DNA from: a virus
Taxonomy: Duplodnaviria > Caudoviricetes
Virus record (IMG/VR): IMGVR_UViG_3300025678_000005
Strand: one strand, 5' to 3'
Length of the DNA stretch: 64,000 nt
Shown here: positions 1-64,000 of the stretch, one piece after another
Numbering within the stretch: position 1 is the first letter of the stretch
Layout of the letters: each line of letters opens with the position of its first letter
Position numbers and translations under genes: made by a program
The notes under the pieces: generated by a model
Databases searched by the model: none
Seen by the model: only the letters and a program-made list of their open reading frames with translations
Told to the model about the DNA's origin: nothing

Positions 1-93
1 GTTTCTGATTTTATTACCGAAGAGATAACAAATTTCTCTGGTAATAATGTAGAGAGAGAATTTCCTGTTTGGGAAATTCTCTAATAAAAAGAT

Positions 94-126
94 AGAGAGG
101 GAGAAGAAATTCTCTCTCTCTTTTTT
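94..126 (+). terminator. Probable intrinsic terminator
   Basis: AGAGAGGGAGAA-GAAA-TTCTCTCTCTCT hairpin followed by a T run. Confidence 0.7.
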
Positions 127-442
127 AAAATAGTATAGTATAAAATAATATAAGTCCTGAGCAAGACAGCAAACTGCTTTGGTAGCAACTTACACTCTAC
201 CAATAATATGATGAAGTATAGTAGTCATATTTAAAAGGAAAGGTAAGAGGTATAAGAATAAGACATGTGTACATGATCTTATCGCCTAAATAGGGAGCTT
301 GGCATGTGATTAAACTGGTACACCAGTCCGTAGTAGTCACTAAGTTTGTACCTTTAATAGATGAAAGGTATGGTGCAGGGATTGGGAATGCCTGTTATAG
401 AGAATACCTGAAAGTTCTCTAATTATATTTTTAAGAGGAGTA

Positions 443-470
443 TGCTGAAAATCCTTTAAAAGAGTAGGCA
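443..470 (+). promoter_or_regulatory. Repeated leader hairpin (loop-E-like), copy 1
   Basis: TGCT-GAAAATCC..AGAGTA-GGCA, 21 nt upstream of ATG 492; related copies at 2695 and 3647. Confidence 0.55.
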
Positions 471-491
471 AACTAAATAATAAATAAAATC

Positions 492-941
492 ATGAATACA
501 AATATATTTAAGGCGGTAAAAATGCAAGATGCAAATGAAAAATTTAAAGCGCTAAGATTGCAAGATACGGCTAAAAAGATTGCTATTGACATCTCTTATA
601 ACTTGTCTTTTTTATATAATGAGGCTATAAGAGAAGGATTTATAAATAGTTATAATCTTGAAATTTTTCCTAACGGAGAATATGGTTATGAGATAATAGT
701 TTATCCCGAATATCAAAGCAATAATAAAAAGTTGGATTTCTTTCGTTATAATCTAATAGTATTTATTTATACCGACGGAGGATTAGATGATTTTCGAGTA
801 TGGAAAGATAGCAATATTGTTAATATATCTATTCATATGTACAGCAAACCAATTAAAACAGTAAGAAAAGAATTTAATGAATTATTTGAAATTGGTTTGA
901 AAGAAATTAACGAAGCAATAGCGTCATTGATTTATGAATAA
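492..941 (+). CDS. Hypothetical early protein
   Basis: 149 aa ORF with A-rich leader. Confidence 0.7.
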   Translation: MNTNIFKAVKMQDANEKFKALRLQDTAKKIAIDISYNLSFLYNEAIREGFINSYNLEIFPNGEYGYEIIVYPEYQSNNKKLDFFRYNLIVFIYTDGGLDDFRVWKDSNIVNISIHMYSKPIKTVRKEFNELFEIGLKEINEAIASLIYE

Positions 942-1061
942 ATGGGAAATGAAATATAGTAGTAAGCAAAAAACAACAATGGATTTACTTAAGTTGTTCT
1001 AAAATGGAACATGTTAGATAGTTATTAGCAAACAAAAAACAACAACTTAAAATGCAAAAAT

Positions 1062-1718
1062 ATGGAAACAAACGAATTACAATTGACTGAAAAAAGCACT
1101 GGAAGATATAAAAGTGCATACGAGTTTATTGATGCATTAAAACCGCAGGACATGTTGTCGGTAATCAGAATGTGCCCAAGCGAAAAATTGAAGATTTTCA
1201 AAAGCGAAACAAACATAGAATACCTTGAGAAAGGATTAGAAGCCATGAAACAGGCAAGAAATGAATATTTAAAGCGAATTAAAGAAAAGACGGTAAGAAG
1301 GGATAATGATTTAATAAGGTGGAATAAAAACCTTGTCGAAGATGCCGAATCATATTTAAACGATTTAAAAACAAAAGAAATTATAAAACGAGGGGCTACT
1401 CAATCAGAATTAGATAGTTTTTTGAAAGCATTGGAAACCAAATATGCTTCTGACATAATAGGTGTTGACACGTTTTATAAAAAACTTACAGAGCAACAAG
1501 TTGATTACTTATTGCTTAAACTAACCGACAATTGCAAATATAAACCGTTTTTAAGAGAGTGTGACTTTAAGACGAAGGCAGATTATCGACGATATAGGAT
1601 AAAAACCGACGTTATTCAAAATCTTTTGTATCAGAAAACAAAGAAATATCCTTATTTTGATATTTTCGAATCCGAACTGAATAATTTTTACAATACAGTC
1701 AATAAAAACAACAATTAA
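1062..1718 (+). CDS. Hypothetical early protein
   Basis: 218 aa ORF. Confidence 0.75.
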   Translation: METNELQLTEKSTGRYKSAYEFIDALKPQDMLSVIRMCPSEKLKIFKSETNIEYLEKGLEAMKQARNEYLKRIKEKTVRRDNDLIRWNKNLVEDAESYLNDLKTKEIIKRGATQSELDSFLKALETKYASDIIGVDTFYKKLTEQQVDYLLLKLTDNCKYKPFLRECDFKTKADYRRYRIKTDVIQNLLYQKTKKYPYFDIFESELNNFYNTVNKNNN

Positions 1719-2061
1719 AATTTTATTAAAATAAGCCTAATTGAAGACAGATTAGAATTTAGTTTAATGGTAGATACATTTCATGGTACAGATGAAGAAA
1801 TGTATGTTGCTTTTAGTCAAGTTAGTGAGGCTATAAGAGAACTAAGAAGATTAAGAGATAAATGTGATGAATTAAATAAAAGAATATTTGAATTAGAAAA
1901 CAAAAATTAAAGATTATAGATACGAAAAGAGAGCAAATTATGGAGTTTCTCGAAACATTGCCGACGCCAATTGACGTTTTGAGTCTTGTCGATATCGGTG
2001 ATGTATAAATGGCGTTGCCGACTTTGAAACAAATAATTATCAATTAAAAACGAAGATAGAT

Positions 2062-2328
2062 ATGAAATACAAACTTACAATTACAGACGGATACGGTAAT
2101 GAACATTTATACAATGTTGTGCGCAGTTCTTCTGATGAGCCAAAAAATTTGAATGACTTCATTTTAGAAGCCCTTTCAATTAGTGAAGATAAAAGACAAT
2201 TGCCGTTTTTAATTCAATGCCCTAATGGATTAGAAGTACATCCTTCAATTAAAATGAAGTTTGAAAATTATGGTAGTTCGTTGTTTGGTGATAAACTCGA
2301 AGCAATGATGGTAACGTGGCGTGATTGA
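2062..2328 (+). CDS. Cassette-borne hypothetical protein; start codon lies inside the attC-like site
   Basis: 88 aa ORF crossing the GTT junction at 2116. Confidence 0.7.
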   Translation: MKYKLTITDGYGNEHLYNVVRSSSDEPKNLNDFILEALSISEDKRQLPFLIQCPNGLEVHPSIKMKFENYGSSLFGDKLEAMMVTWRD

Positions 2329-2410
2329 ATTGCGCACAACGTTCCGATTATTTGCGTTCGGTGGGAATTAAAACCACTGAACCTCATTTTAAAAACAAAA
2401 CTTTAATAAT

Positions 2411-2671
2411 ATGCAAAACGATGATTTGAAAAATAACACCCCCACTGACGCAAATAATGTATTAGTGGCTGGGCTTTCTCTCATTCAAGCTAAATATGCC
2501 GCAATGATTGAAAGTAAAAAAATAAGACACTGTTCCTTTATGGATGATGAATATCTCTACTATAAAAATGGTTGTTGGTTCACTCATGATGATTATCAAT
2601 TACCAGATGTGTGTTTTTTAAATGAACAAGAACAAGGGTGGTGGAATAATAGTTGGTCGGTGGTGTCATAG
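2411..2671 (+). CDS. Cassette-borne hypothetical protein; start codon lies inside the attC-like site
   Basis: 86 aa ORF, N-terminus MQND..DANNVL encoded within the palindrome. Confidence 0.7.
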   Translation: MQNDDLKNNTPTDANNVLVAGLSLIQAKYAAMIESKKIRHCSFMDDEYLYYKNGCWFTHDDYQLPDVCFLNEQEQGWWNNSWSVVS

Positions 2672-2694
2672 CCTTGCCACTAACATAAGGAGGT

Positions 2695-2721
2695 TGCCGA
2701 AAATCCATAAAAGAGTAGGCA
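2695..2721 (+). promoter_or_regulatory. Repeated leader hairpin, copy 2
   Basis: TGCC-GAAAATCC..AGAGTA-GGCA upstream of ATG 2745. Confidence 0.55.
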
Positions 2722-2744
2722 AAACAAAAAAAACAAATAAACAA

Positions 2745-2987
2745 ATGGAAAAATTAAAAAAAATCCAAGTAGAAGCAGCATCAGAAAAAGCTGCTATGGT
2801 TCTTTACAGGTATTTAAATAGTTTAAATACCATTGATTTTGAAGGATCAATTTTTATTGAAAATCTTCAAAATGAAATTTTTGGAGCCGATCTTAATCCT
2901 GTTGATGATTCGTTTAATTTAATCATCGAAACAGATTTAAGAATATGTAAAGTTTCATATGAAATCAGTACTTATAGATACAATTAA
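2745..2987 (+). CDS. Hypothetical protein, paralog of 2990-3217
   Basis: Likely start MEKLKK at 2745; shares GSIF and L.PV.DSF with the next ORF. Confidence 0.65.
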   Translation: MEKLKKIQVEAASEKAAMVLYRYLNSLNTIDFEGSIFIENLQNEIFGADLNPVDDSFNLIIETDLRICKVSYEISTYRYN

Positions 2988-2989
2988 AT

Positions 2990-3217
2990 ATGAAACCTAT
3001 TGTAAAAAATGTTAAAGTGTCGGCCTATTCTCCAAAGGCCATGTCTATGTTACTACCTTATATTGGAGATATTAAAGGTAGCATTTTTGATCCTCGTGCT
3101 TTTAAACACGAACTTTATTTTATGATAAATAAATATAATTTAGACCCAGTAAAAGATAGTTTTACTATCAATATTTCTGCTGGAAATAAATTGTATACTT
3201 TTCAGTATAAAGATTAG
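2990..3217 (+). CDS. Hypothetical protein, paralog of 2745-2987
   Basis: 75 aa ORF with the shared motifs. Confidence 0.65.
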   Translation: MKPIVKNVKVSAYSPKAMSMLLPYIGDIKGSIFDPRAFKHELYFMINKYNLDPVKDSFTINISAGNKLYTFQYKD

Positions 3218-3240
3218 TTAAATACTTTAAAACTAAAAGT

Positions 3241-3615
3241 ATGGTAGAAGATAAAATTGCTAATCTGCTTATAAAAAATAAATCCTATTTAATTGATGTC
3301 ATTTCAATAAGAATTAAGGATTGTATCAATATGCTCGCACAATCCATAGAAGAGATTTATGATGTAAATGAGACTTATATTTTTTATAAGCGCAATGGAT
3401 TAGATTTAGCCTATAATAAGAAGTCTGCCAAAGAAATGAAACTTCTTATTGAAAATTTGAAAAAAGAAGATATTGAAGCAATTAATGCTATACAGTATGC
3501 TTCTTTAATTAAAGCTTTGGCGATAGTTGGTAATAAAACTATCGACCCATATGAATATGAACTTATTCTTGCTTATTGTATGGATAAACTCATACAAATT
3601 AACCTTACAATATAA
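3241..3615 (+). CDS. Hypothetical protein
   Basis: 124 aa ORF. Confidence 0.65.
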   Translation: MVEDKIANLLIKNKSYLIDVISIRIKDCINMLAQSIEEIYDVNETYIFYKRNGLDLAYNKKSAKEMKLLIENLKKEDIEAINAIQYASLIKALAIVGNKTIDPYEYELILAYCMDKLIQINLTI

Positions 3616-3646
3616 TAGGGTATCCTATTATATTTTTTAAAGAGTG

Positions 3647-3670
3647 TGCTGAAAATCTTAAGAGTAAGCA
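3647..3670 (+). promoter_or_regulatory. Repeated leader hairpin, copy 3
   Basis: TGCT-GAAAATCTTAAGAGTA-AGCA upstream of a small ORF at 3688. Confidence 0.5.
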
Positions 3671-4030
3671 AATTAAAATAATGTATCATGAAAGAATATT
3701 ATTTATTACCAGATGGGTCTTTATCTAATACAAGACCTGTCGATTATGATAGAAGATGAATTCTATTGTAATAACAGTTTTAAAGTTTGTACTGTTAAAC
3801 GAACTTTATGTTTTATTTATTAACTTGTTAAACTAAATTATATTTATGCTAAAGAAGTATTATCTTACTACCAATGGAAATATCCTAGATACAAAAAAGA
3901 AATGTTTTTTAACTCCAACTGGACACTTCTTAAGAGATGTATCTGAAGAAGAACTGGGTTACTATACTAAAAAATTAACCCCAATTATTCTTTTTAAAAA
4001 TATTAATAAACAGTAAAAAAGTTTAAAAAT

Positions 4031-4342
4031 ATGAAAAAGGAAAAAGAAGCTATTTATTTCTTTATTTGTTTATTGTTTCTAATAGCAATTACTTCTTTTA
4101 TGCTTTGTAACTGTACAGAGACAAAAAGAAGTGCTTCTATTACTATAAAAGAACAAAAGAATATAATAAGAGAGTCTCCAAGAAAGGTTTACATTAATCC
4201 TTACAAATATTTTGTTTTGTATGGAGACTCTTTTAAATTGAAAGAGCAAATAATAATCACCAATCAAAAGAAAGCAAAGAGAATTATTCATTGTCTTGAG
4301 AGAGATAACATAAAATATATATATTATGAAAAAGGTGAGTAA
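4031..4342 (+). CDS. Hypothetical membrane or lipoprotein-like protein
   Basis: N-terminal hydrophobic stretch followed by Cys. Confidence 0.55.
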   Translation: MKKEKEAIYFFICLLFLIAITSFMLCNCTETKRSASITIKEQKNIIRESPRKVYINPYKYFVLYGDSFKLKEQIIITNQKKAKRIIHCLERDNIKYIYYEKGE

Positions 4343-4498
4343 TAAACAAGCGAAAGAAACCGCATTAAAAGATATGCGGGAAGAAGGAATGCATTATAAT
4401 CCTTCTTTTGATTATAGAATGCGAAATTAAAAAGTTGGTTTGACGGATAGTCATCACTGGGAGTACCTCAAGCTCCTTTATAAAAAAATTAATTAATT

Positions 4499-4864
4499 AT
4501 GGATCTATACAAAGAAATAGAGTATATTGTTGGTACTAATAAAGACACAATAAAATATATTTGTATCGACAGTTTAAACAATTATATGGATATAATGTTC
4601 TATGCTTTTCGACATAAAATAAATGAAACAGAACATCTTATAAAATATATAAAGGATTCTCATGTATTTTATTTTGATAAAAATGTTATTCCTGTTTTGA
4701 GTAATGTTATTGAAAAGATAGAAAAAGAAGATTTTGGTTTCACAGCAGAGGAATGCTATTATTTTAGCAAAGCTCTTATACTTAGAAAAGATATTCAAGT
4801 AAATAACTTTCTACTGGATGAATTGGCTTCCTGTCTGCTTTCTGTAATTACTAAAGAATTTTAA
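4499..4864 (+). CDS. Hypothetical protein
   Basis: 121 aa ORF. Confidence 0.6.
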   Translation: MDLYKEIEYIVGTNKDTIKYICIDSLNNYMDIMFYAFRHKINETEHLIKYIKDSHVFYFDKNVIPVLSNVIEKIEKEDFGFTAEECYYFSKALILRKDIQVNNFLLDELASCLLSVITKEF

Positions 4865-5153
4865 CATGAAAACTCTTAAAGGAGTGTTTAAAACTGTTAA
4901 TAAATTTGAATGTAATGATGAAATTTTAACAGTTATTCCAATTGAATTAATCATAAATAAAATTGAATTGGAGAGGGAATGCTTTGTGAATGTGAGAGTT
5001 AACTCCTCTAATTCCCTCGTCATAACTTCGATCTGTTATCTTTCAGATCTTAATTTTCAATAAAAAAACTCTTATATACTAAAAATTCACTTTTTTTCAT
5101 TATTATCCTTTTTTAAACAATTAAACTATTTATTAATATAAAATTAGAAAATT

Positions 5154-5465
5154 ATGAACCCAAACATTGAAAATTTAATGATTTTGTTGGAAGAATTAAA
5201 GAAAAAAGATTTATCTACCGACGATTTGATTTTTGAAGTTGAACAAAGTATTGCCTCTTGGAAGCCGTATCATCATTTAGACCCTGATGTAAGAAATGCT
5301 TGTAGTGTAAAAGAACTAGCTGCAGAAGATATTATGGAAGTTTTGCTTAATAATGCTATAAAAAATCCATCTTATCTTGTAGAAAATTTGGAAAAAGTAT
5401 TTTCAAAAAGATCTTTAGCTTTCATGATGTATAGAGCCATAATGCAAGCTATTGAGCAAAAATAA
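5154..5465 (+). CDS. Tandem paralog family member 1
   Basis: Shared I.N start, W.P..H..AC and KR motifs. Confidence 0.75.
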   Translation: MNPNIENLMILLEELKKKDLSTDDLIFEVEQSIASWKPYHHLDPDVRNACSVKELAAEDIMEVLLNNAIKNPSYLVENLEKVFSKRSLAFMMYRAIMQAIEQK

Positions 5466-5477
5466 ATTTCATAAAGT

Positions 5478-5795
5478 ATGGAACAAATTATTGAAAATTT
5501 AAAAGCTCTTTTAAAAAAATTAAAAAAAGAAAAACCAGTATCAAATGAAACAGTTTTAGAGTTTGAACAAAATATTACAGCTTTAAAACCTTATAATCAT
5601 CAGGAATCTTAGTTAAGAAAAGCTTGTGATGCCTGATATAAACAGGATAATAGAAACAATATCTGATGAAGAAACAGAACATTCATCTCAAACGATAGAA
5701 GCTTTAAAAAAACTTTTTCTAAGAGATCTTTAATTTATGGAATGTACTTAATTATATTAAGGTTATTAAAAGAAATACAAACTTTACAAAATTAG
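5478..5795 (+). pseudogene. Degenerate member 2 of the tandem family
   Basis: MEQIIENL..KPYNHQES*LRKAC with internal stops and frameshift; end approximate. Confidence 0.65.
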
Positions 5796-5802
5796 TATTA
5801 AT

Positions 5803-6132
5803 ATGGATCAAAGAATAGAAAATTTTATAGATTTTTTGATAGATCTTGATAAAAAAGATCTATCAACAGAAAAGATTATTCAAAAGATAGAAAGTTATTT
5901 ATCTTCTTGGAGGCCTTTTGATCATGATGCAGATTCATTAGAAGACGCTTGTAAACCAGAAATGGCACCTGTACAAAGTATAACCGATCTTTTTACAAAA
6001 AATGCAGATGATTCTATGTCTTCAATTGTAGAAAACTTAGAAAAACTTGTTACAAAAAGAACCCTTACATTTGCTTTATATAAAAGTATGTTAGAAGAAT
6101 TTGAAATTTTTAAATCAGAACATAAATTATGA
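5803..6132 (+). CDS. Tandem paralog family member 3
   Basis: Same motifs. Confidence 0.75.
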   Translation: MDQRIENFIDFLIDLDKKDLSTEKIIQKIESYLSSWRPFDHDADSLEDACKPEMAPVQSITDLFTKNADDSMSSIVENLEKLVTKRTLTFALYKSMLEEFEIFKSEHKL

Positions 6133-6449
6133 ATCAAAATATCTCAAATCTAATAGATATGCTATTAGATATAAATGATGATTTACCTATTGAATCATTA
6201 ATATTAAAAATTGAAAATCAAGTAGCAACTTGGACACCGTATAATCATGCTTCTGATTCAATGCTCGAAGCTTGCAATATTTCAGAAAAAACTTTAGACA
6301 GATTAAAGAAAAATATACTTAAATCTTTAGATTTTAAACCATCTGAATTTATTGAAGAAGTAGAAAAAACGCTGCCTAAAAGAGCGGTCACATATGTGTT
6401 ATTTAGAAGCATATTGAATGTTTGTGATCATCACATGCAAAAAAAGTAA
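6129..6449 (+). CDS. Tandem paralog family member 4
   Basis: Same motifs; ATGA overlap with previous gene. Confidence 0.75.
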   Translation: MNQNISNLIDMLLDINDDLPIESLILKIENQVATWTPYNHASDSMLEACNISEKTLDRLKKNILKSLDFKPSEFIEEVEKTLPKRAVTYVLFRSILNVCDHHMQKK

Positions 6450-6580
6450 TAACCTTTATGTGTCTAGAAATAAAATCTTCATTAATTGTGTCAAAGGAAC
6501 TCATTATTTGTTATAAGGCCATTAAACGAATAAAGAAGGCAGATAAAATCTTTATAATAAAATAATCAATTAACTAAAAT

Positions 6581-6649
6581 GGGGCAGTCTGGGTTGGTTT
6601 TCCTCTATTGAGAGAAAACATTACGTGGGTTCAATTCCCACCTGCTCCA
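6581..6649 (+). ncRNA. tRNA-like RNA resembling an isolated tmRNA tRNA-like domain
   Basis: Acceptor GGGGCAG/CTGCTCC-A with G3.U70; T-arm GTGGG-TTCAATT-CCCAC; no D-stem; GTTTTC(C)TCT-ATTG-AGAGAAAAC hairpin in place of an anticodon arm. Confidence 0.65.
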
Positions 6650-7862
6650 CTTTTTAAATCTTTAAGGTTATGGCTATAATAGTGACATTTAATTTAAAAA
6701 AACAAAAAGATACTTTAATATGGGATCAATATTTTATGAATTATGATGATCTCTTAAGATATAAGAAAAGAATAGAAAGTGAAGAAAAATCTTCTATATT
6801 GATTACTAATATAAGAGAAGTTTAATTTAATAAAAATAAAATTAAAATGAAAAAAGAAATATTAACCGCTGAATTGGTAAATAAATTTGGTATAGAAGGA
6901 AATGGTAGAAAATTATTTTATAAATTATCTCATAAAATAAAAAGGGGACAAGTACCATTTCATAATGATGATATTGTAAAAAGTTTGGAAGAAGACAAAG
7001 AATTTCTTCTTAAGGATGAATTTAAACAATATGTTGATGATTGTTTAGATGGAATTGAATATGTGTGTATTTCGGATGCTTTTGGATTTTATGAACGTTG
7101 CTGCAACTTCTTGTGAAAGATGTGGAAAGAAAGAATATTTAATATTCCCAACTGCTATAGGAGGTGAAAATACATTTTCAATGTCTGGTGGAGATAGATT
7201 TTCTATGAAAGAACCAGAATTTTATCTTAAAGAACTTGCTGAATTAAACGGCTTTAAATGGGGAGGTATAAAATAATGGAACAAAATGAAAAACAAAGAC
7301 TTGAAAAAATTATACGTACAGAAAAATCATTTACAGATGAAGAGCTTTTTAAAGAAATTTTATCTCTTTTAGAGAAACAAAGACACTATGCAAGATTATT
7401 ATATAATGAAGAATATGTTAATGAAGAAGAAGAAAAGAAATTTGAAGTGTATCTTTATTATATAGAAAAACAAATAAGACTTCTTCTTGCTTTAATTTAA
7501 AAAAATTTATTATATAATTGATTTCAATATCAAAATAAAGAAAGAAAATACAAATCAAATAAAAAAAATTAAAATTTAACAATTTAAAAATTTACAACTA
7601 TGCAATTTATTGAAATTAAAACTAAGAGAGGGATAAATGTTTTGATAAATATAAATTTTATTGATTGTGTAATTGAAGATTTAATTACTCAAGAAATTAA
7701 TATTTATTCAGTAGGCTTTGATTCTCCTCTTACAGTAAACATGTCTTTAAAGGAATTTAAAGACAAATATTTATTATCAACAATTTAAAAATTTACAAGT
7801 CAAAATTTGAAATTAACATAAATACAAACTTAGATGCACGAAAGGCATGTTTTATACTTGCT

Positions 7863-8103
7863 GTTAGGCATCTGTAAAAATTACGGTTATGAGAACAGAT
7901 GGTAAAAAAGAAATTTTAACGTATTGGGTAAGGCATACGAATGAAAAGAAACACTACTTTAAATGGGATTGGAGTATGATATGGATACTTGTAAAATATA
8001 GACTTTTGTGGGGAATGAAAATTTCTTTTACAGTAATAAAGGCAATAGATAGAGAAGAATACTTGGTGCAGTTTTTCGCCGAGTAATTTTTATTGTGCCT
8101 AAC
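7863..8103. mobile_element. Single integron-like cassette with truncated attC-like site
   Basis: Inverted ends GTTAGGCA..TAAAAATTAC / GTAATTTTTA..TGCCTAAC around ORF 7889-8086. Confidence 0.6.
7889..8086 (+). CDS. Cassette-borne hypothetical protein
   Basis: 65 aa ORF between the cassette ends. Confidence 0.6.
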   Translation: MRTDGKKEILTYWVRHTNEKKHYFKWDWSMIWILVKYRLLWGMKISFTVIKAIDREEYLVQFFAE

Positions 8104-8746
8104 AGTTGTTTGATTATACAAGGAATAAGAGCGAGAGAAAGTAAGGCAAGGAGCGAAATGCCTATTGAATATAGTTATTTGTTTTGCAATGAAGCACAAA
8201 TTCAAGGCTTCAATTACAAACTATGGTTTTGTAATATTAGTCAGACAATTTAAAACTAAATATTATTCAGGAATTTATAGAACAACTCTAACTTGAGTGA
8301 CAACTTATAATAATAAAAATATGGAGCTAGAAATAACAAACTTAACTATTGTGGCTGAAATGAAAGATGGCAAACATTATGTTATTTTACCAAAAAAAGA
8401 AACATCTTCAGAAATTTTGAAACTTATTGTAGAAAAAGAAGGACATATTCCACTGTTTGATAAACCGTTAGAGAATTTTAACATACAAAATAATAATATA
8501 TTATAATTGTATTAATATTAAAATAATTAAAAACATGGCAAATATAAATGCTAAATTATATATTATGTCAAAAGAAACAACTATCAAAATACGTTTAGCA
8601 GAAGCAGAGCATTTATTACATCTTATTAAAATAAATGAAAGAGAGCATATGTATTATGGGTCTTATAAACAATATAGAAAAAGGAGTGATGATCTTAAAA
8701 ATAAATTGTTATTGGCCATTAATGAATTGACAAATAAATAAAAATT

Positions 8747-9004
8747 ATGGAATTTATACAAGAATCTACCATCAGTAAAATTTTTGATTCTATTTTAAGA
8801 AAACAAGAAGAAGTTTATATACAGGCTTTACGTATGAATGCCGTTCCACCAATTAAAGGTAAGATTACAAAAGGAAAGTTGAAATGGAGAGGTATCAAAC
8901 ATGTAACATATTATAATAATTTGGTACACGAAGAATGGTTAGAACAAAGAGGGAAACAAATTAGCGATAAAATAATTATTGAAATATCTCTTCCTGAAAT
9001 ATAA
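8747..9004 (+). CDS. Hypothetical phage protein
   Basis: 85 aa ORF (PPIKGKITKGKLKWRGI). Confidence 0.6.
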   Translation: MEFIQESTISKIFDSILRKQEEVYIQALRMNAVPPIKGKITKGKLKWRGIKHVTYYNNLVHEEWLEQRGKQISDKIIIEISLPEI

Positions 9005-9018
9005 ATATTATTTTAATT

Positions 9019-9384
9019 ATGAAAAAGATAAATGTAAAAGAATTAAATAAAAAGATAAAACTCTTAATATTAAAGAAAAAATATAAGTGGGCTGATAAGT
9101 ATCAATTGAAGGAAATTTTGAAGGGTATAAAAGAAAAATTAGATGTTTCTATTTATGCTAAACCAGTATTTAATTATATACAAATGGAAATAATTCGTTG
9201 GGGATTAGAAGAAGGATTGGATGTTCATTTGTATGCCGATAAAAAATTTAATTCAGAGCAAATGCTTCAAATTTATTTTGGATTAATAGATGAAATCAAT
9301 GTTGAAACATATGCTGATCCTAAAATACCTGCGGATGTAATGGAAAAAATTCGTAATGAGCTGATTTACAAAACATATAAATGA
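9019..9384 (+). CDS. Repeat protein (Q..I..G....LDV..YA repeats, ~26 aa)
   Basis: Three internal repeats visible in the translation. Confidence 0.65.
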   Translation: MKKINVKELNKKIKLLILKKKYKWADKYQLKEILKGIKEKLDVSIYAKPVFNYIQMEIIRWGLEEGLDVHLYADKKFNSEQMLQIYFGLIDEINVETYADPKIPADVMEKIRNELIYKTYK

Positions 9385-9433
9385 TTTTAAATATAAAAAA
9401 TTGTTTATTTCTATTTAAATTCAATGAAAATAA

Positions 9434-9718
9434 ATGAAATATTATTTTATACACAGAGAAGATGAGTCTTGTTATTCTAAAAGTATTATCAAAAAATATT
9501 TAGTAGAAAATAACTTAAAAGAAATCAATGTCTTTGAAGCTAAAAAATCAGAAAATTTAGATTTTTTGTATTGTAAAAAATTTCAAGAAATTGGTGATAA
9601 AAAATATTGTGGCAAAAATTGTGATGAGTATATTCCAAGAAATGGAAAAAATGGATGCTGTAAATATTTTGGTTACTGTTATGAACCTACAGATAAAATT
9701 ATAAAAATTAAAAAATAA
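9434..9718 (+). CDS. Cys-rich hypothetical protein
   Basis: C..CG..C..YIPRNGKNGCC. Confidence 0.6.
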   Translation: MKYYFIHREDESCYSKSIIKKYLVENNLKEINVFEAKKSENLDFLYCKKFQEIGDKKYCGKNCDEYIPRNGKNGCCKYFGYCYEPTDKIIKIKK

Positions 9719-9721
9719 AAA

Positions 9722-9842
9722 TATAGAAAAATCAAATTCAAATAATAATAATTCAACACAATCAATTTTAGAAAGTAAATTTAGATAATTAGAGTCCGTG
9801 CCCGATGAATTAGAAATTTTTTGTGAATATCTATTAAGATAA
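9722..9842 (+). pseudogene. Decayed partial duplicate of gene 9902-10189
   Basis: IEKSNS..TQSILESKFR*LESVPDELEIFCEYL aligns to METLNS..TQPILEGQLKKLESMVNEFECYCEHL. Confidence 0.6.
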
Positions 9843-9901
9843 GAAAAATAAAGAAAGAAAAATAAAAGTTTTTAAATATAAAATAAAAAAATTAAACTAT
9901 T

Positions 9902-10189
9902 ATGGAAACATTAAATTCAACTGAAAATGGTCTAACTCAACCAATTTTAGAAGGCCAACTTAAAAAGTTAGAATCTATGGTTAATGAATTTGAATGTTAT
10001 TGTGAACATCTTGCACAAAAAGCAAGACAGTTTAAAAAAATAGATTTTAAATATGCTAAAATGGATGAAGAAAATGATAATGAGACAGCTAATTATTATA
10101 CTGATAGATTTGATGGTTTATTAGAAAGATTTGATTTTTGTCTTAATTATATAAGACAAATAAAAAATTTTTTCGATATTTTAATTTAA
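9902..10189 (+). CDS. Hypothetical protein
   Basis: 95 aa ORF. Confidence 0.65.
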   Translation: METLNSTENGLTQPILEGQLKKLESMVNEFECYCEHLAQKARQFKKIDFKYAKMDEENDNETANYYTDRFDGLLERFDFCLNYIRQIKNFFDILI

Positions 10190-10851
10190 TGATGGCACCT
10201 ACTGATATAATAGACAAAATAATTTTATGCAATGCTGATTGTATGGAAGTTATGAAACAATTCAATGATAAAGAATTTGATCTTGCCATAATTGACCCTC
10301 CATATGGAATAGAATCTTCTGGTAAATCTTTTGGGGCTGGTTCTGGTAAATTAAAAAATAGAGTATTAAATAAAAATAGCAAAAAAATTATTGAATGGGA
10401 TAATAAACCTGGCGATGATTATTTTACTGAATTATTTAGAATATCAAAAAATCAAATAATTTGGGGATATAATTATTTTTATCTTCCTCCAACAAGATGT
10501 GTTATTTGTTGGGATAAAGTACAGCCATGGGATAATTTTAGTCAAATTGAATTAGCTTGGACGTCTTTTAATCATCCAGCAAAATTATTTAGGTTTGACA
10601 ACAGAACTGGAGATAAAATTCATCCAACACAGAAACCAGTAAAATTATATGAATGGCTTTTAACCAATTTTGCAACCAAAGGTGATAAAATTTTAGACAC
10701 TCACTTTGGAAGCTTATCGATTGGAATAGCCTGTGATATATTAAATTTTGATTTAACAGCAATAGAAATTGATAAAACTTATTATCAAGCAGGAAAGAAA
10801 AGATTATTAGATCATAAATCACAATTAAAATTTGATATTGATTGTTTATAA
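10189..10851 (+). CDS. DNA N6-adenine/N4-cytosine methyltransferase (beta class)
   Basis: DPPY catalytic motif, HPTQKP, ILDTHFGS SAM-binding-like motif. Confidence 0.9.
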   Translation: MMAPTDIIDKIILCNADCMEVMKQFNDKEFDLAIIDPPYGIESSGKSFGAGSGKLKNRVLNKNSKKIIEWDNKPGDDYFTELFRISKNQIIWGYNYFYLPPTRCVICWDKVQPWDNFSQIELAWTSFNHPAKLFRFDNRTGDKIHPTQKPVKLYEWLLTNFATKGDKILDTHFGSLSIGIACDILNFDLTAIEIDKTYYQAGKKRLLDHKSQLKFDIDCL

Positions 10852-11408
10852 AAATAAAATTAAATAAAATAAAAATTATGTTACATGTACAACAATACAT
10901 AACTTTTTGGAAGACTAAAAAAGCATGTAAATTTTTGGGATTGCTCGACAAAGACGGATTTGCCTTTTTGCCTGAAGCTGAAATAATTAATTATATTGGA
11001 CATTATACTCTTAATAATGTAACTATTCCTGTTAACACGTATCATTATAAAATGGGAAAATTTCAGGGTGATGATCCGTTTTTATCTTCGATAAATTGGT
11101 ATAATATATTATTAGCCCACAAAACAGCGAAACAAAATAAAAAAAATAAAAAATTGTTAAATATAAATTAAAAATTAATTATTATGGAAACATTCATGCT
11201 TATCTTATTATTTATTATTTCTTTATTATTGGGTATTTTAAATTTAAAGCAACGTGCTCATATAGATGATTTAAAATCTGAGAATCAGGAACTAAGAAAT
11301 GAAAATAAGAATTTAATGGACAACATTCGTTCTTTATGTGAACAAAACAAAGCAACGTCTGATAAAAAGAAAACTAAAACAACAAAGAAAAGTGAATAAA
11401 TTTATAAC

Positions 11409-11443
11409 AATCCATAGCTATTAATTAATGGTAGCTATGGATT
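11409..11443. terminator. Intergenic hairpin, possible terminator
   Basis: AATCCATAGCTA/TAGCTATGGATT 12-bp inverted repeat. Confidence 0.5.
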
Positions 11444-11976
11444 ATCTAAAAATTTTATATTATGGATATAACCAAAACATTTGAAGAAATGGTGCTTAAA
11501 TTTCAAAATGAAATTAATGCATTTATAAATGATAATAAACAAGAAGATTTACAAAAAGATGATGTTTCTATTATCATGTTAGCTTCTTGTAAAAAAAGCC
11601 AACTTTATTCTATTTTACTTGGAGATGAAATTAATTTAGTAAAAATGTTATTAAATGCAACATCAAACAGTGATGGATGGTCATCTATTATAGTTGATAC
11701 ATATACTGTTATACAAAGATTGTCACAAAAAAATGAAAATATATAATAATATATATAAAAAAATATCATGGAATCTTAAATCCATGATGGCAATTTCTTT
11801 TATAAATATAGAATGGAACAAATATAATGGATTTGTCTTTCAAATAGGATATATTTGCTCCAATAAAATAGATGGATCTTTTTTCAGCATTAATTTTTCT
11901 AAAAGATTTTTATATATAGAAATTTTTTGGAAAGAATATAAGATTTATGAAAATTTTATAACTTAACGACAATAAT

Positions 11977-12300
11977 ATGAAAAAGCATATAAATTTTTAT
12001 GATTTTGCTGAATCCTTTTATAGAATGAAAAGATATAATTTTTCGTATGAAGGATTGGAAGCACTGTTTAATTACTTTGAAGATTTAGAAGATAGTTTAG
12101 AAATTGAAATAGAATTTGATGTAATAGGTATTTGTTGTAATTATACAGAATATGAAAATTTAGATGAATTTAAAAAAGACTTTACAGATGAAAAATTTAT
12201 AGATTTAGAATCTATACAAAATGAAACAAATGTCATTTGTATTGATTCAGAAGAAGAAATAAATCAAAATAAAGGTAGATTTATTATAGAAAACTTTTAA
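11977..12300 (+). CDS. Hypothetical phage protein
   Basis: FSYEGLEALF..FDVIGICCNYTEY motif. Confidence 0.65.
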   Translation: MKKHINFYDFAESFYRMKRYNFSYEGLEALFNYFEDLEDSLEIEIEFDVIGICCNYTEYENLDEFKKDFTDEKFIDLESIQNETNVICIDSEEEINQNKGRFIIENF

Positions 12301-12337
12301 ATTATTAATAGTATTAATTGATAAAATAAAATAAAAA

Positions 12338-12844
12338 ATGTCAAATATATGTAAAAATGAATTTGTTGTTTCTGGAAAAAAGAAAACAATTTTAAAATTT
12401 TTATCTGACGGAATGAAAGTTGAATCTGTTTCAAAAGATTTAAATGAGTTGAAAATACTTTTTAATGGGAAAAAAGTTACCTTAGATTCCTATATTCCAA
12501 TGCCAGAAGATTTAAAAGATATATCTGATAAAAATATGTTAGAATTAATAAAAAAATATGGTTATAGTAACGAATATTTGTGGAGAATGAAGAATTATGA
12601 TACTCTGAATAGTGTTATTAATTTAAAAGAAATCGAAGATAATAAATCAACTATAACACTCTATATGGTTATTTATACTTCATGGCAACCACCAATTTCA
12701 TGGTTAAAAAAGGTACAAAAAAAATATAAATCCTTAAAATTTTATATGGAATTTGAAGAGCCTAATATGGAATTAAAAGGCTTTTGTAAAACATCTGTAA
12801 TTAATCCTGTTCAGCTAATTACTCATTATTGTAATAAGATTTAA
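12338..12844 (+). CDS. DUF1281/YubB ferredoxin-like domain protein
   Basis: MSN.C.N start, PMPE, TSWQPP and EEP motifs. Confidence 0.55.
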   Translation: MSNICKNEFVVSGKKKTILKFLSDGMKVESVSKDLNELKILFNGKKVTLDSYIPMPEDLKDISDKNMLELIKKYGYSNEYLWRMKNYDTLNSVINLKEIEDNKSTITLYMVIYTSWQPPISWLKKVQKKYKSLKFYMEFEEPNMELKGFCKTSVINPVQLITHYCNKI

Positions 12845-13356
12845 AAATATGGATGATAAAATAAAAGGAAATATTAGAAGGTTAAATAGGCTTATTAAAG
12901 TATTTCAAGATTGTGATTTCTATTTTGTTGGAGCTGCGAGTTTTGAAGTACGCATGCAAGCTAAATTTGATCCAAAGATTGTTAAAATAGCACTAAAGAA
13001 TAAATTTACCGTGAGTGCAAGTAAAGAGCTGGGTTTTATAGAATTAATAAGAGATAATTATACAATTACATTAATTTAATTAAATATGATAACTGTAACA
13101 ATAAATAACGATGAAAATTCACATGTATTAAATCTTTTCTTTAAGAGAAAAGAAGAAAATACCCTATCTTTTTCTGTATCTGCTTCCAGTGAATTAACTG
13201 AATATCTTGAAAAAATTAGAGATGGTGGAGAAATGGAAGATCAAATAGAAGATACTATAATAATGGCTATTCTAAACGCTTTAAATGAAAAATTTCTTAT
13301 TGTAGAAGCTGTATTAGGAAAAAAAGAATAATATTATAACAAATAAAAAAAACATT

Positions 13357-13734
13357 ATGAAAAGGTTAATATTTAGTTTTTGTATATTTTTAACAAGTAT
13401 TTGTGCTTTTAGCCAAGCGAATAATTTCGTTGCAACAAAGGCAATGGTTATAACAGAAAATAATACTTTTTCCTTACCAATTGAACTTTATATTTCTTGG
13501 GATATAGATAATAATATCTGTATAATTCGTTCCAAAGAACAACAATTAATAAAATATAAAATAGTTGAATATAAAGAAGATGATAAATTTTATATTTTCA
13601 ATTGTACTGCATTAGATAAAAATAATAAAGACATTCTTTTTGTTATAAATATGCCAAAAAAAGAAGATTATTTTTATTTTAGTGTGGCATATGATGATGT
13701 TATATATATTTATGAGTGTAAATTAATAAATTAA
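13357..13734 (+). CDS. Secreted hypothetical protein
   Basis: Signal-peptide-like N-terminus MKRLIF..CAFSQ. Confidence 0.6.
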   Translation: MKRLIFSFCIFLTSICAFSQANNFVATKAMVITENNTFSLPIELYISWDIDNNICIIRSKEQQLIKYKIVEYKEDDKFYIFNCTALDKNNKDILFVINMPKKEDYFYFSVAYDDVIYIYECKLIN

Positions 13735-13737
13735 TTT

Positions 13738-14340
13738 ATGGACAGAATCTATAAACTAACAAATAATTCAATTACTTTTGATGAACATGTTTTAAAACAA
13801 GTAGAATATATAGATTCCTCTTTATCAACAAATAAAAAACTTGGTGGTTATATTGAAACAATAGAAAACTTAACAGGCAACGCTTTAATAGAAGAAAGAG
13901 TAAAAGTATATAACCAATCTTTAGTTACTGATAAGGCATATATTTCTGGAGGTTGTATTATAAGAAATAATGCATCTGTTCGTGATAGGGCGGTAATATA
14001 TGGTAATCTTATAACAATTGAAAATAGTGCTTGTGTTTGTGAAAATGCTTTAATACGAGGAAATGATATTATTATAAGTAATCATGTATATCTTGGTTAT
14101 GGTGCTTGTATAGGTAATGGTGCTAGAATTTTAAGCCCAGAGGACTGTATTGTGCTTTTAGTATCAGACTTTGGTCCAATAACAATTTATTGTACTACAG
14201 AAGATTATCATATTAGTCTTAGTTATATGGATTATTCTATAAAAAATTTTTTAAACATAAATGATGATGAAATAATCACTCCTAAAACTAAAAAAATAAT
14301 AGAAAATATAATAAGAACCCTATCAAGAGACAAAACATGA
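13738..14340 (+). CDS. Left-handed beta-helix repeat protein
   Basis: LGGYIE followed by hexapeptide-like repeats (ASVRDR AVIYGN..). Confidence 0.7.
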   Translation: MDRIYKLTNNSITFDEHVLKQVEYIDSSLSTNKKLGGYIETIENLTGNALIEERVKVYNQSLVTDKAYISGGCIIRNNASVRDRAVIYGNLITIENSACVCENALIRGNDIIISNHVYLGYGACIGNGARILSPEDCIVLLVSDFGPITIYCTTEDYHISLSYMDYSIKNFLNINDDEIITPKTKKIIENIIRTLSRDKT

Positions 14341-15127
14341 GTACAATTTTATATGCAATTATTATTTTATTACTTCTAATCTTTTTATTCTTCTTAATGT
14401 TAAATAGCACATTTATTTGGAGCTTAATTTGTTTCATTAAATTACATATAATATATACAAGTTTAAAAAGAGAAAACAGTAAAAAATTAAAAAACTACAA
14501 AAATTTTGATGCTTTTGCAGATTATTACTTAACTTACATTTATCCAAATTTTCCAAAGAAATTAAATTTTTAATAATACAATTATGGAAAGAAGAATATT
14601 TATTACTTATTACAGGAAACCCTGTAAAGATAAAACTAAAAAGGGAGCTCCACGTGGAGTTGTAGTTGCAACAGAAAAGGGAATTATCGGATGGTCATTA
14701 TGTGGAAAACGCGATGTCTTTGATAAAAAACTGGGTTTAACAATTGCATTACAAAGAGCTGAAAAAGCAGAAAAACTTTCTAAAAAAGAAAGAGAGGAAT
14801 TTTATTCTAGAGTTCCAAATTCTTTAAAAGAAAAATTTAATTGGTTATTAGTAAAATCACATCAAATAATATGGAAAAATATGAAGTAGGCTATATTCAA
14901 GAATATCCTGTTTATTTTATTAAAGAAAAAAATATGCTGTATTGTAAAGATGTAACAATACCATATGATAAAATAAGGGATGCGCTATTTAAATCTTCTT
15001 TGGACAGAGTTCATATAAAAAGTGATATAACTGTAATTAAAAACAATAGTCTAATTACTATAGGCTGTCTAAATACAACAATTGAAAATTTAACAAATAT
15101 TAATAAAAACATAAAAAAAATTAAAAC

Positions 15128-16957
15128 ATGTCAAAAGTATTATTAAAGAACAGAATCAGTAAATATGAAGAAGCTCAGAAAGCAAAGTTAGTTGAATTAG
15201 GTTTAAGTAAAAAATCTTATTCTGCAATATTAAGTTATTTGAAGGATGAGATTGAAAAATCTACTACTATTTGTACATTTAACTATGAAATATTTTGCTT
15301 TAAAAATGATGGTGTTTATCAATTAAACAAGGCAATAGAAGAAATATATGGTGTTGCAAGTGGTAAAAAAGATGCCAATCCATCTGGTGGAACTTCTAAA
15401 TTAAAAACAATAGATGTTCAATTATTTGATGGTACTAGATTAAAAGTTCCTTATGGAAAAATTTCTCTTGCAGAAGCAGGTGAAGGAGCTAATATTGATA
15501 TTAGTTATGATACAGAAAGAAACATGCTTATGTTAACTGGATCATGTGAATATAGATTTGCTCCGATGATTGACGATATTGTAGAAAGAACAAAAGAATT
15601 ATTAAATACTAATTCAATCTATAGAAATCAAGCGTTAGAAATAACTACATTGGATGAAGAACCAAAAGTAATTGATCTCTCTAATATTGATAAAGAATTT
15701 CTTATTCTTTCTGATGATGTAAAATATTCTTTAACTCCATTAGATGCAAGAATTCAACGTACTGATATTTGTAGAAAAAAGGGCATTTCTTTAAAATATG
15801 GAGCCCTTTTAGAAGGAGCATATGGTTGGTTCATTTAATTAAATTTAATTATTGTAAATATCAGAGTATATTTCAAATAATTTTGTTATCTTTGTACGTG
15901 ATATTAAATTAAATGAACTTGCCTCTATATAAAGTAATTTATATAGGAAATCATGTGAATTGCTGGAACTTCCTTAGAGTCTTATAAACTACAACATAAC
16001 TAGCAATAGTAAGTGTGAATGTTTAAAAATTATAAGAATTGGAAAATCAGCAGCCAAGTATCCTGATAAAGGATAAAGGTTCAACGACTATGGGTGAAAC
16101 TCTCAGTACAATCAAGTGATTGGAAGTGCATGACATCTAAGTAATTAGATGAAGATATAGTCTGGACTGTATAGAAATATACAGAAGTTTATAGAAAAAC
16201 TGCATAAGATTAACGACCTTATGTGAACAATACGACAGGAAAAACTCTTCTTGCATTTAAAAAGGCAAAAGAAGCTATTGAGAATGGTTGGATATTTATT
16301 TATTTAAAAGATCCAACTTTATTGTCTAAGGTTCTTCGTTTGGCTAAAGTAATTGATAAAAATGGTAAAGGTGTTCTTATCTTTGTTGAAGATATTGATC
16401 AAGTAACAAGAGGTTCAAGAAATGCCGCTTTACAAGACATTTTAAATACTCTTGATGGAGGAGATACTAAAGATATGAATGTAATTACTATTTTTACAAC
16501 TAATCATCTTGAATTAATTGAGCCTACTTTTTTAAGAGGTAAACGTATAGGATCAATTATATCTTTAGGTTTTCTAAATAAAAAGACAGCAAAAGAATTT
16601 ATGGAAACTGCTTTCTTAAAAGATAATTATGTTATAGAATACGAAGGATTGGATCCAGTGTTGGATTTAATTGCAGAAAGTGATATTGCACCTGCTTTTA
16701 TGGCTGAAATAGTTGAAACTATAAAATCAAATTTAATTTTAACTGATGAAAATGTTGTAAAACCAGAATATATCAGAAGCAGTGTATTATCTTATCTAAG
16801 ACAAGTACAATTATCAAGAAAGAAAGATACCACAGAAACAGTAGAAAATAAATTCTATAATGCATATTTGAACTTAATAGAGCAAGGAGCACATAAAGCA
16901 GTTAAAGAACCTTTCGATGAAGTTCTTAATGCAATTGATGATATTGATAATAATTAA
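15128..16957 (+). CDS. AAA+ ATPase split by a group I intron (exons 15128-15826 and 16235-16957; 473 aa)
   Basis: Splicing restores Walker A GAYG|TGKT; Walker B IFVEDID; TTN..RGKR. Confidence 0.9.
15827..16234 (+). ncRNA. Group I intron, no ORF
   Basis: P GAATTGCTGGAA, Q AATCAGCAG, R GTTCAACGACTA, S AAGATATAGTCT; exon ends in U, intron ends in G. Confidence 0.92.
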
Positions 16958-16965
16958 TAACAAAT

Positions 16966-16995
16966 AGGTTGTAGTAATGCAAATTACTACAACCT
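16966..16995 (+). terminator. Hairpin after the ATPase gene
   Basis: AGGTTGTAGTAAT/ATTACTACAACCT 13-bp inverted repeat. Confidence 0.6.
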
Positions 16996-17007
16996 TTATT
17001 CTAAAAA

Positions 17008-17691
17008 ATGATGAAAACAAAAATATTAGCAACTAGTGATTTACATGGATTTTTACCACAAATTAAACAAAGAGCACACATTCTCCTTATAGCTGGAGAT
17101 ATAAGTCCATTATATATACAAGAAGATAGATTAAAGATGAAGAATTGGTTGTCTGATACATTTATTCCATGGACAAAAACAGTTCCTGTAGATAAAATAG
17201 TTTTAATTGCTGGAAATCATGATTTTTTCTTCATGGATACACCAAAACATGAGATATTAACTTTATTTAAACCTATTAATAAAATCATGTATTTGGATAA
17301 TGAAGCTGCTCCATGTTATGTAAATAATACCAAATTAATGATTTATGGAACACCCTATTGTCATAAATATGGATTATGGGCATTTATGGAATCTGATGAT
17401 AAGTTAAAAGAGTTATATAATAATATACCGAAAAATGTAGATATAATAATTTCTCATGATGCTCCACATTCATTTGGAGATACCGATGTTCTTTTAGAAT
17501 ATGGTCAAACTGATCATTTAGGAAATAAACCTTTAGCAGATAAATTGTTACAAACAGACTATAAATTAGCTGTTTGTGGCCATATACATTCTGGTGATCA
17601 TTCTTTTAATGAAACTTTTAAAATAGCAAATGTTTCATACTTAAATGAATATTATAAACCAGCATATCCAATTTTTAACTTTGATTTATAA
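17008..17691 (+). CDS. Calcineurin-like metallophosphoesterase
   Basis: SDLHG, AGD, GNHD, GHIH motifs. Confidence 0.9.
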   Translation: MMKTKILATSDLHGFLPQIKQRAHILLIAGDISPLYIQEDRLKMKNWLSDTFIPWTKTVPVDKIVLIAGNHDFFFMDTPKHEILTLFKPINKIMYLDNEAAPCYVNNTKLMIYGTPYCHKYGLWAFMESDDKLKELYNNIPKNVDIIISHDAPHSFGDTDVLLEYGQTDHLGNKPLADKLLQTDYKLAVCGHIHSGDHSFNETFKIANVSYLNEYYKPAYPIFNFDL

Positions 17692-18260
17692 ACAAACAAT
17701 TAATAAAAAAGATTGTGGCAACTTTAACTAATAGACAAATTAATGCTTTAGTAGATAAAATTATATATTCTATTGAAAATCCTATAATACAGCATAATAA
17801 AAAAATTAAAGACAGTGAATCATATAAAAATTTCATACATAAAAATGGAGATTGTAAAAAAATTATAGAAATTGGTAAAAAATGGGGATTAGAAGAAGAT
17901 TCTTGGTTAATACAGGATTTTTGTGAACACATTAGAGATGTAGCATTTAAACAACATTTTATCCCAATTCCACCTTTACATAGAAAGATGATTGAAAATG
18001 ATATAATTATAGAAACAATGGATGGTATTTATTGGAGCATTTACAAACTACACGGAAGCTCTTGCATATAAGGATTTGATAAAAATTAATATTAACCAAA
18101 TTCTTAATGAAACTGAATATATAGATACTTTAGATATTATATCTATTAGCGATGAAGAATATTTAAAATATTTAGAAGATAATAGAAAAAGAGAAGATGC
18201 TTTGGATTATGTAGACACTTATATAAACGAATATGTACTAAATAAGTTATACTTTTAATT

Positions 18261-18588
18261 ATGAAAAAATATAACTTACTTTAAAAGATTTAAATCATCA
18301 AATCCTTATAGTATCTGATAATAATGAATTTAAGGATATTTGGGATGAAGTAAATGGATTATACTCTACATCTGATACTAATATCTCTGAATTTGAAAAG
18401 GGAAAAGTAATTCCAAAAGGATTTCTTAATAAATATAATTTTAAGAAATTTTATCCTAAAGATTCATGGTTTCGATATTATATATTAGAAATAAAGAAAT
18501 TAGGATTATCTTCTTTACGAGGTAGAGTAACAAAACAAACAAGTAATGAAATTGATTTACAGTTAAAAGAGTTACGAAATGAATATTA
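18261..18588 (+). pseudogene. ORF frameshifted at the A run after its ATG
   Basis: ATG frame stops after 7 codons; a ~105-codon open frame (ITYFKRF..LRNEY) starts in the A tract. Confidence 0.5.
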
Positions 18589-18607
18589 ATTTTTTATATT
18601 AAGAAAT

Positions 18608-19152
18608 ATAAAAAAATATAGATTAATAAATCCATATGGAGTATTTGTAGGTACTTTTATTACTAAATTAGAGGCTGCAATTGAGGTGGATAAATTAATA
18701 AAATCTATGCAAGATTCTTATAAAGAAACAAAAGAAGATATATGTACTCCATTTGATTTTACAGTAAAAGAAATTAAATTGGATATTCCATACATAATTT
18801 GTTCTTATGAAGAAGCAACAAAATATTTAGATAAGGATCTTATTATAGACTAGTCAGAGCCTTATAATGCTCCTATCAATGAGATAAAGGTTACAGCTTA
18901 TAATAAATTACTTACTATTGCAGAAGCATGGAATAAAGCTGATAAATTTAATCCTGATTATTATAATTATCAAGATAAATTTTATCCAGTTTTTAAATAT
19001 AATTTTGATGTAAAACAATATATATTATACAAGGCAGAATGTGAAATATTTCCATATGGATTACACTTTTGTTTTTAAACGGAAAAAAGATCATTACAAT
19101 TTGGACTTCAATTTCTAAAATATTGGAATGAATTTTTATTACAAAATAAAAT
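18608..19152 (+). pseudogene. Decayed phage gene
   Basis: One frame KKYRLINPYG..LLTIAEAWNKAD..WNEFLL with ATA start and internal TAG and TAA. Confidence 0.6.
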
Positions 19153-19382
19153 AATATGAATGACAATTTAAGAAGATTAAGATTATTAAGTAGAAAATAT
19201 GATTTATCTATTTTTTATGTTATAAATATATTTAGAGGTAATATATATTTTCAAGTTGACCATTCTCTAGAGTTAGCTTCACAACTTAAGAAATTTAAAT
19301 GTGAATGTAAAGTACAGGATAGTGGTTATATTGAATACATTAAGGGAATATATCAAGTTACTTAAACATAAGTTATATCTAG

Positions 19383-19703
19383 ATGAAAGCATATAAATTA
19401 GTTAGAAAAATGAAAGACGGTTCTTTATCTCCGTTATTTATTAATAAAAGATATAGATTTAAAATTGGAGATTGGATAGAAGCAGAATATTTTCCAACTA
19501 AAGGGTTTGCCTGTAGAAAAGGATTTCATTGTACTTTTAAACCTGTAGCTCCACATTTATCAAAAAATAATAGAGTCTGGGTAGAAGTAGAGATACAAGA
19601 TTATGAAACTTATAAAAGACCAGAAAATCAAGGTGGTTTATGGTGCTTAGCACAAAAAATGAAAATAATAAGAGAATTAGAAATTAATAACAACATAAAT
19701 TAA
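19383..19703 (+). CDS. Hypothetical phage protein
   Basis: MKAYKL..GFACRKGFHC..PHL..RPENQGG. Confidence 0.7.
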   Translation: MKAYKLVRKMKDGSLSPLFINKRYRFKIGDWIEAEYFPTKGFACRKGFHCTFKPVAPHLSKNNRVWVEVEIQDYETYKRPENQGGLWCLAQKMKIIRELEINNNIN

Positions 19704-19731
19704 TTATTTGTATAATATATTAAAATTTAAT

Positions 19732-20286
19732 ATGATAAGAACAATTGTTGAGGAAAGTCAAAGAAATATAGCTATAATGGATGTTTTCTCAAAATTAATA
19801 CAGGAAAGAATTATTTTTATAGATTCAACTATCGATTCTGAATTAGCTAATGGAGTAATTGCTCAAATGTTATATTTAGATTCATTAAGTCATGAAGAAC
19901 CTATCAGTGTTTATATAAATTCTGATGGCGGGTCTGTATATGATGGATTGGCTATTTACGATACTTCTGAAATTATTAAATGTCCAATAAAAACATTTTG
20001 TGTTGGATTAGCAGCTTCTATGGGTGCTATATTAATGTTGATGGGAAAAGAACGTTATGCAACAAAGAGGTCTCGTTTAATGTTACATCAAGTATCAGGA
20101 GGTGTGATAGGAACTGCAGAGGAAATTCGTATTACAAATGAGGAAACTCAAAAAGTAGAAAAAACTTTATATGATATTATAGAATCAAAAACTAAATTAA
20201 CAAAAGTTAATAAATTATTAAAAAATGATACATGGTTTTCGGCAGAAGAAGCTTTAAAGGTTGGGTTAATAACAGATATTCTATAA
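19732..20286 (+). CDS. clpP: ClpP protease proteolytic subunit
   Basis: YINSDGG, AASMG (Ser), MLHQ (His), DTWF (Asp). Confidence 0.9.
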   Translation: MIRTIVEESQRNIAIMDVFSKLIQERIIFIDSTIDSELANGVIAQMLYLDSLSHEEPISVYINSDGGSVYDGLAIYDTSEIIKCPIKTFCVGLAASMGAILMLMGKERYATKRSRLMLHQVSGGVIGTAEEIRITNEETQKVEKTLYDIIESKTKLTKVNKLLKNDTWFSAEEALKVGLITDIL

Positions 20287-20725
20287 CAAAACTAGAAAAA
20301 AATATTATTGCTTTACAAAAAGAAATTTTCGAGAAAATTCGTTATATAAATTCTGGTGGATGCATACATTTTGCTTATTATATGGCAAAAAAACTAGAGA
20401 AGTTGAACATTCCTTATAATATAATATTTATAGATATGACATCTATAGTGACGAATCTAGACTGCTTTAAAGCTGTAGATCATGTTGTTGTATATGTAAA
20501 AGGAATTGGTTTTTTCGATGGAACAGTTTTATGGAAAAATAAATCAGAATTTATTGCACGATATGACGGTTATTATATTACAACAGTATCAAATATTAGA
20601 TCAGATGATTTAAAGGTTTTAACTGACTATAATTTTGGTTGGAATAAATTGTATAAGATAGAAAATAATATTTTATTAGAACAGTTAATAGATAAGCATT
20701 TAAAATAAATTTAAATTATTATAAG

Positions 20726-21226
20726 ATGAATAGAAAACTTGAATTAGTTTCCGAAACGATTGGAGAATTATTAGTAAAACAACTAGCACATGAATTAAAA
20801 AATTATAATTTGTATATGAGTTTTGCTAATTATTTTGGAGTTGAAGGAATAGATGATTTAAAAATTTATTATGAAAAAAGAGCCAATGAAGAATTAAATC
20901 ATCATAAATGGATTTATGATTATTTAACAGAGGCAGATTATAAATTTATATATCCTGTAGTTATACAGAATGACGCACAAATAGAAGATTATATAACTCC
21001 ATTCAAAGCTACTATAGATAGAGAAATTCAAACAACACAGCTTATTTATACTATTTATAAAGCTGCACAAACTGAAGGAGATATAATGACTGTAGTATGG
21101 CTTGAAAACTTATTAATAAGAGAGCAAATTGAAGAAGAAAATATAAGTAGACAAGCCCTAACAATCATAGAAGAAGAATCAGATATATATGAAAGAGCAG
21201 AACAAATTTTAAATTTATTAGAATAA
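20726..21226 (+). CDS. Ferritin-like protein
   Basis: HE..N, EELNH, E, EQIEEE ferroxidase pattern. Confidence 0.85.
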   Translation: MNRKLELVSETIGELLVKQLAHELKNYNLYMSFANYFGVEGIDDLKIYYEKRANEELNHHKWIYDYLTEADYKFIYPVVIQNDAQIEDYITPFKATIDREIQTTQLIYTIYKAAQTEGDIMTVVWLENLLIREQIEEENISRQALTIIEEESDIYERAEQILNLLE

Positions 21227-21718
21227 TGTATGCAATATTTAATAAAAACGGTGATCTATTAGATGTAACTGATTTTGAATCTCAGGATGAAATTGATGAA
21301 TATTTGCAAAAAAATCCAGAACATATAATTAGATCAGATGAAGATCTGCTATTCTTAAAAAACAATTCATACTTTGAAGATGGTGATTTGTTTTATGATG
21401 ATGATCTTTAAACCTAATGACTGAAAGTATTAAGGAAGTAAAATTAATAGCAAAAAGAGATGATACTTACACTGTCTATGTTTTTCAAGATATATACACA
21501 AAAGAATATATTATGTGTACAAGGTTGCCTGATTGGCAGACTCCTGAAGTTGACATAGGCAGTGTTGGGTATCTAAAATATGTAGATGTGATGGCTGGAG
21601 AACAATATGTTACATCATCATTAGAAACCTTTTATTATAGGTTTACTAATTGTTATTTCATAGATTTTTTGCATAAAATAGATAATGATGAACATGTAAA
21701 AATAATAATATAGGTAAG

Positions 21719-22528
21719 ATGGATAAAAAAGAACAACTTACTGCGTATATTTGGAAAGGCGCCAAATTAGTTGATGCAGATGGTAATATTGTACAAGAAT
21801 CTAAAAAATTAATAGATATGTCAGAAGATGAACTAAATATTTGTTATAGTCATTGCAAAACAATGCTATTCAATCAGGATCCACAAAATCCTGGAAGATA
21901 TTTAGTTTTAAAAATGATTGCAGAACAAAAAGATAAACTTGGTACAGAATTATTTTTAAGATATATAGAACAAAATTATAATTTTACCAGATTTACTTTA
22001 TTAACTTCAATAAATGAATTTTTAAACAATAATAAAGAACTTGCAAAAAGTTGTAAACTAACTATTGCAGAAGCAATTCCAAGTGCACCAACAGAATATC
22101 TAAAAATTCCTCTTTCTCTGATTATTGATGGTTGTTTAGATAGACTTGGTACTTTTGATAAGAGTAAAATAACACGTACTTTTATTTTAAAACAGGGTAT
22201 TTGGCTTACACCAACTGAAGCAAAAGAAATTTTTACTGATATTGATCCAAGTGTAAATAAGTTAGATGTATTAAGAGAAAGGTTAAATTTAAAAGAACAT
22301 GAAAGATTGTATCTAAATTCTAAAGGTTTAAATTACACACAAATGCGTGCAATGTTAACGTTAAGACCAAATAAGAAATATTCTGATTTAACTACTGTTC
22401 AATTAGAAACTTTAAGATACAGACTTTTATTTAATTTAGAGGAAGAAATTCAACAACATATAAATTCATGGGAGGAAAGAATGAAACAAATAGAAGAGAT
22501 TGCAGAATATAAAAACATTAAATTATAA
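21719..22528 (+). CDS. Hypothetical protein upstream of PolA
   Basis: 269 aa ORF. Confidence 0.75.
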   Translation: MDKKEQLTAYIWKGAKLVDADGNIVQESKKLIDMSEDELNICYSHCKTMLFNQDPQNPGRYLVLKMIAEQKDKLGTELFLRYIEQNYNFTRFTLLTSINEFLNNNKELAKSCKLTIAEAIPSAPTEYLKIPLSLIIDGCLDRLGTFDKSKITRTFILKQGIWLTPTEAKEIFTDIDPSVNKLDVLRERLNLKEHERLYLNSKGLNYTQMRAMLTLRPNKKYSDLTTVQLETLRYRLLFNLEEEIQQHINSWEERMKQIEEIAEYKNIKL

Positions 22529-22752
22529 GAAAATGAAATTTTTTGTGGATTATAAATGTACAGTTTGGCAAAGAGTTTTTTATGAGGCAGATGTAAATAG
22601 TAAAGAAGAATTAATTAAAAAATATGGTGAAAACATTATAAATACATTTAAAGATGGTGAGCCTACATCTGATTGTGAATTAATTGATTCTACAATATTA
22701 TTTGATACTGTAATGCCTATACTTCCAGAAGATAATCAGGGAAATCCAACTG

Positions 22753-24720
22753 TTGAGATATATGATATGGAAGGTAATTTACTTATGGATAATGTCAATA
22801 ATACATCTTATAAATAATAAAGGAACTTCCACAATCTCACTTGAAGAATCTATTAAAATTCTTGATAATCTTGATGAAATAAGTCTTGATACAGAAACTA
22901 CTGGTTTGGATCCACACACAAAAAAATTATTATTACTTCAATTAGGTAATTATGATGTACAATTATTGTATGATATAGAAAGTTTTAATTATAAAATTCC
23001 AGAACAATTAAAAAAATTTCTAAATACAACCAAATCGTTATTTATTATACAAAATGCTAAATTTGATTTAAAATTTTTATTCAAGCAAGGAGTGATTATT
23101 AAAAAAGTTTTTGATACTTTTTTAGCTGAAACAATTATAACTATTGGAGAAAAATTTTATGAAAAGAGCCTTAAAGCATTAGCGGAAAAATACTGCAATG
23201 TGACATTGGATAAGACTGTAAGAGGAAAAATTATAAAAGACGGTTTGACTGATGAAGTTTTACTTTATGGAGCGAATGATATTAAATATTTACAGCAAAT
23301 TAAAGAAAGACAAGTTCAAACAGCAAAAAAATTAAATTTAATCAATGCAATTAATTTGGATAATAATTTTGTTATAGTTTTAGCCTACGTTGAATTCTGT
23401 GGTATTAAATTAGATTATAATAAATGGCGAATTAAAGTTAATAATGATTTACAAATATTAAAAAATGCAGAAAGTAAATTAAATAGTTATGTTATAGAGA
23501 ATGGATATAAAGTATGTGCACAACACAATTTATTTTCTACAGAATTGGATGTTGAAATTAATTGGACTTCTCCACAACAAGTAACTAAAATATTTAATTT
23601 TTTTGGTATTAATACAACAGTTACAGAACATGGAGAGATTAAATATTCAATTTCTAAAAATGTGTTAGAATCACAAGCAAGAGATTTTGAATTAGTTAGA
23701 CTGTATCTAGAGTATAAAAAAGCTGAAACAAATGTAACAAAATTTGGTTATAAGTGGAAAGAATATATTAATCCTGTTACAGGAAGAATACATACTTCTT
23801 ATAAACAAATTTTAAATACTGGTAGAATTTCAAGTGGAGATAGAAACGATAATGCTCCAAATTTACAAAACTTAAGTTCTGATAATTTAACTAGAAGTTG
23901 TTTTATACCAGAAAATGGTAATCTACTAATAGATGCAGATTATCACGCACAGGAACAAATAATTCTAGCTAATTTTTCACAGGAGCCTAATTTACTTCGT
24001 TTTTATGAAAGAGGTTTTACTGATATTCATTCTTATGTTACATTTTTAATGTATCCAGAAGTGAGAAGGTGTAGTTTAGAGGATTTAACTCCAAAAGAGC
24101 TAGATTATATAAAAGAAACCTTTCCACAACTAAGAAAAAAAGCCAAATCCGCTGGATTTGCGATAAATTACGGCGGAAATGGCCTAACAATTGCAGCAAG
24201 ATGTAATATAAGTAAAGATGAGGGTGAATATGTATATATAACTTACTTTCATGCTTTTCCAAAATTAAAGGAATATTTTGATTATGTTACGTCTAAAACA
24301 TTAAATAGTGGATATATTACCTTCAATAATATTACTGGTAGAAAATTCTTTTTTAACATTAAAGAAAATCCTTATTATCAGTATAAAGAAACTCATAATG
24401 AAAAATTAAGAAGATCAGCAGATCAGATAAGGTCTCAAATAGCCAGATATTCACAGAATTATCCTATACAAGGTACTGCTGCGGATATTACAAAATTTGC
24501 TGGTATTTTACTATTTAAACAGATACTTGATCATAATCTATTTAATGTAGTAAAAATAATTAATTTGGTTCATGATGAAATATTAATTGAAGTTCCACAA
24601 GAAATGTCTGAAGAATGGAAAGAAATATTAATAAATTGTATGGAAAAAGCAGGTAATTTATTTTGCAAAATTTTTCCTTTACATGCAGAAGCATTAATTG
24701 GAAATTATTGGATACACTAA
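22753..24720 (+). CDS. polA: DNA polymerase family A with 3'-5' exonuclease
   Basis: DTETTG, NAKFD, TGRISS, DYHAQE, KSAGFAINYG, IQGTAAD, VHDE; true start probably near 22792. Confidence 0.95.
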   Translation: MRYMIWKVIYLWIMSIIHLINNKGTSTISLEESIKILDNLDEISLDTETTGLDPHTKKLLLLQLGNYDVQLLYDIESFNYKIPEQLKKFLNTTKSLFIIQNAKFDLKFLFKQGVIIKKVFDTFLAETIITIGEKFYEKSLKALAEKYCNVTLDKTVRGKIIKDGLTDEVLLYGANDIKYLQQIKERQVQTAKKLNLINAINLDNNFVIVLAYVEFCGIKLDYNKWRIKVNNDLQILKNAESKLNSYVIENGYKVCAQHNLFSTELDVEINWTSPQQVTKIFNFFGINTTVTEHGEIKYSISKNVLESQARDFELVRLYLEYKKAETNVTKFGYKWKEYINPVTGRIHTSYKQILNTGRISSGDRNDNAPNLQNLSSDNLTRSCFIPENGNLLIDADYHAQEQIILANFSQEPNLLRFYERGFTDIHSYVTFLMYPEVRRCSLEDLTPKELDYIKETFPQLRKKAKSAGFAINYGGNGLTIAARCNISKDEGEYVYITYFHAFPKLKEYFDYVTSKTLNSGYITFNNITGRKFFFNIKENPYYQYKETHNEKLRRSADQIRSQIARYSQNYPIQGTAADITKFAGILLFKQILDHNLFNVVKIINLVHDEILIEVPQEMSEEWKEILINCMEKAGNLFCKIFPLHAEALIGNYWIH

Positions 24721-25946
24721 TGAATAGAACAGAAAGACAAAATCTTGGAATACAGAAATGGATAAATGCTGGTTGCAGGGGAACTTTAGAGTGGACTACT
24801 GGAACTGGAAAAACTTATGCAGCCTTAACTGCAATAAAGAGTTTTCTCACTACAAATAAAAATAAAATAATAACTGTAATTGTTCCTACAGAAAATTTAA
24901 AAGTACAATGGTTGGATAAATTAACAAAATATAATTTATTTCAATATGTTAATGTAGAGATTATCAATTCAGCTATTAAAAGAAATGATAAAATAAATTT
25001 TATTATTTTAGATGAAGTTCATAAAATACCTACTAATACTGCAATAAGCATTTTTAAAAAAAGAAATCCAGATTTAATTTTAGGGCTTTCTGCTACGTTT
25101 AATAGGTTAGATGGAAGACATATATGGTTAAATGATTTATGTCCTGTTATAGATACTATTTCTGTAAAAGAAGCAGTTGAAAATAACTGGTTATCTACTT
25201 ATAGAGAATATAAAGTTTTAATTGAACCTGACGACATAGAAGTATTTAATGATTATAGTTTAAAATTTACAGAAGCTTTTTCTATTTTTAATTTTGATTT
25301 TAAGTTAGCAATGAATTGTGTTACAGATATTGTTGAAAGACGAAAATATGCTAAAATGCTAGGAATAACACAATCAGAAATGACTGCTATAACTTTTTTA
25401 TGGAAAAATATGTTACATGAAAGAAAAGCATATATAGCAAACCATCCTAAAAAATTAGAAATAGCCAGGAAGATTATACAAAATAGACCTACAAGTAAGA
25501 TAATAACTTTTTCTTCAACTATTAAACAGGCAGAATTGATTGGATATGGAATAACTGTTCACTCTAAAAAAACAAAACTACAAAATAGAATTCTGATTAA
25601 TGATTTTATAAGTAAACCAAGCGGTGTCATAAACACAGCAAAGTCACTTGATGAGGGAATAGATATTCCAGATTTAGATGTTGCAATTATATTATCTAAT
25701 ACTTCTTCAAAAACACAAAAAACTCAAAGAATTGGTAGAGTTATCCGTTATGAAGAAAACAAAGTAGCAGAAATATTTAATTTAATATTAAAAGGAACTA
25801 ATGAAGAAAATTGGTTTCAAAAATCTACTGTTAATCAAAAATTTATAGAAATTAATGAAAAAGAATTGGAAGATGTTTTACTTTATATTCCGACTTATAA
25901 AATTGAACAAGAAGGAAAAGACTTAGATTCATTATTTATTTATTAA
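24720..25946 (+). CDS. Superfamily 2 helicase
   Basis: TGTGKT, DEVH, SAT, QRIGRVIR. Confidence 0.9.
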   Translation: MNRTERQNLGIQKWINAGCRGTLEWTTGTGKTYAALTAIKSFLTTNKNKIITVIVPTENLKVQWLDKLTKYNLFQYVNVEIINSAIKRNDKINFIILDEVHKIPTNTAISIFKKRNPDLILGLSATFNRLDGRHIWLNDLCPVIDTISVKEAVENNWLSTYREYKVLIEPDDIEVFNDYSLKFTEAFSIFNFDFKLAMNCVTDIVERRKYAKMLGITQSEMTAITFLWKNMLHERKAYIANHPKKLEIARKIIQNRPTSKIITFSSTIKQAELIGYGITVHSKKTKLQNRILINDFISKPSGVINTAKSLDEGIDIPDLDVAIILSNTSSKTQKTQRIGRVIRYEENKVAEIFNLILKGTNEENWFQKSTVNQKFIEINEKELEDVLLYIPTYKIEQEGKDLDSLFIY

Positions 25947-26034
25947 AAATAGATAATATATTTATATCTATATTACCTCTTTATAAAAGACTATAAAAGT
26001 TTATAAGAGAGCTGGGTACAAAGTTTTTATATAT

Positions 26035-26649
26035 ATGATTAAAAATAATTTATCTTTTGAAGAAGAAATATCCATAATGATTCATTATGATATAAGTCCT
26101 AATGAGTTATTTATACTGAGATTGTTGATGTTGGCAAAAGATGGAGATACTTCATTAATAAAAAGATATATTACTAATGTACCTTCTGGAAAGAAAATAC
26201 TTATAGATTGTTTAGATACATTAAAAAACAAAAAAATAATATCCTCTTCATTTAATCTACCAGAAGATGGGGAAACATTAAGTTTAACAACAGTACCTAT
26301 TAATAAGAATTTTATTAAGACTTTTATAAGAGAGGCCAATCAAATAGGCAAAGAGTTTTTTGATGCATATCCTCCATTTATTTATATTAATGGAAAAATG
26401 ACGCCAATTAGAAACTTTGCAAAAGCAGGTTTATATACCTTTGATGAATTTTGTTTGTTTTATGCTAAGACTATAAAAGATTCTGCTGTTACACATGAAA
26501 GAATATTGGAAGATTTACAATTCGCTAAAGAAAATAATTTAATTTCTTTCTCAATATTAGAATTTTTAGCTTCTCATAAGTGGGAAGAAATTGAATATAT
26601 TAGAAATAGTGGAGAGATAAATGGATATAACAATACAGAATTAATCTAA
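26035..26649 (+). CDS. Hypothetical replication-region protein
   Basis: 204 aa ORF immediately upstream of the DnaB-like gene. Confidence 0.55.
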   Translation: MIKNNLSFEEEISIMIHYDISPNELFILRLLMLAKDGDTSLIKRYITNVPSGKKILIDCLDTLKNKKIISSSFNLPEDGETLSLTTVPINKNFIKTFIREANQIGKEFFDAYPPFIYINGKMTPIRNFAKAGLYTFDEFCLFYAKTIKDSAVTHERILEDLQFAKENNLISFSILEFLASHKWEEIEYIRNSGEINGYNNTELI

Positions 26650-27656
26650 TGGATTATATAAAAGATTTTATTGATAATGTCAATAATGGTAAGAAAGGAA
26701 AAAATGTTGGTATATCTACTGGATTAAATAAATTAGACAATTTAATTTATGGAATTCAAAAGAAATATTTATATTTAATTGGATCAGATTCTGGGGCGGG
26801 TAAAAGTTCTTTTGTAATTGATATTTTTCTTTATAATCTATTTAAAAATAATAAAAACAACAAAATAGAAATATTACTATATTCGTTTGAAATGGATGTA
26901 AATGTAATATTTGCAAAATTATCCTCTCTTTACATTTATGATACATATCATGTAGTTATTAATTATGGAGACATTTTATCTCTAAGTAGTCCAATTAATG
27001 ATTTGTATTATAGTTATGTATTAAACAGTGTTGAATGGATAAAAACAATAGTAAATCATATTACTATTTATGATAAACCACTTTCACCAACTGCTATATA
27101 TGGAACTTGTAAGGAATGGTTAAGTAAATTTGGTGAATTTATTAGACTTGGCGAGCATAAAGAAGATTATATAGAAAAAGATTCAGATATTTATAAAATA
27201 GTTATAATAGACCACCTAGGCTTAATTAGTGGGCCTGAATCAAAAAAACAAAAGATGGATACCGTTTCTGATTATTTTATTTACTTTAGAAATAAATGTA
27301 AAATAACTGGTGTATTTATACAACAATTAAATAGAAATTCAAAGTCTGTTGAACGAAAAACTAATGGATATGAACTTTTGGATAATGCAGATTTAAGTGA
27401 TTCTTCTGTTCCCGCACAGGCAGCAGAAACAATTCTTTTATTATATTATCCTTATAGAGAAAAAATACCTAGAGTAGAAGGGTATCCAATACAAAATGTT
27501 TTAAAACATAAGTTTAGATTATTACAATGCACTAAAAATAGATTTGGACAAGCAGATAAGAATATAGGATTGGTTTTTCATGGAGAGATAGGCCTCTTCA
27601 AAGAATTACCAAAACCAGAAGATATAAGTGATTATAGTAAATATATTATGTTATAA
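26649..27656 (+). CDS. DnaB-like replicative helicase
   Basis: SGAGKS, SFEM, IIDH, QLNR, KNRFG. Confidence 0.9.
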   Translation: MDYIKDFIDNVNNGKKGKNVGISTGLNKLDNLIYGIQKKYLYLIGSDSGAGKSSFVIDIFLYNLFKNNKNNKIEILLYSFEMDVNVIFAKLSSLYIYDTYHVVINYGDILSLSSPINDLYYSYVLNSVEWIKTIVNHITIYDKPLSPTAIYGTCKEWLSKFGEFIRLGEHKEDYIEKDSDIYKIVIIDHLGLISGPESKKQKMDTVSDYFIYFRNKCKITGVFIQQLNRNSKSVERKTNGYELLDNADLSDSSVPAQAAETILLLYYPYREKIPRVEGYPIQNVLKHKFRLLQCTKNRFGQADKNIGLVFHGEIGLFKELPKPEDISDYSKYIML

Positions 27657-27660
27657 AAAT

Positions 27661-28410
27661 ATGGAACTACCAAAAGTAAAAATACCAGCAGAACATAAAG
27701 ATCCTAAATATTTAATAATGTTTGGCTTGCCAAAAGTTGGTAAAACAACTATAGTAGCTCAATTACCAAAATGTCTAATAGTAGATTTAGAAAAAGGTTC
27801 TACTTATGTAGAGGCTTATAAAGTAAAAGCTTCTAATTATGTAGAATTGTTTGAAATAGCCAAAGCATTAAGAGCAAATCCAGGACAATATAATTTTGTA
27901 GCTCTTGATACAGTAACTGCTTTGGAAGATATAGCTTTACCATATGCAAATAAATTATATAGAAATACTCCTATGGGTGTAAATTTTGACCCAAAAGAAA
28001 ATATTTTAAAACTTCCAAATGGAGCTGGATATTTATATTTTAGACAGGCTATGGAAGAAATAATTGGTTGGTTTACTAATGCTGTACAGAATGTTATATT
28101 AATAGGACACGTTAAAGAAAAATCTTTAAATGAAAAAGGAACTGAAATGAATGTTATAGACCTAGATGTAACTGGAAAAATGGGAAGAATATTATCTTCT
28201 CTTTCAGATGCTATTTGTTATGTCTATAGAGATCCAGAAACAAATGAGTTATATGCTAATTTTGGGACAAGTGCTTCAGTCTTATCTGGTTCAAGATTAG
28301 ATAACCTTTCTGGTCAAACAATTCTTCTATCTAAAAAAGAAAAAGATGGTACAATTAAAACTTATTGGGAAAATATTTATCCATCTTTAAAAGATAACAA
28401 AAAGGAATAA
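27661..28410 (+). CDS. P-loop NTPase (AAA_24/Sak4-like)
   Basis: GLPKVGKT, DLEKG, LDTVT, LIGH. Confidence 0.8.
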   Translation: MELPKVKIPAEHKDPKYLIMFGLPKVGKTTIVAQLPKCLIVDLEKGSTYVEAYKVKASNYVELFEIAKALRANPGQYNFVALDTVTALEDIALPYANKLYRNTPMGVNFDPKENILKLPNGAGYLYFRQAMEEIIGWFTNAVQNVILIGHVKEKSLNEKGTEMNVIDLDVTGKMGRILSSLSDAICYVYRDPETNELYANFGTSASVLSGSRLDNLSGQTILLSKKEKDGTIKTYWENIYPSLKDNKKE

Positions 28411-28435
28411 TATTATTTATAAAAATTAAGATAAA

Positions 28436-28936
28436 ATGTTAAAATTAATAACAATTACAATGCAATTAGATACTTTAACACAAAAAATATCTAATGTAAG
28501 AACAACGATCAAAGATATAAATACAATTATAGAATCTGATCCTATTGCTATTTTAAATGAAAACACATTGGAATTCAATCAGGTCGCTTTAGAATTATTA
28601 GGTGCGGTTCCAGGAGACAGAATTGAAATAGCATGGGTCTATATTGAAAATAAATTCAAACCTGTTGTATTTAAGTCTGAAACACGAGGAAATTTATTAT
28701 CTAAAAATAATAGAATAATTTGTAAGGGAACAACTTCAAAGGATTTAGGTAAAATAGCAAATAAATTTTATATTGTTCCATTTGAAGATATGTTTCTTCT
28801 TGTTACTGAAGATGAATATAGTTTTCCAGAAAGTGATGATCTAAATGATTTAACTAAAATTGATTTGGAAAACTATAATATAAATAATTTAGATGATGAT
28901 AATTTTCAGATAAATATGCTAGACTCTAAAATTTAA
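28436..28936 (+). CDS. Hypothetical protein
   Basis: 166 aa ORF, acidic C-terminus. Confidence 0.65.
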   Translation: MLKLITITMQLDTLTQKISNVRTTIKDINTIIESDPIAILNENTLEFNQVALELLGAVPGDRIEIAWVYIENKFKPVVFKSETRGNLLSKNNRIICKGTTSKDLGKIANKFYIVPFEDMFLLVTEDEYSFPESDDLNDLTKIDLENYNINNLDDDNFQINMLDSKI

Positions 28937-28941
28937 AAAGT

Positions 28942-29658
28942 ATGAATTTTTCATTTGACATTACTGCAAAAGCATCACAAAATTTAACACAACAAAGATT
29001 GCCTGGAAATGCTGTACACAAAGTAACTTTTGTAAAATGTGAAGCAGTAGATATACCTGGGGTTAAACATCCTGGAGAAGTTTATAAAGTATTAAGATTT
29101 AGATTTGAAAATGAAAATGGTTATTTTGAACACACTGTTTTTGAACCGAAGGAGGGAGACGACCAAAGAAAAAGTATAACTGTTCGTGATAAAAATGGTA
29201 ATATGAATGAAATCGAACAGTCATCTAATATTGAAAATATAATGTTACTTTTTAAACATATTATTGATGCTATTAATCCAGAAGTTGCCGCTAAAATAGA
29301 TGCTGGAACTGCAAGTTTAAAAGCTTCAAATTGGGATGAGTTAAGAAATATAATGTGTAAGATTTTAAACCCAAAAGCAGGTACAGAAACAAATATTAAA
29401 TTATTAAAAAATAATAATGGAGATGCAGTTTTTCCAAGTTATTTTACGAGGGTTGTAAAAACTGAAAAATATCCTAATGGTTTAGCAGTTATTAGGAATA
29501 ATTTCATTGGAGATAAAATAGCTTTTACAGCTTATGAAATGGATCGTATTCAAAAACAAATAATAAAAGAAAAAGATACCGCTCCAAGTACTGTTTTTGA
29601 AGACACCCAAACAGATGATGCACCAGAATATTTATCTTTTGATGTAGATACATTATAA
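28942..29658 (+). CDS. Putative ssDNA-binding protein
   Basis: Position between Sak4-like NTPase and primase; acidic tail. Confidence 0.5.
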   Translation: MNFSFDITAKASQNLTQQRLPGNAVHKVTFVKCEAVDIPGVKHPGEVYKVLRFRFENENGYFEHTVFEPKEGDDQRKSITVRDKNGNMNEIEQSSNIENIMLLFKHIIDAINPEVAAKIDAGTASLKASNWDELRNIMCKILNPKAGTETNIKLLKNNNGDAVFPSYFTRVVKTEKYPNGLAVIRNNFIGDKIAFTAYEMDRIQKQIIKEKDTAPSTVFEDTQTDDAPEYLSFDVDTL

Positions 29659-29660
29659 TA

Positions 29661-30662
29661 ATGAATTTTGAATTGGTTGTTTTACCTAAATTAACCAGAG
29701 AACTTTTATTGGAAAATAACACCCAGGAGACATATTTTGAACACTACCTGGGTGTTCCAATAAAAAAGGGCTTATTTAGAAGCCCTGCAATGATAAGAAA
29801 AGATATTAATCCAACTTGTGCTTTTTATAAAGATAAAAAAGGAAGATTAATCTATAAAGATTTTGCTGGGCCTACATTTGATTTTGTTGGCTGTGTAATG
29901 TATTTATATGGTTGTAATTACTATAATGCTTTAAAAATTATTGCAAATGATTTTAATATAATAAATTACACTAATTTAGAAAAACATCAACCAAAAATTC
30001 AATACACTAATACTGTATTAGAAAAGACTACAAGAGCTAAAATTTTTGTTACTATAAAAGATTTTACTACCGAAGAACTCGATTGGTGGAAATCTTTTGG
30101 TATTTCTTTATCAACTTTAAAAAAATTTAAAGTTTTTTCAATAGATGAGGTTTATCTTAATGGTGTATTTATAATAAAATCTACTACAAAAAATCCAATT
30201 TTTGGTTATTATGGTGGTCAGACAAAAGAAAAAGATTATTTATGGCGTTTATATATGCCAAACAAAATAAAAAATAGATTTATAAGTAACTGGCCAGCAA
30301 GTATGATACAGGGTATAAAGCAATTACCTAAAAATGGTAATTATATTATTATTACTAAATCTCTAAAAGATGTTATGTCTTTATTTGAATTTGGAATTCC
30401 AGCTATAGCTCCTAATACAGAAAATATTTTTCTTACTGAAAAACAGTATGAAAAGTTAAAATTAAGATTTAACGATATATATCTATTATATGATCGAGAT
30501 CTTCCTGGTGTTAAAGCAGCACAGAAAATTAGAAAACAATTTAGTGATATAAAGGTATTATTAATGCCTGGATCGAAGGATTTTTCAGATTATGTAAAAA
30601 AATATGGCATTCTAAAAACTTTTAATTTAATAGAGTTATGGCAAAAAAGAACAAATCAATAA
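29661..30662 (+). CDS. DNA primase (TOPRIM)
   Basis: ITKSLKD, YDRD..G, KDFSD. Confidence 0.85.
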   Translation: MNFELVVLPKLTRELLLENNTQETYFEHYLGVPIKKGLFRSPAMIRKDINPTCAFYKDKKGRLIYKDFAGPTFDFVGCVMYLYGCNYYNALKIIANDFNIINYTNLEKHQPKIQYTNTVLEKTTRAKIFVTIKDFTTEELDWWKSFGISLSTLKKFKVFSIDEVYLNGVFIIKSTTKNPIFGYYGGQTKEKDYLWRLYMPNKIKNRFISNWPASMIQGIKQLPKNGNYIIITKSLKDVMSLFEFGIPAIAPNTENIFLTEKQYEKLKLRFNDIYLLYDRDLPGVKAAQKIRKQFSDIKVLLMPGSKDFSDYVKKYGILKTFNLIELWQKRTNQ

Positions 30663-31039
30663 GACAAAATATTGGAAAATACTCTAAAAGAAAGGGAAGT
30701 TCTTATGAGAGACAAATAGCAAAAGAATTAAGAGAATTAACTGGTAATGAAAATATAACGACTAGTAGGGCTTCTAATAAAAAATTAGATAGTATGAAAA
30801 TTGATATACATGATGAAGATAATATTCTTCCATGTTATATACAAACAAAAAAGACACAGTCAACGCCACAAATTAAAAAAATAAATACAGAAGTTGGTAA
30901 AATTGATAAACCTTTAGCAATCTTTTGGAATATACAAGAAAAAAAAGATGGTAATATAAATATTACATCTGCTGGCGAATATGTAATAATTTCAAAAGAT
31001 TTTTTTTATAAGATTCTAAAACAAGTAATGAAAAAATAA
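30638..31039 (+). CDS. PD-(D/E)XK nuclease, Holliday-junction-resolvase-like
   Basis: KGSSYER, ID, IQTK. Confidence 0.75.
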   Translation: MAKKNKSIRQNIGKYSKRKGSSYERQIAKELRELTGNENITTSRASNKKLDSMKIDIHDEDNILPCYIQTKKTQSTPQIKKINTEVGKIDKPLAIFWNIQEKKDGNINITSAGEYVIISKDFFYKILKQVMKK

Positions 31040-31040
31040 T

Positions 31041-31538
31041 ATGAGGCAATTAAGAATTGCATTGGATATAGATGATACATTGTCTAATTTTTCTGAAGAA
31101 TATGCTATATTTTGTAATGATCCGACATTAAAAAATATTACTAAAAATGTATATTATTTAAGGAATCATAAAAATTTTTGGGAAAATTTAAAAGTAATAC
31201 ATTATCCAGATTTTGTACCACACGTTTATTGTACCAGACGTATAAATTCAAAAAGATTTACAAAAAATTGGCTTTTAAAAAATAATCTTCCAGATAGACC
31301 AGTATATCAAATATATAGTCAAACTAAAAACAAAGCAGACGTCTTAAGGGGTAGATGCGATCTATTAATTGATGATGATTTTAATAATGTTTTACAGTGT
31401 ATAAATTCTAATTTCCCAGCATTATTGATACATAGTCAGAGAAATAAAGATATATGCACACCTTATAAGATTTATGAATTGAAATATAAAGAAATAGAGA
31501 AAAAGTACGATGAGTTATTTAGAAATCATTTTAGATAG
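31041..31538 (+). CDS. HAD-family 5'-nucleotidase-like protein
   Basis: DIDDTL, K, LIDD. Confidence 0.75.
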   Translation: MRQLRIALDIDDTLSNFSEEYAIFCNDPTLKNITKNVYYLRNHKNFWENLKVIHYPDFVPHVYCTRRINSKRFTKNWLLKNNLPDRPVYQIYSQTKNKADVLRGRCDLLIDDDFNNVLQCINSNFPALLIHSQRNKDICTPYKIYELKYKEIEKKYDELFRNHFR

Positions 31539-32466
31539 TATAAGATTTGAAAAAATATCTGATGAAGAATATTTTTCTGACAAATATAAGGATTATATTA
31601 GTAGCAGCCAATTAAAATTATTAGACCCAAGTAATGGAGGTTCTTTAGAAAAATTTCATTTAGGGTTACAACCTTTATCATCAGATTATATAGAATTGGG
31701 CAATGCAATACATTGTATGTTATTACAACCAGATTTTTATGAAATTTCTAATATAACTAAACCAGCTGGAAAACTTGGTAAATTTGCTGATAGAATGATA
31801 GAAATAAATGGAGTGACTGTGGATGACTATATTAGAGTTGCAAAAGAAATTGATTATTATTCTGGTAAATTAACAAAAAAACGCATTGAAAATATAGAAA
31901 ATGAATATTTCTTTTATTGGCAACAAAGACGTGATGAACAAAAATCAGAAAAATGCAAAATTTATCTATCTAATAGTAATTTAAACAAATATAATAATTG
32001 TATAAATAACATAGATAAAGAAATATTAAATTTACTTAATTCTGAAGAAAATTATAATGAATTTGCTATCTTTGCAGATGTTAAGATAGTTATAGATGAT
32101 AAAGAGGTAATTCTTAAATTAAAAGGAAAAATAGATAATTTAAGTATTGATGAAAAAAATGGTATAGCTACTCTAAATGATATAAAAACTACTAGTAATT
32201 CTATAGAATATTTTATGGAATCTTCTTTTAATAAATACAAATATTATAGACAGCTAAGTTTTTATTTATGGCTTTTATCTTCTTATTTTAAGAAGATTGG
32301 TAAAAGTTATATTTTTAATATCAATATTATAGCAATAGAAACAGTACCGAATTTTTCATCTAAAATAATAAAGGTTAATAAACACCAGATCGATAGAGGA
32401 ATAGATGAAATAAAAACTTTGTTATTAACTTTAGGAAATGAATACATTTCTAAACAAACAAATTAA
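31510..32466 (+). CDS. PD-(D/E)XK exonuclease (RecE/DUF3799-like)
   Basis: ISSSQLK, GNAIH, KGKID, DIKT, QLSFY. Confidence 0.8.
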   Translation: MSYLEIILDSIRFEKISDEEYFSDKYKDYISSSQLKLLDPSNGGSLEKFHLGLQPLSSDYIELGNAIHCMLLQPDFYEISNITKPAGKLGKFADRMIEINGVTVDDYIRVAKEIDYYSGKLTKKRIENIENEYFFYWQQRRDEQKSEKCKIYLSNSNLNKYNNCINNIDKEILNLLNSEENYNEFAIFADVKIVIDDKEVILKLKGKIDNLSIDEKNGIATLNDIKTTSNSIEYFMESSFNKYKYYRQLSFYLWLLSSYFKKIGKSYIFNINIIAIETVPNFSSKIIKVNKHQIDRGIDEIKTLLLTLGNEYISKQTN

Positions 32467-32821
32467 TGAAATTAATGAATTAAGCTATAATGAAAAGTAT
32501 ATAGTATATACTAAATTTTTTTCTTTGGGATGCTTTGCCTCTGAAGAATTAAATGATAAATTAGCGCTTATTTCATTATTAGCTTTAGTTACATATCAAG
32601 TTAAGAAAAAAAACACAGAAATTACTCCATTAAAAATATTAATGGATATAACTAAACAGAAACCAGATGATTCTGTGTACTATCAAATGCTCGAAGCACT
32701 TTCAATAATAACAGAAGATTTTATGTATGGATGTAGTAAATTTGATTCTTTTGGATTGAAAACATCAAGTGAGATAATACAAAAAATAAAAGAAATTTTA
32801 AGCACATGGACACCGTTTTAA
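32438..32821 (+). CDS. Hypothetical protein
   Basis: 127 aa ORF. Confidence 0.65.
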   Translation: MNTFLNKQINEINELSYNEKYIVYTKFFSLGCFASEELNDKLALISLLALVTYQVKKKNTEITPLKILMDITKQKPDDSVYYQMLEALSIITEDFMYGCSKFDSFGLKTSSEIIQKIKEILSTWTPF

Positions 32822-33732
32822 ACTCAAACAGAATATTATTTTTTGATGGTTATGATGTAATAGAAGAATATGAAAAAGAGGAAAAAGATACAATGATGTG
32901 GATTAAAGAAGATGATTTATTTAGACCAACAAATAAAATAGAATTAAAAAATACTTTAGAACCTGGACTATATTCAATAGATTATAGTAGAGATCTTGGA
33001 TATTATTGTATTAAAATGGAAATAAAATCTGATGAATTATTTATTTTTTCAAATACTATAATTGATAGTTTGTTTAAAGAAATAGAAACTTTTTGGAATC
33101 GTGAGCAGATTTATAAAGATAAGCATTTAGTACATAAACGTGGTATTTTGTTACAAGGACTCCCTGGAACAGGAAAAACTTCGATAGTTTCTATTATAAT
33201 GTCACAAATCGTTAAGTCTGGTGGGGTCGTGTTTAAAATTGAGGATGCCAATGCACTTCCAACAGCTATCAAATTTATATCAAACCATTTTAGAAAAATA
33301 CAACCAGATACTCCTATAATAACTATAATAGAAGAATTAGATACTTTTTTAGAAGTAAAAAATGAACTTCTTGATTTTTTAGATGGAAAAACACATATAG
33401 ATCATCATCTTGTTTTAGCGACAACAAATAATTCTTCTGCTATACCAAACACCTTTCTTAGACCAAGTAGAATAGATTTAATTGTACAAGTTGACTTACC
33501 AGACGAAATAACAAGAGAAGAATATTTTAAATATAAAAATGTTCCAGAAGAAGATATGCAAAAACTTGTAAATGGGTCTTCTGGATGTTCTTTAGCAGAT
33601 TTAAAAGAACTTTATATTTGTGTATATGTTTTAGGTTATGATATTCCGTCTGCTATAAATAAAGTTACGGCACCTAGAGTAAAAACAAATTATTTAACAG
33701 ATCAAAGACAACAAAATAAATTGGGATTTTAA
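32806..33732 (+). CDS. AAA+ ATPase
   Basis: GLPGTGKT, IIEELD, TTN, RPSRID. Confidence 0.9.
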   Translation: MDTVLNSNRILFFDGYDVIEEYEKEEKDTMMWIKEDDLFRPTNKIELKNTLEPGLYSIDYSRDLGYYCIKMEIKSDELFIFSNTIIDSLFKEIETFWNREQIYKDKHLVHKRGILLQGLPGTGKTSIVSIIMSQIVKSGGVVFKIEDANALPTAIKFISNHFRKIQPDTPIITIIEELDTFLEVKNELLDFLDGKTHIDHHLVLATTNNSSAIPNTFLRPSRIDLIVQVDLPDEITREEYFKYKNVPEEDMQKLVNGSSGCSLADLKELYICVYVLGYDIPSAINKVTAPRVKTNYLTDQRQQNKLGF

Positions 33733-33749
33733 AATAAACTATATTTAAT

Positions 33750-34295
33750 ATGATAAAGTACGCAAAAGGTTATACAAAGTTAGAAGCCTATAATTCTACT
33801 GAATTTACTGTGCCATTTTCAAAATTAAAAAATGCTACTATGGCATGGAAAAAAGCTGGTTCTCCACTTGATAAGATTGAATTAAATAACTTTTTTAAAG
33901 AATATACTGAAAATCATAAGTTATTAGGAGCTTATATTGTATTACAAACAAGTTCTCCAGATTTAAGAAAAAGTCCTTATACTATTATTACTGAAAAAAA
34001 TTCGGGACGTAGAACATTTAAAAAAGTTTATTTAATTGTAGAAGCTGAATTTGATATAGATACTAAAAGAGAAAATTTGATAGAAGTAAAAAATCTGGGT
34101 GCCGTTTGCGGTGAAGCCTATCAACAAAAAGATGCTTTAATAATATTAAAAAATTTAGTTGCTGACACTAAAAAAGATTATGTTATTGTTGTAGCAAAAA
34201 AAGTATCTTCTGGTAATAGATTTGCTGGTTTTGGATTATATACTCCATCTAAAAATGCTAAAGAAGGTACATTTTTGTTTTATGTCCAAGAGTAA
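33750..34295 (+). CDS. Hypothetical protein
   Basis: 181 aa ORF. Confidence 0.7.
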   Translation: MIKYAKGYTKLEAYNSTEFTVPFSKLKNATMAWKKAGSPLDKIELNNFFKEYTENHKLLGAYIVLQTSSPDLRKSPYTIITEKNSGRRTFKKVYLIVEAEFDIDTKRENLIEVKNLGAVCGEAYQQKDALIILKNLVADTKKDYVIVVAKKVSSGNRFAGFGLYTPSKNAKEGTFLFYVQE

Positions 34296-34308
34296 AGAAA
34301 TATAATAA

Positions 34309-35966
34309 ATGATGGAAAACGAATCATTTGAAAAAAGATCTCAAATTATATTTGAAAGAAGTGATACAGACAAAATAAATGTAAATGGAGAATTAATTGG
34401 TAAGATAATTGGTTATAGGTTTCATATCTTAATAAGAGATAAAGCACCATTAGATGGAATTTTAAGTAGAGAAGATGTAGAACTGATTTATGAACTTTAT
34501 TCTTCTGAAGGTGCAAATTTAACTCAAAGAGAAGTTGCAAGATATTTTCCAAAATATACTTTTCAAGAATTTAAAAGAATATTAAGAGCTTTTAATATAA
34601 CAAAAGCATGTTCTCCAATAGCGCCACATCAATTTGAAGAAAGAGATGTTGAAGATTTAATTACAATTACTTTACAAAATAAAGAAAATAATTATCTTCG
34701 TAGAATAGAACATGAGAGAAATAGGTTAATAGAAGCAAAGTTTAAAGAAACTTTAAAGAAATATGATGACCTTAGAAAAGAAGTTGAAGATTTTAAATGT
34801 TTTTTATCAGATATAAATATTGAATTTGATTTAAAAATCCCAATAGCACATCCAGATAATCCAACAGACAATACTTTATTAGTATATTTAAGTGATATGC
34901 ATATAGGAGCTGATGTTTCAAAATATTCTATTTATAGTAATGAATATAATGAAAAGGTTGTTATGCATAGAATGGAACAAGTTATAAATAGAATATATGA
35001 ATTGGCTATTAAATTTAAATGCAGTAATATAATTGTATGTAATTTAGGAGATTCCCTGGATGGATATAATGCTGAAACAACTCGTGGTGGACATATATTA
35101 CCACAAAATATGGATAATAAGGATCAATTTAAAAACTTTCTTCAAGTTATGATTGAATTATTTTCTTCTTTATCTACTTGTGGAATATTTCAATCAATTC
35201 AATATGTTGTTGTAGATGGCGGAAATCATAAAAATATTATTAAATTTAATAATATTAATTGTGCTCTTGAAAAGAAATTTTCAAGTGAAACAGAGTTAAT
35301 TGCTGGAAAGCCTGAAATGGTAATCAGCAGCCAAGCTTAAACAGAAATGTTTTTGAAGGTTCAACGACTATCCCTGAAATGGGAGTACACTGTAAGTACA
35401 GTGGAAATGCTCTGCCCTTAACATGTAAAGATGAAGGTGAAGATATAGTCTGTTCTTATACGAATAGTAAGTATAAGCTGTAAATAAAATTACGAATATA
35501 GAGTAACGACCTATATTGAACACAAAAGGACGGTGACGTGGGATATATTGCCAATAAAGCATTAATTGCAAGTCTGGAAGTTTTAAATCCACAAATTAAA
35601 TCTATCATATTTGATAAATTTATTGATTTCTTTACTGTAAATAAACATACATTTATTTTATGCCATGGCAAAGATGCTGTTGATATGTTTAAAAATATGC
35701 CTTTAACATTGAATGTTAAAACAGAAAATCAAATTAATGAATTTATTGATTATAACCAATTATCTGGAAACATTCATTTTATTAAAGGTGATTTACATCA
35801 AAGCGCAACAACATATGGACGTAGATTTAGATACAAATCTGTAGGTTCTTTCTTTGGATCCAGTGCATGGATGCATAAAAATTTCGGTTTAACGCTGCCA
35901 TCTGTAGATTTTGATATTTTAAAAGATGATACAATATTTGAAACAAAATTAATATTATATCCGTGA
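34309..35966 (+). CDS. Metallophosphoesterase-domain protein split by a group I intron (exons 34309-35229 and 35529-35966; 452 aa)
   Basis: SDMHIG, LGDSLDG, GNH|D restored by splicing, CHG, GDLH. Confidence 0.88.
35230..35528 (+). ncRNA. Group I intron, no ORF
   Basis: AATTGCTGGAAA, AATCAGCAG, GTTCAACGACTA, AAGATATAGTCT; exon ends in U, intron ends in G. Confidence 0.92.
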
Positions 35967-35969
35967 TTT

Positions 35970-36731
35970 ATGGAAATTTCAATTAATGAATTATTAAAAG
36001 GAAAGCCGACTGTTATTAAAAACAAAGAATTTTTATCAACAAAAGAATATGTCGAGCCTTTTATAGATAAAATGTCTGCTTATACAGATAAATTTATAAT
36101 AACTGTGCAGACACCAGATCAGTTAACATTATCTCAGGGATTAACAGATATTACTTATAATAGAGTCTTAATTCAAGCAGTACTACCAGACAAATATTGT
36201 ATTGATGAACATGATGAAGTTATTGGATTTTTATATGGTATAGACACTAAATTACCTGTAGCAAAAATTTATAGAGGATACTTAAATAGAGCATGTACAA
36301 ATTTAACTGTTTTTAATCCAGAATGGATAGATATACAAGAAATAATACCAGAATCTCCTTTGAATTATACAGCTATTAAACGTTTAAAAGAGGCAGATAA
36401 TGATCTTGCTTTAAGGATAAAACAGTTAAAAGATACCCATTTAGACAGATCAAAAAGAACTGATTATTTGGGAAAATGGGTTGATAAGACTATTAGAGAA
36501 TCTATTAGTTATGGATTTGGTTATGTAAAATTACCTGTAACAGCACCAATTGATGCTTATAAACAGCTGTTTATAGACAGAGAAAGTCCATATTATGTAG
36601 AAGAAACTGTAGATCCAACAATGTATACAGTTTATAATAGTTTTACAAACATTATTAAAGATGATTCAAAAGATCTATTAAATAAATTTGAAAAAACTGT
36701 TATAGTAGATAAAATATTAAATTTAGTTTAA
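35970..36731 (+). CDS. DUF932-like protein
   Basis: RACTN motif, 253 aa. Confidence 0.55.
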   Translation: MEISINELLKGKPTVIKNKEFLSTKEYVEPFIDKMSAYTDKFIITVQTPDQLTLSQGLTDITYNRVLIQAVLPDKYCIDEHDEVIGFLYGIDTKLPVAKIYRGYLNRACTNLTVFNPEWIDIQEIIPESPLNYTAIKRLKEADNDLALRIKQLKDTHLDRSKRTDYLGKWVDKTIRESISYGFGYVKLPVTAPIDAYKQLFIDRESPYYVEETVDPTMYTVYNSFTNIIKDDSKDLLNKFEKTVIVDKILNLV

Positions 36732-36786
36732 TTATATACAAGATTTTAATTCAAGGTAAGAAAAAATAAAATATAAAATTTGTAAA

Positions 36787-37872
36787 ATGGTAATAAATCA
36801 AGAATATTTATTAAAGCGAAATGCAAGAGATAAAATACAAGTAGTTTATCTTGAATTTGAACAAATTGGCAATGATTTTATAATTAAACGCTATACTGGA
36901 CAATATGATGGTAAAAAACATAAACAACCAGATATTTATATTAAATCTAATTCAAAAAAATCTATTTTTTATAAAGCAAAATATGAATATAATCAACTAT
37001 TAAAAAAATATTTAAAAGATGAATATGTAACATTGCAATCTGTTACAAATAAGAAATATAATTTATTAACAAAAGAAGAGATGGAACAACTGGTTCCATC
37101 TCTAACAACTAATAAAAATGGTTTCATAAAACCAATGCTTATAAAAGATTTTAATGAATGTTCTGTTAATGTATTAGATAAAAACTTATACTGCAGACCA
37201 TATATCAATGGAATAAGGTGTATTATATTCTTTTATAATGATGAAATAATTGCTTTAGATGACAATGGTAATAGAGTTACATTTATAAATAACATTCTAA
37301 ATGAATTATCATCGTTTTTACAATTGCATCAAGATTTAGTATTAGATTGTGAAATTGATACTAGAAAAATAATAAATAATGAACCACAATGTTTGATTTG
37401 TGATGTTATTAAGACAGATAAAACTTTTTTAGAAAGGTTAGAGATATTAAATAATTTAAATAATAATTATAAAAGTATTAAAATAGCTCAATATACACAA
37501 ACAAATAATTATACACAAATAGAAAAATTAACATATAATTATATTATTAATGGTTTCAGTGGTCTAATTGCTGTCAATCCACACAGTTTATATAAACCTG
37601 GTAGAAAAAGTAAAAATCTTATATCTTTTACAATGGGATATAATGAAAAATTTATAATTAAAGACATTGTTGAAACTCCATTAGAAAAAGATATGTATCT
37701 AATATTGGAAACAAAAGATGGTAGAACTTTTAACATTAATCCTAAAGAAAATTATGATTACTATTTAAATAACAAAAATATTTTAATGGGAAAATATTGT
37801 CAACTTAGATTTTTTAGTCGAGATACGGTTGGAATACCTAAACAACCAATTTTACAAACAATTTTTATATAA
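36787..37872 (+). CDS. ATP-dependent DNA ligase homologue with degenerate catalytic motifs
   Basis: KPML, PYINGIR, LDCEI, FSGLI, YKPGRKS, GIPKQP. Confidence 0.75.
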   Translation: MVINQEYLLKRNARDKIQVVYLEFEQIGNDFIIKRYTGQYDGKKHKQPDIYIKSNSKKSIFYKAKYEYNQLLKKYLKDEYVTLQSVTNKKYNLLTKEEMEQLVPSLTTNKNGFIKPMLIKDFNECSVNVLDKNLYCRPYINGIRCIIFFYNDEIIALDDNGNRVTFINNILNELSSFLQLHQDLVLDCEIDTRKIINNEPQCLICDVIKTDKTFLERLEILNNLNNNYKSIKIAQYTQTNNYTQIEKLTYNYIINGFSGLIAVNPHSLYKPGRKSKNLISFTMGYNEKFIIKDIVETPLEKDMYLILETKDGRTFNINPKENYDYYLNNKNILMGKYCQLRFFSRDTVGIPKQPILQTIFI

Positions 37873-38210
37873 TTATATAATGATTTATTTAAGAGAAACT
37901 GATCCAAATAAATTTGTAGGCAGTTATAAAAAAGATAGTATATATACTACTATACAGAAAATAAAAGATTGTTTTGGTGAACCATTTTATTATGAAGATG
38001 AAAATTATCCAAATGATCCAATAAAAACAACAATTAGTATTATGTTATATAATCCAGATAATCATAATATTATAAGTCTGTGGGATTACAAAGTATGGGA
38101 TCATGATAACGATGAAATAGATTTTGATCAAGAAATTGAATTTTCTGTTTATTATGATGATATTGAAGATTTTAAAAGAATAAAAAATCTACTTAAAGAA
38201 AATTGATATA

Positions 38211-38999
38211 ATGCTTAAAAATAATTTAATAGGTATTTCTGGAAAAATGCAATCTGGAAAAGATACAGTAGCAACTCTAATAAAAAATTATATTGATCGA
38301 GAATCTCCATATATAATTAAAAAGTTTGCAGACAAACTGAAAGATATTACATGTATCCTTATAGGATGTAATAGAGAACAACTTGAAGATTCATCATTTA
38401 AAGAATCACCTTTAGGAGAAGAATGGAATAAATATAAAGTAGGACAAATTATATATAATAATAAAGAGGAATTATTAAATTCTGGATATACATTAAATGA
38501 TGCTGAAATAATTCATTTAACTCCTAGAAAATTATTACAATTACTTGGAACTGATTGTGGTAGAAAAATTATACATCCAGATATTTGGGTAAATGCTACT
38601 TTTTGTAATTATACTCCTTCACAAAAATGGATCTTATCTGATGTTAGATTTCCAAATGAAGTAAAAGCTATAAAAGATAGAGGCGGGATAGTTATAAAAG
38701 TTATTCGAAATGATTTAAGTGATTTTTATATAATAGAACAAGCTGTAAAACAAGCACATAAAGAACTATGTATAAGACATTCTATTGATGAAAACAACGA
38801 TTCTTTGCTTTGGGATGGAGACTGTTATAAAGAAAATTATCAAAAAGAATTTGATGAACTATATGATATATATATTGATTTATATAAACCGCATGAATCT
38901 GAAACTGCTTTAGATAGTTATACTGATTGGGATTATGTAATATATAATAATGGATCTTTAGAAGATTTAAATGAAAAAATAAGAAAAATAATATTATAA
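38211..38999 (+). CDS. Deoxynucleoside monophosphate kinase
   Basis: GKMQSGKDT, R.LLQLLGTD, DVRFPNE, HESE. Confidence 0.88.
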   Translation: MLKNNLIGISGKMQSGKDTVATLIKNYIDRESPYIIKKFADKLKDITCILIGCNREQLEDSSFKESPLGEEWNKYKVGQIIYNNKEELLNSGYTLNDAEIIHLTPRKLLQLLGTDCGRKIIHPDIWVNATFCNYTPSQKWILSDVRFPNEVKAIKDRGGIVIKVIRNDLSDFYIIEQAVKQAHKELCIRHSIDENNDSLLWDGDCYKENYQKEFDELYDIYIDLYKPHESETALDSYTDWDYVIYNNGSLEDLNEKIRKIIL

Positions 39000-39003
39000 A
39001 AAG

Positions 39004-39447
39004 ATGGGACTAGCTGTATATTTAAAAACAAATGAAACTGTACAACATTTAAGTACAAATATATTTGTAAGAGAGGATGGTGCTAATATAGAATTGTCTA
39101 TGAAAGAAGCCATTAAAAGATTTCCAGGCAATTCAATACATCAATATATAAAAGAAGACAATATAGCATTTTCTGCAAATGTAACTCATAATCTTAATAA
39201 AATGGCAGATGCAGTAGGACTATATGAATATCTTTGGAGGCCAGATGAACATGGTATTACTAAAGCTAGACAGTTAATAGATCCATTACGAGAGGGATTA
39301 CATAAATTAAAATTATATCCTGAAGAATATAAAAAATATAATCCTAAAAATGGATGGGGAAGTTATGATATATTTATAAAATTTGTACAAGATTATTTAG
39401 ATGCTTGTTATAAATATCCAGATGCAGATATAGTAGTTGATAGATAA
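39004..39447 (+). CDS. Hypothetical phage protein
   Basis: NVTHNL..NPKNGWGSY. Confidence 0.7.
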   Translation: MGLAVYLKTNETVQHLSTNIFVREDGANIELSMKEAIKRFPGNSIHQYIKEDNIAFSANVTHNLNKMADAVGLYEYLWRPDEHGITKARQLIDPLREGLHKLKLYPEEYKKYNPKNGWGSYDIFIKFVQDYLDACYKYPDADIVVDR

Positions 39448-40284
39448 ATTAAAAATATAAAAATTATTGTTATGTACAAAGATAGAATAATATATGAAGG
39501 ATGGAGAGTTTCTGATTTTATAGCAAATTTAGAACCAACTTTAGATCTTATAATGAGTGGAAGAAGTTATATAAAATGTGAACGTTCAAAAGAATGGATT
39601 AAGAAATGGTGTATGGATAATCAACCAGGCTATAAAAAATATATTCCTGAAGTAGTGAATTATTTTGTAAACAAATATGTTAAAAAATAAATATTATAAA
39701 ACAAAATTTAATAAACAAATTGTTTTTTATTATTGCAATTATAATAATATCTTTACTTATTATCTCTGTATGGACAGAAAATGGTTAATTTGCATTAACA
39801 GCTTTAGTATTGTTGCTTCCATTAACAATTATTACGATGTCATTTCCAAATGAATATTTATTTAATTTTTTTAATAAAAATATAAATGAAGATTTAATAC
39901 AATTAAATGATAAAGTGTATGTAGAATTAACAGATTTTGGAGCAGAAATTGCAAATAAGTTTATGAATCAACTTCCTATAAAACATGAAAAATATATAGC
40001 AGGAAAAGTTTATGAATTTTTATTTTGGGAACTACTTAAAATTTTTGGTGATCAAGTACAGACATACCATTTAAGAATTTAAAGAAGCATTAATCTTAAA
40101 TTATAAATTATGTTAAATGAACAAGATAGTGAACATTATATTGAAGTGGTTTATTGGGAAGATGAATCTGAAATTAATGGAAGTATTGATAGTATTCCTA
40201 GATTTGAAATAATATCAATTAAACAATTATGTTATTATATTTATAAGTTATTAAATACAAATTCAAATATATATTTAGAAATAT

Positions 40285-40863
40285 ATGAAAAAAACTTTAT
40301 TTTTAAATTCTAATTTATTAGATAAATTGGTTTCATGTAATACTTATAATACAATATTAGACCCAGATAATATTAGTATTGAAGAAAATTTGGATTACTT
40401 CTGTACTTCTAATGAAAATTCTTTATATACATTTAACTTTGATAAATATAAAGAAAAAATATTAGAAACTATTTCTGAAATATTACCAAAAAAGATAGAA
40501 CTTTCAGGAATAGAAATTGAGCTTTCATTAGGTAATATATATTCTCCAAATGAATATAATTTTAATAAAGACAATGTTGAAATAATCGTTACATTAGATG
40601 TAGACAAGTTATATGATATTGTTAAAGATGATGAAGCATTTGATAGTTTTTTAAATAAAGAATATAGTTCTTATGATGGTTTTATGTCTTTTAATCCAAA
40701 TTCTTTAAAAGATTGGAATAATGAAAATGATGATGACAGAAAAGCTTCAACTGCAATCAATTATTTATTACAAAAAAATAATTTTCATAAAATTGATGAA
40801 TATGAAATTTATAATTTTATGGAATATGATATAACTGATTTTATCGTAAAAACAGATTTATAA
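40285..40863 (+). CDS. Hypothetical protein
   Basis: SPNEYNF..SYDGFMSF. Confidence 0.65.
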   Translation: MKKTLFLNSNLLDKLVSCNTYNTILDPDNISIEENLDYFCTSNENSLYTFNFDKYKEKILETISEILPKKIELSGIEIELSLGNIYSPNEYNFNKDNVEIIVTLDVDKLYDIVKDDEAFDSFLNKEYSSYDGFMSFNPNSLKDWNNENDDDRKASTAINYLLQKNNFHKIDEYEIYNFMEYDITDFIVKTDL

Positions 40864-41301
40864 AAAACATTAATTTTATGAACAATAATATTTTAAGAGA
40901 TGCAACTTTAATAGATTCACAAAAAGATGTTGATAATATAGAAGATATTTTAAGTTATCAAAATATAAAACAGAAATCATTTATATTATCAGATTATATA
41001 AACTATTGTAGAAATAAACAAAAAGATGTTGGGGAAATAATTATATGTGCAGAACATATGTGTGTTAAAAAATTTAAGAAAAAAACCAAACAGCAGGCTT
41101 TTTGTTGCACTAAACATAGAAAAATATTTTGGTCAAAATTAAATATGTTGTAAAAATTTTAATAGTTTTGTTTATAAAATTTAATTGTAGAAATTATATA
41201 AAAAATTTTTAATATCTTTGTATTAACAGTACTTGTGGAGCATACCATTAGAACTGCCTTCAAGTCATTTTTAAACATATTATAAGTATATTGTAAGCTC
41301 A

Positions 41302-41363
41302 TGGCGCCAAGCATAGACTGGTAGATGCTATTAGTGATCAAGGTTCATCTCCTTGGGGGTCAA
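41302..41363 (+). ncRNA. tRNA-like RNA lacking an anticodon arm
   Basis: Acceptor TGGCGCC/GGGGTCA (one mismatch), D-arm GCAT..TGG..ATGC, T-arm CAAGG-TTCATCT-CCTTG, only 10 nt between D and T arms. Confidence 0.55.
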
Positions 41364-41551
41364 AATTTTAAGAGTAATAGCAATATATTTAACTATTATA
41401 TGTTTTATTCTAAATAATTAAAGATGTGACTTATAAAACAACGTTGAGCGTATGTGCTGTGCAGCCTTGCACGTACTTTCAACATATAAAACAGTTTATT
41501 GGCTGCATAGCATATACGCATTGTTGTGCGTAGTGCTTTAATAATCAAAAA

Positions 41552-41755
41552 ATGGAATATAAAGGTAAAGTTTATGCAAAAATTAACGGCAAATACATTG
41601 AATGTACAGAAACCGTGCAACAATTAGAAGATAAAATATCCAAACTTGAAAGTGCGTTGGATAAAATTGCTAATGGCACACAACCATACAATGAAAGAGA
41701 GGCTTTTATATTTGTTGATATTGCGAGACAAATAGCGAGCGATGCTATTTCTTAG
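41552..41755 (+). CDS. Cassette-borne hypothetical protein
   Basis: 67 aa ORF filling the cassette. Confidence 0.7.
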   Translation: MEYKGKVYAKINGKYIECTETVQQLEDKISKLESALDKIANGTQPYNEREAFIFVDIARQIASDAIS

Positions 41756-41906
41756 TATTACGCACAACGGCTACTTGTAAGAATAGTAGCCGTGAAAAAC
41801 GCAGGAAAGTTTGATTGAAACACAATAGTTTAATAACCGATGATAGCTCTAAAAAGACCACATAACAGGCTATTATTTTTACAAATTGTTATGTGGCGTT
41901 ATTATT

Positions 41907-42065
41907 ATGGGAACTTATGCAATATGGTATAGACCCGTGTGGGGGCAAATGACAAGGTATGTTGAGTATGTAAAAGCAAACAATGCCAGACAGGCAGAAA
42001 TAAAATTCTATGCTACAAGTGCGGGGGACAATTGCCAAAGCATTATATTAATAGAGAGGTGTTAA
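41907..42065 (+). CDS. Cassette-borne small protein (52 aa, MGTYAIWYRP..LIERC)
   Basis: Read manually; stop abuts TGCCACATAAC. Confidence 0.65.
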   Translation: MGTYAIWYRPVWGQMTRYVEYVKANNARQAEIKFYATSAGDNCQSIILIERC

Positions 42066-42533
42066 TGCCACATAACAATTATATTGGTATTATATATCTT
42101 CCTATGATAACTTAACAGAAGAATTTATTGAAAAATATCAAGATAGAATATATTGGCCATCTATTGCAAAATATCAAGTTTTATCAGAAGACTTTATTAG
42201 AAAATATAAAGACAGATTAGACTGGATTTATATTTCTACTTTTCAGATCTTATCTGAGTCATTTATAAGAGAGTTTAAAGATTATGTAGATTGGATATGT
42301 ATTAGTGAAAATCAAAAGTTTTCTGAAGAATTTATATGTGAATTTAAAGATAAAGTATATTGGAAGGCTATATATAGTTTCGGATTACCTGCAAGCACTA
42401 AAGAAGAAATAGAATAATAAAAATTTAATACTTAAAGTAAAAATAGATTATAAAGATGTAGGAAGAGTGAATTATAATAATGGGGACATAAGATGTTTTA
42501 AATTTACTATTTTAGAATAATTAATAAATTAAA

Positions 42534-44259
42534 ATGAAAAAGATTAGAAAAAACATTTTTGAAACTAATAGTAGTAGTACTCATTCTGTTGTTATAAAAG
42601 AAGGAGAGTTTAAAAATTTTCCAAAAAATATTAATTCTTTAAATATAACTACAGATGATTATGGATGGGAAAAGCATACTTATACTGATTTTACAGATAA
42701 AGCTTCCTATGCTTTAACTTATGCAATTAATTATGGTACTAAAAAAGATTTGAAAATGCTTGATAAAATATTAAAAGAGCAGTTGAATATTAAAGATATA
42801 AAATATGATGGCCTTACATTAAAACAAGCATTGAACTATGTTGGAAAAGATTCTAGAAAATTTGGATATATAGATCATCAGAGTGTAGAAGAAGCAAGTA
42901 AAATATTTAAAGATGAAAATAATTTAAAAAGTTTCTTATTTTCAAAAGATTCATAAAATTCGGCTCAAGGAAACCCCGAAGTCTTTAGCTTCTGGGAGGA
43001 ATTGAGCCACTATTCCTTCTTTTGTTGAATTTAACATAATTATTTCTTTCAAATATTTGAATATCTCAAAACTATTTTGTATCTTTGTGGTATGAAATTG
43101 ACCTTGCAGATTAAGCTGCTTCCAACTGTCGAACAAGCCGTGATGCTGAAAAATACGTTCAGCGTTTTTAACGAGGCTTGCAACACTATCTCGCAGATAG
43201 CGTGGGAACGCCATGCGTTCAAGCAGTTCAGTCTGCACAAGGAAGTGTATTATCCCATCAAGGAAACATATCATCTCTCTTCCCAGCTTGTCGTGCGTGC
43301 AATCAGTAAAGTTGCCGATGCGTACAAGCTCGACAGGAAGAAGCAGAGGCACTTTAGGGAGTTCGGGGCTATCACCTACGACAGCCGTGTGCTTTCCTAC
43401 AGCATGTCCAAGTCCGTCTGTTCCATCTCGCTTGTCGGAAGCCGTGAGAAGATAGCATATACCTGCTACCGTCCGCAGCTCATGCAGTATGCAAAAGGGG
43501 AAGCCGACCTCGTTCTTATCAAAGGAAAGTTCTACCTCTACCAAACGATAGATATTCCCGATGAGCATGAGGAGAACGCAGAGGACTTTATCGGTGTCGA
43601 TATGGGCATTACGGACATTGTATCCGTCTCTGACGGCACTAACATTTCCTCTGATGAGGTCAAGAACATACGAAACAGATACAACAAAGTGAGAGCTTCT
43701 GTCCAGTCTAAAGGCACTCGCAACTGTCATAAGTTGCTGAAACGGTTGAAAGGACGTGAGAGAAGATTCGCCACCATTGTGAACCACCGCATCAGCAAGC
43801 AACTCGTAGCAAAGGCAAAGGAAGAGAACAAGGGTATCGCCATTGAGGACTTGAAGAACATCCGATGGGGCATGAACTCCAAGAAACGCAGCAGGACGTT
43901 CCGCAGGAGGAGTAACTCGTGGAACTTCTACCAGCTCCGTTCCTTTATTGAATACAAGTGCAAGGTGGCTGGCATCAAGATTGTCGCCATTCCGCCTGCC
44001 TACACATCGCAGACCTGTCATGAGTGCGGACACATAGGTATTCGCAACGGCAAGCACTTTCACTGCACGCACTGTGGCAATGTAGCAGACGCAGACGTAA
44101 ACGCTGCTCTGAACATCGCCACATGGGGGTATGTAAACACCCATGAAAGATGGGATTTGTTGTCGTGTCCTATACATGATGATTTTTCTACGTCTAAAGC
44201 CCACAAGTCTTTAGCTTGTGGGTAGTTTACATTTTAAAACTGATAATGATAATATGTAA
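42534..44259 (+). CDS. FETNSSSTHS-motif protein 1, interrupted near its C-terminus by an IS
   Basis: IS removal restores ..FSKDS-YFKTDNDNM*; also carries GYIDHQS. Confidence 0.75.
43056..43087 (+). promoter_or_regulatory. Bacteroidota-type promoter of tnpB
   Basis: TTTG-N20-TATCTTTG. Confidence 0.6.
43092..44225 (+). CDS. tnpB: RNA-guided endonuclease TnpB
   Basis: RuvC GVDMG, IEDL, DADVNAA; zinc finger CHEC..CTHC. Confidence 0.93.
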   Translation: MKLTLQIKLLPTVEQAVMLKNTFSVFNEACNTISQIAWERHAFKQFSLHKEVYYPIKETYHLSSQLVVRAISKVADAYKLDRKKQRHFREFGAITYDSRVLSYSMSKSVCSISLVGSREKIAYTCYRPQLMQYAKGEADLVLIKGKFYLYQTIDIPDEHEENAEDFIGVDMGITDIVSVSDGTNISSDEVKNIRNRYNKVRASVQSKGTRNCHKLLKRLKGRERRFATIVNHRISKQLVAKAKEENKGIAIEDLKNIRWGMNSKKRSRTFRRRSNSWNFYQLRSFIEYKCKVAGIKIVAIPPAYTSQTCHECGHIGIRNGKHFHCTHCGNVADADVNAALNIATWGYVNTHERWDLLSCPIHDDFSTSKAHKSLACG

Positions 44260-44538
44260 ACGAAAAAAATTAGAATTGGATTATTTGAAACTAATAGCAG
44301 CAGTACGCATTCTATTATTATATGTACTGATGAAGAATTAGATAAATGGAAAAAGGGAGAGATTTTACGTGGATATTATGAAGGCTTTGTACCTTATTCT
44401 GAGGATTTGGATAAAGATGAATATTTTACATATGATGAATATATAAAATATAGAGAAGAAGAAGTTTATGAAAATAAATATATTACTAAAAATGGAGAAG
44501 TTTTACATATAATTTGTAAATATGGATATGATGGATAA
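44260..44538 (+). CDS. FETNSSSTHS-motif protein 2 (ACG at the start position)
   Basis: Unlisted 92-codon frame KKIRIGLFETNSSSTHSIII..CKYGYDG. Confidence 0.7.
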   Translation, partial: TKKIRIGLFETNSSSTHSIIICTDEELDKWKKGEILRGYYEGFVPYSEDLDKDEYFTYDEYIKYREEEVYENKYITKNGEVLHIICKYGYDG

Positions 44539-45424
44539 TATATTATATAAATATAATAATGGTAATACTACAGTTACTATTTATGATGATGGCACAAAGA
44601 TAAGGGAGTATGAAGATACTCCCTGTGTCATTTTTCCAGAATCAATAGATTTAAAAATAACTAATTCATGTAATATGAATTGTGCTTTTTGTCATGAATC
44701 ATCTACTAAAGATGGGGCACATGCAAATATTGATAAACTTAAACAAACATTAAATGATCTTCCCGCTGGAATTGAAATAGCTATAGGCGGTGGAAATATA
44801 TTTGAATATCCAGATTTAATAGAATTTTTAACTTGGTGTAAATATAAAGGATTTATTTGTAACATTACAATTAATCAAAAACATTTAAAGAAAAATCTTT
44901 CACAATTAAAATATTTAATTGAAGAAGATCTAGTTAAAGGAATAGGTGTATCTATTAATGGTAATGATTTCAATTCATTAAAAGAATTAAAATCTAAGAG
45001 CAAACATGTTGTTTATCATTTAATTGCAGGGATTCATAAACCAGATATTTTGGATAAATTAAATAAATTAGGTAATTGTAAAGTATTAATACTTGGCTAT
45101 AAACAATTTGGAAGAGGTATAAACTATTATTCTGATGAAGTAATAAAAAATATAAATGAATGGAAAATAAAATTACCAGCATATTTTGGAAAATTTCTAA
45201 TTGCTTTTGATAATTTAGCTTTAAAGCAATTAGATGTAAAATCTATGCTTCCAGAAAAAGTTTGGGATAGTTGTTTTATGGGAGAAGATTTTACTTTTAC
45301 AATGTATGTAGATGGCGTAAAAGAACAATATGCGCCTACAAGTAGTAGTAGCAATAGAACATCTTTTAGTGAAATGACTCTATTAGATTATTTCGTAAAA
45401 CATAAAAATAAAATATCATTTTAA
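44531..45424 (+). CDS. Radical SAM protein
   Basis: CNMNCAFC motif, IAIGGG. Confidence 0.9.
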   Translation: MDNILYKYNNGNTTVTIYDDGTKIREYEDTPCVIFPESIDLKITNSCNMNCAFCHESSTKDGAHANIDKLKQTLNDLPAGIEIAIGGGNIFEYPDLIEFLTWCKYKGFICNITINQKHLKKNLSQLKYLIEEDLVKGIGVSINGNDFNSLKELKSKSKHVVYHLIAGIHKPDILDKLNKLGNCKVLILGYKQFGRGINYYSDEVIKNINEWKIKLPAYFGKFLIAFDNLALKQLDVKSMLPEKVWDSCFMGEDFTFTMYVDGVKEQYAPTSSSSNRTSFSEMTLLDYFVKHKNKISF

Positions 45425-45739
45425 AATAAGATAGGCATAAGAATTTTAAATAATTCAATAAATAATAATTAATTTATGACAAAAGTCTTTGAATATAAAG
45501 GATTAAGATTTATAGAAGTTGCTCCAAATATCTTTCATAGTGTCGATTTTGGAGATAAACTTATTTATGAATATAAAGAGAATAAATATTATTTAATTAA
45601 AGATGAAAGAATAAGCGAAGTAATATCTTTGGAAGAATGTAATGGGAATCCTAATAGTATCTTTAATAATGATTATTGGTGGAAATAACTTACATAATAG
45701 AGCAAATAATAATATAACAATTATATTTTTTAAATAATA

Positions 45740-46825
45740 ATGAGCAAAATAAATGCAAAAATAGTAGCAGATTCTTTAAGCATTCATGGAGACAGACTGA
45801 CTACACTTCTTATTACTTTTCCAAGATTCATATTAGCAGAGGTGAACACTCATAGAATGTTAAGTAAAAACACATCCTCTTCAAGGGCAATTCCATTTGA
45901 AAAAATGATACAATCTGTAGAGAAAGATCCTTTTATTCCAATTGCTTGGCAAAAAGACCATAAAGGAATGCAGGGAACTGCATATTATGATGAAAATGAA
46001 AGTAATATATGTAAAGAAAAATGGTTAAAAACCAGAGATTTAACAATAGGACAGGCTAAATTTTTACATGATATAGGAATTACAAAACAAATTTGTAATA
46101 GACTTCTTGAGCCTTATATGTGGACTACTATGCTAATAACAGGTAGTGGAGAAGGATGGAAAAATTTTTTTAAATTAAGATGTCCACAGTATTATATAAC
46201 AGACAATCAAAAAGAACCTTATGCTAAAAGCTGGAAAGAATTACTATTATATCATAGTGATGATAAATACACACAGATTATTAAAAATAATCAAGAAAAT
46301 ACATTATTTAAATTAAAACATAATAATGGAAAAGCAGAAATTCATATGATGACTTTAGCAGAGAGTATATATGATTCTATGGTAAATAGTACTCCAAAGC
46401 AATTAAAACCAGGAGAATGGCATATTCCATTTTATGAACAGATGAATGAAACTAAATTATTTATACTTGCTGATCAAATAAATAAAAAAGAGCAGACAGA
46501 TTTATGTTCAGATCCTATTTTAAATAAAGAATTTACAGCAATTAAAGTTTCTATCGCAATGGCTGCGAGGACTTCTTATACTTTGATAGGAGATGAAAAA
46601 GAATTAGATTATGAGAAGTTAAATTCTTTATATGAAAAATTATTGAATCAATATCCTCCACACTCTTCTCCATTTGAACACTGTTGTCAATGTTTAACAG
46701 AAGAAGAATATAATTCTAGTTTTAAAACAGTTGGATTTAAATATGGAAAAGCAATTACTGAAAAAGGATGGGTAAATAATTATCATGGGTTCAAATCTTA
46801 TAGAAGTATTATAGAAAATTATTAG
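45740..46825 (+). CDS. thyX: Flavin-dependent thymidylate synthase
   Basis: THRMLSKNTSSSRA, NRLLEP, LR, ARTSY, HSSPFEH. Confidence 0.8.
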   Translation: MSKINAKIVADSLSIHGDRLTTLLITFPRFILAEVNTHRMLSKNTSSSRAIPFEKMIQSVEKDPFIPIAWQKDHKGMQGTAYYDENESNICKEKWLKTRDLTIGQAKFLHDIGITKQICNRLLEPYMWTTMLITGSGEGWKNFFKLRCPQYYITDNQKEPYAKSWKELLLYHSDDKYTQIIKNNQENTLFKLKHNNGKAEIHMMTLAESIYDSMVNSTPKQLKPGEWHIPFYEQMNETKLFILADQINKKEQTDLCSDPILNKEFTAIKVSIAMAARTSYTLIGDEKELDYEKLNSLYEKLLNQYPPHSSPFEHCCQCLTEEEYNSSFKTVGFKYGKAITEKGWVNNYHGFKSYRSIIENY

Positions 46826-47419
46826 AAATTATAATAAAAATTTAAATTATAAAATAACATGACTAAAGAAGAATTTGTAAAATTTATAAATAATTTTAAA
46901 AAATTTCATGAATATGTAAATAATTATGAAATGTTTGGAATTGATTTAAATCATGAAAAAAATCCTATCTATTCTACAGTTTGTGAAATGTTTGAATTAA
47001 TAATTAATTCTGAATATACTTCTATTGGCGTTGACATACTATATTGGTATGTATATGGAACAAAATTTGGTGAAAAGATTTATCCTACATATATTAAAGA
47101 AAGTCACAATAAGATAACTGTAGAAGATATTTATGATGAACTAGAACAATATAGGAAATAAAATGTCAAAAGCGAAATTTAAATTTCGACACAATCGCTG
47201 GGAAATGATTTGTTCAAAATGCAGTAAATTTATTAAAGATGAGAATTTCTTTACAGATGATGAATGGTTGGCTGTTCACGGTGAAATAAAATTACCAGCA
47301 CAATACTGTGATGAATGTTTGGAAAAAATGGAGAAAGATGATTAAATTATAATTTTTCATCTAATTAATAATTAAATAGACAAATTGAAATAGTTTTTAT
47401 ATAAGTTTTTACATCACCA

Positions 47420-47458
47420 AGGGATATGCATTATATTGTGCATATCCCTATTTTTTTT
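47420..47458 (+). terminator. Intrinsic terminator ending the early/replication block
   Basis: AGGGATATGCA/TGCATATCCCT hairpin plus T8. Confidence 0.8.
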
Positions 47459-47489
47459 GCTATCGCTTTTTATTTAAAAATAAAGTTAT

Positions 47490-47497
47490 TAACTTTG
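47490..47497 (+). promoter_or_regulatory. Bacteroidota -7 promoter element
   Basis: TAACTTTG upstream of ATG 47541. Confidence 0.5.
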
Positions 47498-47540
47498 CAA
47501 GTTAGTTTAAATTATAATAATATTAATTATTAACAATTCT

Positions 47541-48140
47541 ATGTTAGAAGCAGAATATAAATACAATTTAGAAAAATTGTATGATCCAGAATATATTAGT
47601 GATTATTACGCTAATAATAATGTACAAAGTAAAAGTTCTTTATTAAGAGAATATTTAGCAAATTCTAAAAAATCTGATGTTCCAATATCAGAACGAATTA
47701 AAAGTTTTATAACCTTTAAGGAAAAATCTAAACCAATAACAATCAGTAATAAAGTAAAAGAAGCTATGGATTTTTTTATACAGAAAGGACTTACTAAGGA
47801 ACAGGCAGCTGGAATATTGGGTAATCTTCAGGTAGAATCGAATTTAAATACTACAGCATGGGGTGATAATAATACATCTTATGGTATAGCGCAATGAAAT
47901 AAAGACAGGTTGGATGGTTTACATGCATTTTCAAAAATTAGAAATAAACCTACACACGATTTTCAAACACAACTTGAATATATTTGGCACGAATTAAATA
48001 CTACAGAAAGAGCAGCACTTGATGAATTACTTAAGACTAATAATCCAGTAGATGCTGCTCGTGTATTTGCTAAAAAATTTGAAAGAATGAAAGAGTATAA
48101 TCCAAAACGTGAAATATACGCTAAAATGTTTAACGCCTAG
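47541..48140 (+). CDS. Phage tail lysozyme-domain protein (TGA=Trp at 47895)
   Basis: AAGILGNLQVES..YGIAQ[TGA]NKDR..QLEYIWHEL..FER. Confidence 0.85.
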
Positions 48141-51100
48141 CCATAGGATTTGGTACTAATTCCATAAAGTTCAAATTTGATCTAATAAAACTTTCAACTG
48201 ATCCGTTTCCAGAAAAAACATCCTTAACAGAATCTATAGTATCTGATAAAGTACTTATAAATACTGGAGTTGTTTGTATATCTCCTAATAGAGAAAATGG
48301 ATTAAATTCCTTTGTCGATCTCATTAAGATTTTACAAGCCATTCTTTCGTATTGATCCATCTGACTATAGTTTGTTTTTCCAGTAATTAAATCTTTATTT
48401 TTAAATATTAAAATACCAAGTAATATATTAATTAACATTATAATTAAATCATGTAACATTAATTTCGCATTATTAAGTCTATGTGGTTCTATTTCTTTTA
48501 ATGATTTTCCAGTAGCAAGCTCCCTTATTGTTATACCAAAAGAATACATTAATCCTTCAAAAGGATCTCCAACTCATTCTCAATCTGGTGAATAAGCATC
48601 TCCAGGTTTTAATTCTGTTTCTGGTATTTCAAGTCTATATTCTTGTCCATTTTCATCTGTTTCATACTTTACATAATATAGTACTTTTTTACCATTTACC
48701 ATTTTAAACTTCTGTTGCATATGGCCTCTTTTTGTTTTTGTAGGTTTACCAAAATAATATCTTATCTTGGCTGGCCAGAAAGTCATAAATTGACCAAAAA
48801 ATATACCAAGTGGTAAATGCTTTATAAGAGGACTTCTATCATAGTCATAATATCCATACGCCAATTCTGTAAAAGTTTTTATACTTTCTCTTTCAAGATT
48901 CATATATGGTTCTGAAATTAGATCTTCTTCTTTATATGTTTTATCGTTTTTAAAAATAGCTTGTTTATTAAAATAATCAATATAAGTTTTGTATAATGCT
49001 CTTTGTGTATTATATTTTTTATCAGTTGGATGATCTTTCATTCCATATTTTTTTCTCATTTGAAAATAATATGAAAATCTTTCATCCTTTGTTACATCAT
49101 AAACTAAATTACCATCTTTATCTAAAGAATATGCTTGGTAAACACCATCTTTTATTAATTTTGAAAGAAATAATGCTAATCTATTGATATAGTCTGGAGC
49201 TGTATTACTCCAATACATAAAATCACTAATGAAATTTAATCCTCTTCTATCTATCTTTGTTTTATCAACTATCTGATTCATATCTCTATTTGCAATTCTA
49301 AAATAATTATTTAACTCATTAACTAAAGCATAATCCTTTTTTGATAATAATAATTTATAGGCCTGTGTTAAATATCTTCCAGAAAAACTATCATCACCAT
49401 ATACTTTTGATCAGGCATAAGAAGTATTCTTTATAGTACCAACTACTAATTCTTTAATTGCCATGGCTGGTCTTATAGCTAAAACCATAAAACTTACTCC
49501 TTTTTGCAATAGCCTTATATAGCTAAATAAATCTTCATATTCTTTTCCTTTTATTGGAGACACATTATATATTGATACTTTAATCTGTTCCATTGTAGTG
49601 TTTAATAATTTTTCAACTTCTTCAATATGACCAGTTTGATACCCATAAAATCGCAAATTTTGCATTGCTGCATTAATATATGGAAGTACTTCATTAAAAT
49701 ATTTTTCTTTAATAGATTCAAATATATATTTTAATAAAATAGTATCTAAGTTAATTTCTCAATGTCCAACACTATATCTTGTTAATAGATAATCCCTAAA
49801 TTCTTTATCTTCCTGACTTTTGAATCTATTGTAAATTTTCTTTAGGCCATTTATAGCATTCATTGAACCAATATATTGTAATTCTTTTTCTGCTTCTTCA
49901 GGAGTTTCTTGTTTTATATCCAATATATTTAATGCATTTTCTTTAATATTTCCAACCATTTTTCTAAATCCATCTGTAGTCAAAGTTTTTAATTCACTTA
50001 AATTCATTCTTGGAATAAGAGGAATTTTTAATAAATTTTCAATTTCTCCAGAAGCAAGCATTTGTTTTAGTTCTTCTGATTTTTCAAACTTTTCAAATGT
50101 ATCTAATTCTTGATTTGAGCCATCTCTATATAAATAAAACAGATGTATATATTGTTTTAAATATTTTCTTTGTTCTGGAGTTAAAGCTGTTTCTTTTGAT
50201 CATGGATTTTTTAACTTAAATTCTGAATCCAATTTATTACCGTCATGTTCATAAAATGGACTGTAGAATCTATCTGCATCACCAATAAACGTTTTTTCAA
50301 GCCAGGGTCTTCCCATTTCTTTATACATTGCATTTGTTAAATTAATAACTTTATTTTTTTCTTTTAAATAAATACTACTAATTTTATCCTGAGTAAGATT
50401 TCTAACATCGTATATTTGGTTCAAATATTCTGATTGAACAGCATCAGTTGTTGCAAGTTTCATTCCCTGGAACATTCCAACTGTAGGAATTTTTATATTT
50501 GTATCTTTTACTTCTCCAAATAATCAGCTTTTTAACATGTGTGTAAAATCACCTTTTGTCATACCATACTCATTTACGCCAGTTTCAAACTCTCCATTGA
50601 TTCCTATAAAATGAGATATTCCTCCACTTACTAATGCATATAGATAAACAATAGGATCGCTAAAATCAGTAATTTTAGTTGGATCTATTTTATTCAAATG
50701 GCCATATGTTTCTAAAAGTTTATCACTTAGTTGAGTTAATAATTTTATTTTTTCATTATTTGTTGATGGATTGTCAAATTGCTCCATACTAAAATAAGCA
50801 TTTAATGCATCATTATTTATAGTTCTTAATGCATCTAATATTTCTTGATATAATATTTCCATATAATCTGCTACTTTAATTTTTTTATTAGCAAAATTAT
50901 TTTCTATATTTATATCATCCTTTATTTCTTTTAGAAGCAAATCGAAATTATAAAAGGCATTTTCCAAATTATTAGATCAGTCTGGTGTTCCAGAGGAAAT
51001 ATCCAATACTTTTATATTTCCAAGTTTATATCCATATAACACATCTGGCATAGCATTTAATACAGTCAAAGTTTTTAAAATTTCTATATGTGAACTTGTA

Positions 51101-52989
51101 GCGTTTCATATTTTTGGATCTCTATTTAAATCTGAATCTCTATAAAATTTACCAAGTACTTTAGTTCCAAGACCAAGATTGTTAATTTGTCTTAAATTAT
51201 TAATTGTTAATGTTACAACTTCTACCTGTAATGTCTTATTATTGCGAAAAACAAGTGTGCCATTTGCTAATAAAGCAGGTCTATTTGTAATTAATTCTCA
51301 ATCTCCACTTAAGTATTTTTGAAAAGTAGTATTTAGACCATCATAAATAAGTCCTTTTATATTTAATTTTCCAGTTTTTTTTCCTTTATTTATTTCTTTA
51401 ATTATATCCTGTACAGCTGTATCTTTTTTAGCATTTAATAATTCTACGTATTCGGCAACTCTTTTTCTAAATCTTTCTACGCCTTCTTCGGTGTTGGGCT
51501 CTTCAATATATTCACCAGTTAATCTATTCAAAAGTTTAATTGTTTGTCTTCCTTCGGCCCTATGTTTAGCTTTTGTTATTAAAAATTCTATATCTTCTAT
51601 TTTACGTTTTGTCCTGAAATTATAAGTAGGAAACATTGCAGATAATGTTTTTTGTATATTACTTATTATTACAGTACTTTCTTCTGGGTTATCTTTAACT
51701 TTTACAGGAATTAATTTTCTAAGCGTTTGTGTGACAATTCCATTTTCATCAAGGCCAGATGGTTTATATGCATAAGAAGAACTTCTTTCATTTACCTCTC
51801 CAATATAAAATTTATCTGCCATTATCAATCCATCTCTATTTACTGGAAAAATTGCTGGTAATATGTATAATGATATAAGTTGTGGATTAATTTCTGGTGG
51901 CAGCAAATCCTCTAGTAATCTCCTTGATATACCAAGTTTATAGTCAGTTCTTAGAATTTTTGCTGAGTCTCAATCTGTAATATTATTTCTAGAAACTCTT
52001 ACATCATAAATGCTGGGAATTCCATCACTGTTTATAGATAAGTAAGAGATTGGAGATGATATTCCTGTTGCATTTTCTATAGGTAATTGTCTATTTAACC
52101 AAACATCTGCTTCAAATTTTTCAGTAGAATTTAAAACAGTTTGTTTATATCATTTTTGTATCTGTTCTTTTATATTTTGTGATATATTTACTTTTTCTTT
52201 TTCTGTAAAACTAAAGTCATGTTTTATTAATTTATTATAATTCTCTACAGTTTTTATAATTTTTTCTATAGAATTATCAATAGAAAATTTAGGATTCTTT
52301 TTTATATAATTTTGTAAAATATCATTAACTATTATTTGTAAAGACACCATTATATTTGAAGTCTTTAATTCCAGGTCTACTTCTTCTGTTGCCCTTCTAA
52401 GCGCTTCTTCTGGATCAGACTCATTTAAATCCTTATATTTTGTATTAAGTAAATCATTTATAGCTTCTTTCTTATAGTTTTCATCATTAAAAACAGGAGC
52501 AAGTAATTTTGGATTTTCACCATCTATTATATGTTCCATTTTTAAAAATTGACTATCAATAATAAAGTTCTTACTATATGGTACATTATTTTTCTTAATT
52601 TCTTCTCATACTCTATCCTGTATAGAATTTTCTTTAATATCAAATTTCAAGACAGTATGTTTTTTATTTTCCAATCATTCTTTAAACTGTTTAATATCTT
52701 CTTCTGATCCCAATATATATTTATTAAATGGTGTATATGAAATACCTTCATTAATATCATGTTCTTTTGGATCTAAATTAGGAAATTTGCTGTCTATAAA
52801 ATCAATATATTGTTCAAGTGTTCCAATACCTTTTATTTTTTCATCGTATATAGGTAATATATAATCATTTATAACATTTCCAGGTATTGAATGTATATAA
52901 TGAGCCTTTATAAAATCAGAAAGTTCTTTATCAGATTCATAAGTAAATTCATTATTTCCATCTTTTAAAAAATATTTGCATTTATCCAT
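48130..52989 (-). CDS. Giant virion/cargo protein, 1619 aa with TGA=Trp
   Basis: Nine listed ORF fragments share one frame and are broken by TGA; ends in TAA. Confidence 0.82.
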
Positions 52990-52990
52990 A

Positions 52991-55900
52991 TTAGTAATTA
53001 CATTTTTGTTCTAATTTTTTTTCATCTATTAGTTTTTGTATAATGTCTGCTACAGTAAACATTTCATAAGAACTATTAAAATCTATTAATGATTCTTCTC
53101 CATCAATCAATTTTGAACCAAAATTGGTTAATACATCATAAATAGAAGTTTTCATTAATCCATTTACATCTTCTCAGTCCAGGTTCTCTTCAAGGTTTAA
53201 CATATCAGAAATTGTATCTTTAATTGTAGTGTTAAAACCGTCATCTGAAAATACTCCATCACTTTTAATATTTTTATTAAAAGTTAATGTAAATAATTTA
53301 ATAAAGCTTTCTTCTAAAGCTTCGGCATTAATCATATTGCCAGCAACTTCTTTGAATATTGGATGATATTGTACAGAATTAATGATTCTATAATACATAT
53401 CAGAATTTCTAGCTTTCATTGTAGCCAAAATAACATGGAGTAGTTCATGGAGAGGGTCTGTTATTCTAGCTTTATCAAGATTAATGTATATTTCATCAAA
53501 AGTAGTAAAAGAAGATGCTTGATATACCTTTGGATTATTAAATCTTTCAAGATCGCTATTCTTTATTAAGTTTATTTTTATATTAAATTTTTCAGATAAA
53601 TAATTACTAAAGTTTACAAGAAACTCATAACTACTAGATTTAACATTTATTTTAGTTTCTTCTTTTTCAATATTATTTTTATATTTAGATATAAATTCAT
53701 AAGTATTTATTGCCCATTTTGGAGTAAAAATTCCTTTAATATTTAAATCTGTATATTCATCTAATATAACAGTTTCTCCTTTTACATATCTAAATTCACC
53801 ATTTCCATTTGGTATTTTAGTATACGAATATTTTGTTGCCACTAAAGCATTTTTTAAAATTTTTTCTACAACTAGAACATTCTTACCTAAAGAAATAAAA
53901 CTTCCAGGAATTATTTTATATAGTTCATTTGAGCGCAACATTTTAATAAAATTCTCTTTAGACATTTCAACAAAATTAGTATTTAAAGAATCTTTTTTAT
54001 AATAATTATTTGTTGCTATAGCATATAATTTGTCTGGTATATTTTCTCATTTATATCTATCCTGCATTAATTTTTTATATTCCTGTGTAATATCTTTATA
54101 TCCTTTTTCTGCTATATTAGATTCAATTGGATTAACGTTTGCTGGTAAAATAAATATGAAATTATTTGGATTTTTATATACTTTTACTTCTACATAAGAT
54201 TTACTTTGTACTTGTGGTTCTCTAAATACTTCTATTCTTGATTTTTGAATGCTTAAATTAGCAAAAGACTCATTAAGTCTTTTTGTAAATAGAATATAAT
54301 TATGTAATGAATTTCTATCTATATTAAAATATCTAAATGTGTTATCACTCATTTTTACAACTGTCTTTATGTAAAAATGTTTTATACCATTTATCAAATT
54401 ATATCCAGAACCAATAACTTTATATAGCAATTTAGTTTCTGGATTATACAATATGTCATCAGACAATATTGTAGAATAGTTATTTAAGTCTGATACATTA
54501 AATGTTAAATTATTTAACCTATCATAATCTTTTTCTAAAATAGATTGTACAGACTTATTATTTTTTAGAATATTGTTTATATAATAAGATATATTAATTA
54601 AATCATCATTGTTTATAATATTCTGGTTTGTATTTCTTGGTATTTCTGTTCCAACAATATTATATTGACTGGTAACTCCAAGCTTGTAACCTTCGTCGTC
54701 TTTATATATATATAAGAATTTATTTGTAACAAACTCATTTCCAATAATTAATCCTATGAATTTAGAATTTCCTATTGATATAAGTGCACGTTCTCCAATT
54801 GTTGGAGTCTTATAATTCATATCTATATTTTCTTCTAATAATTCTAAATTTGGTACTGGTAACTTTATATTCTTGATTTCATCTATTCTTAAGGATTTAT
54901 TATTATCTAATACAATTATAGAACCTCTAATTTCTTTAATTTTATAATCTTTATGATCCAAAGTTACAAGAATATTATTATTTTTTAACAAATTCAATAT
55001 ATGTTTATATGAAACAGATTTGAAGTGTTTATGTAATGAAATTGGTATTTTTTCAGATTTAGTATATGAATAATTATTATATATTTCATCTGTATATACC
55101 ATAGCTTCTACTGAATTACTATTTGTATTAATAGATAATTTATTGTCTATAGTATAAATATATTCTGAAGCAATTCTATTACGTAAAAATAAATTTCCTG
55201 TTTGTGTATTTTGTCCCAATGTTCTTATAATATATTTTCCATCAGAATCAATATAACTATCATAGAATAATTCGTATCAATCAGTTGCATTTGGATTTGA
55301 AATTTTATCAGGATTTGGTATTAATACAAGATCTCCCTGCTTTAAATCAAGTATATTTATTCTTGATTTTGGTAAATGTTTTGAAAGACGTTCTTCATTA
55401 TCTATATATTTAAATTTATTTCAAGTATCGTGTAAAGACAGCCTTTCAGTATTAATACTTCTATCCTCATTTATTGATTTAACTACACTGCGATAATAAG
55501 CAGTATAGATTATTTTTTTTAAATCATTGGTTTTTTCTTCATCCTTTGTTTTAATAATTGATTCCAAATACTTATCGGCCATTAATTTATCTTCCTCTTT
55601 TTCTGAATTTACAAGCTCTCTAAAATTTATTTCTCCGAAAGCATTATATAACGCCAATTCAACCAATGCAATGATATTGTTATCTGTACTGTTCATATAA
55701 TTTAAATTGAAAAATATATGACCTTTATAGAATGAAGTTGGGACGTTCTCTTCTCCAAAACCAGCAATAACATTATTTGTTTTTCAATCAACACCGATAT
55801 TTAAAAGTCGTAATAATCCAGATTCTCTTGGAGATAATTGTTTTACAAGTTCACCTGGACTATATACTCCTACAGTGTTTTCATTTATATCATTTAAATT

Positions 55901-56083
55901 TAAGTCTTGTATATTATCAAAATCTAATAACTTATTTTTTAATTCATTATAAGCAGCTAAATTAGAACTGTCTATATTTTTTTTCAATTCAAAAATTAAA
56001 TCTTCTAAAGAGTTAATTTCATTCTGTGTAGAAAACAATTCTACTTGCTTTCCTTCTAGATTAACCGTATACTTGCAATCCAT
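52991..56083 (-). CDS. Giant virion/cargo protein with zincin motif, 1030 aa with TGA=Trp
   Basis: Four in-frame fragments; HELLH. Confidence 0.82.
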
Positions 56084-59000
56084 TATTTACATTCTTTACT
56101 AATTACTAATTTTTTATTTTTAATTTGCTGAACAATTTCATCAGCTAAATTTTGTGATTGTTTATTAACTGTTATTTCATGTGAAACTTCATAAGGAAAA
56201 GTATAATATCTATTCATTTGTAATGTTTCATTTTCAGTTACATTTAATTTTTTTGGTTTATTTTTATCATAAATATCAACATCACCAAAAACATATAATA
56301 GAAATCCTTTTAAATTATTATTATTTTCAGATAAATCTTTTACTAAAATATCAACATCTTCGTGTGTTATAGAAGATTCAAAATTAAGAAATTTTCTTGA
56401 AATAGAATTTGGATCATCAGCATCTTTATAAAATAATTCTGTAGCTCTATTTCCACCAAATCTTCCTTCATTTATAATTAAATTATATGCAGTTAATAAA
56501 TCTATTAACTTAATTCCAGCATTTAATTTAGAATCACCATCTTGTACAGTATTTATATTTAAAATATAATCTGTATTTATATATTCTCCAGAAGCTGGAT
56601 CTCATTCTTTAGAAAATCCCCTACCAATCATCTCACTTATACCTGCCTCGAGATCTTCCAATTCATCATAATTAGATTCATCTAAATAATAAGATATTTT
56701 TTTATTTAAGTTATAATTTAAATATGATGTCTTTACAAATCTCTTTAAAAATCCATTATTAGCGTGTTTTTTCTTTTCAAAAGGTATTATATATTCTTCC
56801 ATTATATATTTAAATTTTGCTAATTCATATGGACTATTTAAAGAAAAATACCTTATTGGAGAATTTTCTAAATCTTTTTTAGTAAAAGTATCTACAGAAA
56901 TTTCATCTTGACTGTCTTTTAATATTCTAATATTATCTATACCCAAATAATTCATTAATGCTATCAAATCAAATTTATAATCCAGAGTATTAAAAAATTT
57001 ATAAATAACTCAATTATCATAATAATCGTTTATTTTATTCAGTATTCCTGAACTGTATGTAACTGGATTATTCTGCACTCCATTAAGTATTATATGTTTG
57101 GTTATTTTATAATATAATTCGTTTTGCGGATAAATATCCAATATTTTTTCAATTATCTTTTTACTGTTATTTATTGAATTAAAATAATGTTTATTTGTTT
57201 TTGAGGTAATAACAGTATCAACAGTATGAAAAGATTTAAACATGCTATTAAAATGCTTTAAAGAAGATAGTACATCTAATATATTAAATGTAGATTTTAT
57301 AAGATTGTAATAATCAATAGCTATTTTTCTATAATTATCATCATTAAAAAATAAATCCAAATCTAATTCTTTTTCTACTATATTAATATTTTTAGCTTTG
57401 TCATATATTTCTTCAATAAGCACTTCATTTAATCAAGGTTTATCTTTCTTAATAGTTTCTAAATCACTTAAATCATTAAAATATTTTCTTTTCAACATTT
57501 TTCTTTGATTGACCAACGAAAATCTTAAATTATTCAATAATTCATAAAGACTTTCTTCATTAGCTTTAGATCCTTGATTAACACTTAAAAAAGAGCCAAG
57601 AGTAATTAATTCTTGAGAGTCCATAAATATATTGAAGAAATTGACAAAGAAATTACTTCTATATTCATTTATAGGAAGAGCTTTTATATTCTTGTCAATA
57701 GAAGCCCTGATCATATTGATTCTGGAAACGGGTCTACCATTTGTAATAAAAATGTTGTTTTCTGTTTTTCTTTTTAATTCCATAGCCTCTGGAGATGTCA
57801 TAAACTTTGTAACTTCATCTGGCGAAACTCCCAACATGAGTAAATAAATATGCATTCCAGCAAATTCAATTCCAGCATTTATTTTTGCTAATAAAAGCTC
57901 TTTTGCATTATCAGTAGCAAGTGTTAAAATGGCCGATATATAAAAAGCTATATCATTATCTAATGGAAATTTTTCCATAGATGATATTATATAATCAATA
58001 TATTCTGAATTACTCATATATTCAGAAAGTATTGTATCTTTAGAAATGCTTTCTAAAGAAGTCCTAATATTTTGTACTAAAATTTCATCTAGTTTGTCTT
58101 GAATGTTTTTATAATTATTTAATCCAGCAATTTTATTAAAGCAATATTCTTTTCCATTAATTACATAATGTTTGAAGAAATATTTACTACTATTTACATC
58201 TATATTATCAACATTCATATAATAGTTTCCAAAATATTTTACAAGTGCAAAATAATTTTTTAATCCTACAGCTGCAATACCAATAACAGCTTTACCTACT
58301 GTGTTTTGTTCTTGTTGCAAGCCCATAGTATATCCATTATAAACATCAAGATTATATGGTGAGTCAGAATAATTCTTTTTTATTTCTCCATAAACTCCAG
58401 ATGTTACTGGTATATTAGATGCAACTTGTGTTGTAGGACTTTCAAGAACACCTATCATTTTGTTTACAATATAGTTTTTAAATCCATTCTCGTTATAATA
58501 AGATTCGTGCCTATTAATAGCTTTTAATAAATAATCATCTTCTGAATATATATATTTATATTCATTTTTATTTAATTCATTTGTAATTGCTATAAATTTA
58601 TCCAGAAAACTGCTATCGTTTATTCCATTACTTTCTAAAAAAGAATTTATATTAAATACATCATTAGAAAAATTTATACCATTGTCATCAGTAATTAAAA
58701 CATCTTTGTATTTTGTTAGATTTTTTTCATTTAATAAAATATATTTTCTGTTTTTTGGAAGTGGAATATTAATTGATTCATCAAATTTAGTTGTATCAAA
58801 ATATGGAGACCATGCTTCAAATTGACCATTTTTAAATGAGTATCCCATTGTGTATACTTTATCAATGTCAAGATCTGATCCCTGTAGAAATAGTTGTCAG
58901 ATAGATACATATATATCATTTGCTGATCCAGGAATAAATCCTACCGTTTCCATAGACATAACTGATTGTAGTGCTTGAGCTGGAATTCTAGCTACAACAG

Positions 59001-62000
59001 ATTTTAAAGATTGCTTAAAACTTTTATATTTTATATTTGCCAGCCTTTTTGAATATTTAAATGTTTCTGTTTTTTGTTTTGTTTTAAGAAATTCTTCATA
59101 TAAATCAATTACATTCTTTTTAGTTATTTGTCCAGTATTATACTTATCTATAATATCCTTTTTAAATTCTTTATAATTTTTTATTTTTTTTCTAAAAAAG
59201 CTTTCTAATTCTTGATTATTTACAGAATTTGCTATTGTTGTTAATAATGTCAAATAATCATCATCCACCAAATCTAATAATTTATCTACGGTATTATATC
59301 CTTTATCCTTTGTATAAATATAATTCAAATTATTATGGCTTTCTAAAAAGCTATCAATACCTTCTTTAATATATAAAATTTCATTGCCTTTAGTATCTAA
59401 GAACACTTTATAGGAAGCTGGTAATTTATACATTTTATGTCCAAAAGAATCTATTCTATAATTACCATCATCACTTATATAAATTTGAATTTCTTCTGCT
59501 ATTGGAGAATACTTTGCAATTTCTGCATCCAAAGAAGTATTATTATTTTCAGCATCTCTTTTTGCAAGTTCCATTACCGTTTTTAAATATAATTTATTTT
59601 TATATTCAATATAATTAAAATCTTCTAAAGAGACATAATAGTCTTCTCCGTTTACACCAACTAAAACTAAATCTGCTGGAACTGGTAATAATGGATGAAG
59701 ATATTTCTTTGGCAATAAAAAGTCTGAGATGTTTATTTTATTTAGATTGGTATCTTTCTTAATTCCAAATGTGTCATATTCACCATAAGATCTAATATTT
59801 TCTGGTGCATAATATTTATAATCTGTAATACTATTAGTATTAATATAATTATTTTCAAATTTTCCTGTAAAATCATCAAAGCCATCTACGGTTTTAAAAA
59901 TAGTATTAAAATAATTATCATTCGTTTCTTGATAAGATATATAGTTCTTATTATATGATAATAACTCAAAAGTTCTTTGTATTCATTTATCAACATATGG
60001 CAAAATATTTACACTCCCTGTAATATTTTGAATATATTTAACAAAATCATTATACATTTTGCTTGTTTTAAAAGTATTATCATTTAAAAGTCTCCATTTG
60101 AATTCTATTGCATCACAATCTCAAATACTCCTTTGAATTCCATTTTCTACGAATGTAACATCAGATGGTTTTAAATCTCTTGGCTGATTATATATCTTAT
60201 TTATAATAATATCAGAATTATTTAAAGATTTTATTAAACCTTTAATTTGAAAATAATCATTTATTTCATTTAATCTAATAGGAGTATTGGCTGGTATTAA
60301 ATTACCGTTTAATGTTATATCTATATTTAATGAAATTACATCCAGGGGTCTTATACTTGAAATATTTATATTTGTAGGCTGTAAACTTGGAAGAGTAGAT
60401 AATACATAATCTATCTTTGCATTATTTATATCATGTAAATTATCTAATGTATTAACTTGTGGTTTTACAGATAATTCATCATATATACGAATTAAATCAG
60501 TATTTAAATATTTATTTCCATCTCTATCTTCATATAACTGTACAAATCCTTGTGAAGGTCTTAACACATAACCAGCTCCTGGAAATTTTCTTCTAACAAA
60601 TTCTGCATTAACCTCAGAAATTAAAAAGCTTATAAATTGTTTATATATTGTTTTATTATCAAACGGTATAATATGCTCAAAATCATTTTCTAATGCATTA
60701 ACAATTGTCCTAGCATTATTAATTTGGGATGAATTATTCAATCTTTTTATAAATAATTTTGTAATAATTTCAAAATCCTTATCACTATTTAATCTAATAT
60801 TAAATTTTTCAAGTCCACGTTCGGTAACTGTAGAAATAGCATCATATACAGCATCTGACAGTTCGGGAACTAGATTCATTTCAGATAATGCTGATATAAC
60901 TTGTGTAATTTCATTTACTTCAGAATCTTCTACTGTATGATAAGGATCTAGCTGTGTTCCAAAAAACGAAGTATCGAATATAAAATAATTTAAGGGTTTA
61001 TCAGAAGAAAACACATCTTTTACTGTATTTATATTTGTGGCACCATATTTTATTGCGCTTTTTGGAACCAGCATTGTAATTAAACTTTCTTTAAGAGTGT
61101 TATTTTTATTATAAATAGCATGTTTACTTACAATTGAGGCCACTAAATTAATAGAAGATTCATCATATTTAATTTGATTGTTTTCCATAGTTGCAGAATA
61201 TTCTCCACCAAATGCTTTCCATAAATCAAATAGATTATTGATTTCTACTTGTTTTTCATCTCCACCTTCAAAATATATAGTATAAATATTATCCTTTAAA
61301 AGTTTTATATTTAAAAATTTTTGCATCTTACCATTGTGTCATAAATATAGATTTGGTACAATAGCTTGTAAATCTATTGGACTATAAGAATCAGAATCGC
61401 CAAGATCTTTAAAACTAAATAGATCAAAATAACCATCTTTTCATAGATACTCACTATTTAATTTTTTCATAATATTATATAGTTCTACATCTTTTCTATT
61501 ACTATTTCTTATATCATTATTACTTATTGCAAATGTTGCAAATTTTAGTAATCCAGAAAAAGATTCACTTATTATTTGGGCAATTGGTTTTTGTGAACTC
61601 TGTAAATTGTATCCTGGTAGTGAAACTTTAAGTAATTCATTAAATATTGGATTTACCAAAGCTCCCCCATTATAAACTTCTATTTTAGTTTGATCACCAG
61701 TATAGTTAAATACTGTAGTTTCTGGATCAGACATAACAGCTATTTTATGTTTTTGTAAAATTCCTTCTGGACTTTTCCCATATATACTCATTGATGCACC
61801 AAAAATGTTCATTCTTTTGGTCATTGTTGTTGTACGTTTATTGTTTTCTCTGGTTAATACAGATTCTATACTATCTCATTTATTATTTACTGGGGTAAAC
61901 AGTTTTTCATATGGATGTATGTATGAATCTTTTGTTGAAATATTTAAGTACTGAGATGTTACAAGATTTTTTGTTCACAAATATGTTTTAACAATATCTG

Positions 62001-64000
62001 TTATATTGTTTTCATCTTTTAAAACTATTTCATCATCATTAGTTATTTTTATATTAGGAAAAGCATTTGTTATTGATGCTATTTTTTCTTTTTTGTCTTT
62101 CTTTTGAAAAACAATATAATTTAAAGAAATTTTTTCTGGAATATATTTAAATAATTCTTTTTCTTGATATTCAACTCATTTATCAAATAACTTCTTATCA
62201 TTAAATATTTGTACATACGATTTCAAAAGTTGATTAAATTTAATAACATCTTTTCCGTTTTCATTTTTATAAAAAGAATAATGAGTTTCTTCAGAAATTT
62301 CTACATGTTCAGAAGAATGTATTTTATCTGATATTGCTTCTAAAATTTCTTCTTTAGAATTAAGCTTATTAAATTGTTCCAGATATTCTTCAATTTTATT
62401 TATCTTAGAAATGGATGTTTTTGGTTTAGTTTTAAAGAAATCATTATCTAATATATAAAAATCATTATATATATTAGATATTAATGTATTATAATAATCT
62501 GATTGATAAACCCTCATCACTTCTTTCAATTCTTCTAAAGAAATGCTATTTAAAGAACGTAATCCAAATGGAGTATTTATATTTTTTGCTGTATTGAAAA
62601 CAGTACCATATATAGTAGACTTATCTGAATAAGTTACTGGAATATTGATAAATTCGTTGTCCTTTAATCTGGCTTCCAAAAAATATTTTGTAAAAGACAA
62701 CATGAATATCTCATTTGCATTTAAATCACGTAAATCTTTTGAACCATATTTACCAATAACCTCTAATAGTACTTCATTTCTTTTATAAAATCCAGGATTT
62801 TTTGAGAATATATTATCAGTTTTATCAATAATATTATTAAATAAAGAAGACATATTTGCAACAACCATAGTTGGAACAGACTCTCCAGTAGATTTTTTTA
62901 CCTGTGTGACTGTATCAAATTTTATATCTCTCTTAGATATTTTAAACAAGTCTCTTAGATGTAAAATATCATCTACATCATTAGCAAAATATGTTGCCAC
63001 TCTGGTTGGAATATTATCTGTAGATTGATATTTTATATTGCTTGTTAAATATTTAATAGCATTTTTAAAATTATTACTATTAAAATCTACATTTTTTGAT
63101 TCAAGTATTTTTCTATATTCTTCTATCGTTGTTTGTGATAAAGAAAGACCTCCTTTATTCTGATCTGTTAACAATTTAATAAAATCATCAAAATTATTAA
63201 CAGTATAATTTGAATTTATAATGTTATTTGTTTGTGCATTATCAAGATTTACAAATAAATTCTCTACTTCCTTAGATATGGTGAAATCCAAATCTAAAAC
63301 GTCCACAGTTTTGCTATCATCATAAACAGATGCTTGATGATAAACATTCTTTACAGTATTTCTTAAATGATTAATTAAAGCCAATTCGGGATTTAAAATA
63401 AAATCTCCAGTTTCTTTGTTTGCATCTCTTCAAGCAAGAATAGAATTTCTTAATCCTTTAGGAGCATATAAAAATTGATATATACTTTCCAATACACTTT
63501 TTCTTGCCAATATGTTATTGCTTTTTTCTACTCCTTGGTCTATAACCGTTCTTAATATTTTTTTAAAAGAAAGTACATCTTTATCATATAAATCATATAA
63601 TTCTGAAATAGTATGTAATTCATTATTACCATTTATTTCAATATTAAATTTAATATCATTATTTAATTCATTTAAAATAGTTCCAGCGGCATCTAAATTA
63701 TTTTTACCAATAGACAATCCATACTCATTTTTTACTCAAATTGTACCTTTTGAAGTTTTTCTTTGTTCATAAAATGGTATAGTATAAGCAATTAATTTTA
63801 TTAAAGAAGTTCTGTTTTCTTCAACACTATTTGCATTTTCATTATCCAATAAACTTTTCTTACCTCATCTTATATTAAGTGAATATTTTGGTAAACCATT
63901 TGTAGGAAGATTAAATGTTCCAGAACTATTTATATTTACTTTTACTTTATCCGAATGATTATTAAGTAAAAAACTGTCAAAATTGGTTAAAAGTAATGAT
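56083..64000 (-). CDS. Virion DNA-dependent RNA polymerase, partial (>2600 aa, TGA=Trp)
   Basis: Eight in-frame fragments; RIPAQ and QGSDLDIDK (DxDxD at 58861-58875). Confidence 0.88.

Follow-up and report, generated by a model that had tools for sequence, protein, structure and literature searches.

The tmRNA list of Hudson, Lau & Williams 2014 (PMC4131195) contains the entry 'Mycobacterium phage DS6A (TLD only)', a tmRNA consisting of its tRNA-like domain (TLD), and a 2025 tmRNA database paper repeats this entry (PMC11915505). The same database paper describes tmRNAs without a coding sequence (CDS) in jakobid mitochondria and in the plastids of Mallomonadaceae, the latter about 65 bp long. 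In E. coli, a TLD-like molecule is reported to inhibit tmRNA strongly, perhaps by titrating SmpB (Mao et al. 2009, cited in PMC4131195 and PMC11915505). SmpB binds the elbow and D-loop region of the tmRNA TLD (PMC3968760), and that paper, with minihelix work cited there, indicates that the G3:U70 pair and A73 suffice as identity marks for AlaRS. We placed the DS6A TLD-only RNA at positions 28478-28557 of JN698994.1, a record that carries no annotation for it.

We analysed a 64,000-nt stretch of phage DNA (the window) and found a 69-nt element of this kind at positions 6581-6649 of the plus strand. An earlier note on this DNA had described a message-less, alanine-type TLD with a GGGGC start, a G3.U70 pair, an A discriminator, a T-arm, no D-stem and a hairpin closed by a 4-nt loop, and the sequence and its predicted fold contain every one of these features. 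The acceptor stem comprises 7 bp between GGGGCAG (6581-6587) and CUGCUCC (6642-6648), and its third pair is a G.U equivalent to G3:U70; the discriminator A follows at 6649. Nine unpaired nucleotides that include GGG (6588-6596) occupy the place of the D-arm. This stemless D-loop analogue, UCUGGGUUG, retains the GG, and the usual ...UCGAC neck is missing from it. A hairpin resembling P2/H2 (6597-6619), with 9 bp, a bulged A at 6613 and a UAUU loop at 6606-6609, stands where a tmRNA has its whole mRNA-like domain and pseudoknots. The linker AUUAC (6620-6624) keeps the AC before the T-stem that is conserved in the family described below and in tmRNA, and the GG of GGAC is missing. The T-arm, GUGGG-UUCAAUU-CCCAC, spans 6625-6641. 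The RNA is preceded by a gene-free leader of 131 nt (6450-6580) and followed by the trailer CTTTTT (6650-6655); CCA is not encoded, and the run of U after the acceptor helix could be a terminator.

Folding of the 69 nt with RNAfold gave a minimum free energy of -27.4 kcal/mol, and the centroid was identical to the minimum-energy structure. The fold was more stable than that of dinucleotide shuffles (z = -2.9), of which 3 in 200 were equally stable, and the pairs of the central hairpin had probabilities above 0.97. The RNA has the tRNA-like T stem-loop and the reduced, stemless D-loop of a tmRNA, with the T-arm aligned at posterior probability '*', and it carries both marks of AlaRS identity as defined in PMC3968760. 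There is no anticodon arm in the fold. Between the D-loop analogue and the linker lies the 23-nt hairpin alone: no tag reading frame, resume codon or stop is present in the 69 nt, which also hold no sequence to form any of the pseudoknots PK1-PK4. No open reading frame of at least 40 amino acids overlaps 6581-6649 on either strand. Since the RNA contains no message, it cannot direct tagging.

Standard annotation tools pass over the element. An Rfam scan of the window at gathering thresholds gave no match at 6581-6649, and ARAGORN in bacterial mode, which the earlier note had named as a check, called neither a tRNA nor a tmRNA there. In its mitochondrial mode ARAGORN reported an 'mtRNA-Asn' at the element, which we dismissed as noise because it was one of 55 such calls in 138 kb. 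The comparison of tmRNA and tRNA models that the note had also proposed came out in favour of tmRNA. At permissive thresholds, tmRNA was the best Rfam family at the site and beat tRNA in clan competition, both scores lying under their gathering cut-offs: the tmRNA model RF00023, run globally, scored 42 bits (cut-off, 47 bits) and the tRNA model RF00005 25.5 bits (cut-off, 29 bits). The RF00023 match covered exactly 6581-6649 and ran from model position 1 to 374 with the middle deleted; as this model also yields sub-threshold matches in archaeal control genomes, its E-value alone cannot separate a TLD from a tRNA or prove tmRNA ancestry. The DS6A RNA obtained a similar 43.2 bits on the same model. 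When the 69 nt were searched with blastn against isolate phages, the matches were limited to the 3' ends made up of T-arm and acceptor.

We then asked how widespread such RNAs are in phages. A scan of IMG/VR with a pattern derived from the element returned at least 118 stretches. About half of the matches listed were ordinary 73-nt tRNA-Ala genes; the others included at least 51 distinct sequences of 60-82 nt, the element's own copy among them, that ARAGORN did not call. Most of these fold into an acceptor stem, an unpaired stretch, a single hairpin and a T-arm. When the pattern was narrowed to acceptors reading GGGGCAG, the list was complete at 21 stretches, some 16 of them mini-tmRNAs; 15 of the 21 had already been among the matches first listed, which puts that first set at about 70% of the strict-pattern total. 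At two positions that the pattern left free, the acceptor pair 6:67 and the second pair of the T-stem, Watson-Crick pairing was found in 48 of the 51 listed sequences in each case, and pairing at such free positions was upheld through all four Watson-Crick combinations.

To examine covariation we aligned 44 members, leaving the 6581-6649 element out and including the elements of DS6A and of the TM7 phage DolZOral124, neither of which the pattern recovers. G3:U70 and A73 were invariant. Pair 6:67 covaried (UA in 21 members, AU in 11, CG in 7 and GC in 2), and in the P2-like helix both sides had changed at each of the six pairs scored. The alignment as a whole had a covariation score of 0.315, against 0.088 ± 0.010 for shuffled sequences and 0.05-0.09 when the pairing partners were slid, which bears out the covariation among phage homologues that the earlier note had put forward as a test. 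The hairpin was placed canonically in 50% of the real sequences and in 9% of those with shuffled middles. A covariance model (R1) built from the 44 other members had a single match in the 64-kb window, at 6581-6649 (53.3 bits, E = 3.4e-9); this match is significant, and most of the members behind the model were gathered with the element-derived pattern. For the same reason, no independent weight attaches to the acceptor and T-arm bases that the pattern fixed. The positions it left free, the architecture of the hairpin, and the members from DS6A and the TM7 phage do count as independent.

The TM7 phage DolZOral124_53_65 (MG269973.1) encodes an unannotated TLD-only RNA of 63 nt (L277:1465-1527) with G3:U70, A73 and an encoded CCA, which RF00023 matches at 34.9 bits (E = 3e-11). 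Many phage mini-tmRNAs have in common an inner mini-hairpin in the P2-like loop, approximately GAAA(G/A)CCG-CAYG-CGG(A/U)AC; carriers are DS6A (L268:28478-28557) and our loci L054, L093, L017, L284, L089, L021, L036, L086 and L118. This inner hairpin (GAAAnCCG-loop-CGGnAC) is missing from 6581-6649, which has a plain hairpin instead. Other AT-rich phage contigs (L070:3543-3620, L203 and L205) encode a different mini-tmRNA of 78 nt. It matches 6581-6649 exactly in acceptor stem and T-arm, but its neck is the canonical GUCGAC...GGAC and its CCA is encoded; phages of the same host group may be its origin. Separately, Kehishuvirus 'tikkala', a crAss-like Bacteroides phage (L276, about 1443-1532), and Streptomyces phage LilMartin (L278, about 1434-1530) have in common a tRNA-like element, roughly 80 nt long, that lacks annotation. 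Its CUGAUAAG loop region is conserved and its T-arm reads GUGGGUUCAA.UCCCAC; at E <= 0.001 no Rfam family matches it, and in 'tikkala' it occupies a gap in a tRNA array.

Comparison with the known systems places the element close to DS6A. Both RNAs are encoded by phages and combine G3:U70 and A73 with a D-loop analogue that has no stem, one central hairpin and a T-arm, and both lack a tag frame and an encoded CCA; the combination of TLD elements with one hairpin in a phage RNA of 60-85 nt applies to the 69-nt RNA as it does to DS6A. The DS6A RNA, however, is 80 nt long and GC-rich; its neck is GUCGAC...GCAC and its inner mini-hairpin GAAAACCG-CACG-CGGUAC, whereas the 69-nt element is AT-rich, with a UAUU loop on a plain hairpin and without the GAC/GGAC neck, and belongs to a phage that recodes TGA. 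The nearest bacterial TLDs that we found are those of tmRNAs in Chitinophagales-like Bacteroidota metagenome-assembled genomes (L207, L216, L231 and others). Their GGGGCAG/CUGCUCC acceptor is identical to that of the element and their T-arm is one loop base apart; they likewise have the discriminator A and no encoded CCA. These tmRNAs measure 354-377 nt and include pseudoknots, a reading frame for the tag and a neck of the GAC/GGAC type, whereas the phage RNA has a hairpin loop in place of some 300 nt and a different neck. The CDS-less tmRNAs of jakobids and Mallomonadaceae, which we compared by description only, resemble the element in their reduction to little more than a TLD and in size, but are organellar, vertically inherited and accompanied by an imported SmpB. 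tRNA-Ala and alanine minihelices share the G3:U70 and A73 set and the coaxial stack of acceptor and T-arm; unlike tRNA-Ala, the element has neither a D-stem nor an anticodon arm.

The element has the structure of a tmRNA TLD, is homologous to that domain, belongs to a covarying phage family and contains no message. The RF00023 score, which exceeds that of the tRNA model and is like that of DS6A, and the fit to the family uphold the note's identification of a TLD without message, and these comparisons support assigning 6581-6649 to the kind already known from DS6A. The element is a somewhat divergent addition to a known, thinly documented and largely unannotated kind of RNA.

One point of divergence is the neck. 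Among full-length tmRNAs with the same acceptor stem, helix 2 is flanked 5' by GAC or GAU and 3' by GGAC or AGAC in 21 of 21, and most mini-tmRNAs also have a neck of 5' ..GAC and 3' GGAC. The corresponding stretches of 6581-6649 read UUGG and AUUAC, so that AC alone is retained of the conserved neck. Because the missing GAC/GGAC motif lies beside the site at which SmpB contacts the TLD, binding of SmpB by this RNA cannot be assumed; to judge from the sequence, it may be weaker or different.

The parent IMG/VR record comprises 138,532 bp, is about 75% complete and has a GC content of about 25%. The earlier note had supposed that this phage recodes a stop codon, and the open frames bear this out for TGA: readthrough lengthens the longest of them from 668 to 2,924 codons, whereas readthrough of TAG leaves the open frames unchanged and we found no TAG recoding in the record. 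In-frame TGAs number 13, 5 and 13 in three giant minus-strand open reading frames (48130-63999), compared with 0 or 1 in each plus-strand frame. A tRNA(UCA) is encoded on the minus strand (G000:C1:60526-60599), 3.4 kb before the window and 10 kb upstream of the RNA; it scores 55.2 bits on the tRNA model and is the only tRNA or tmRNA that ARAGORN calls in the 138.5-kb record. The plus-strand arm holds the 69-nt RNA together with many small early-type genes and genes for DNA polymerase, helicases, primase, ligase and thymidylate synthase, and the RNA gene itself sits between two small early genes. We found no convincing promoter for it: matches to a sigma-70-like promoter were no commoner than in shuffled sequences, and a TAnnTTTG box was not found in the 131-nt leader. 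In the roughly 75%-complete record we detected no SmpB, no RF-1-domain or RF-like protein, no ArfB-like protein, no CCA-adding enzyme and no tyrosine integrase. A search for the host yielded no species genome with an identical 3' end, and a relaxed pattern found tmRNAs of Bacteroidota, Alteromonadaceae and others; sequence similarity hints at a Bacteroidota host. Elsewhere in the window, two Rfam DUF805b RNA motifs score above gathering on the plus strand (435-470, 48.6 bits; 2687-2721, 45.5 bits), and a transposase-like open reading frame (43077-44225, plus strand; PHROG 506, E = 4e-51), overlapped by an antisense frame of 422 amino acids, lies inside the replication arm.

Close copies of the phage provided a limited view of conservation. 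Three metagenome contigs from two sources, 97.4-98.7% identical to the phage, have all 69 nt unchanged. There are no variable sites in the RNA, 7 in the 131-nt leader and 8 in 151 nt of adjoining non-coding flank; at the flank rate, the probability of seeing none in 69 nt is about 0.02, and since solely near-identical copies were found this test is weak and suggestive at most. The near-identical metagenome contig L202 is without about 106 nt of the window (approximately 7021-7127). We found no diverged relative of the phage. Megablast against isolate phages gave no relative, a search with the DNA polymerase led to two distant IMG/VR loci without a tmRNA match, and the neighbour of 220 amino acids is a widespread DNA methylase and uninformative for finding relatives. 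The exact acceptor and T-arm pattern recovered the near-identical copies and the 78-nt mini-tmRNA described above, and no others.

What might such an RNA do? The top half of a tRNA, the acceptor and T-arm, suffices for recognition by RNase P, the CCA-adding enzyme and EF-Tu. Because the element has this top half together with the sufficient marks G3:U70 and A73, it should be matured and alanylated by host enzymes. We infer that it is expressed, processed, charged and bound by SmpB, and that the phage benefits. Transcription of the RNA would accompany that of early or middle genes on the plus-strand arm; RNase P would cut the 5' end of the transcript, its 3' end would be trimmed, and the host CCA-adding enzyme would add CCA. 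AlaRS would then charge it with alanine by way of G3:U70 and A73. The charged RNA would compete for SmpB, and perhaps EF-Tu, as the TLD of tmRNA does, and since it supplies no tag template, ssrA tagging and the resulting proteolysis would fall during infection. Late proteins, whose genes are rich in in-frame UGA, could in this way be protected from tagging at UGA pauses. On this analysis, an alanylatable competitor for SmpB that damps ssrA tagging is the most likely function, and we give an even chance to the full proposal of a phage TLD-only tmRNA gene whose product is matured and alanylated by the host, competes for SmpB and lowers tagging.

Other explanations deserve weight. The fold and the RF00023 and R1 matches would fit equally well a minimal rescuer, in which the alanylated TLD enters stalled ribosomes with SmpB and accepts the nascent chain without adding a tag, the ribosome then being released by drop-off and peptidyl-tRNA hydrolase, or by some other factor; tag-free rescue of this kind has been proposed for organellar tmRNAs without a CDS. 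The persistence of such tmRNAs beside SmpB in some plastids and in the mitochondria of jakobids (PMC11915505) shows that selection can maintain a TLD without a message. The E. coli molecule, however, inhibited tmRNA whether or not it could be charged, according to the test cited in PMC4131195; the neck motif is missing from the element, and with neither SmpB nor an RF-like or ArfB-like protein detected in the roughly 75%-complete record, there is no pointer to a release step of its own. We consider tag-free rescue unlikely. It is similarly improbable that the element has nothing to do with SmpB and acts as a tRNA-shaped processing signal, providing RNase P or 3'-end punctuation with a terminator, or as bait for a host tRNA-handling enzyme or a defence nuclease directed at tRNA or tmRNA. 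RNase P and the CCA-adding enzyme require no more than the top half of a tRNA, the element has a small early gene on either side and a run of U at its end, and its atypical neck weakens the case for SmpB; but processing would not need the strict G3:U70 and A73, invariant in 44 of 44 members, and the RNA has retained a tmRNA-type D-loop analogue and the AC linker.

The element could also be inert, either a phage-borne or captured ssrA with a deleted middle or a leftover ssrA attachment site. The want of a diverged relative to show long-term selection, of an identified promoter and of a score above the Rfam cut-off would all be in keeping with a remnant. Such a deletion, however, would have had to spare both the acceptor and the T stem and create a stable hairpin with perfect closure; dozens of unrelated phages have arrived independently at this architecture, with compensatory changes; and the 69 nt show no substitutions while their flanks vary. 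As for an attachment site, the roughly 75%-complete record has no tyrosine integrase, and an attP needs just the 3' part of ssrA, not the complementary 5' strand. Our searches turned up no relative whose corresponding site holds a complete tmRNA or tRNA, and independent phages have the same architecture, so the unique deletion that the earlier note had considered is not borne out, and an inert remnant seems to us distinctly unlikely. There is next to no chance that the RNA is a D-armless amber suppressor tRNA, built on a weaker alternative fold with a CT-CTA-TT loop that the note had pointed out. A UUUUC/GAGAG stem presenting CUA in a 7-nt CUCUAUU loop can be drawn, but we rejected it because it is 9.2 kcal/mol worse than the main fold (-18.2 versus -27.4 kcal/mol) with pairs of about zero probability in the ensemble, and because TAG is not recoded; moreover, position 37 would be a U, and ARAGORN in bacterial mode finds no tRNA at the site.

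Within the preferred reading, that of a competitor for SmpB, lies a narrower proposal, in which the mini-tmRNA is a dedicated accessory of recoding: made early, from the arm that is poor in TGA, it would disable ssrA tagging and so spare the late proteins from degradation, with its neck tuned to the SmpB of the host. The tRNA(UCA) would compete with RF2 at UGA codons of late genes, and ribosomes that pause there would escape tmRNA-SmpB. In a recoded E. coli, tmRNA rescue at stop codons left unassigned leads to degradation of the proteins and to a block on viruses, and viruses with such codons grow again once ssrA is deleted (PMC6207430). The loci of other mini-tmRNAs, in AT-rich phages, give no indication of recoding, so the connection does not extend to these RNAs in general, and we regard this specialized role as a minor possibility.

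Mini-tmRNAs without a tag escape the thresholds of ARAGORN and Rfam and are therefore missed by phage annotation. The neck-less copy at 6581-6649 offers a natural probe of what SmpB really requires for binding. Because tmRNA blocks viruses whose stop codons are read abnormally (PMC6207430), a suppressor tRNA encoded together with a putative antagonist of tmRNA offers a concrete and testable idea of how late proteins may be protected in recoded phages. More broadly, the recurrence of such RNAs in many unrelated phages suggests that damping or redirecting host trans-translation may be a common phage strategy.

Follow-up and report, generated by a model that had tools for sequence, protein, structure and literature searches.

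The segment at positions 41442-42075 of this phage genome is probably made of two mobile cassettes of an integron-like system that is shared by the chromosomes of Flavobacteriaceae (and probably of Bacteroidota more widely) and by their phages, with the recombinase supplied in trans. Integrons are the textbook device for gene capture, and are thought to depend on the integrase IntI and to be almost missing from Bacteroidota. Here, the logic of the integron would operate with another recombinase family and another family of sites, in most of the Flavobacteriaceae genomes sampled, and the system would reach into phages, with all genes mirrored. The DNA analysed is a stretch of 64,000 nt (the window) of the IMG/VR record IMGVR_UViG_3300025678_000005, which is 138,532 nt long with an overall GC content of 26.7%.

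The 634-nt insert stands out from the AT-rich DNA around it, with a GC content of 33-36% against ~22% in the flanks on the GC profile. It consists of two units, in each of which a small gene follows a structured site, and the ends of the units (GTT..AAC) are complementary (Table 1). The initial annotation had described two units with complementary ends and a long imperfect palindrome, and both pairs of ends as well as the first palindrome were located. The ends of cassette Z pair between 41523-41537 and 41754-41768 (GTTGTGCGTAGTGCT and AGTATTACGCACAAC), and those of cassette X between 41884-41901 and 42063-42080, with 94% complementarity over 18 nt. The palindrome of site 1 is 89% complementary and forms a stem of 19 bp, in which positions 7 and 12 are G.T wobbles, and a loop of 34 nt. 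Folded as single-stranded DNA, the plus strand of this site reaches -19.2 kcal/mol (z = -4.25), a value equalled by none of 200 shuffles, and the minus strand has a z of -2.93. Gene 1 has 35 homologues, none of which carries a Pfam domain, and it matches phrog_2990 weakly, while gene 2 has no match in Pfam or PHROG.

Table 1 Features of the cassette locus and of the second array of the same phage (positions in the window), followed by the cassette content of related contigs.
Feature	Position	Strand	Description
Trp-repeat gene, 5' stub	41424..41441	+	ATG TGA CTT ATA AAA CAA, M W L I K Q under code 4
Site 1 (cassette Z)	41440..41525	+	AAC, spacer GTTGA, stem 41448-41466/41501-41519, loop, ATT, GTT
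Cassette Z	41442..41767	+	Site 1, arm, gene 1, arm; crossover taken between AA and C
Gene 1	41552..41755	+	ORF of 67 aa
Site 2 (cassette X)	41766..41890	+	AAC, spacer GGCTAC, stem 41775-41791/41868-41884, loop of ~76 nt, ATT, GTT
Cassette X	41768..42075	+	Site 2, arm, gene 2, arm
Gene 2	41907..42065	+	ORF of 52 aa
Trp-repeat gene, start-less body	42076..42417	+	Four 69-nt repeats (repeat family D1), Trp-ending; phrog_3532
Second cassette array	1994..2684	+	Sites 1994-2118 and 2338-2463
Gene of cassette W	2411-2671	+	Within the second array; cassette W is 2338-2684
Contig L029			Left flank and cassette Z identical as far as the contig reaches (ends at 41768)
Contig L025			Z'-X; gene modules and right junction as in the window; other site element and other cassette at the left
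Contigs L024, L026			Flanks 98% identical; Z, then cassette W
Contig L027			W, Z, then ..CGCACAAC abutting AATTATATTGG
Contigs L028, L030			Junction of CGCACAAC and AATTATATTGG as in L027; 41769-42070 missing exactly
Contigs L034, L036			Unrelated neighbours; cassette Z at 97.6% identity; homology confined to 41440-41770

With regard to the second site, the complementary ends of the initial annotation are real, but the short hairpin CCACATAAC..GTTATGTGG is not the functional stem. Covariation favours the long-range stem, and the local hairpin GGCTACT..AGTAGCC was therefore dropped as the key stem of this site. A point against the integron-like reading is that the minimum-energy fold of site 2 prefers local hairpins. 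Separately, an internal copy of CCACATAAC in site 2 is complementary to the next arm, GTTATGTGG (41858-41896); this pairing covaries in three variants from other phages and is uncoupled in the related locus L023. A double-stranded site of the pdif/Xer type was rejected, as the spacing of 40-120 nt between AAC and GTT is far too long.

The cassettes lie within a gene made of repeats that end in tryptophan. Its frame is open over 42076-42417 and holds no ATG, GTG or TTG start, in agreement with the initial annotation. Joining position 41441 to position 42076 gives ATG TGA CTT ATA AAA CAA/CAA TTA TAT TGG, and the rejoined ORF, MWLIKQ/QLYWYYISS..., has 119 aa under code 4. At the junction, KQ/QLYW restores the K-x-x-x-x-W end of a repeat, comparable to the repeat ends KDRLDW, QDRIYW, and KDKVYW. 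The deletion had been said to rejoin an in-frame ATG to the Trp-repeat gene: the frame does join, but a TGA follows the ATG, and the claim needs a sense TGA. In this phage, TGA is indeed read as a sense codon, in a code 4-like manner and assuming Trp. The minus-strand late genes are chains of ORFs in the same frame that are broken solely by TGA (48580-63735 on the minus strand of the window, and also 35520-36731), which supports a sense TGA independently.

The insertion reading has a point against it in the length of the phrog_3532 profile, which counts 292 positions compared to the 119 aa of the rejoined ORF. Moreover, a fully empty allele, with an intact Trp-repeat gene, was to be sought in relatives, and none was found by searches with the flanks and the junction string or among the variant contigs. 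The exact string of the empty allele, CTTATAAAACAACAATTATATTGG, and the right flank have no match in metagenome contigs; L013 and L016 alone match the right flank among viral contigs. The left flank has no match in viral contigs, and a search with the 192-aa protein encoded upstream gave no relatives. In the scenario that we propose, one event would have inserted an array at the sixth codon of the Trp-repeat gene, thereby splitting it, and later site-by-site recombination would have reshuffled the array. Upstream of the interrupted gene, the stretch 41220-41370 is non-coding, has a GC content of 30-33% and is 98% conserved in L024; no tRNA, Rfam family or ORF accounts for it.

The whole 138.5-kb record encodes no tyrosine recombinase, serine recombinase or Y1 transposase, with zero matches to PF00589 and to PF01797, so that the phage is indeed devoid of an integrase, as had been suggested. 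Likewise, no Rfam family was found over 40000-45500 and no tRNA within the window. With two sites 326 nt apart in a record without recombinase, the locus corresponds to a CALIN, which is defined by at least two neighbouring attC-type sites without an integrase close by, the sites being non-canonical here.

A TnpB element (IS605-type OrfB, PF07282 and PF01385) of 1275 nt and ~50% GC is present at 42956-44230. Its insertion shortens a gene of 149 aa to 140 aa (42534-42956), and the element is missing, with its flanks abutting, in L024, L027, L028 and L030.

The position of the TnpB element, 0.9 kb from the cassettes, is compatible with the units being hairpin-dependent single-stranded DNA transposons that a Y1 HUH enzyme moves by peel and paste, like IS200/IS605, and that insert 3' of AAC and end with AAC. 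The units do insert after AAC and end with AAC, and their hairpin is subterminal. Nevertheless, we consider this explanation extremely unlikely. The phage has no Y1 transposase, and the units do not qualify as members of this group; the arrays go with tyrosine recombinases, not with HUH enzymes, and the TnpB element is a separate insertion, with its ~50% GC and its own empty alleles.

The integron-like reading is first supported by the sites themselves. On the coding strand, the sites of the family comprise an arm ending with AAC, 5-6 unpaired nt, a stem of 17-19 bp, a loop of ~10-80 nt, ~3 nt (usually ATT), and GTT followed by the other arm. The stem sequences are wholly different between sites and yet still complementary. 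In an alignment of 13 sites, 92.2% of the cells are paired, versus 70.6 +/- 2.0 after shuffling (none of 500 shuffles reached the observed value), and compensatory changes are found at 14 of the 17 stem pairs (slid controls, 36-47%). The stem positions that deviate from Watson-Crick pairing consist of 19 G.T and no A.C on the coding strand; they are positions 7 and 12, where the 5' arm carries the G, and the arms exhibit a fixed G.T at position 11. The attC plan is present, with inverse AAC/GTT cores, an unpaired spacer, an L stem, a variable terminal part and strand asymmetry. No conserved L-box bulges were seen; the stems exhibit the fixed G.T at positions 7 and 12, which is a C.A mismatch on the other strand. 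The source of the strand asymmetry is these G.T wobbles together with the unequal spacers (5-6 versus 3 nt), not bulged bases.

The boundaries of the cassettes are also as in integrons: the first bases of a cassette are complementary to its own site, the arms measure 13-18 nt, and the breakpoints fall at AAC. Scanning for GTT-arm..arm-AAC units revealed arrays of small genes with complementary ends of 13-18 nt, with a maximum of seven per locus. The stretch 41762-41903, which covers site 2, shares 77% identity with an element found between genes in Cellulophaga phage phi19:3, and a 24-nt motif taken from it retrieves ten IMG/VR contigs. Where the end of the neighbouring cassette is recognisable in these loci, conservation starts right after AAC.

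A covariance model of the site, R1, gave 65 matches across 25 related loci, always on a single strand per locus. Site 1 was outside the training set and is nevertheless matched with an E of 2.7e-7. Over the 138.5-kb phage, R1 matches four sites alone, all on the plus strand and in two arrays, namely sites 1 and 2 and those of the second array (E = 1.5e-10 and 4.6e-6), where the cassette ends lie at 2116/2340. The first site of the second array begins with ATC and not AAC, its second site ends with ATT and not GTT, and the start codons of both genes are inside the loops of the sites. Beyond phages, R1 matches were found in 105 of 121 Flavobacteriaceae genomes, where they are clustered in arrays and number up to at least 29 per genome, compared with only 3 of 41 MAGs from one archaeal order, in which they lie on small contigs.

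The comparison of near-identical phage contigs revealed three cassette orders, Z-X (the window), Z-W, and W-Z. Samples containing this phage include JGI 3300038674, 3300045924, 3300010351, 3300010357 and 3300009682, and ENA ERZ27257462. Cassette X is precisely absent from L027, L028 and L030 and is swapped for W in L024. At the Trp-gene junction of L013, W is 86% identical to the copy at 2483-2685 of the window, and the match ends at AAC. Copies of gene 1 are identical or 96% identical on many contigs, and new junctions share AAC alone with the new flank. This natural gain, loss and reordering of cassettes, in which the breakpoints coincide exactly with AAC, corroborates the proposal of integron-type cassettes in the initial annotation. 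As judged from these alignments, cassettes have apparently been lost or replaced, have changed order and have passed from one phage to another. The fact that near-identical phages differ in cassette order suggests that the shuffling is ongoing despite the phage having no recombinase.

A second type of breakpoint is also observed. From 41522 rightwards, L025 matches the window at 100% identity. On the left side of GTTGTGCG, L025, L035, L037 and L038 have another site element, which places the breakpoint between the site and GTT. A breakpoint at this end of the site is not predicted by a single crossover point, and it fits none of the models neatly. The gene 1 module with a different upstream site element is located at 297-420 in L025, 1888-2012 in L035, and 279-402 in L038.

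In phages, the ORFs lie on the strand of the site in 29 of 30 intervals, with the site 5' of its own gene on the coding strand. In chromosomes, by contrast, 30 of 35 intervals have long ORFs that run antisense to the site, and the canonical order is found, with the site 3' of the gene. The inversion of the phage genes relative to the usual arrangement, which had been claimed at the outset, thus holds in comparison with the host arrays. Since the features of the wobble strand do not depend on the direction of transcription, the fold belongs to one DNA strand and not to the mRNA.

This orientation bears on another explanation, in which the hairpins are regulatory (terminators, processing sites or promoter-stem-loops of the T4 type) and the genes are shuffled by homologous or illegitimate recombination between repeats. 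The sites are intergenic and sometimes hold the next start codon (position 2063 of the window; L037), and pairing compatible with G.U on the phage coding strand would suit an mRNA structure. However, the wobble strand is antisense to the genes in chromosomes, so mRNA folding cannot explain the asymmetry. In addition, AAC is the sole homology at junctions with new flanks (3 nt), a constant link with a recombinase is unexpected for regulatory elements, and no sigma-type promoter motif is evident on inspection; by eye, none of the Bacteroidota motifs (TTTG or TAnnTTTG) in the sites was convincing. We regard the regulatory explanation as improbable.

The link with a recombinase is found in host chromosomes. 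A Xer-like tyrosine recombinase of 375-405 aa is encoded at the end of the array, with constant geometry, in 7 of the 10 genomes examined (eight recombinase genes), and the arrays lie downstream of it. These chromosomal arrays obey the end-complementarity rule of the phage arrays, including the G/A asymmetry at position 11. The site family is common to the phage and to arrays adjoining Xer-like recombinases in Flavobacteriaceae, as in an rAID-1-like class. In L004 and L018, phage arrays adjoin genes for homologous recombinases (27-32% identity). In contrast, gp036 of phi19:3, a recombinase beside the array of this phage, is unrelated to the Xer-like enzymes, indicating that not every array-adjacent recombinase comes from one family. 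Three of the chromosomal arrays beside a Xer-like recombinase (L057, at G128:C1:75000-94999, L059 and L061) carry large cassettes; these include an ORF of 735 aa resembling a DNA cytosine methyltransferase and may represent defence-type cargo. The Xer-like recombinase of L057 has 375 aa and is encoded at 2001-3128 of that locus.

The initial annotation had placed the enzyme in trans, in the host or outside the window, and this agrees with the chromosomes of Flavobacteriaceae, where sites of the same family form arrays adjacent to a dedicated recombinase. Since no recombinase is encoded by the phage itself, either its host or a co-infecting element must provide the enzyme, and we infer the catalysis from these other genomes. 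The enzyme acting on the phage would most likely be the host Xer-like recombinase, which lacks the IntI insertion, rather than an integron integrase.

The possibility that the sites are canonical attC sites moved by a true integron integrase of the host was also considered. The plan of the sites is that of attC (R boxes AAC/GTT, unpaired spacer, L stem, variable loop), and a relative, P12002L_attC1, was called an attC by HattCI, the only program to detect it (PMC9892861). Insertion of cassettes by IntI outside att sites is also known (bioRxiv 10.1101/2022.09.11.507474). Nevertheless, P12002L_attC1, the only member of the present site family with a published assay, was not recombined by IntI1, the single failure among the six sites tried (PMC9892861), and integrons detected by IntegronFinder are almost absent in Bacteroidetes (PMC9024848), yet the site is found in 105 of 121 Flavobacteriaceae genomes. 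The array-side recombinases are closest to XerA and XerC/D, with a continuous match to XerA, whereas the match to IntI4 (2a3v) is split in two, and all scores are below the TIGR02249 cut-off. Only 58 residues separate KDR from HTLRH, which indicates that the IntI-specific insertion is absent. An integron sensu stricto, in which an IntI with this insertion lies beside the array, is therefore not what is found, and we consider the involvement of IntI very unlikely.

Based on these observations, a mechanism can be proposed for the integron-like system. On the coding strand, a cassette consists of C, the site, GTT and its arm, the gene, and the second arm ending with AA, and this strand would fold as single-stranded DNA. 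The basal R stem would be formed by the AAC:GTT pair and, once the cassette is circularised, would be extended by the complementary arms of the cassette itself. Above it follow the asymmetric unpaired spacer (5-6 versus 3 nt), the stem of 17-19 bp with its fixed G.T, and the variable loop. At the base of the R stem, a tyrosine recombinase provided by the host or a co-infecting element would cut between AA and C and exchange strands. Cassettes would then be excised as circles, to be inserted into a further site or into a secondary GTT/AAC target. A further reading, that Bacteroidota phages keep a mirror-image pool of cassettes, with the site upstream of the gene, for a Xer-type integron-like system of their hosts, is in our view about evenly poised between right and wrong.

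If this reading is correct, virulent phages without a recombinase could trade small accessory genes in real time by means of an enzyme from the host or from a co-infecting element. This would also represent a second, IntI-independent origin of single-stranded cassette recombination, which links the bacterial and viral gene pools. The locus is a natural experiment, with near-identical phages that differ only in cassette content and order, which makes the rate and direction of exchange, as well as the enzyme, directly testable. It also offers a mechanism for the turnover of small accessory genes in phages, for example candidate anti-defence or takeover genes.

Several of these elements have precedents. 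CALINs in phages, including one site of the present family, and recombinase-associated rAID-1 arrays with integron-like repeats were already known. Specific to this locus are the insertion inside a phage ORF, the recoded phage without recombinase, and the near-identical genomes with different cassette content and order.

Like classical integrons, the system has folded sites, self-complementary cassette ends, arrays beside a tyrosine recombinase, and a putative crossover between G and TT (between AA and C on the folded strand), and secondary GTT targets also exist in integrons (attG; bioRxiv 10.1101/2022.09.11.507474). In contrast to classical integrons, the recombinase lacks the IntI insertion, a fixed G.T seems to stand in for extrahelical bases, the R stem has a greater length (13-18 bp), and the phage genes are on the folding strand, with the site before the gene.

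Virulent phages are known to carry clusters of attC sites without integrase (CALINs; Qi et al. 2023, Front Microbiol, PMC9892861), and these are likewise integrase-less cassette arrays in phage genomes. Among them, P12002L_attC1 of the Polaribacter phage NC_028924 has exactly the plan observed here (AAC, GGCTAC, stem, ATT, GTTAGGC), and this genome holds further cassettes and R1 matches of the present site family. That study treated the sites as classical attC and did not include the site family, the host recombinase, the mirrored orientation or the shuffling at population level (PMC9892861).

The rAID-1 clusters of gut Bacteroidales have a XerD-like recombinase at their 5' end, co-directional genes, and integron-like intergenic repeats (Ross et al. 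2019; bioRxiv 10.1101/471110). The Flavobacteriaceae arrays share this architecture, as compared with the published description alone (bioRxiv 10.1101/471110). The rAID-1 clusters are chromosomal and carry immunity genes, whereas the arrays in phages have a mirrored orientation and contain small genes. Finally, the PeSL cassettes of T4-type phages are also said to be small phage genes that are flanked by repeated stem-loops and shuffled among related phages, and their shuffling reportedly relies on homology between promoter-bearing repeats. In contrast, the junctions described here share 3 nt only, and the sites belong to a family linked to a recombinase.

Follow-up and report, generated by a model that had tools for sequence, protein, structure and literature searches.

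The window analysed here is a stretch of 64,000 nucleotides from the phage record IMGVR_UViG_3300025678_000005. The locus under study spans positions 42,534 to 45,424 of the window, and its features are as follows:

42534..42956, + strand: gene 1, encoding an A-type ETNSSS-box protein of 140 aa; an ORF that begins with ATG and whose 3' end is cut off by an insertion sequence (IS)

42956..44231 (boundaries ±1 nt), + strand: IS200/IS605-family element of 1,276 bp, with tnpB only; junctions placed by comparison with the empty site in L003

43092..44225, + strand: tnpB, encoding 377 aa from the ATG at 43092; Pfam and PHROG matches; seemingly intact

44232..44259, + strand: orphaned tail (3' end) of gene 1; matches L003 at 28/28 bases

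44260..44538, + strand: gene 2, a short B-type ETNSSS-box frame of 92 codons, in which ACG replaces the initiator ATG

44522..45424, + strand: radical SAM enzyme R, 300 aa, intact; PF04055, PHROG 16999 and CxxxCxxC

Gene 1 begins with MKKIRKNIFETNSSSTHSVVI, and the frame at 44260-44538 reads TKKIRIGLFETNSSSTHSIII and is open for 92 codons. The stretch KKIRxxxFETNSSSTHS, common to both genes, is referred to here as the box. The preliminary description had reported two adjacent, otherwise dissimilar genes that start with nearly the same peptide, the second of which overlaps a CxxxCxxC radical SAM gene, and most of this account held. When the phage's own genome was searched with gene 1, gene 2 was recovered with an E value of 2e-4 over 24 residues, and the profile-profile match between the A and B types (probability 99%, E 1.4e-18) was limited to the first ~38 columns. 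The stop codon of gene 2 (44536-44538) lies inside the ORF 44522-45424, which gives an overlap of 17 nt, and the cysteine motif of this ORF is C50-x3-C54-x2-C57. Gene 2 was also correctly described as missing from the standard ORF list, because its frame has no ATG, GTG or TTG start. However, the two motif genes are not adjacent: the 1,276-bp TnpB insertion (42956-44231) separates them. Nor can the proposed three-gene module be one of intact neighbours, since gene 1 is truncated by the IS and gene 2 is without a start codon and is frameshifted in the closest relative. The locus in the window is a partly disabled copy, in which R alone is clearly intact. ThyX is encoded downstream of the module in the window. 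Rfam and tRNA scans of 40.5-46 kb returned nothing but one sub-threshold chance match, and no match was obtained when the region was compared at the DNA level with 50,697 phage records.

The GC content of the insertion is 46-51% (~50%), compared with ~20-27% in the flanks and ~22% in the phage. Its tnpB product matched Pfam Cas12f1-like_TNB (1.5e-25) and OrfB_IS605 (8e-7) as well as the PHROG 506 transposase (4.3e-51), and a RuvC-like domain and the CxxC...CxxC zinc ribbon are present; the ORF list places the start at an alternative TTG at 43077 instead of the ATG at 43092. Judged against the empty site in L003, the element was inserted after 5'-TTCATA without target duplication, with a junction ambiguity of at most 1 nt, and it is single-copy in the 138.5-kb phage record. 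Subterminal hairpins are found at both ends (42962-43008 and 44199-44223, with z values of -2.8 and -4.3). TnpA (the Y1 transposase) is absent from the 1,276-bp element and tnpB is its sole ORF; the element is therefore a non-autonomous, TnpB-only member. An assembly chimera was ruled out as the source of the GC-rich insert, because an independent empty site matches both junctions exactly, and the ends are of the IS605 type. The element resembles the TnpB-only elements of the IS200/IS605 family (IS1341-like) in its TnpB domains, its subterminal hairpins and the lack of target duplication. Compared with IS1341-like elements, it differs in sitting inside a gene of a phage module and in being far GC-richer than its carrier.

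The consequence for gene 1 can be read from L003, a near-identical relative in which the site is empty. Full-length relatives of gene 1 have 149 aa and end in ...YFKTDNDNM, and gene 1 lost its last 9 codons to the insertion, among them those for D145, N146, D147 and N148, which are conserved in at least 90% of 112 homologs. Its present stop codon, TAA at 42954-42956, is made up of the TA of an original TAT and the first A of the IS. On the other side of the element, the orphaned tail reads the third base of that TAT, then F K T D N D N M and TAA, and in L003 the stretch matching this tail runs on from gene 1 uninterrupted.

Gene 2 starts right after the TAA of the orphaned tail, in the same frame as the tail. 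It aligns end to end with 13 B-type relatives and is of full length among the short B types, whose landmarks are the box, W..GE and a C-terminal YGYDG; no invariant polar residue was found outside the box in the B type. The ACG codon of gene 2 occupies the position of the initiator ATG of L004 and most relatives. The B gene of L004 encodes 90 aa from an ATG start and likewise overlaps R by 17 nt. An ATG-to-ACG change is the preferred explanation, because in a codon-by-codon alignment the ACG falls on the ATG of L004, at family position -9. The copy of gene 2 in L003 has the ACG too, plus a 4-nt deletion inside the box that shifts the frame. Two other routes to expression of gene 2 were considered and rejected, namely read-through of the TAA that closes the gene 1 tail and a slip on an A7 run joining the ORF 44216-44341; the ATT at 44269 may act as a start. 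Gene 2 is 95.0% identical to L003, compared with 98.6-99.7% in the flanks, and it abuts a recombinant tract in R (bases 44522-45050) in which identity to L003 is 66-80% as against 98-99.7% in the flanks; given this neighbouring tract, relaxed selection is no more than a candidate reason for the lower identity of gene 2.

R matched PF04055 with 32.0 bits (cutoff 29.5) and PHROG 16999 ("Fe-S oxidoreductase") with an E value of 2.9e-61. C50, C54 and C57 do not vary among 146 members of the family. Other conserved features are an AIGGGN motif and an N-terminal three-stranded sheet (Y.NGN...DGTK.R), in which Y11, N13, G14, N15, G24 and T25 are invariant. In some phages inteins interrupt the CxxxCxxC and AIGGGN motifs; inteins favour strongly constrained sites. 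No auxiliary-cluster cysteines outside CxxxCxxC were conserved in alignments of 65 and 146 members. The AF2 model of R (pLDDT 95.8, pTM 0.92) is a partial TIM-barrel, which aligned with more than 25 solved radical SAM enzymes at Z scores of 20.4-10. The closest solved structures were SkfB (Z 20.4 over 267 residues, rmsd 3.4) and SuiB (Z 17.8), and both alignments begin in the N-terminal sheet of R. The Foldseek list was headed by SuiB, SkfB and CteB, with E values of about 1e-7. Viperin (Z 17.1) and BlsE (Z 16.4) reached almost the score of SuiB, and anSMEcpe (Z 15.2, 244 residues) and PFL-AE (Z 11.9) were among the other structural neighbours. All 24 NCBIfam matches of R fell well short of their cutoffs; no maturase model scored above 32 bits, with cutoffs between 131 and 850, and W_rSAM_matur was at the top with 32 bits against a cutoff of 380. 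The viperin model NF038283 gave 30.3 bits against a cutoff of 180.

Gene 1 has 253 homologs, the closest of which are P0002 (98% identity) and P0003, both of 149 aa, and it matched PHROG 28997 (unknown function) at 2.8e-6. Besides the DNDN motif at the C-terminus, the A type has a near-invariant GYIDHQS motif (Y112, I113, D114, H115, Q116 and S117). None of 112 A-type members had a Pfam match above cutoff, and no NCBIfam family was found for the A-type protein. A profile search of the PDB gave a best E value of 0.09. The predicted A-type model is confident (pLDDT 89.6), and its best hits were at E 0.77 by Foldseek against the PDB and at Z 2.6 in a VIA comparison with 48,161 chains. BFVD returned uncharacterised family members only, and the ESM Atlas viral hypothetical clusters only. 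For the partner proteins of R, no relative with a known fold or function was detected. In this model the box adjoins the conserved GYIDHQS and C-terminal DNDN(H) motifs, and the strands bearing GYIDHQS and DNDN neighbour the strand that follows the box. Box residues 10-12 have pLDDT values below 50; low values at an N-terminus are common, and they are hence weak evidence of flexibility. Several conceivable likenesses of the box gained no support, namely those to catalytic or binding loops (HAD DxDxT, PIN DTN and 2H phosphoesterase HxS) and those to cleavage sites (the Ser-Ser sites of pyruvoyl enzymes and intein-like Asn-Ser). The His-Xaa-Ser (Hxs) system was rejected as well, the HxsC models scoring 22.5 bits (cutoff 268) and 17 bits (cutoff 500).

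Across the family, the consensus of the box is (M)K-x-I-R-x-x-V-F-E-T-N-S-S-S-x-H-S, with the core R-x-x-x-F-E-T-N-S-S-S-x-H. Among 370 unique box proteins the residues R(-5), F(-1), S(+5) and H(+7) show 99-100% invariance, and the bodies of the same proteins fall into at least 45 BLAST clusters. The 13-residue box is more conserved than nearly all else in the genomes of the phages that carry it. The supposition that the motif is tied to this radical SAM family was strongly supported by gene neighbourhood. Of the box-anchored viral loci, 79/81 have R on the same strand within 6 kb, in most cases directly next to the box gene or overlapping with it, and a box ORF was found at 76/79 R-anchored viral loci. 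In genome bins R was present at 56/76 loci; all four apparent exceptions that were tested (4/4) have R elsewhere in the same bin, one of them just beyond the locus edge. For L116, a locus with R only, two box genes lie in other parts of the 275-kb genome, and the remaining exceptions are in records that are merely 4-38% complete. With the testable exceptions thus resolved genome-wide, the two components co-occur as a maturase and its clients would.

The commonest arrangement is A then R (40/81 loci), and A-B-R is a frequent alternative; L004 has an intact set of A, A, B and R. There are natural fusions in both orders, with a box domain followed by R in P0130, P0158, P0169 and P0178, and R followed by a box domain in L037/L038 and P0235; a word-based search for further fusions returned only the query itself. 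Arrays of up to 10 box genes stand beside a single R, and one phage has ten box paralogs. No other gene family was conserved around the module. In Ma-LMM01 a primase and a resolvase are encoded near the module, and in L116 a SAM synthetase is encoded beside R.

This gene set is widespread in large uncultivated phages and was previously undescribed. A box gene was found on at least 394 viral contigs and R on at least 505; R forms 658 representative clusters at E<=1e-30. The hosts range from Microcystis, infected by the cultured cyanophage Ma-LMM01, to Prevotella, infected by Lak megaphages. Among 185,579 cellular species genomes 157 motif stretches were found, mostly in metagenome bins, and the system is essentially phage-only and near-absent from cellular genomes. 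In Ma-LMM01, gp128 is R (annotated as Fe-S oxidoreductase) and gp130 is a 166-aa box protein (annotated as hypothetical). These labels, and those of PHROG 16999 and 28997, are database annotation only and give no function, pairing or motif. Our literature search found no published description of the box/R system or of an "ETNSSS" peptide, and the Ma-LMM01 transcriptome paper does not mention gp128 or gp130 (PMC5780444).

We propose, as a tentative explanation that falls somewhat short of an even chance, that these genes form a two-component phage system, in which a dedicated minimal radical SAM enzyme, R, acts on one to ten clients that carry the ETNSSS box. The box would then be a linear site of recognition and modification. 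R would bind it, possibly via its own invariant N-terminal three-stranded sheet, and the 5'-deoxyadenosyl radical of R would abstract a hydrogen from a Ser, Thr or Asn of the box, which would lead to the maturation of each client protein. The modified box, beside GYIDHQS and DNDN(H) in the A-type model, would become part of the client's working site. The logic of one maturase with several clients would be that of anSME and the sulfatases, or of the activases and the glycyl-radical enzymes. The data favour, without proving, a linear recognition or modification site: the box behaves as a linear motif, because it is invariant, its bodies are diverse, and the A and B types align over ~38 columns only. 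The peptide-modifying enzymes SkfB and SuiB being the nearest structures to the model of R may also be counted for a maturase, and so may the linkage in both directions, the natural fusions, the arrays of box genes beside a single R and the inteins within the two R motifs. A bolder form of this proposal is doubtful. It holds that R, free of auxiliary clusters, is part of an unrecognised phage system of post-translational modification and installs a new covalent change in the box of up to ten clients (for example an oxidised, epimerised, cross-linked or cleaved Ser, Thr or Asn), which would give a protein-derived catalytic group on a fold absent from the PDB.

Several observations argue against a maturase. 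Two enzymes of one pathway, or two subunits of one enzyme, would be just as likely to be encoded side by side or fused. Auxiliary-cluster cysteines are missing from R, and most SPASM/twitch peptide and protein maturases, anSME included, need auxiliary clusters. Viperin and BlsE, which act on nucleotide-type substrates, score near SuiB, and the GYIDHQS and DNDN motifs of the A type resemble an active site of their own. The last two points are also what would be expected if the box proteins and R were independent enzymes of one pathway, with the box as the catalytic or metal/phosphate-binding loop of a diversified hydrolase- or transferase-like superfamily, and with R making or consuming their substrate, e.g. 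a modified nucleotide, a DNA base or a metabolite. HAD phosphatases, with their N-terminal DxDxT loop, offer a model for such a catalytic loop. In the predicted A-type structure, near-invariant Asp, Asn, His, Gln and Ser motifs lie on strands neighbouring the post-box strand, and ThyX, the primase and resolvase of Ma-LMM01 and the SAM synthetase of L116 make up a context of nucleotide and DNA metabolism. Nevertheless, the B type and several other bodies have no conserved acidic or His residue outside the box, a catalytic site within one contiguous loop would be unusual, and the searches with the A type found no hydrolase or transferase of similar fold or profile. Up to ten paralogs per R are also awkward for a linear pathway, and we consider this explanation unlikely.

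Slightly less likely still is an unaltered box that serves as a docking handle, by which alternative partner subunits plug into R and perhaps add residues to its active site. The bodies would be specificity or adaptor modules, and the targets would be host or phage proteins, nucleic acids or metabolites. Linkage, fusions and the pairing of one R with many partners fit docking equally well; the invariant residues of the R sheet would pair naturally with an invariant partner peptide, and the many types of body suit a set of adaptors. However, it is rare for a peptide used purely for docking to need nine near-invariant polar residues in a row, from phages of cyanobacteria to those of Prevotella, and the context suggests no target, since the module has no other conserved gene family around it. 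Otherwise dissimilar internal proteins of T4 share a capsid-targeting sequence that is cleaved after Glu, and neighbouring, dissimilar genes with a common N-terminal peptide and a hydrophobic-x-Glu element (V-F-E) recall that arrangement. Nevertheless, a capsid-targeting or prohead-protease signal would leave unexplained why the box is almost always linked, and sometimes fused, to a radical SAM enzyme, why it is internal in the R-then-box fusions, and why it stays invariant in unrelated phage lineages whose capsid machinery differs; it is very improbable.

New chemistry has come to light time and again in radical SAM enzymes with protein substrates; glycyl radicals, formylglycine and RiPP cross-links are examples. 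A box that is modified would represent a new kind of protein maturation, with a recognition tag that is short, defined and portable; a box that serves for docking would allow modular retargeting of one radical enzyme. Both possibilities can be tested directly, because a cultured phage carries the box/R pair. The box also provides a simple annotation rule for several hundred "hypothetical" phage proteins and for their enzyme.

The constant pairing of one dedicated radical SAM enzyme with otherwise unrelated proteins that open with one invariant peptide suggests a new enzyme-and-client system. One of the closest parallels is anSME, a single radical SAM enzyme that serves paralogous sulfatases sharing a short, Ser/Cys-containing signature near the N-terminus and that is often encoded beside them, as R is beside the box genes. 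In contrast to anSME, R is without the auxiliary-cluster cysteines of a SPASM domain, and the putative box/R maturation system is essentially confined to phages. The sulfatase signature is C/S-x-P-x-R, whereas the box is R-x3-F-E-T-N-S-S-S-x-H, and the clients, of 90-260 aa, have no sulfatase or alkaline-phosphatase fold. With SkfB and SuiB, and also CteB, PqqE and EpeE, the system has in common a putative substrate that is a short invariant peptide encoded beside the enzyme. Unlike these RiPP maturases, R has no full RRE domain, only ~30 residues of sheet, and the box proteins do not follow the leader-core plan of RiPP precursors, since they are folded and have the peptide at the extreme N-terminus and large variable bodies. 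PFL-AE and NrdG resemble R as small, cluster-only radical SAM enzymes with a folded partner encoded alongside, and such pairs occur in phages. However, the box partners, of ~90-260 aa, have a different fold from the glycyl-radical enzymes and no Gly-containing radical motif, and R stands nearer to the SPASM/viperin group than it does to the activases.

The preliminary description had tied a shared N-terminal FETNSSSTHS peptide to a radical SAM enzyme (R), and the gene neighbourhoods bore this out; the peptide is called the box here and has the general form R-x-x-x-F-E-T-N-S-S-S-x-H. A profile built from 112 homologs of the first box protein (the A type) had relatives on at least 394 viral contigs, and R was found on the same strand in 79 of the 81 box-anchored viral loci fetched, mostly abutting the box gene. 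In the reverse test, an R profile search reached at least 505 viral contigs, and 76 of 79 newly fetched R-anchored loci held one to six box ORFs. When 185,579 prokaryotes were surveyed with one genome per species, the box turned up just 157 times, in most cases on metagenome-bin contigs, and R lay within 5 kb of it in 56 of 76 loci. The box-R link is real, and the exceptions fall away: four box-only bin loci that were checked all have R elsewhere in their own bin (one just past the fetched edge), a locus with R only (L116) comes from a 275-kb genome that carries two box genes outside this locus, and the remaining exceptions are records just 4-38% complete. No further gene family was conserved around the pair when the box-anchored loci were compared. 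The pair is self-contained and phage-specific, its linkage is near-obligate, and natural fusions exist, either from box domain to R (proteins P0130, P0158, P0169 and P0178) or from R to box domain (loci L037/L038 and protein P0235). In the 275-kb phage (L116:2993-5921), R has as neighbours a MetK-like S-adenosylmethionine synthetase encoded by the phage and a 277-aa protein that lacks the box.

The IMG/VR record containing the window is 138.5 kb long with ~22% GC, and the module is laid out in it as follows.

42534-42956, + strand: gene 1, A-type box protein, ORF of 140 aa starting MKKIRKNIFETNSSSTHS
42956-44231: IS200/IS605-type element with tnpB only, a clean 1,276-bp insertion (±1 nt)
44232-44259, + strand: severed gene 1 tail, 28/28 identical to the near-identical relative L003
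44260-44538, + strand: gene 2, B-type frame reading TKKIRIGLFETNSSSTHS..., open for 92 codons
44522-45424: R, 300 aa, radical SAM PF04055, PHROG 16999 'Fe-S oxidoreductase'

As had been noted, the motif genes are otherwise dissimilar, and profiles of the A and B types can be aligned over no more than the first ~38 columns. Among 370 unique box-bearing ORFs, searched with E-T-N-S-S as the anchor, R(-5), F(-1), S(+5) and H(+7) were 99-100% invariant, and a looser box pattern yielded no further variants. Outside the box, these ORFs fell into at least 45 BLAST clusters, whose conserved C-terminal ends differ by cluster (e.g. ...TDNDNH, ...YYKGN, ...FGYYGxDY, ...FGRD and ...CPYGMER). Ten box genes stand in a row beside a single R on one phage contig. 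The predicted A-type structure was confident (pLDDT 89.6, pTM 0.84) but weak at the box, where residues 10-12 fell below pLDDT 50. Searches with the model matched nothing in the PDB (lowest Foldseek E 0.77), reached a Z of at most 2.6 against 48,161 chains (VIA) and gave nothing informative in BFVD, and the protein had no relative in Pfam, NCBIfam or PDB sequences.

R scored below cutoff for all named NCBIfam models. Since the three cluster cysteines are the only cysteines conserved in the family, R has no auxiliary cluster. A three-stranded sheet with an invariant Y.NGN...DGTK.R lies N-terminal to the barrel. The structures nearest to the R model (pLDDT 95.8) were SkfB (Z 20.4) and SuiB (Z 17.8), followed by viperin (17.1), BlsE, PqqE and EpeE (16.4), and anSME (15.2). 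The family comprises 658 representative clusters at E<=1e-30 and is viral by Atlas taxonomy; among 50,697 phage records, it was confined to the Ma-LMM01 group (Microcystis) and the Lak megaphages (Prevotella), with R as gp128 and a box protein as gp130 in Ma-LMM01. In some phages, R is split within CxxxCxx|C and within AIGGGN by inteins, that of L080 being large and endonuclease-containing.

L033:3652-6017: Hint-type intein in R
L041:3700-6017: Hint-type intein in R
L080:8611-10710: Hint-type intein in R

We favour the reading that the box is a linear site bound and modified by R, a mechanism that we infer because one contiguous peptide is the sole universally conserved feature of the partners, many dissimilar partners are served by one R, the box is the sole poorly ordered part of a well-predicted fold, and the nearest structural relatives of R act on peptides. 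However, four points count against it: R lacks an auxiliary cluster, nucleotide-acting enzymes are structurally nearly as close, the extra polar motifs of A-type proteins could make up a separate active site, and adjacency and fusion are equally compatible with co-operating enzymes. The box may instead be a docking handle, a catalytic loop of separate enzymes or a virion-targeting signal. The system belongs to a known type, in which a radical SAM enzyme has protein partners dedicated to it, and the chance that it represents a new protein modification is substantial. The ETNSSS motif was absent from the papers searched, and the database labels of the module genes are 'hypothetical' or 'Fe-S oxidoreductase'.

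Of the proposed three-gene module, the linkage of the box genes to R stood, but the present copy looks crippled, with A truncated by the IS, B without a canonical start, and R intact but mosaic. The two motif genes, described as adjacent, are in fact separated by the tnpB element. L003 (IMGVR_UViG_3300038674_000325) is without the GC-rich stretch; its gene 1 encodes 149 aa and reads ...GATTCATA|TTTTAAAACTGATAATGATAATATGTAA across the empty site. The insertion turned a TAT codon into TAA, and the last nine residues (YFKTDNDNM) are therefore gone. Among them, D145 N146 D147 N148 each show conservation of 90% or more across the 112 homologs and lie on the final strand of the predicted A-type fold. 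Just upstream of gene 1, 41200-42250 has raised GC (30-36%) and short ORFs only, and tRNA and Rfam scans gave no match there.

Across the insertion GC climbs to ~50%, and its single ORF carries the TnpB domains Cas12f1-like_TNB (1.5e-25) and OrfB_IS605 and matches PHROG 506 'transposase' at 4.3e-51. Hairpins lie near both ends, and no target duplication was seen when both window junctions were aligned to the L003 empty site. The clean insertion, end hairpins and single tnpB ORF therefore indicate an IS200/IS605-type element carrying only tnpB, which appears intact and is present in one copy in the genome. With ~50% GC against ~22% in the phage that carries it, the element is probably a recent arrival from a source far richer in GC. 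The homing mechanism of TnpB is known, and by it the predicted target of the element's guide RNA would be the uninterrupted L003 allele (TTCATA|TTTTAAAACTG...).

Gene 2 overlaps the start of R, as claimed, its frame ending 17 nt within the R ORF. Over its full length it aligns with 13 B-type relatives, all sharing the box, then C.EE...W..GE and a C-terminal YGYDG. In the related locus L004, the B gene (90 aa) begins at an ATG two bases past the stop codon of the A gene before it and likewise overlaps R by 17 nt, whereas the window and L003 have ACG at this position, and L003 also carries a 4-nt deletion within the box. Gene 2 is thus probably decaying in this lineage, or at best non-canonically initiated, which explains its absence from the ORF track, correctly noticed earlier. 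Its identity to L003 is 95.0%, a divergence not readable as relaxed selection because gene 2 borders a recombinant tract. Bases 44522-45050 of R are only 66-80% identical to L003 (L003:1370-1900), against 98-99.7% on either side, so by sequence comparison the 5' 530 bases form a sharp recombination mosaic within the gene. The cluster-motif region differs as well (CNMNCAFC in the window, CDAGCKYC in L003).

This phage appears to use TGA as a sense codon. At 47541-48140 (+ strand), a Phage_lysozyme2 domain (E 2.7e-34) runs across an in-frame TGA at 47895-47897 (GIAQ-TGA-N), a 1,619-aa ORF (48130-52989, - strand) opens only when 13 TGAs are read through, and reading TGA as sense raises the summed long-ORF length from 12,573 to 15,682 aa. 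This points to a host with code 4 or code 25, or else to late genes whose stop codons are recoded; no in-frame TGA occurs in the box-R module genes. Downstream of the module, thyX is intact in the window (45740-46825), and that of L003 (L003:2588-4585) is split by ~930 bp that encode an ORF resembling a GIY-YIG-type endonuclease (L003:2836-3525). The interruption is probably either a mobile intron or a homing endonuclease of the free-standing kind.
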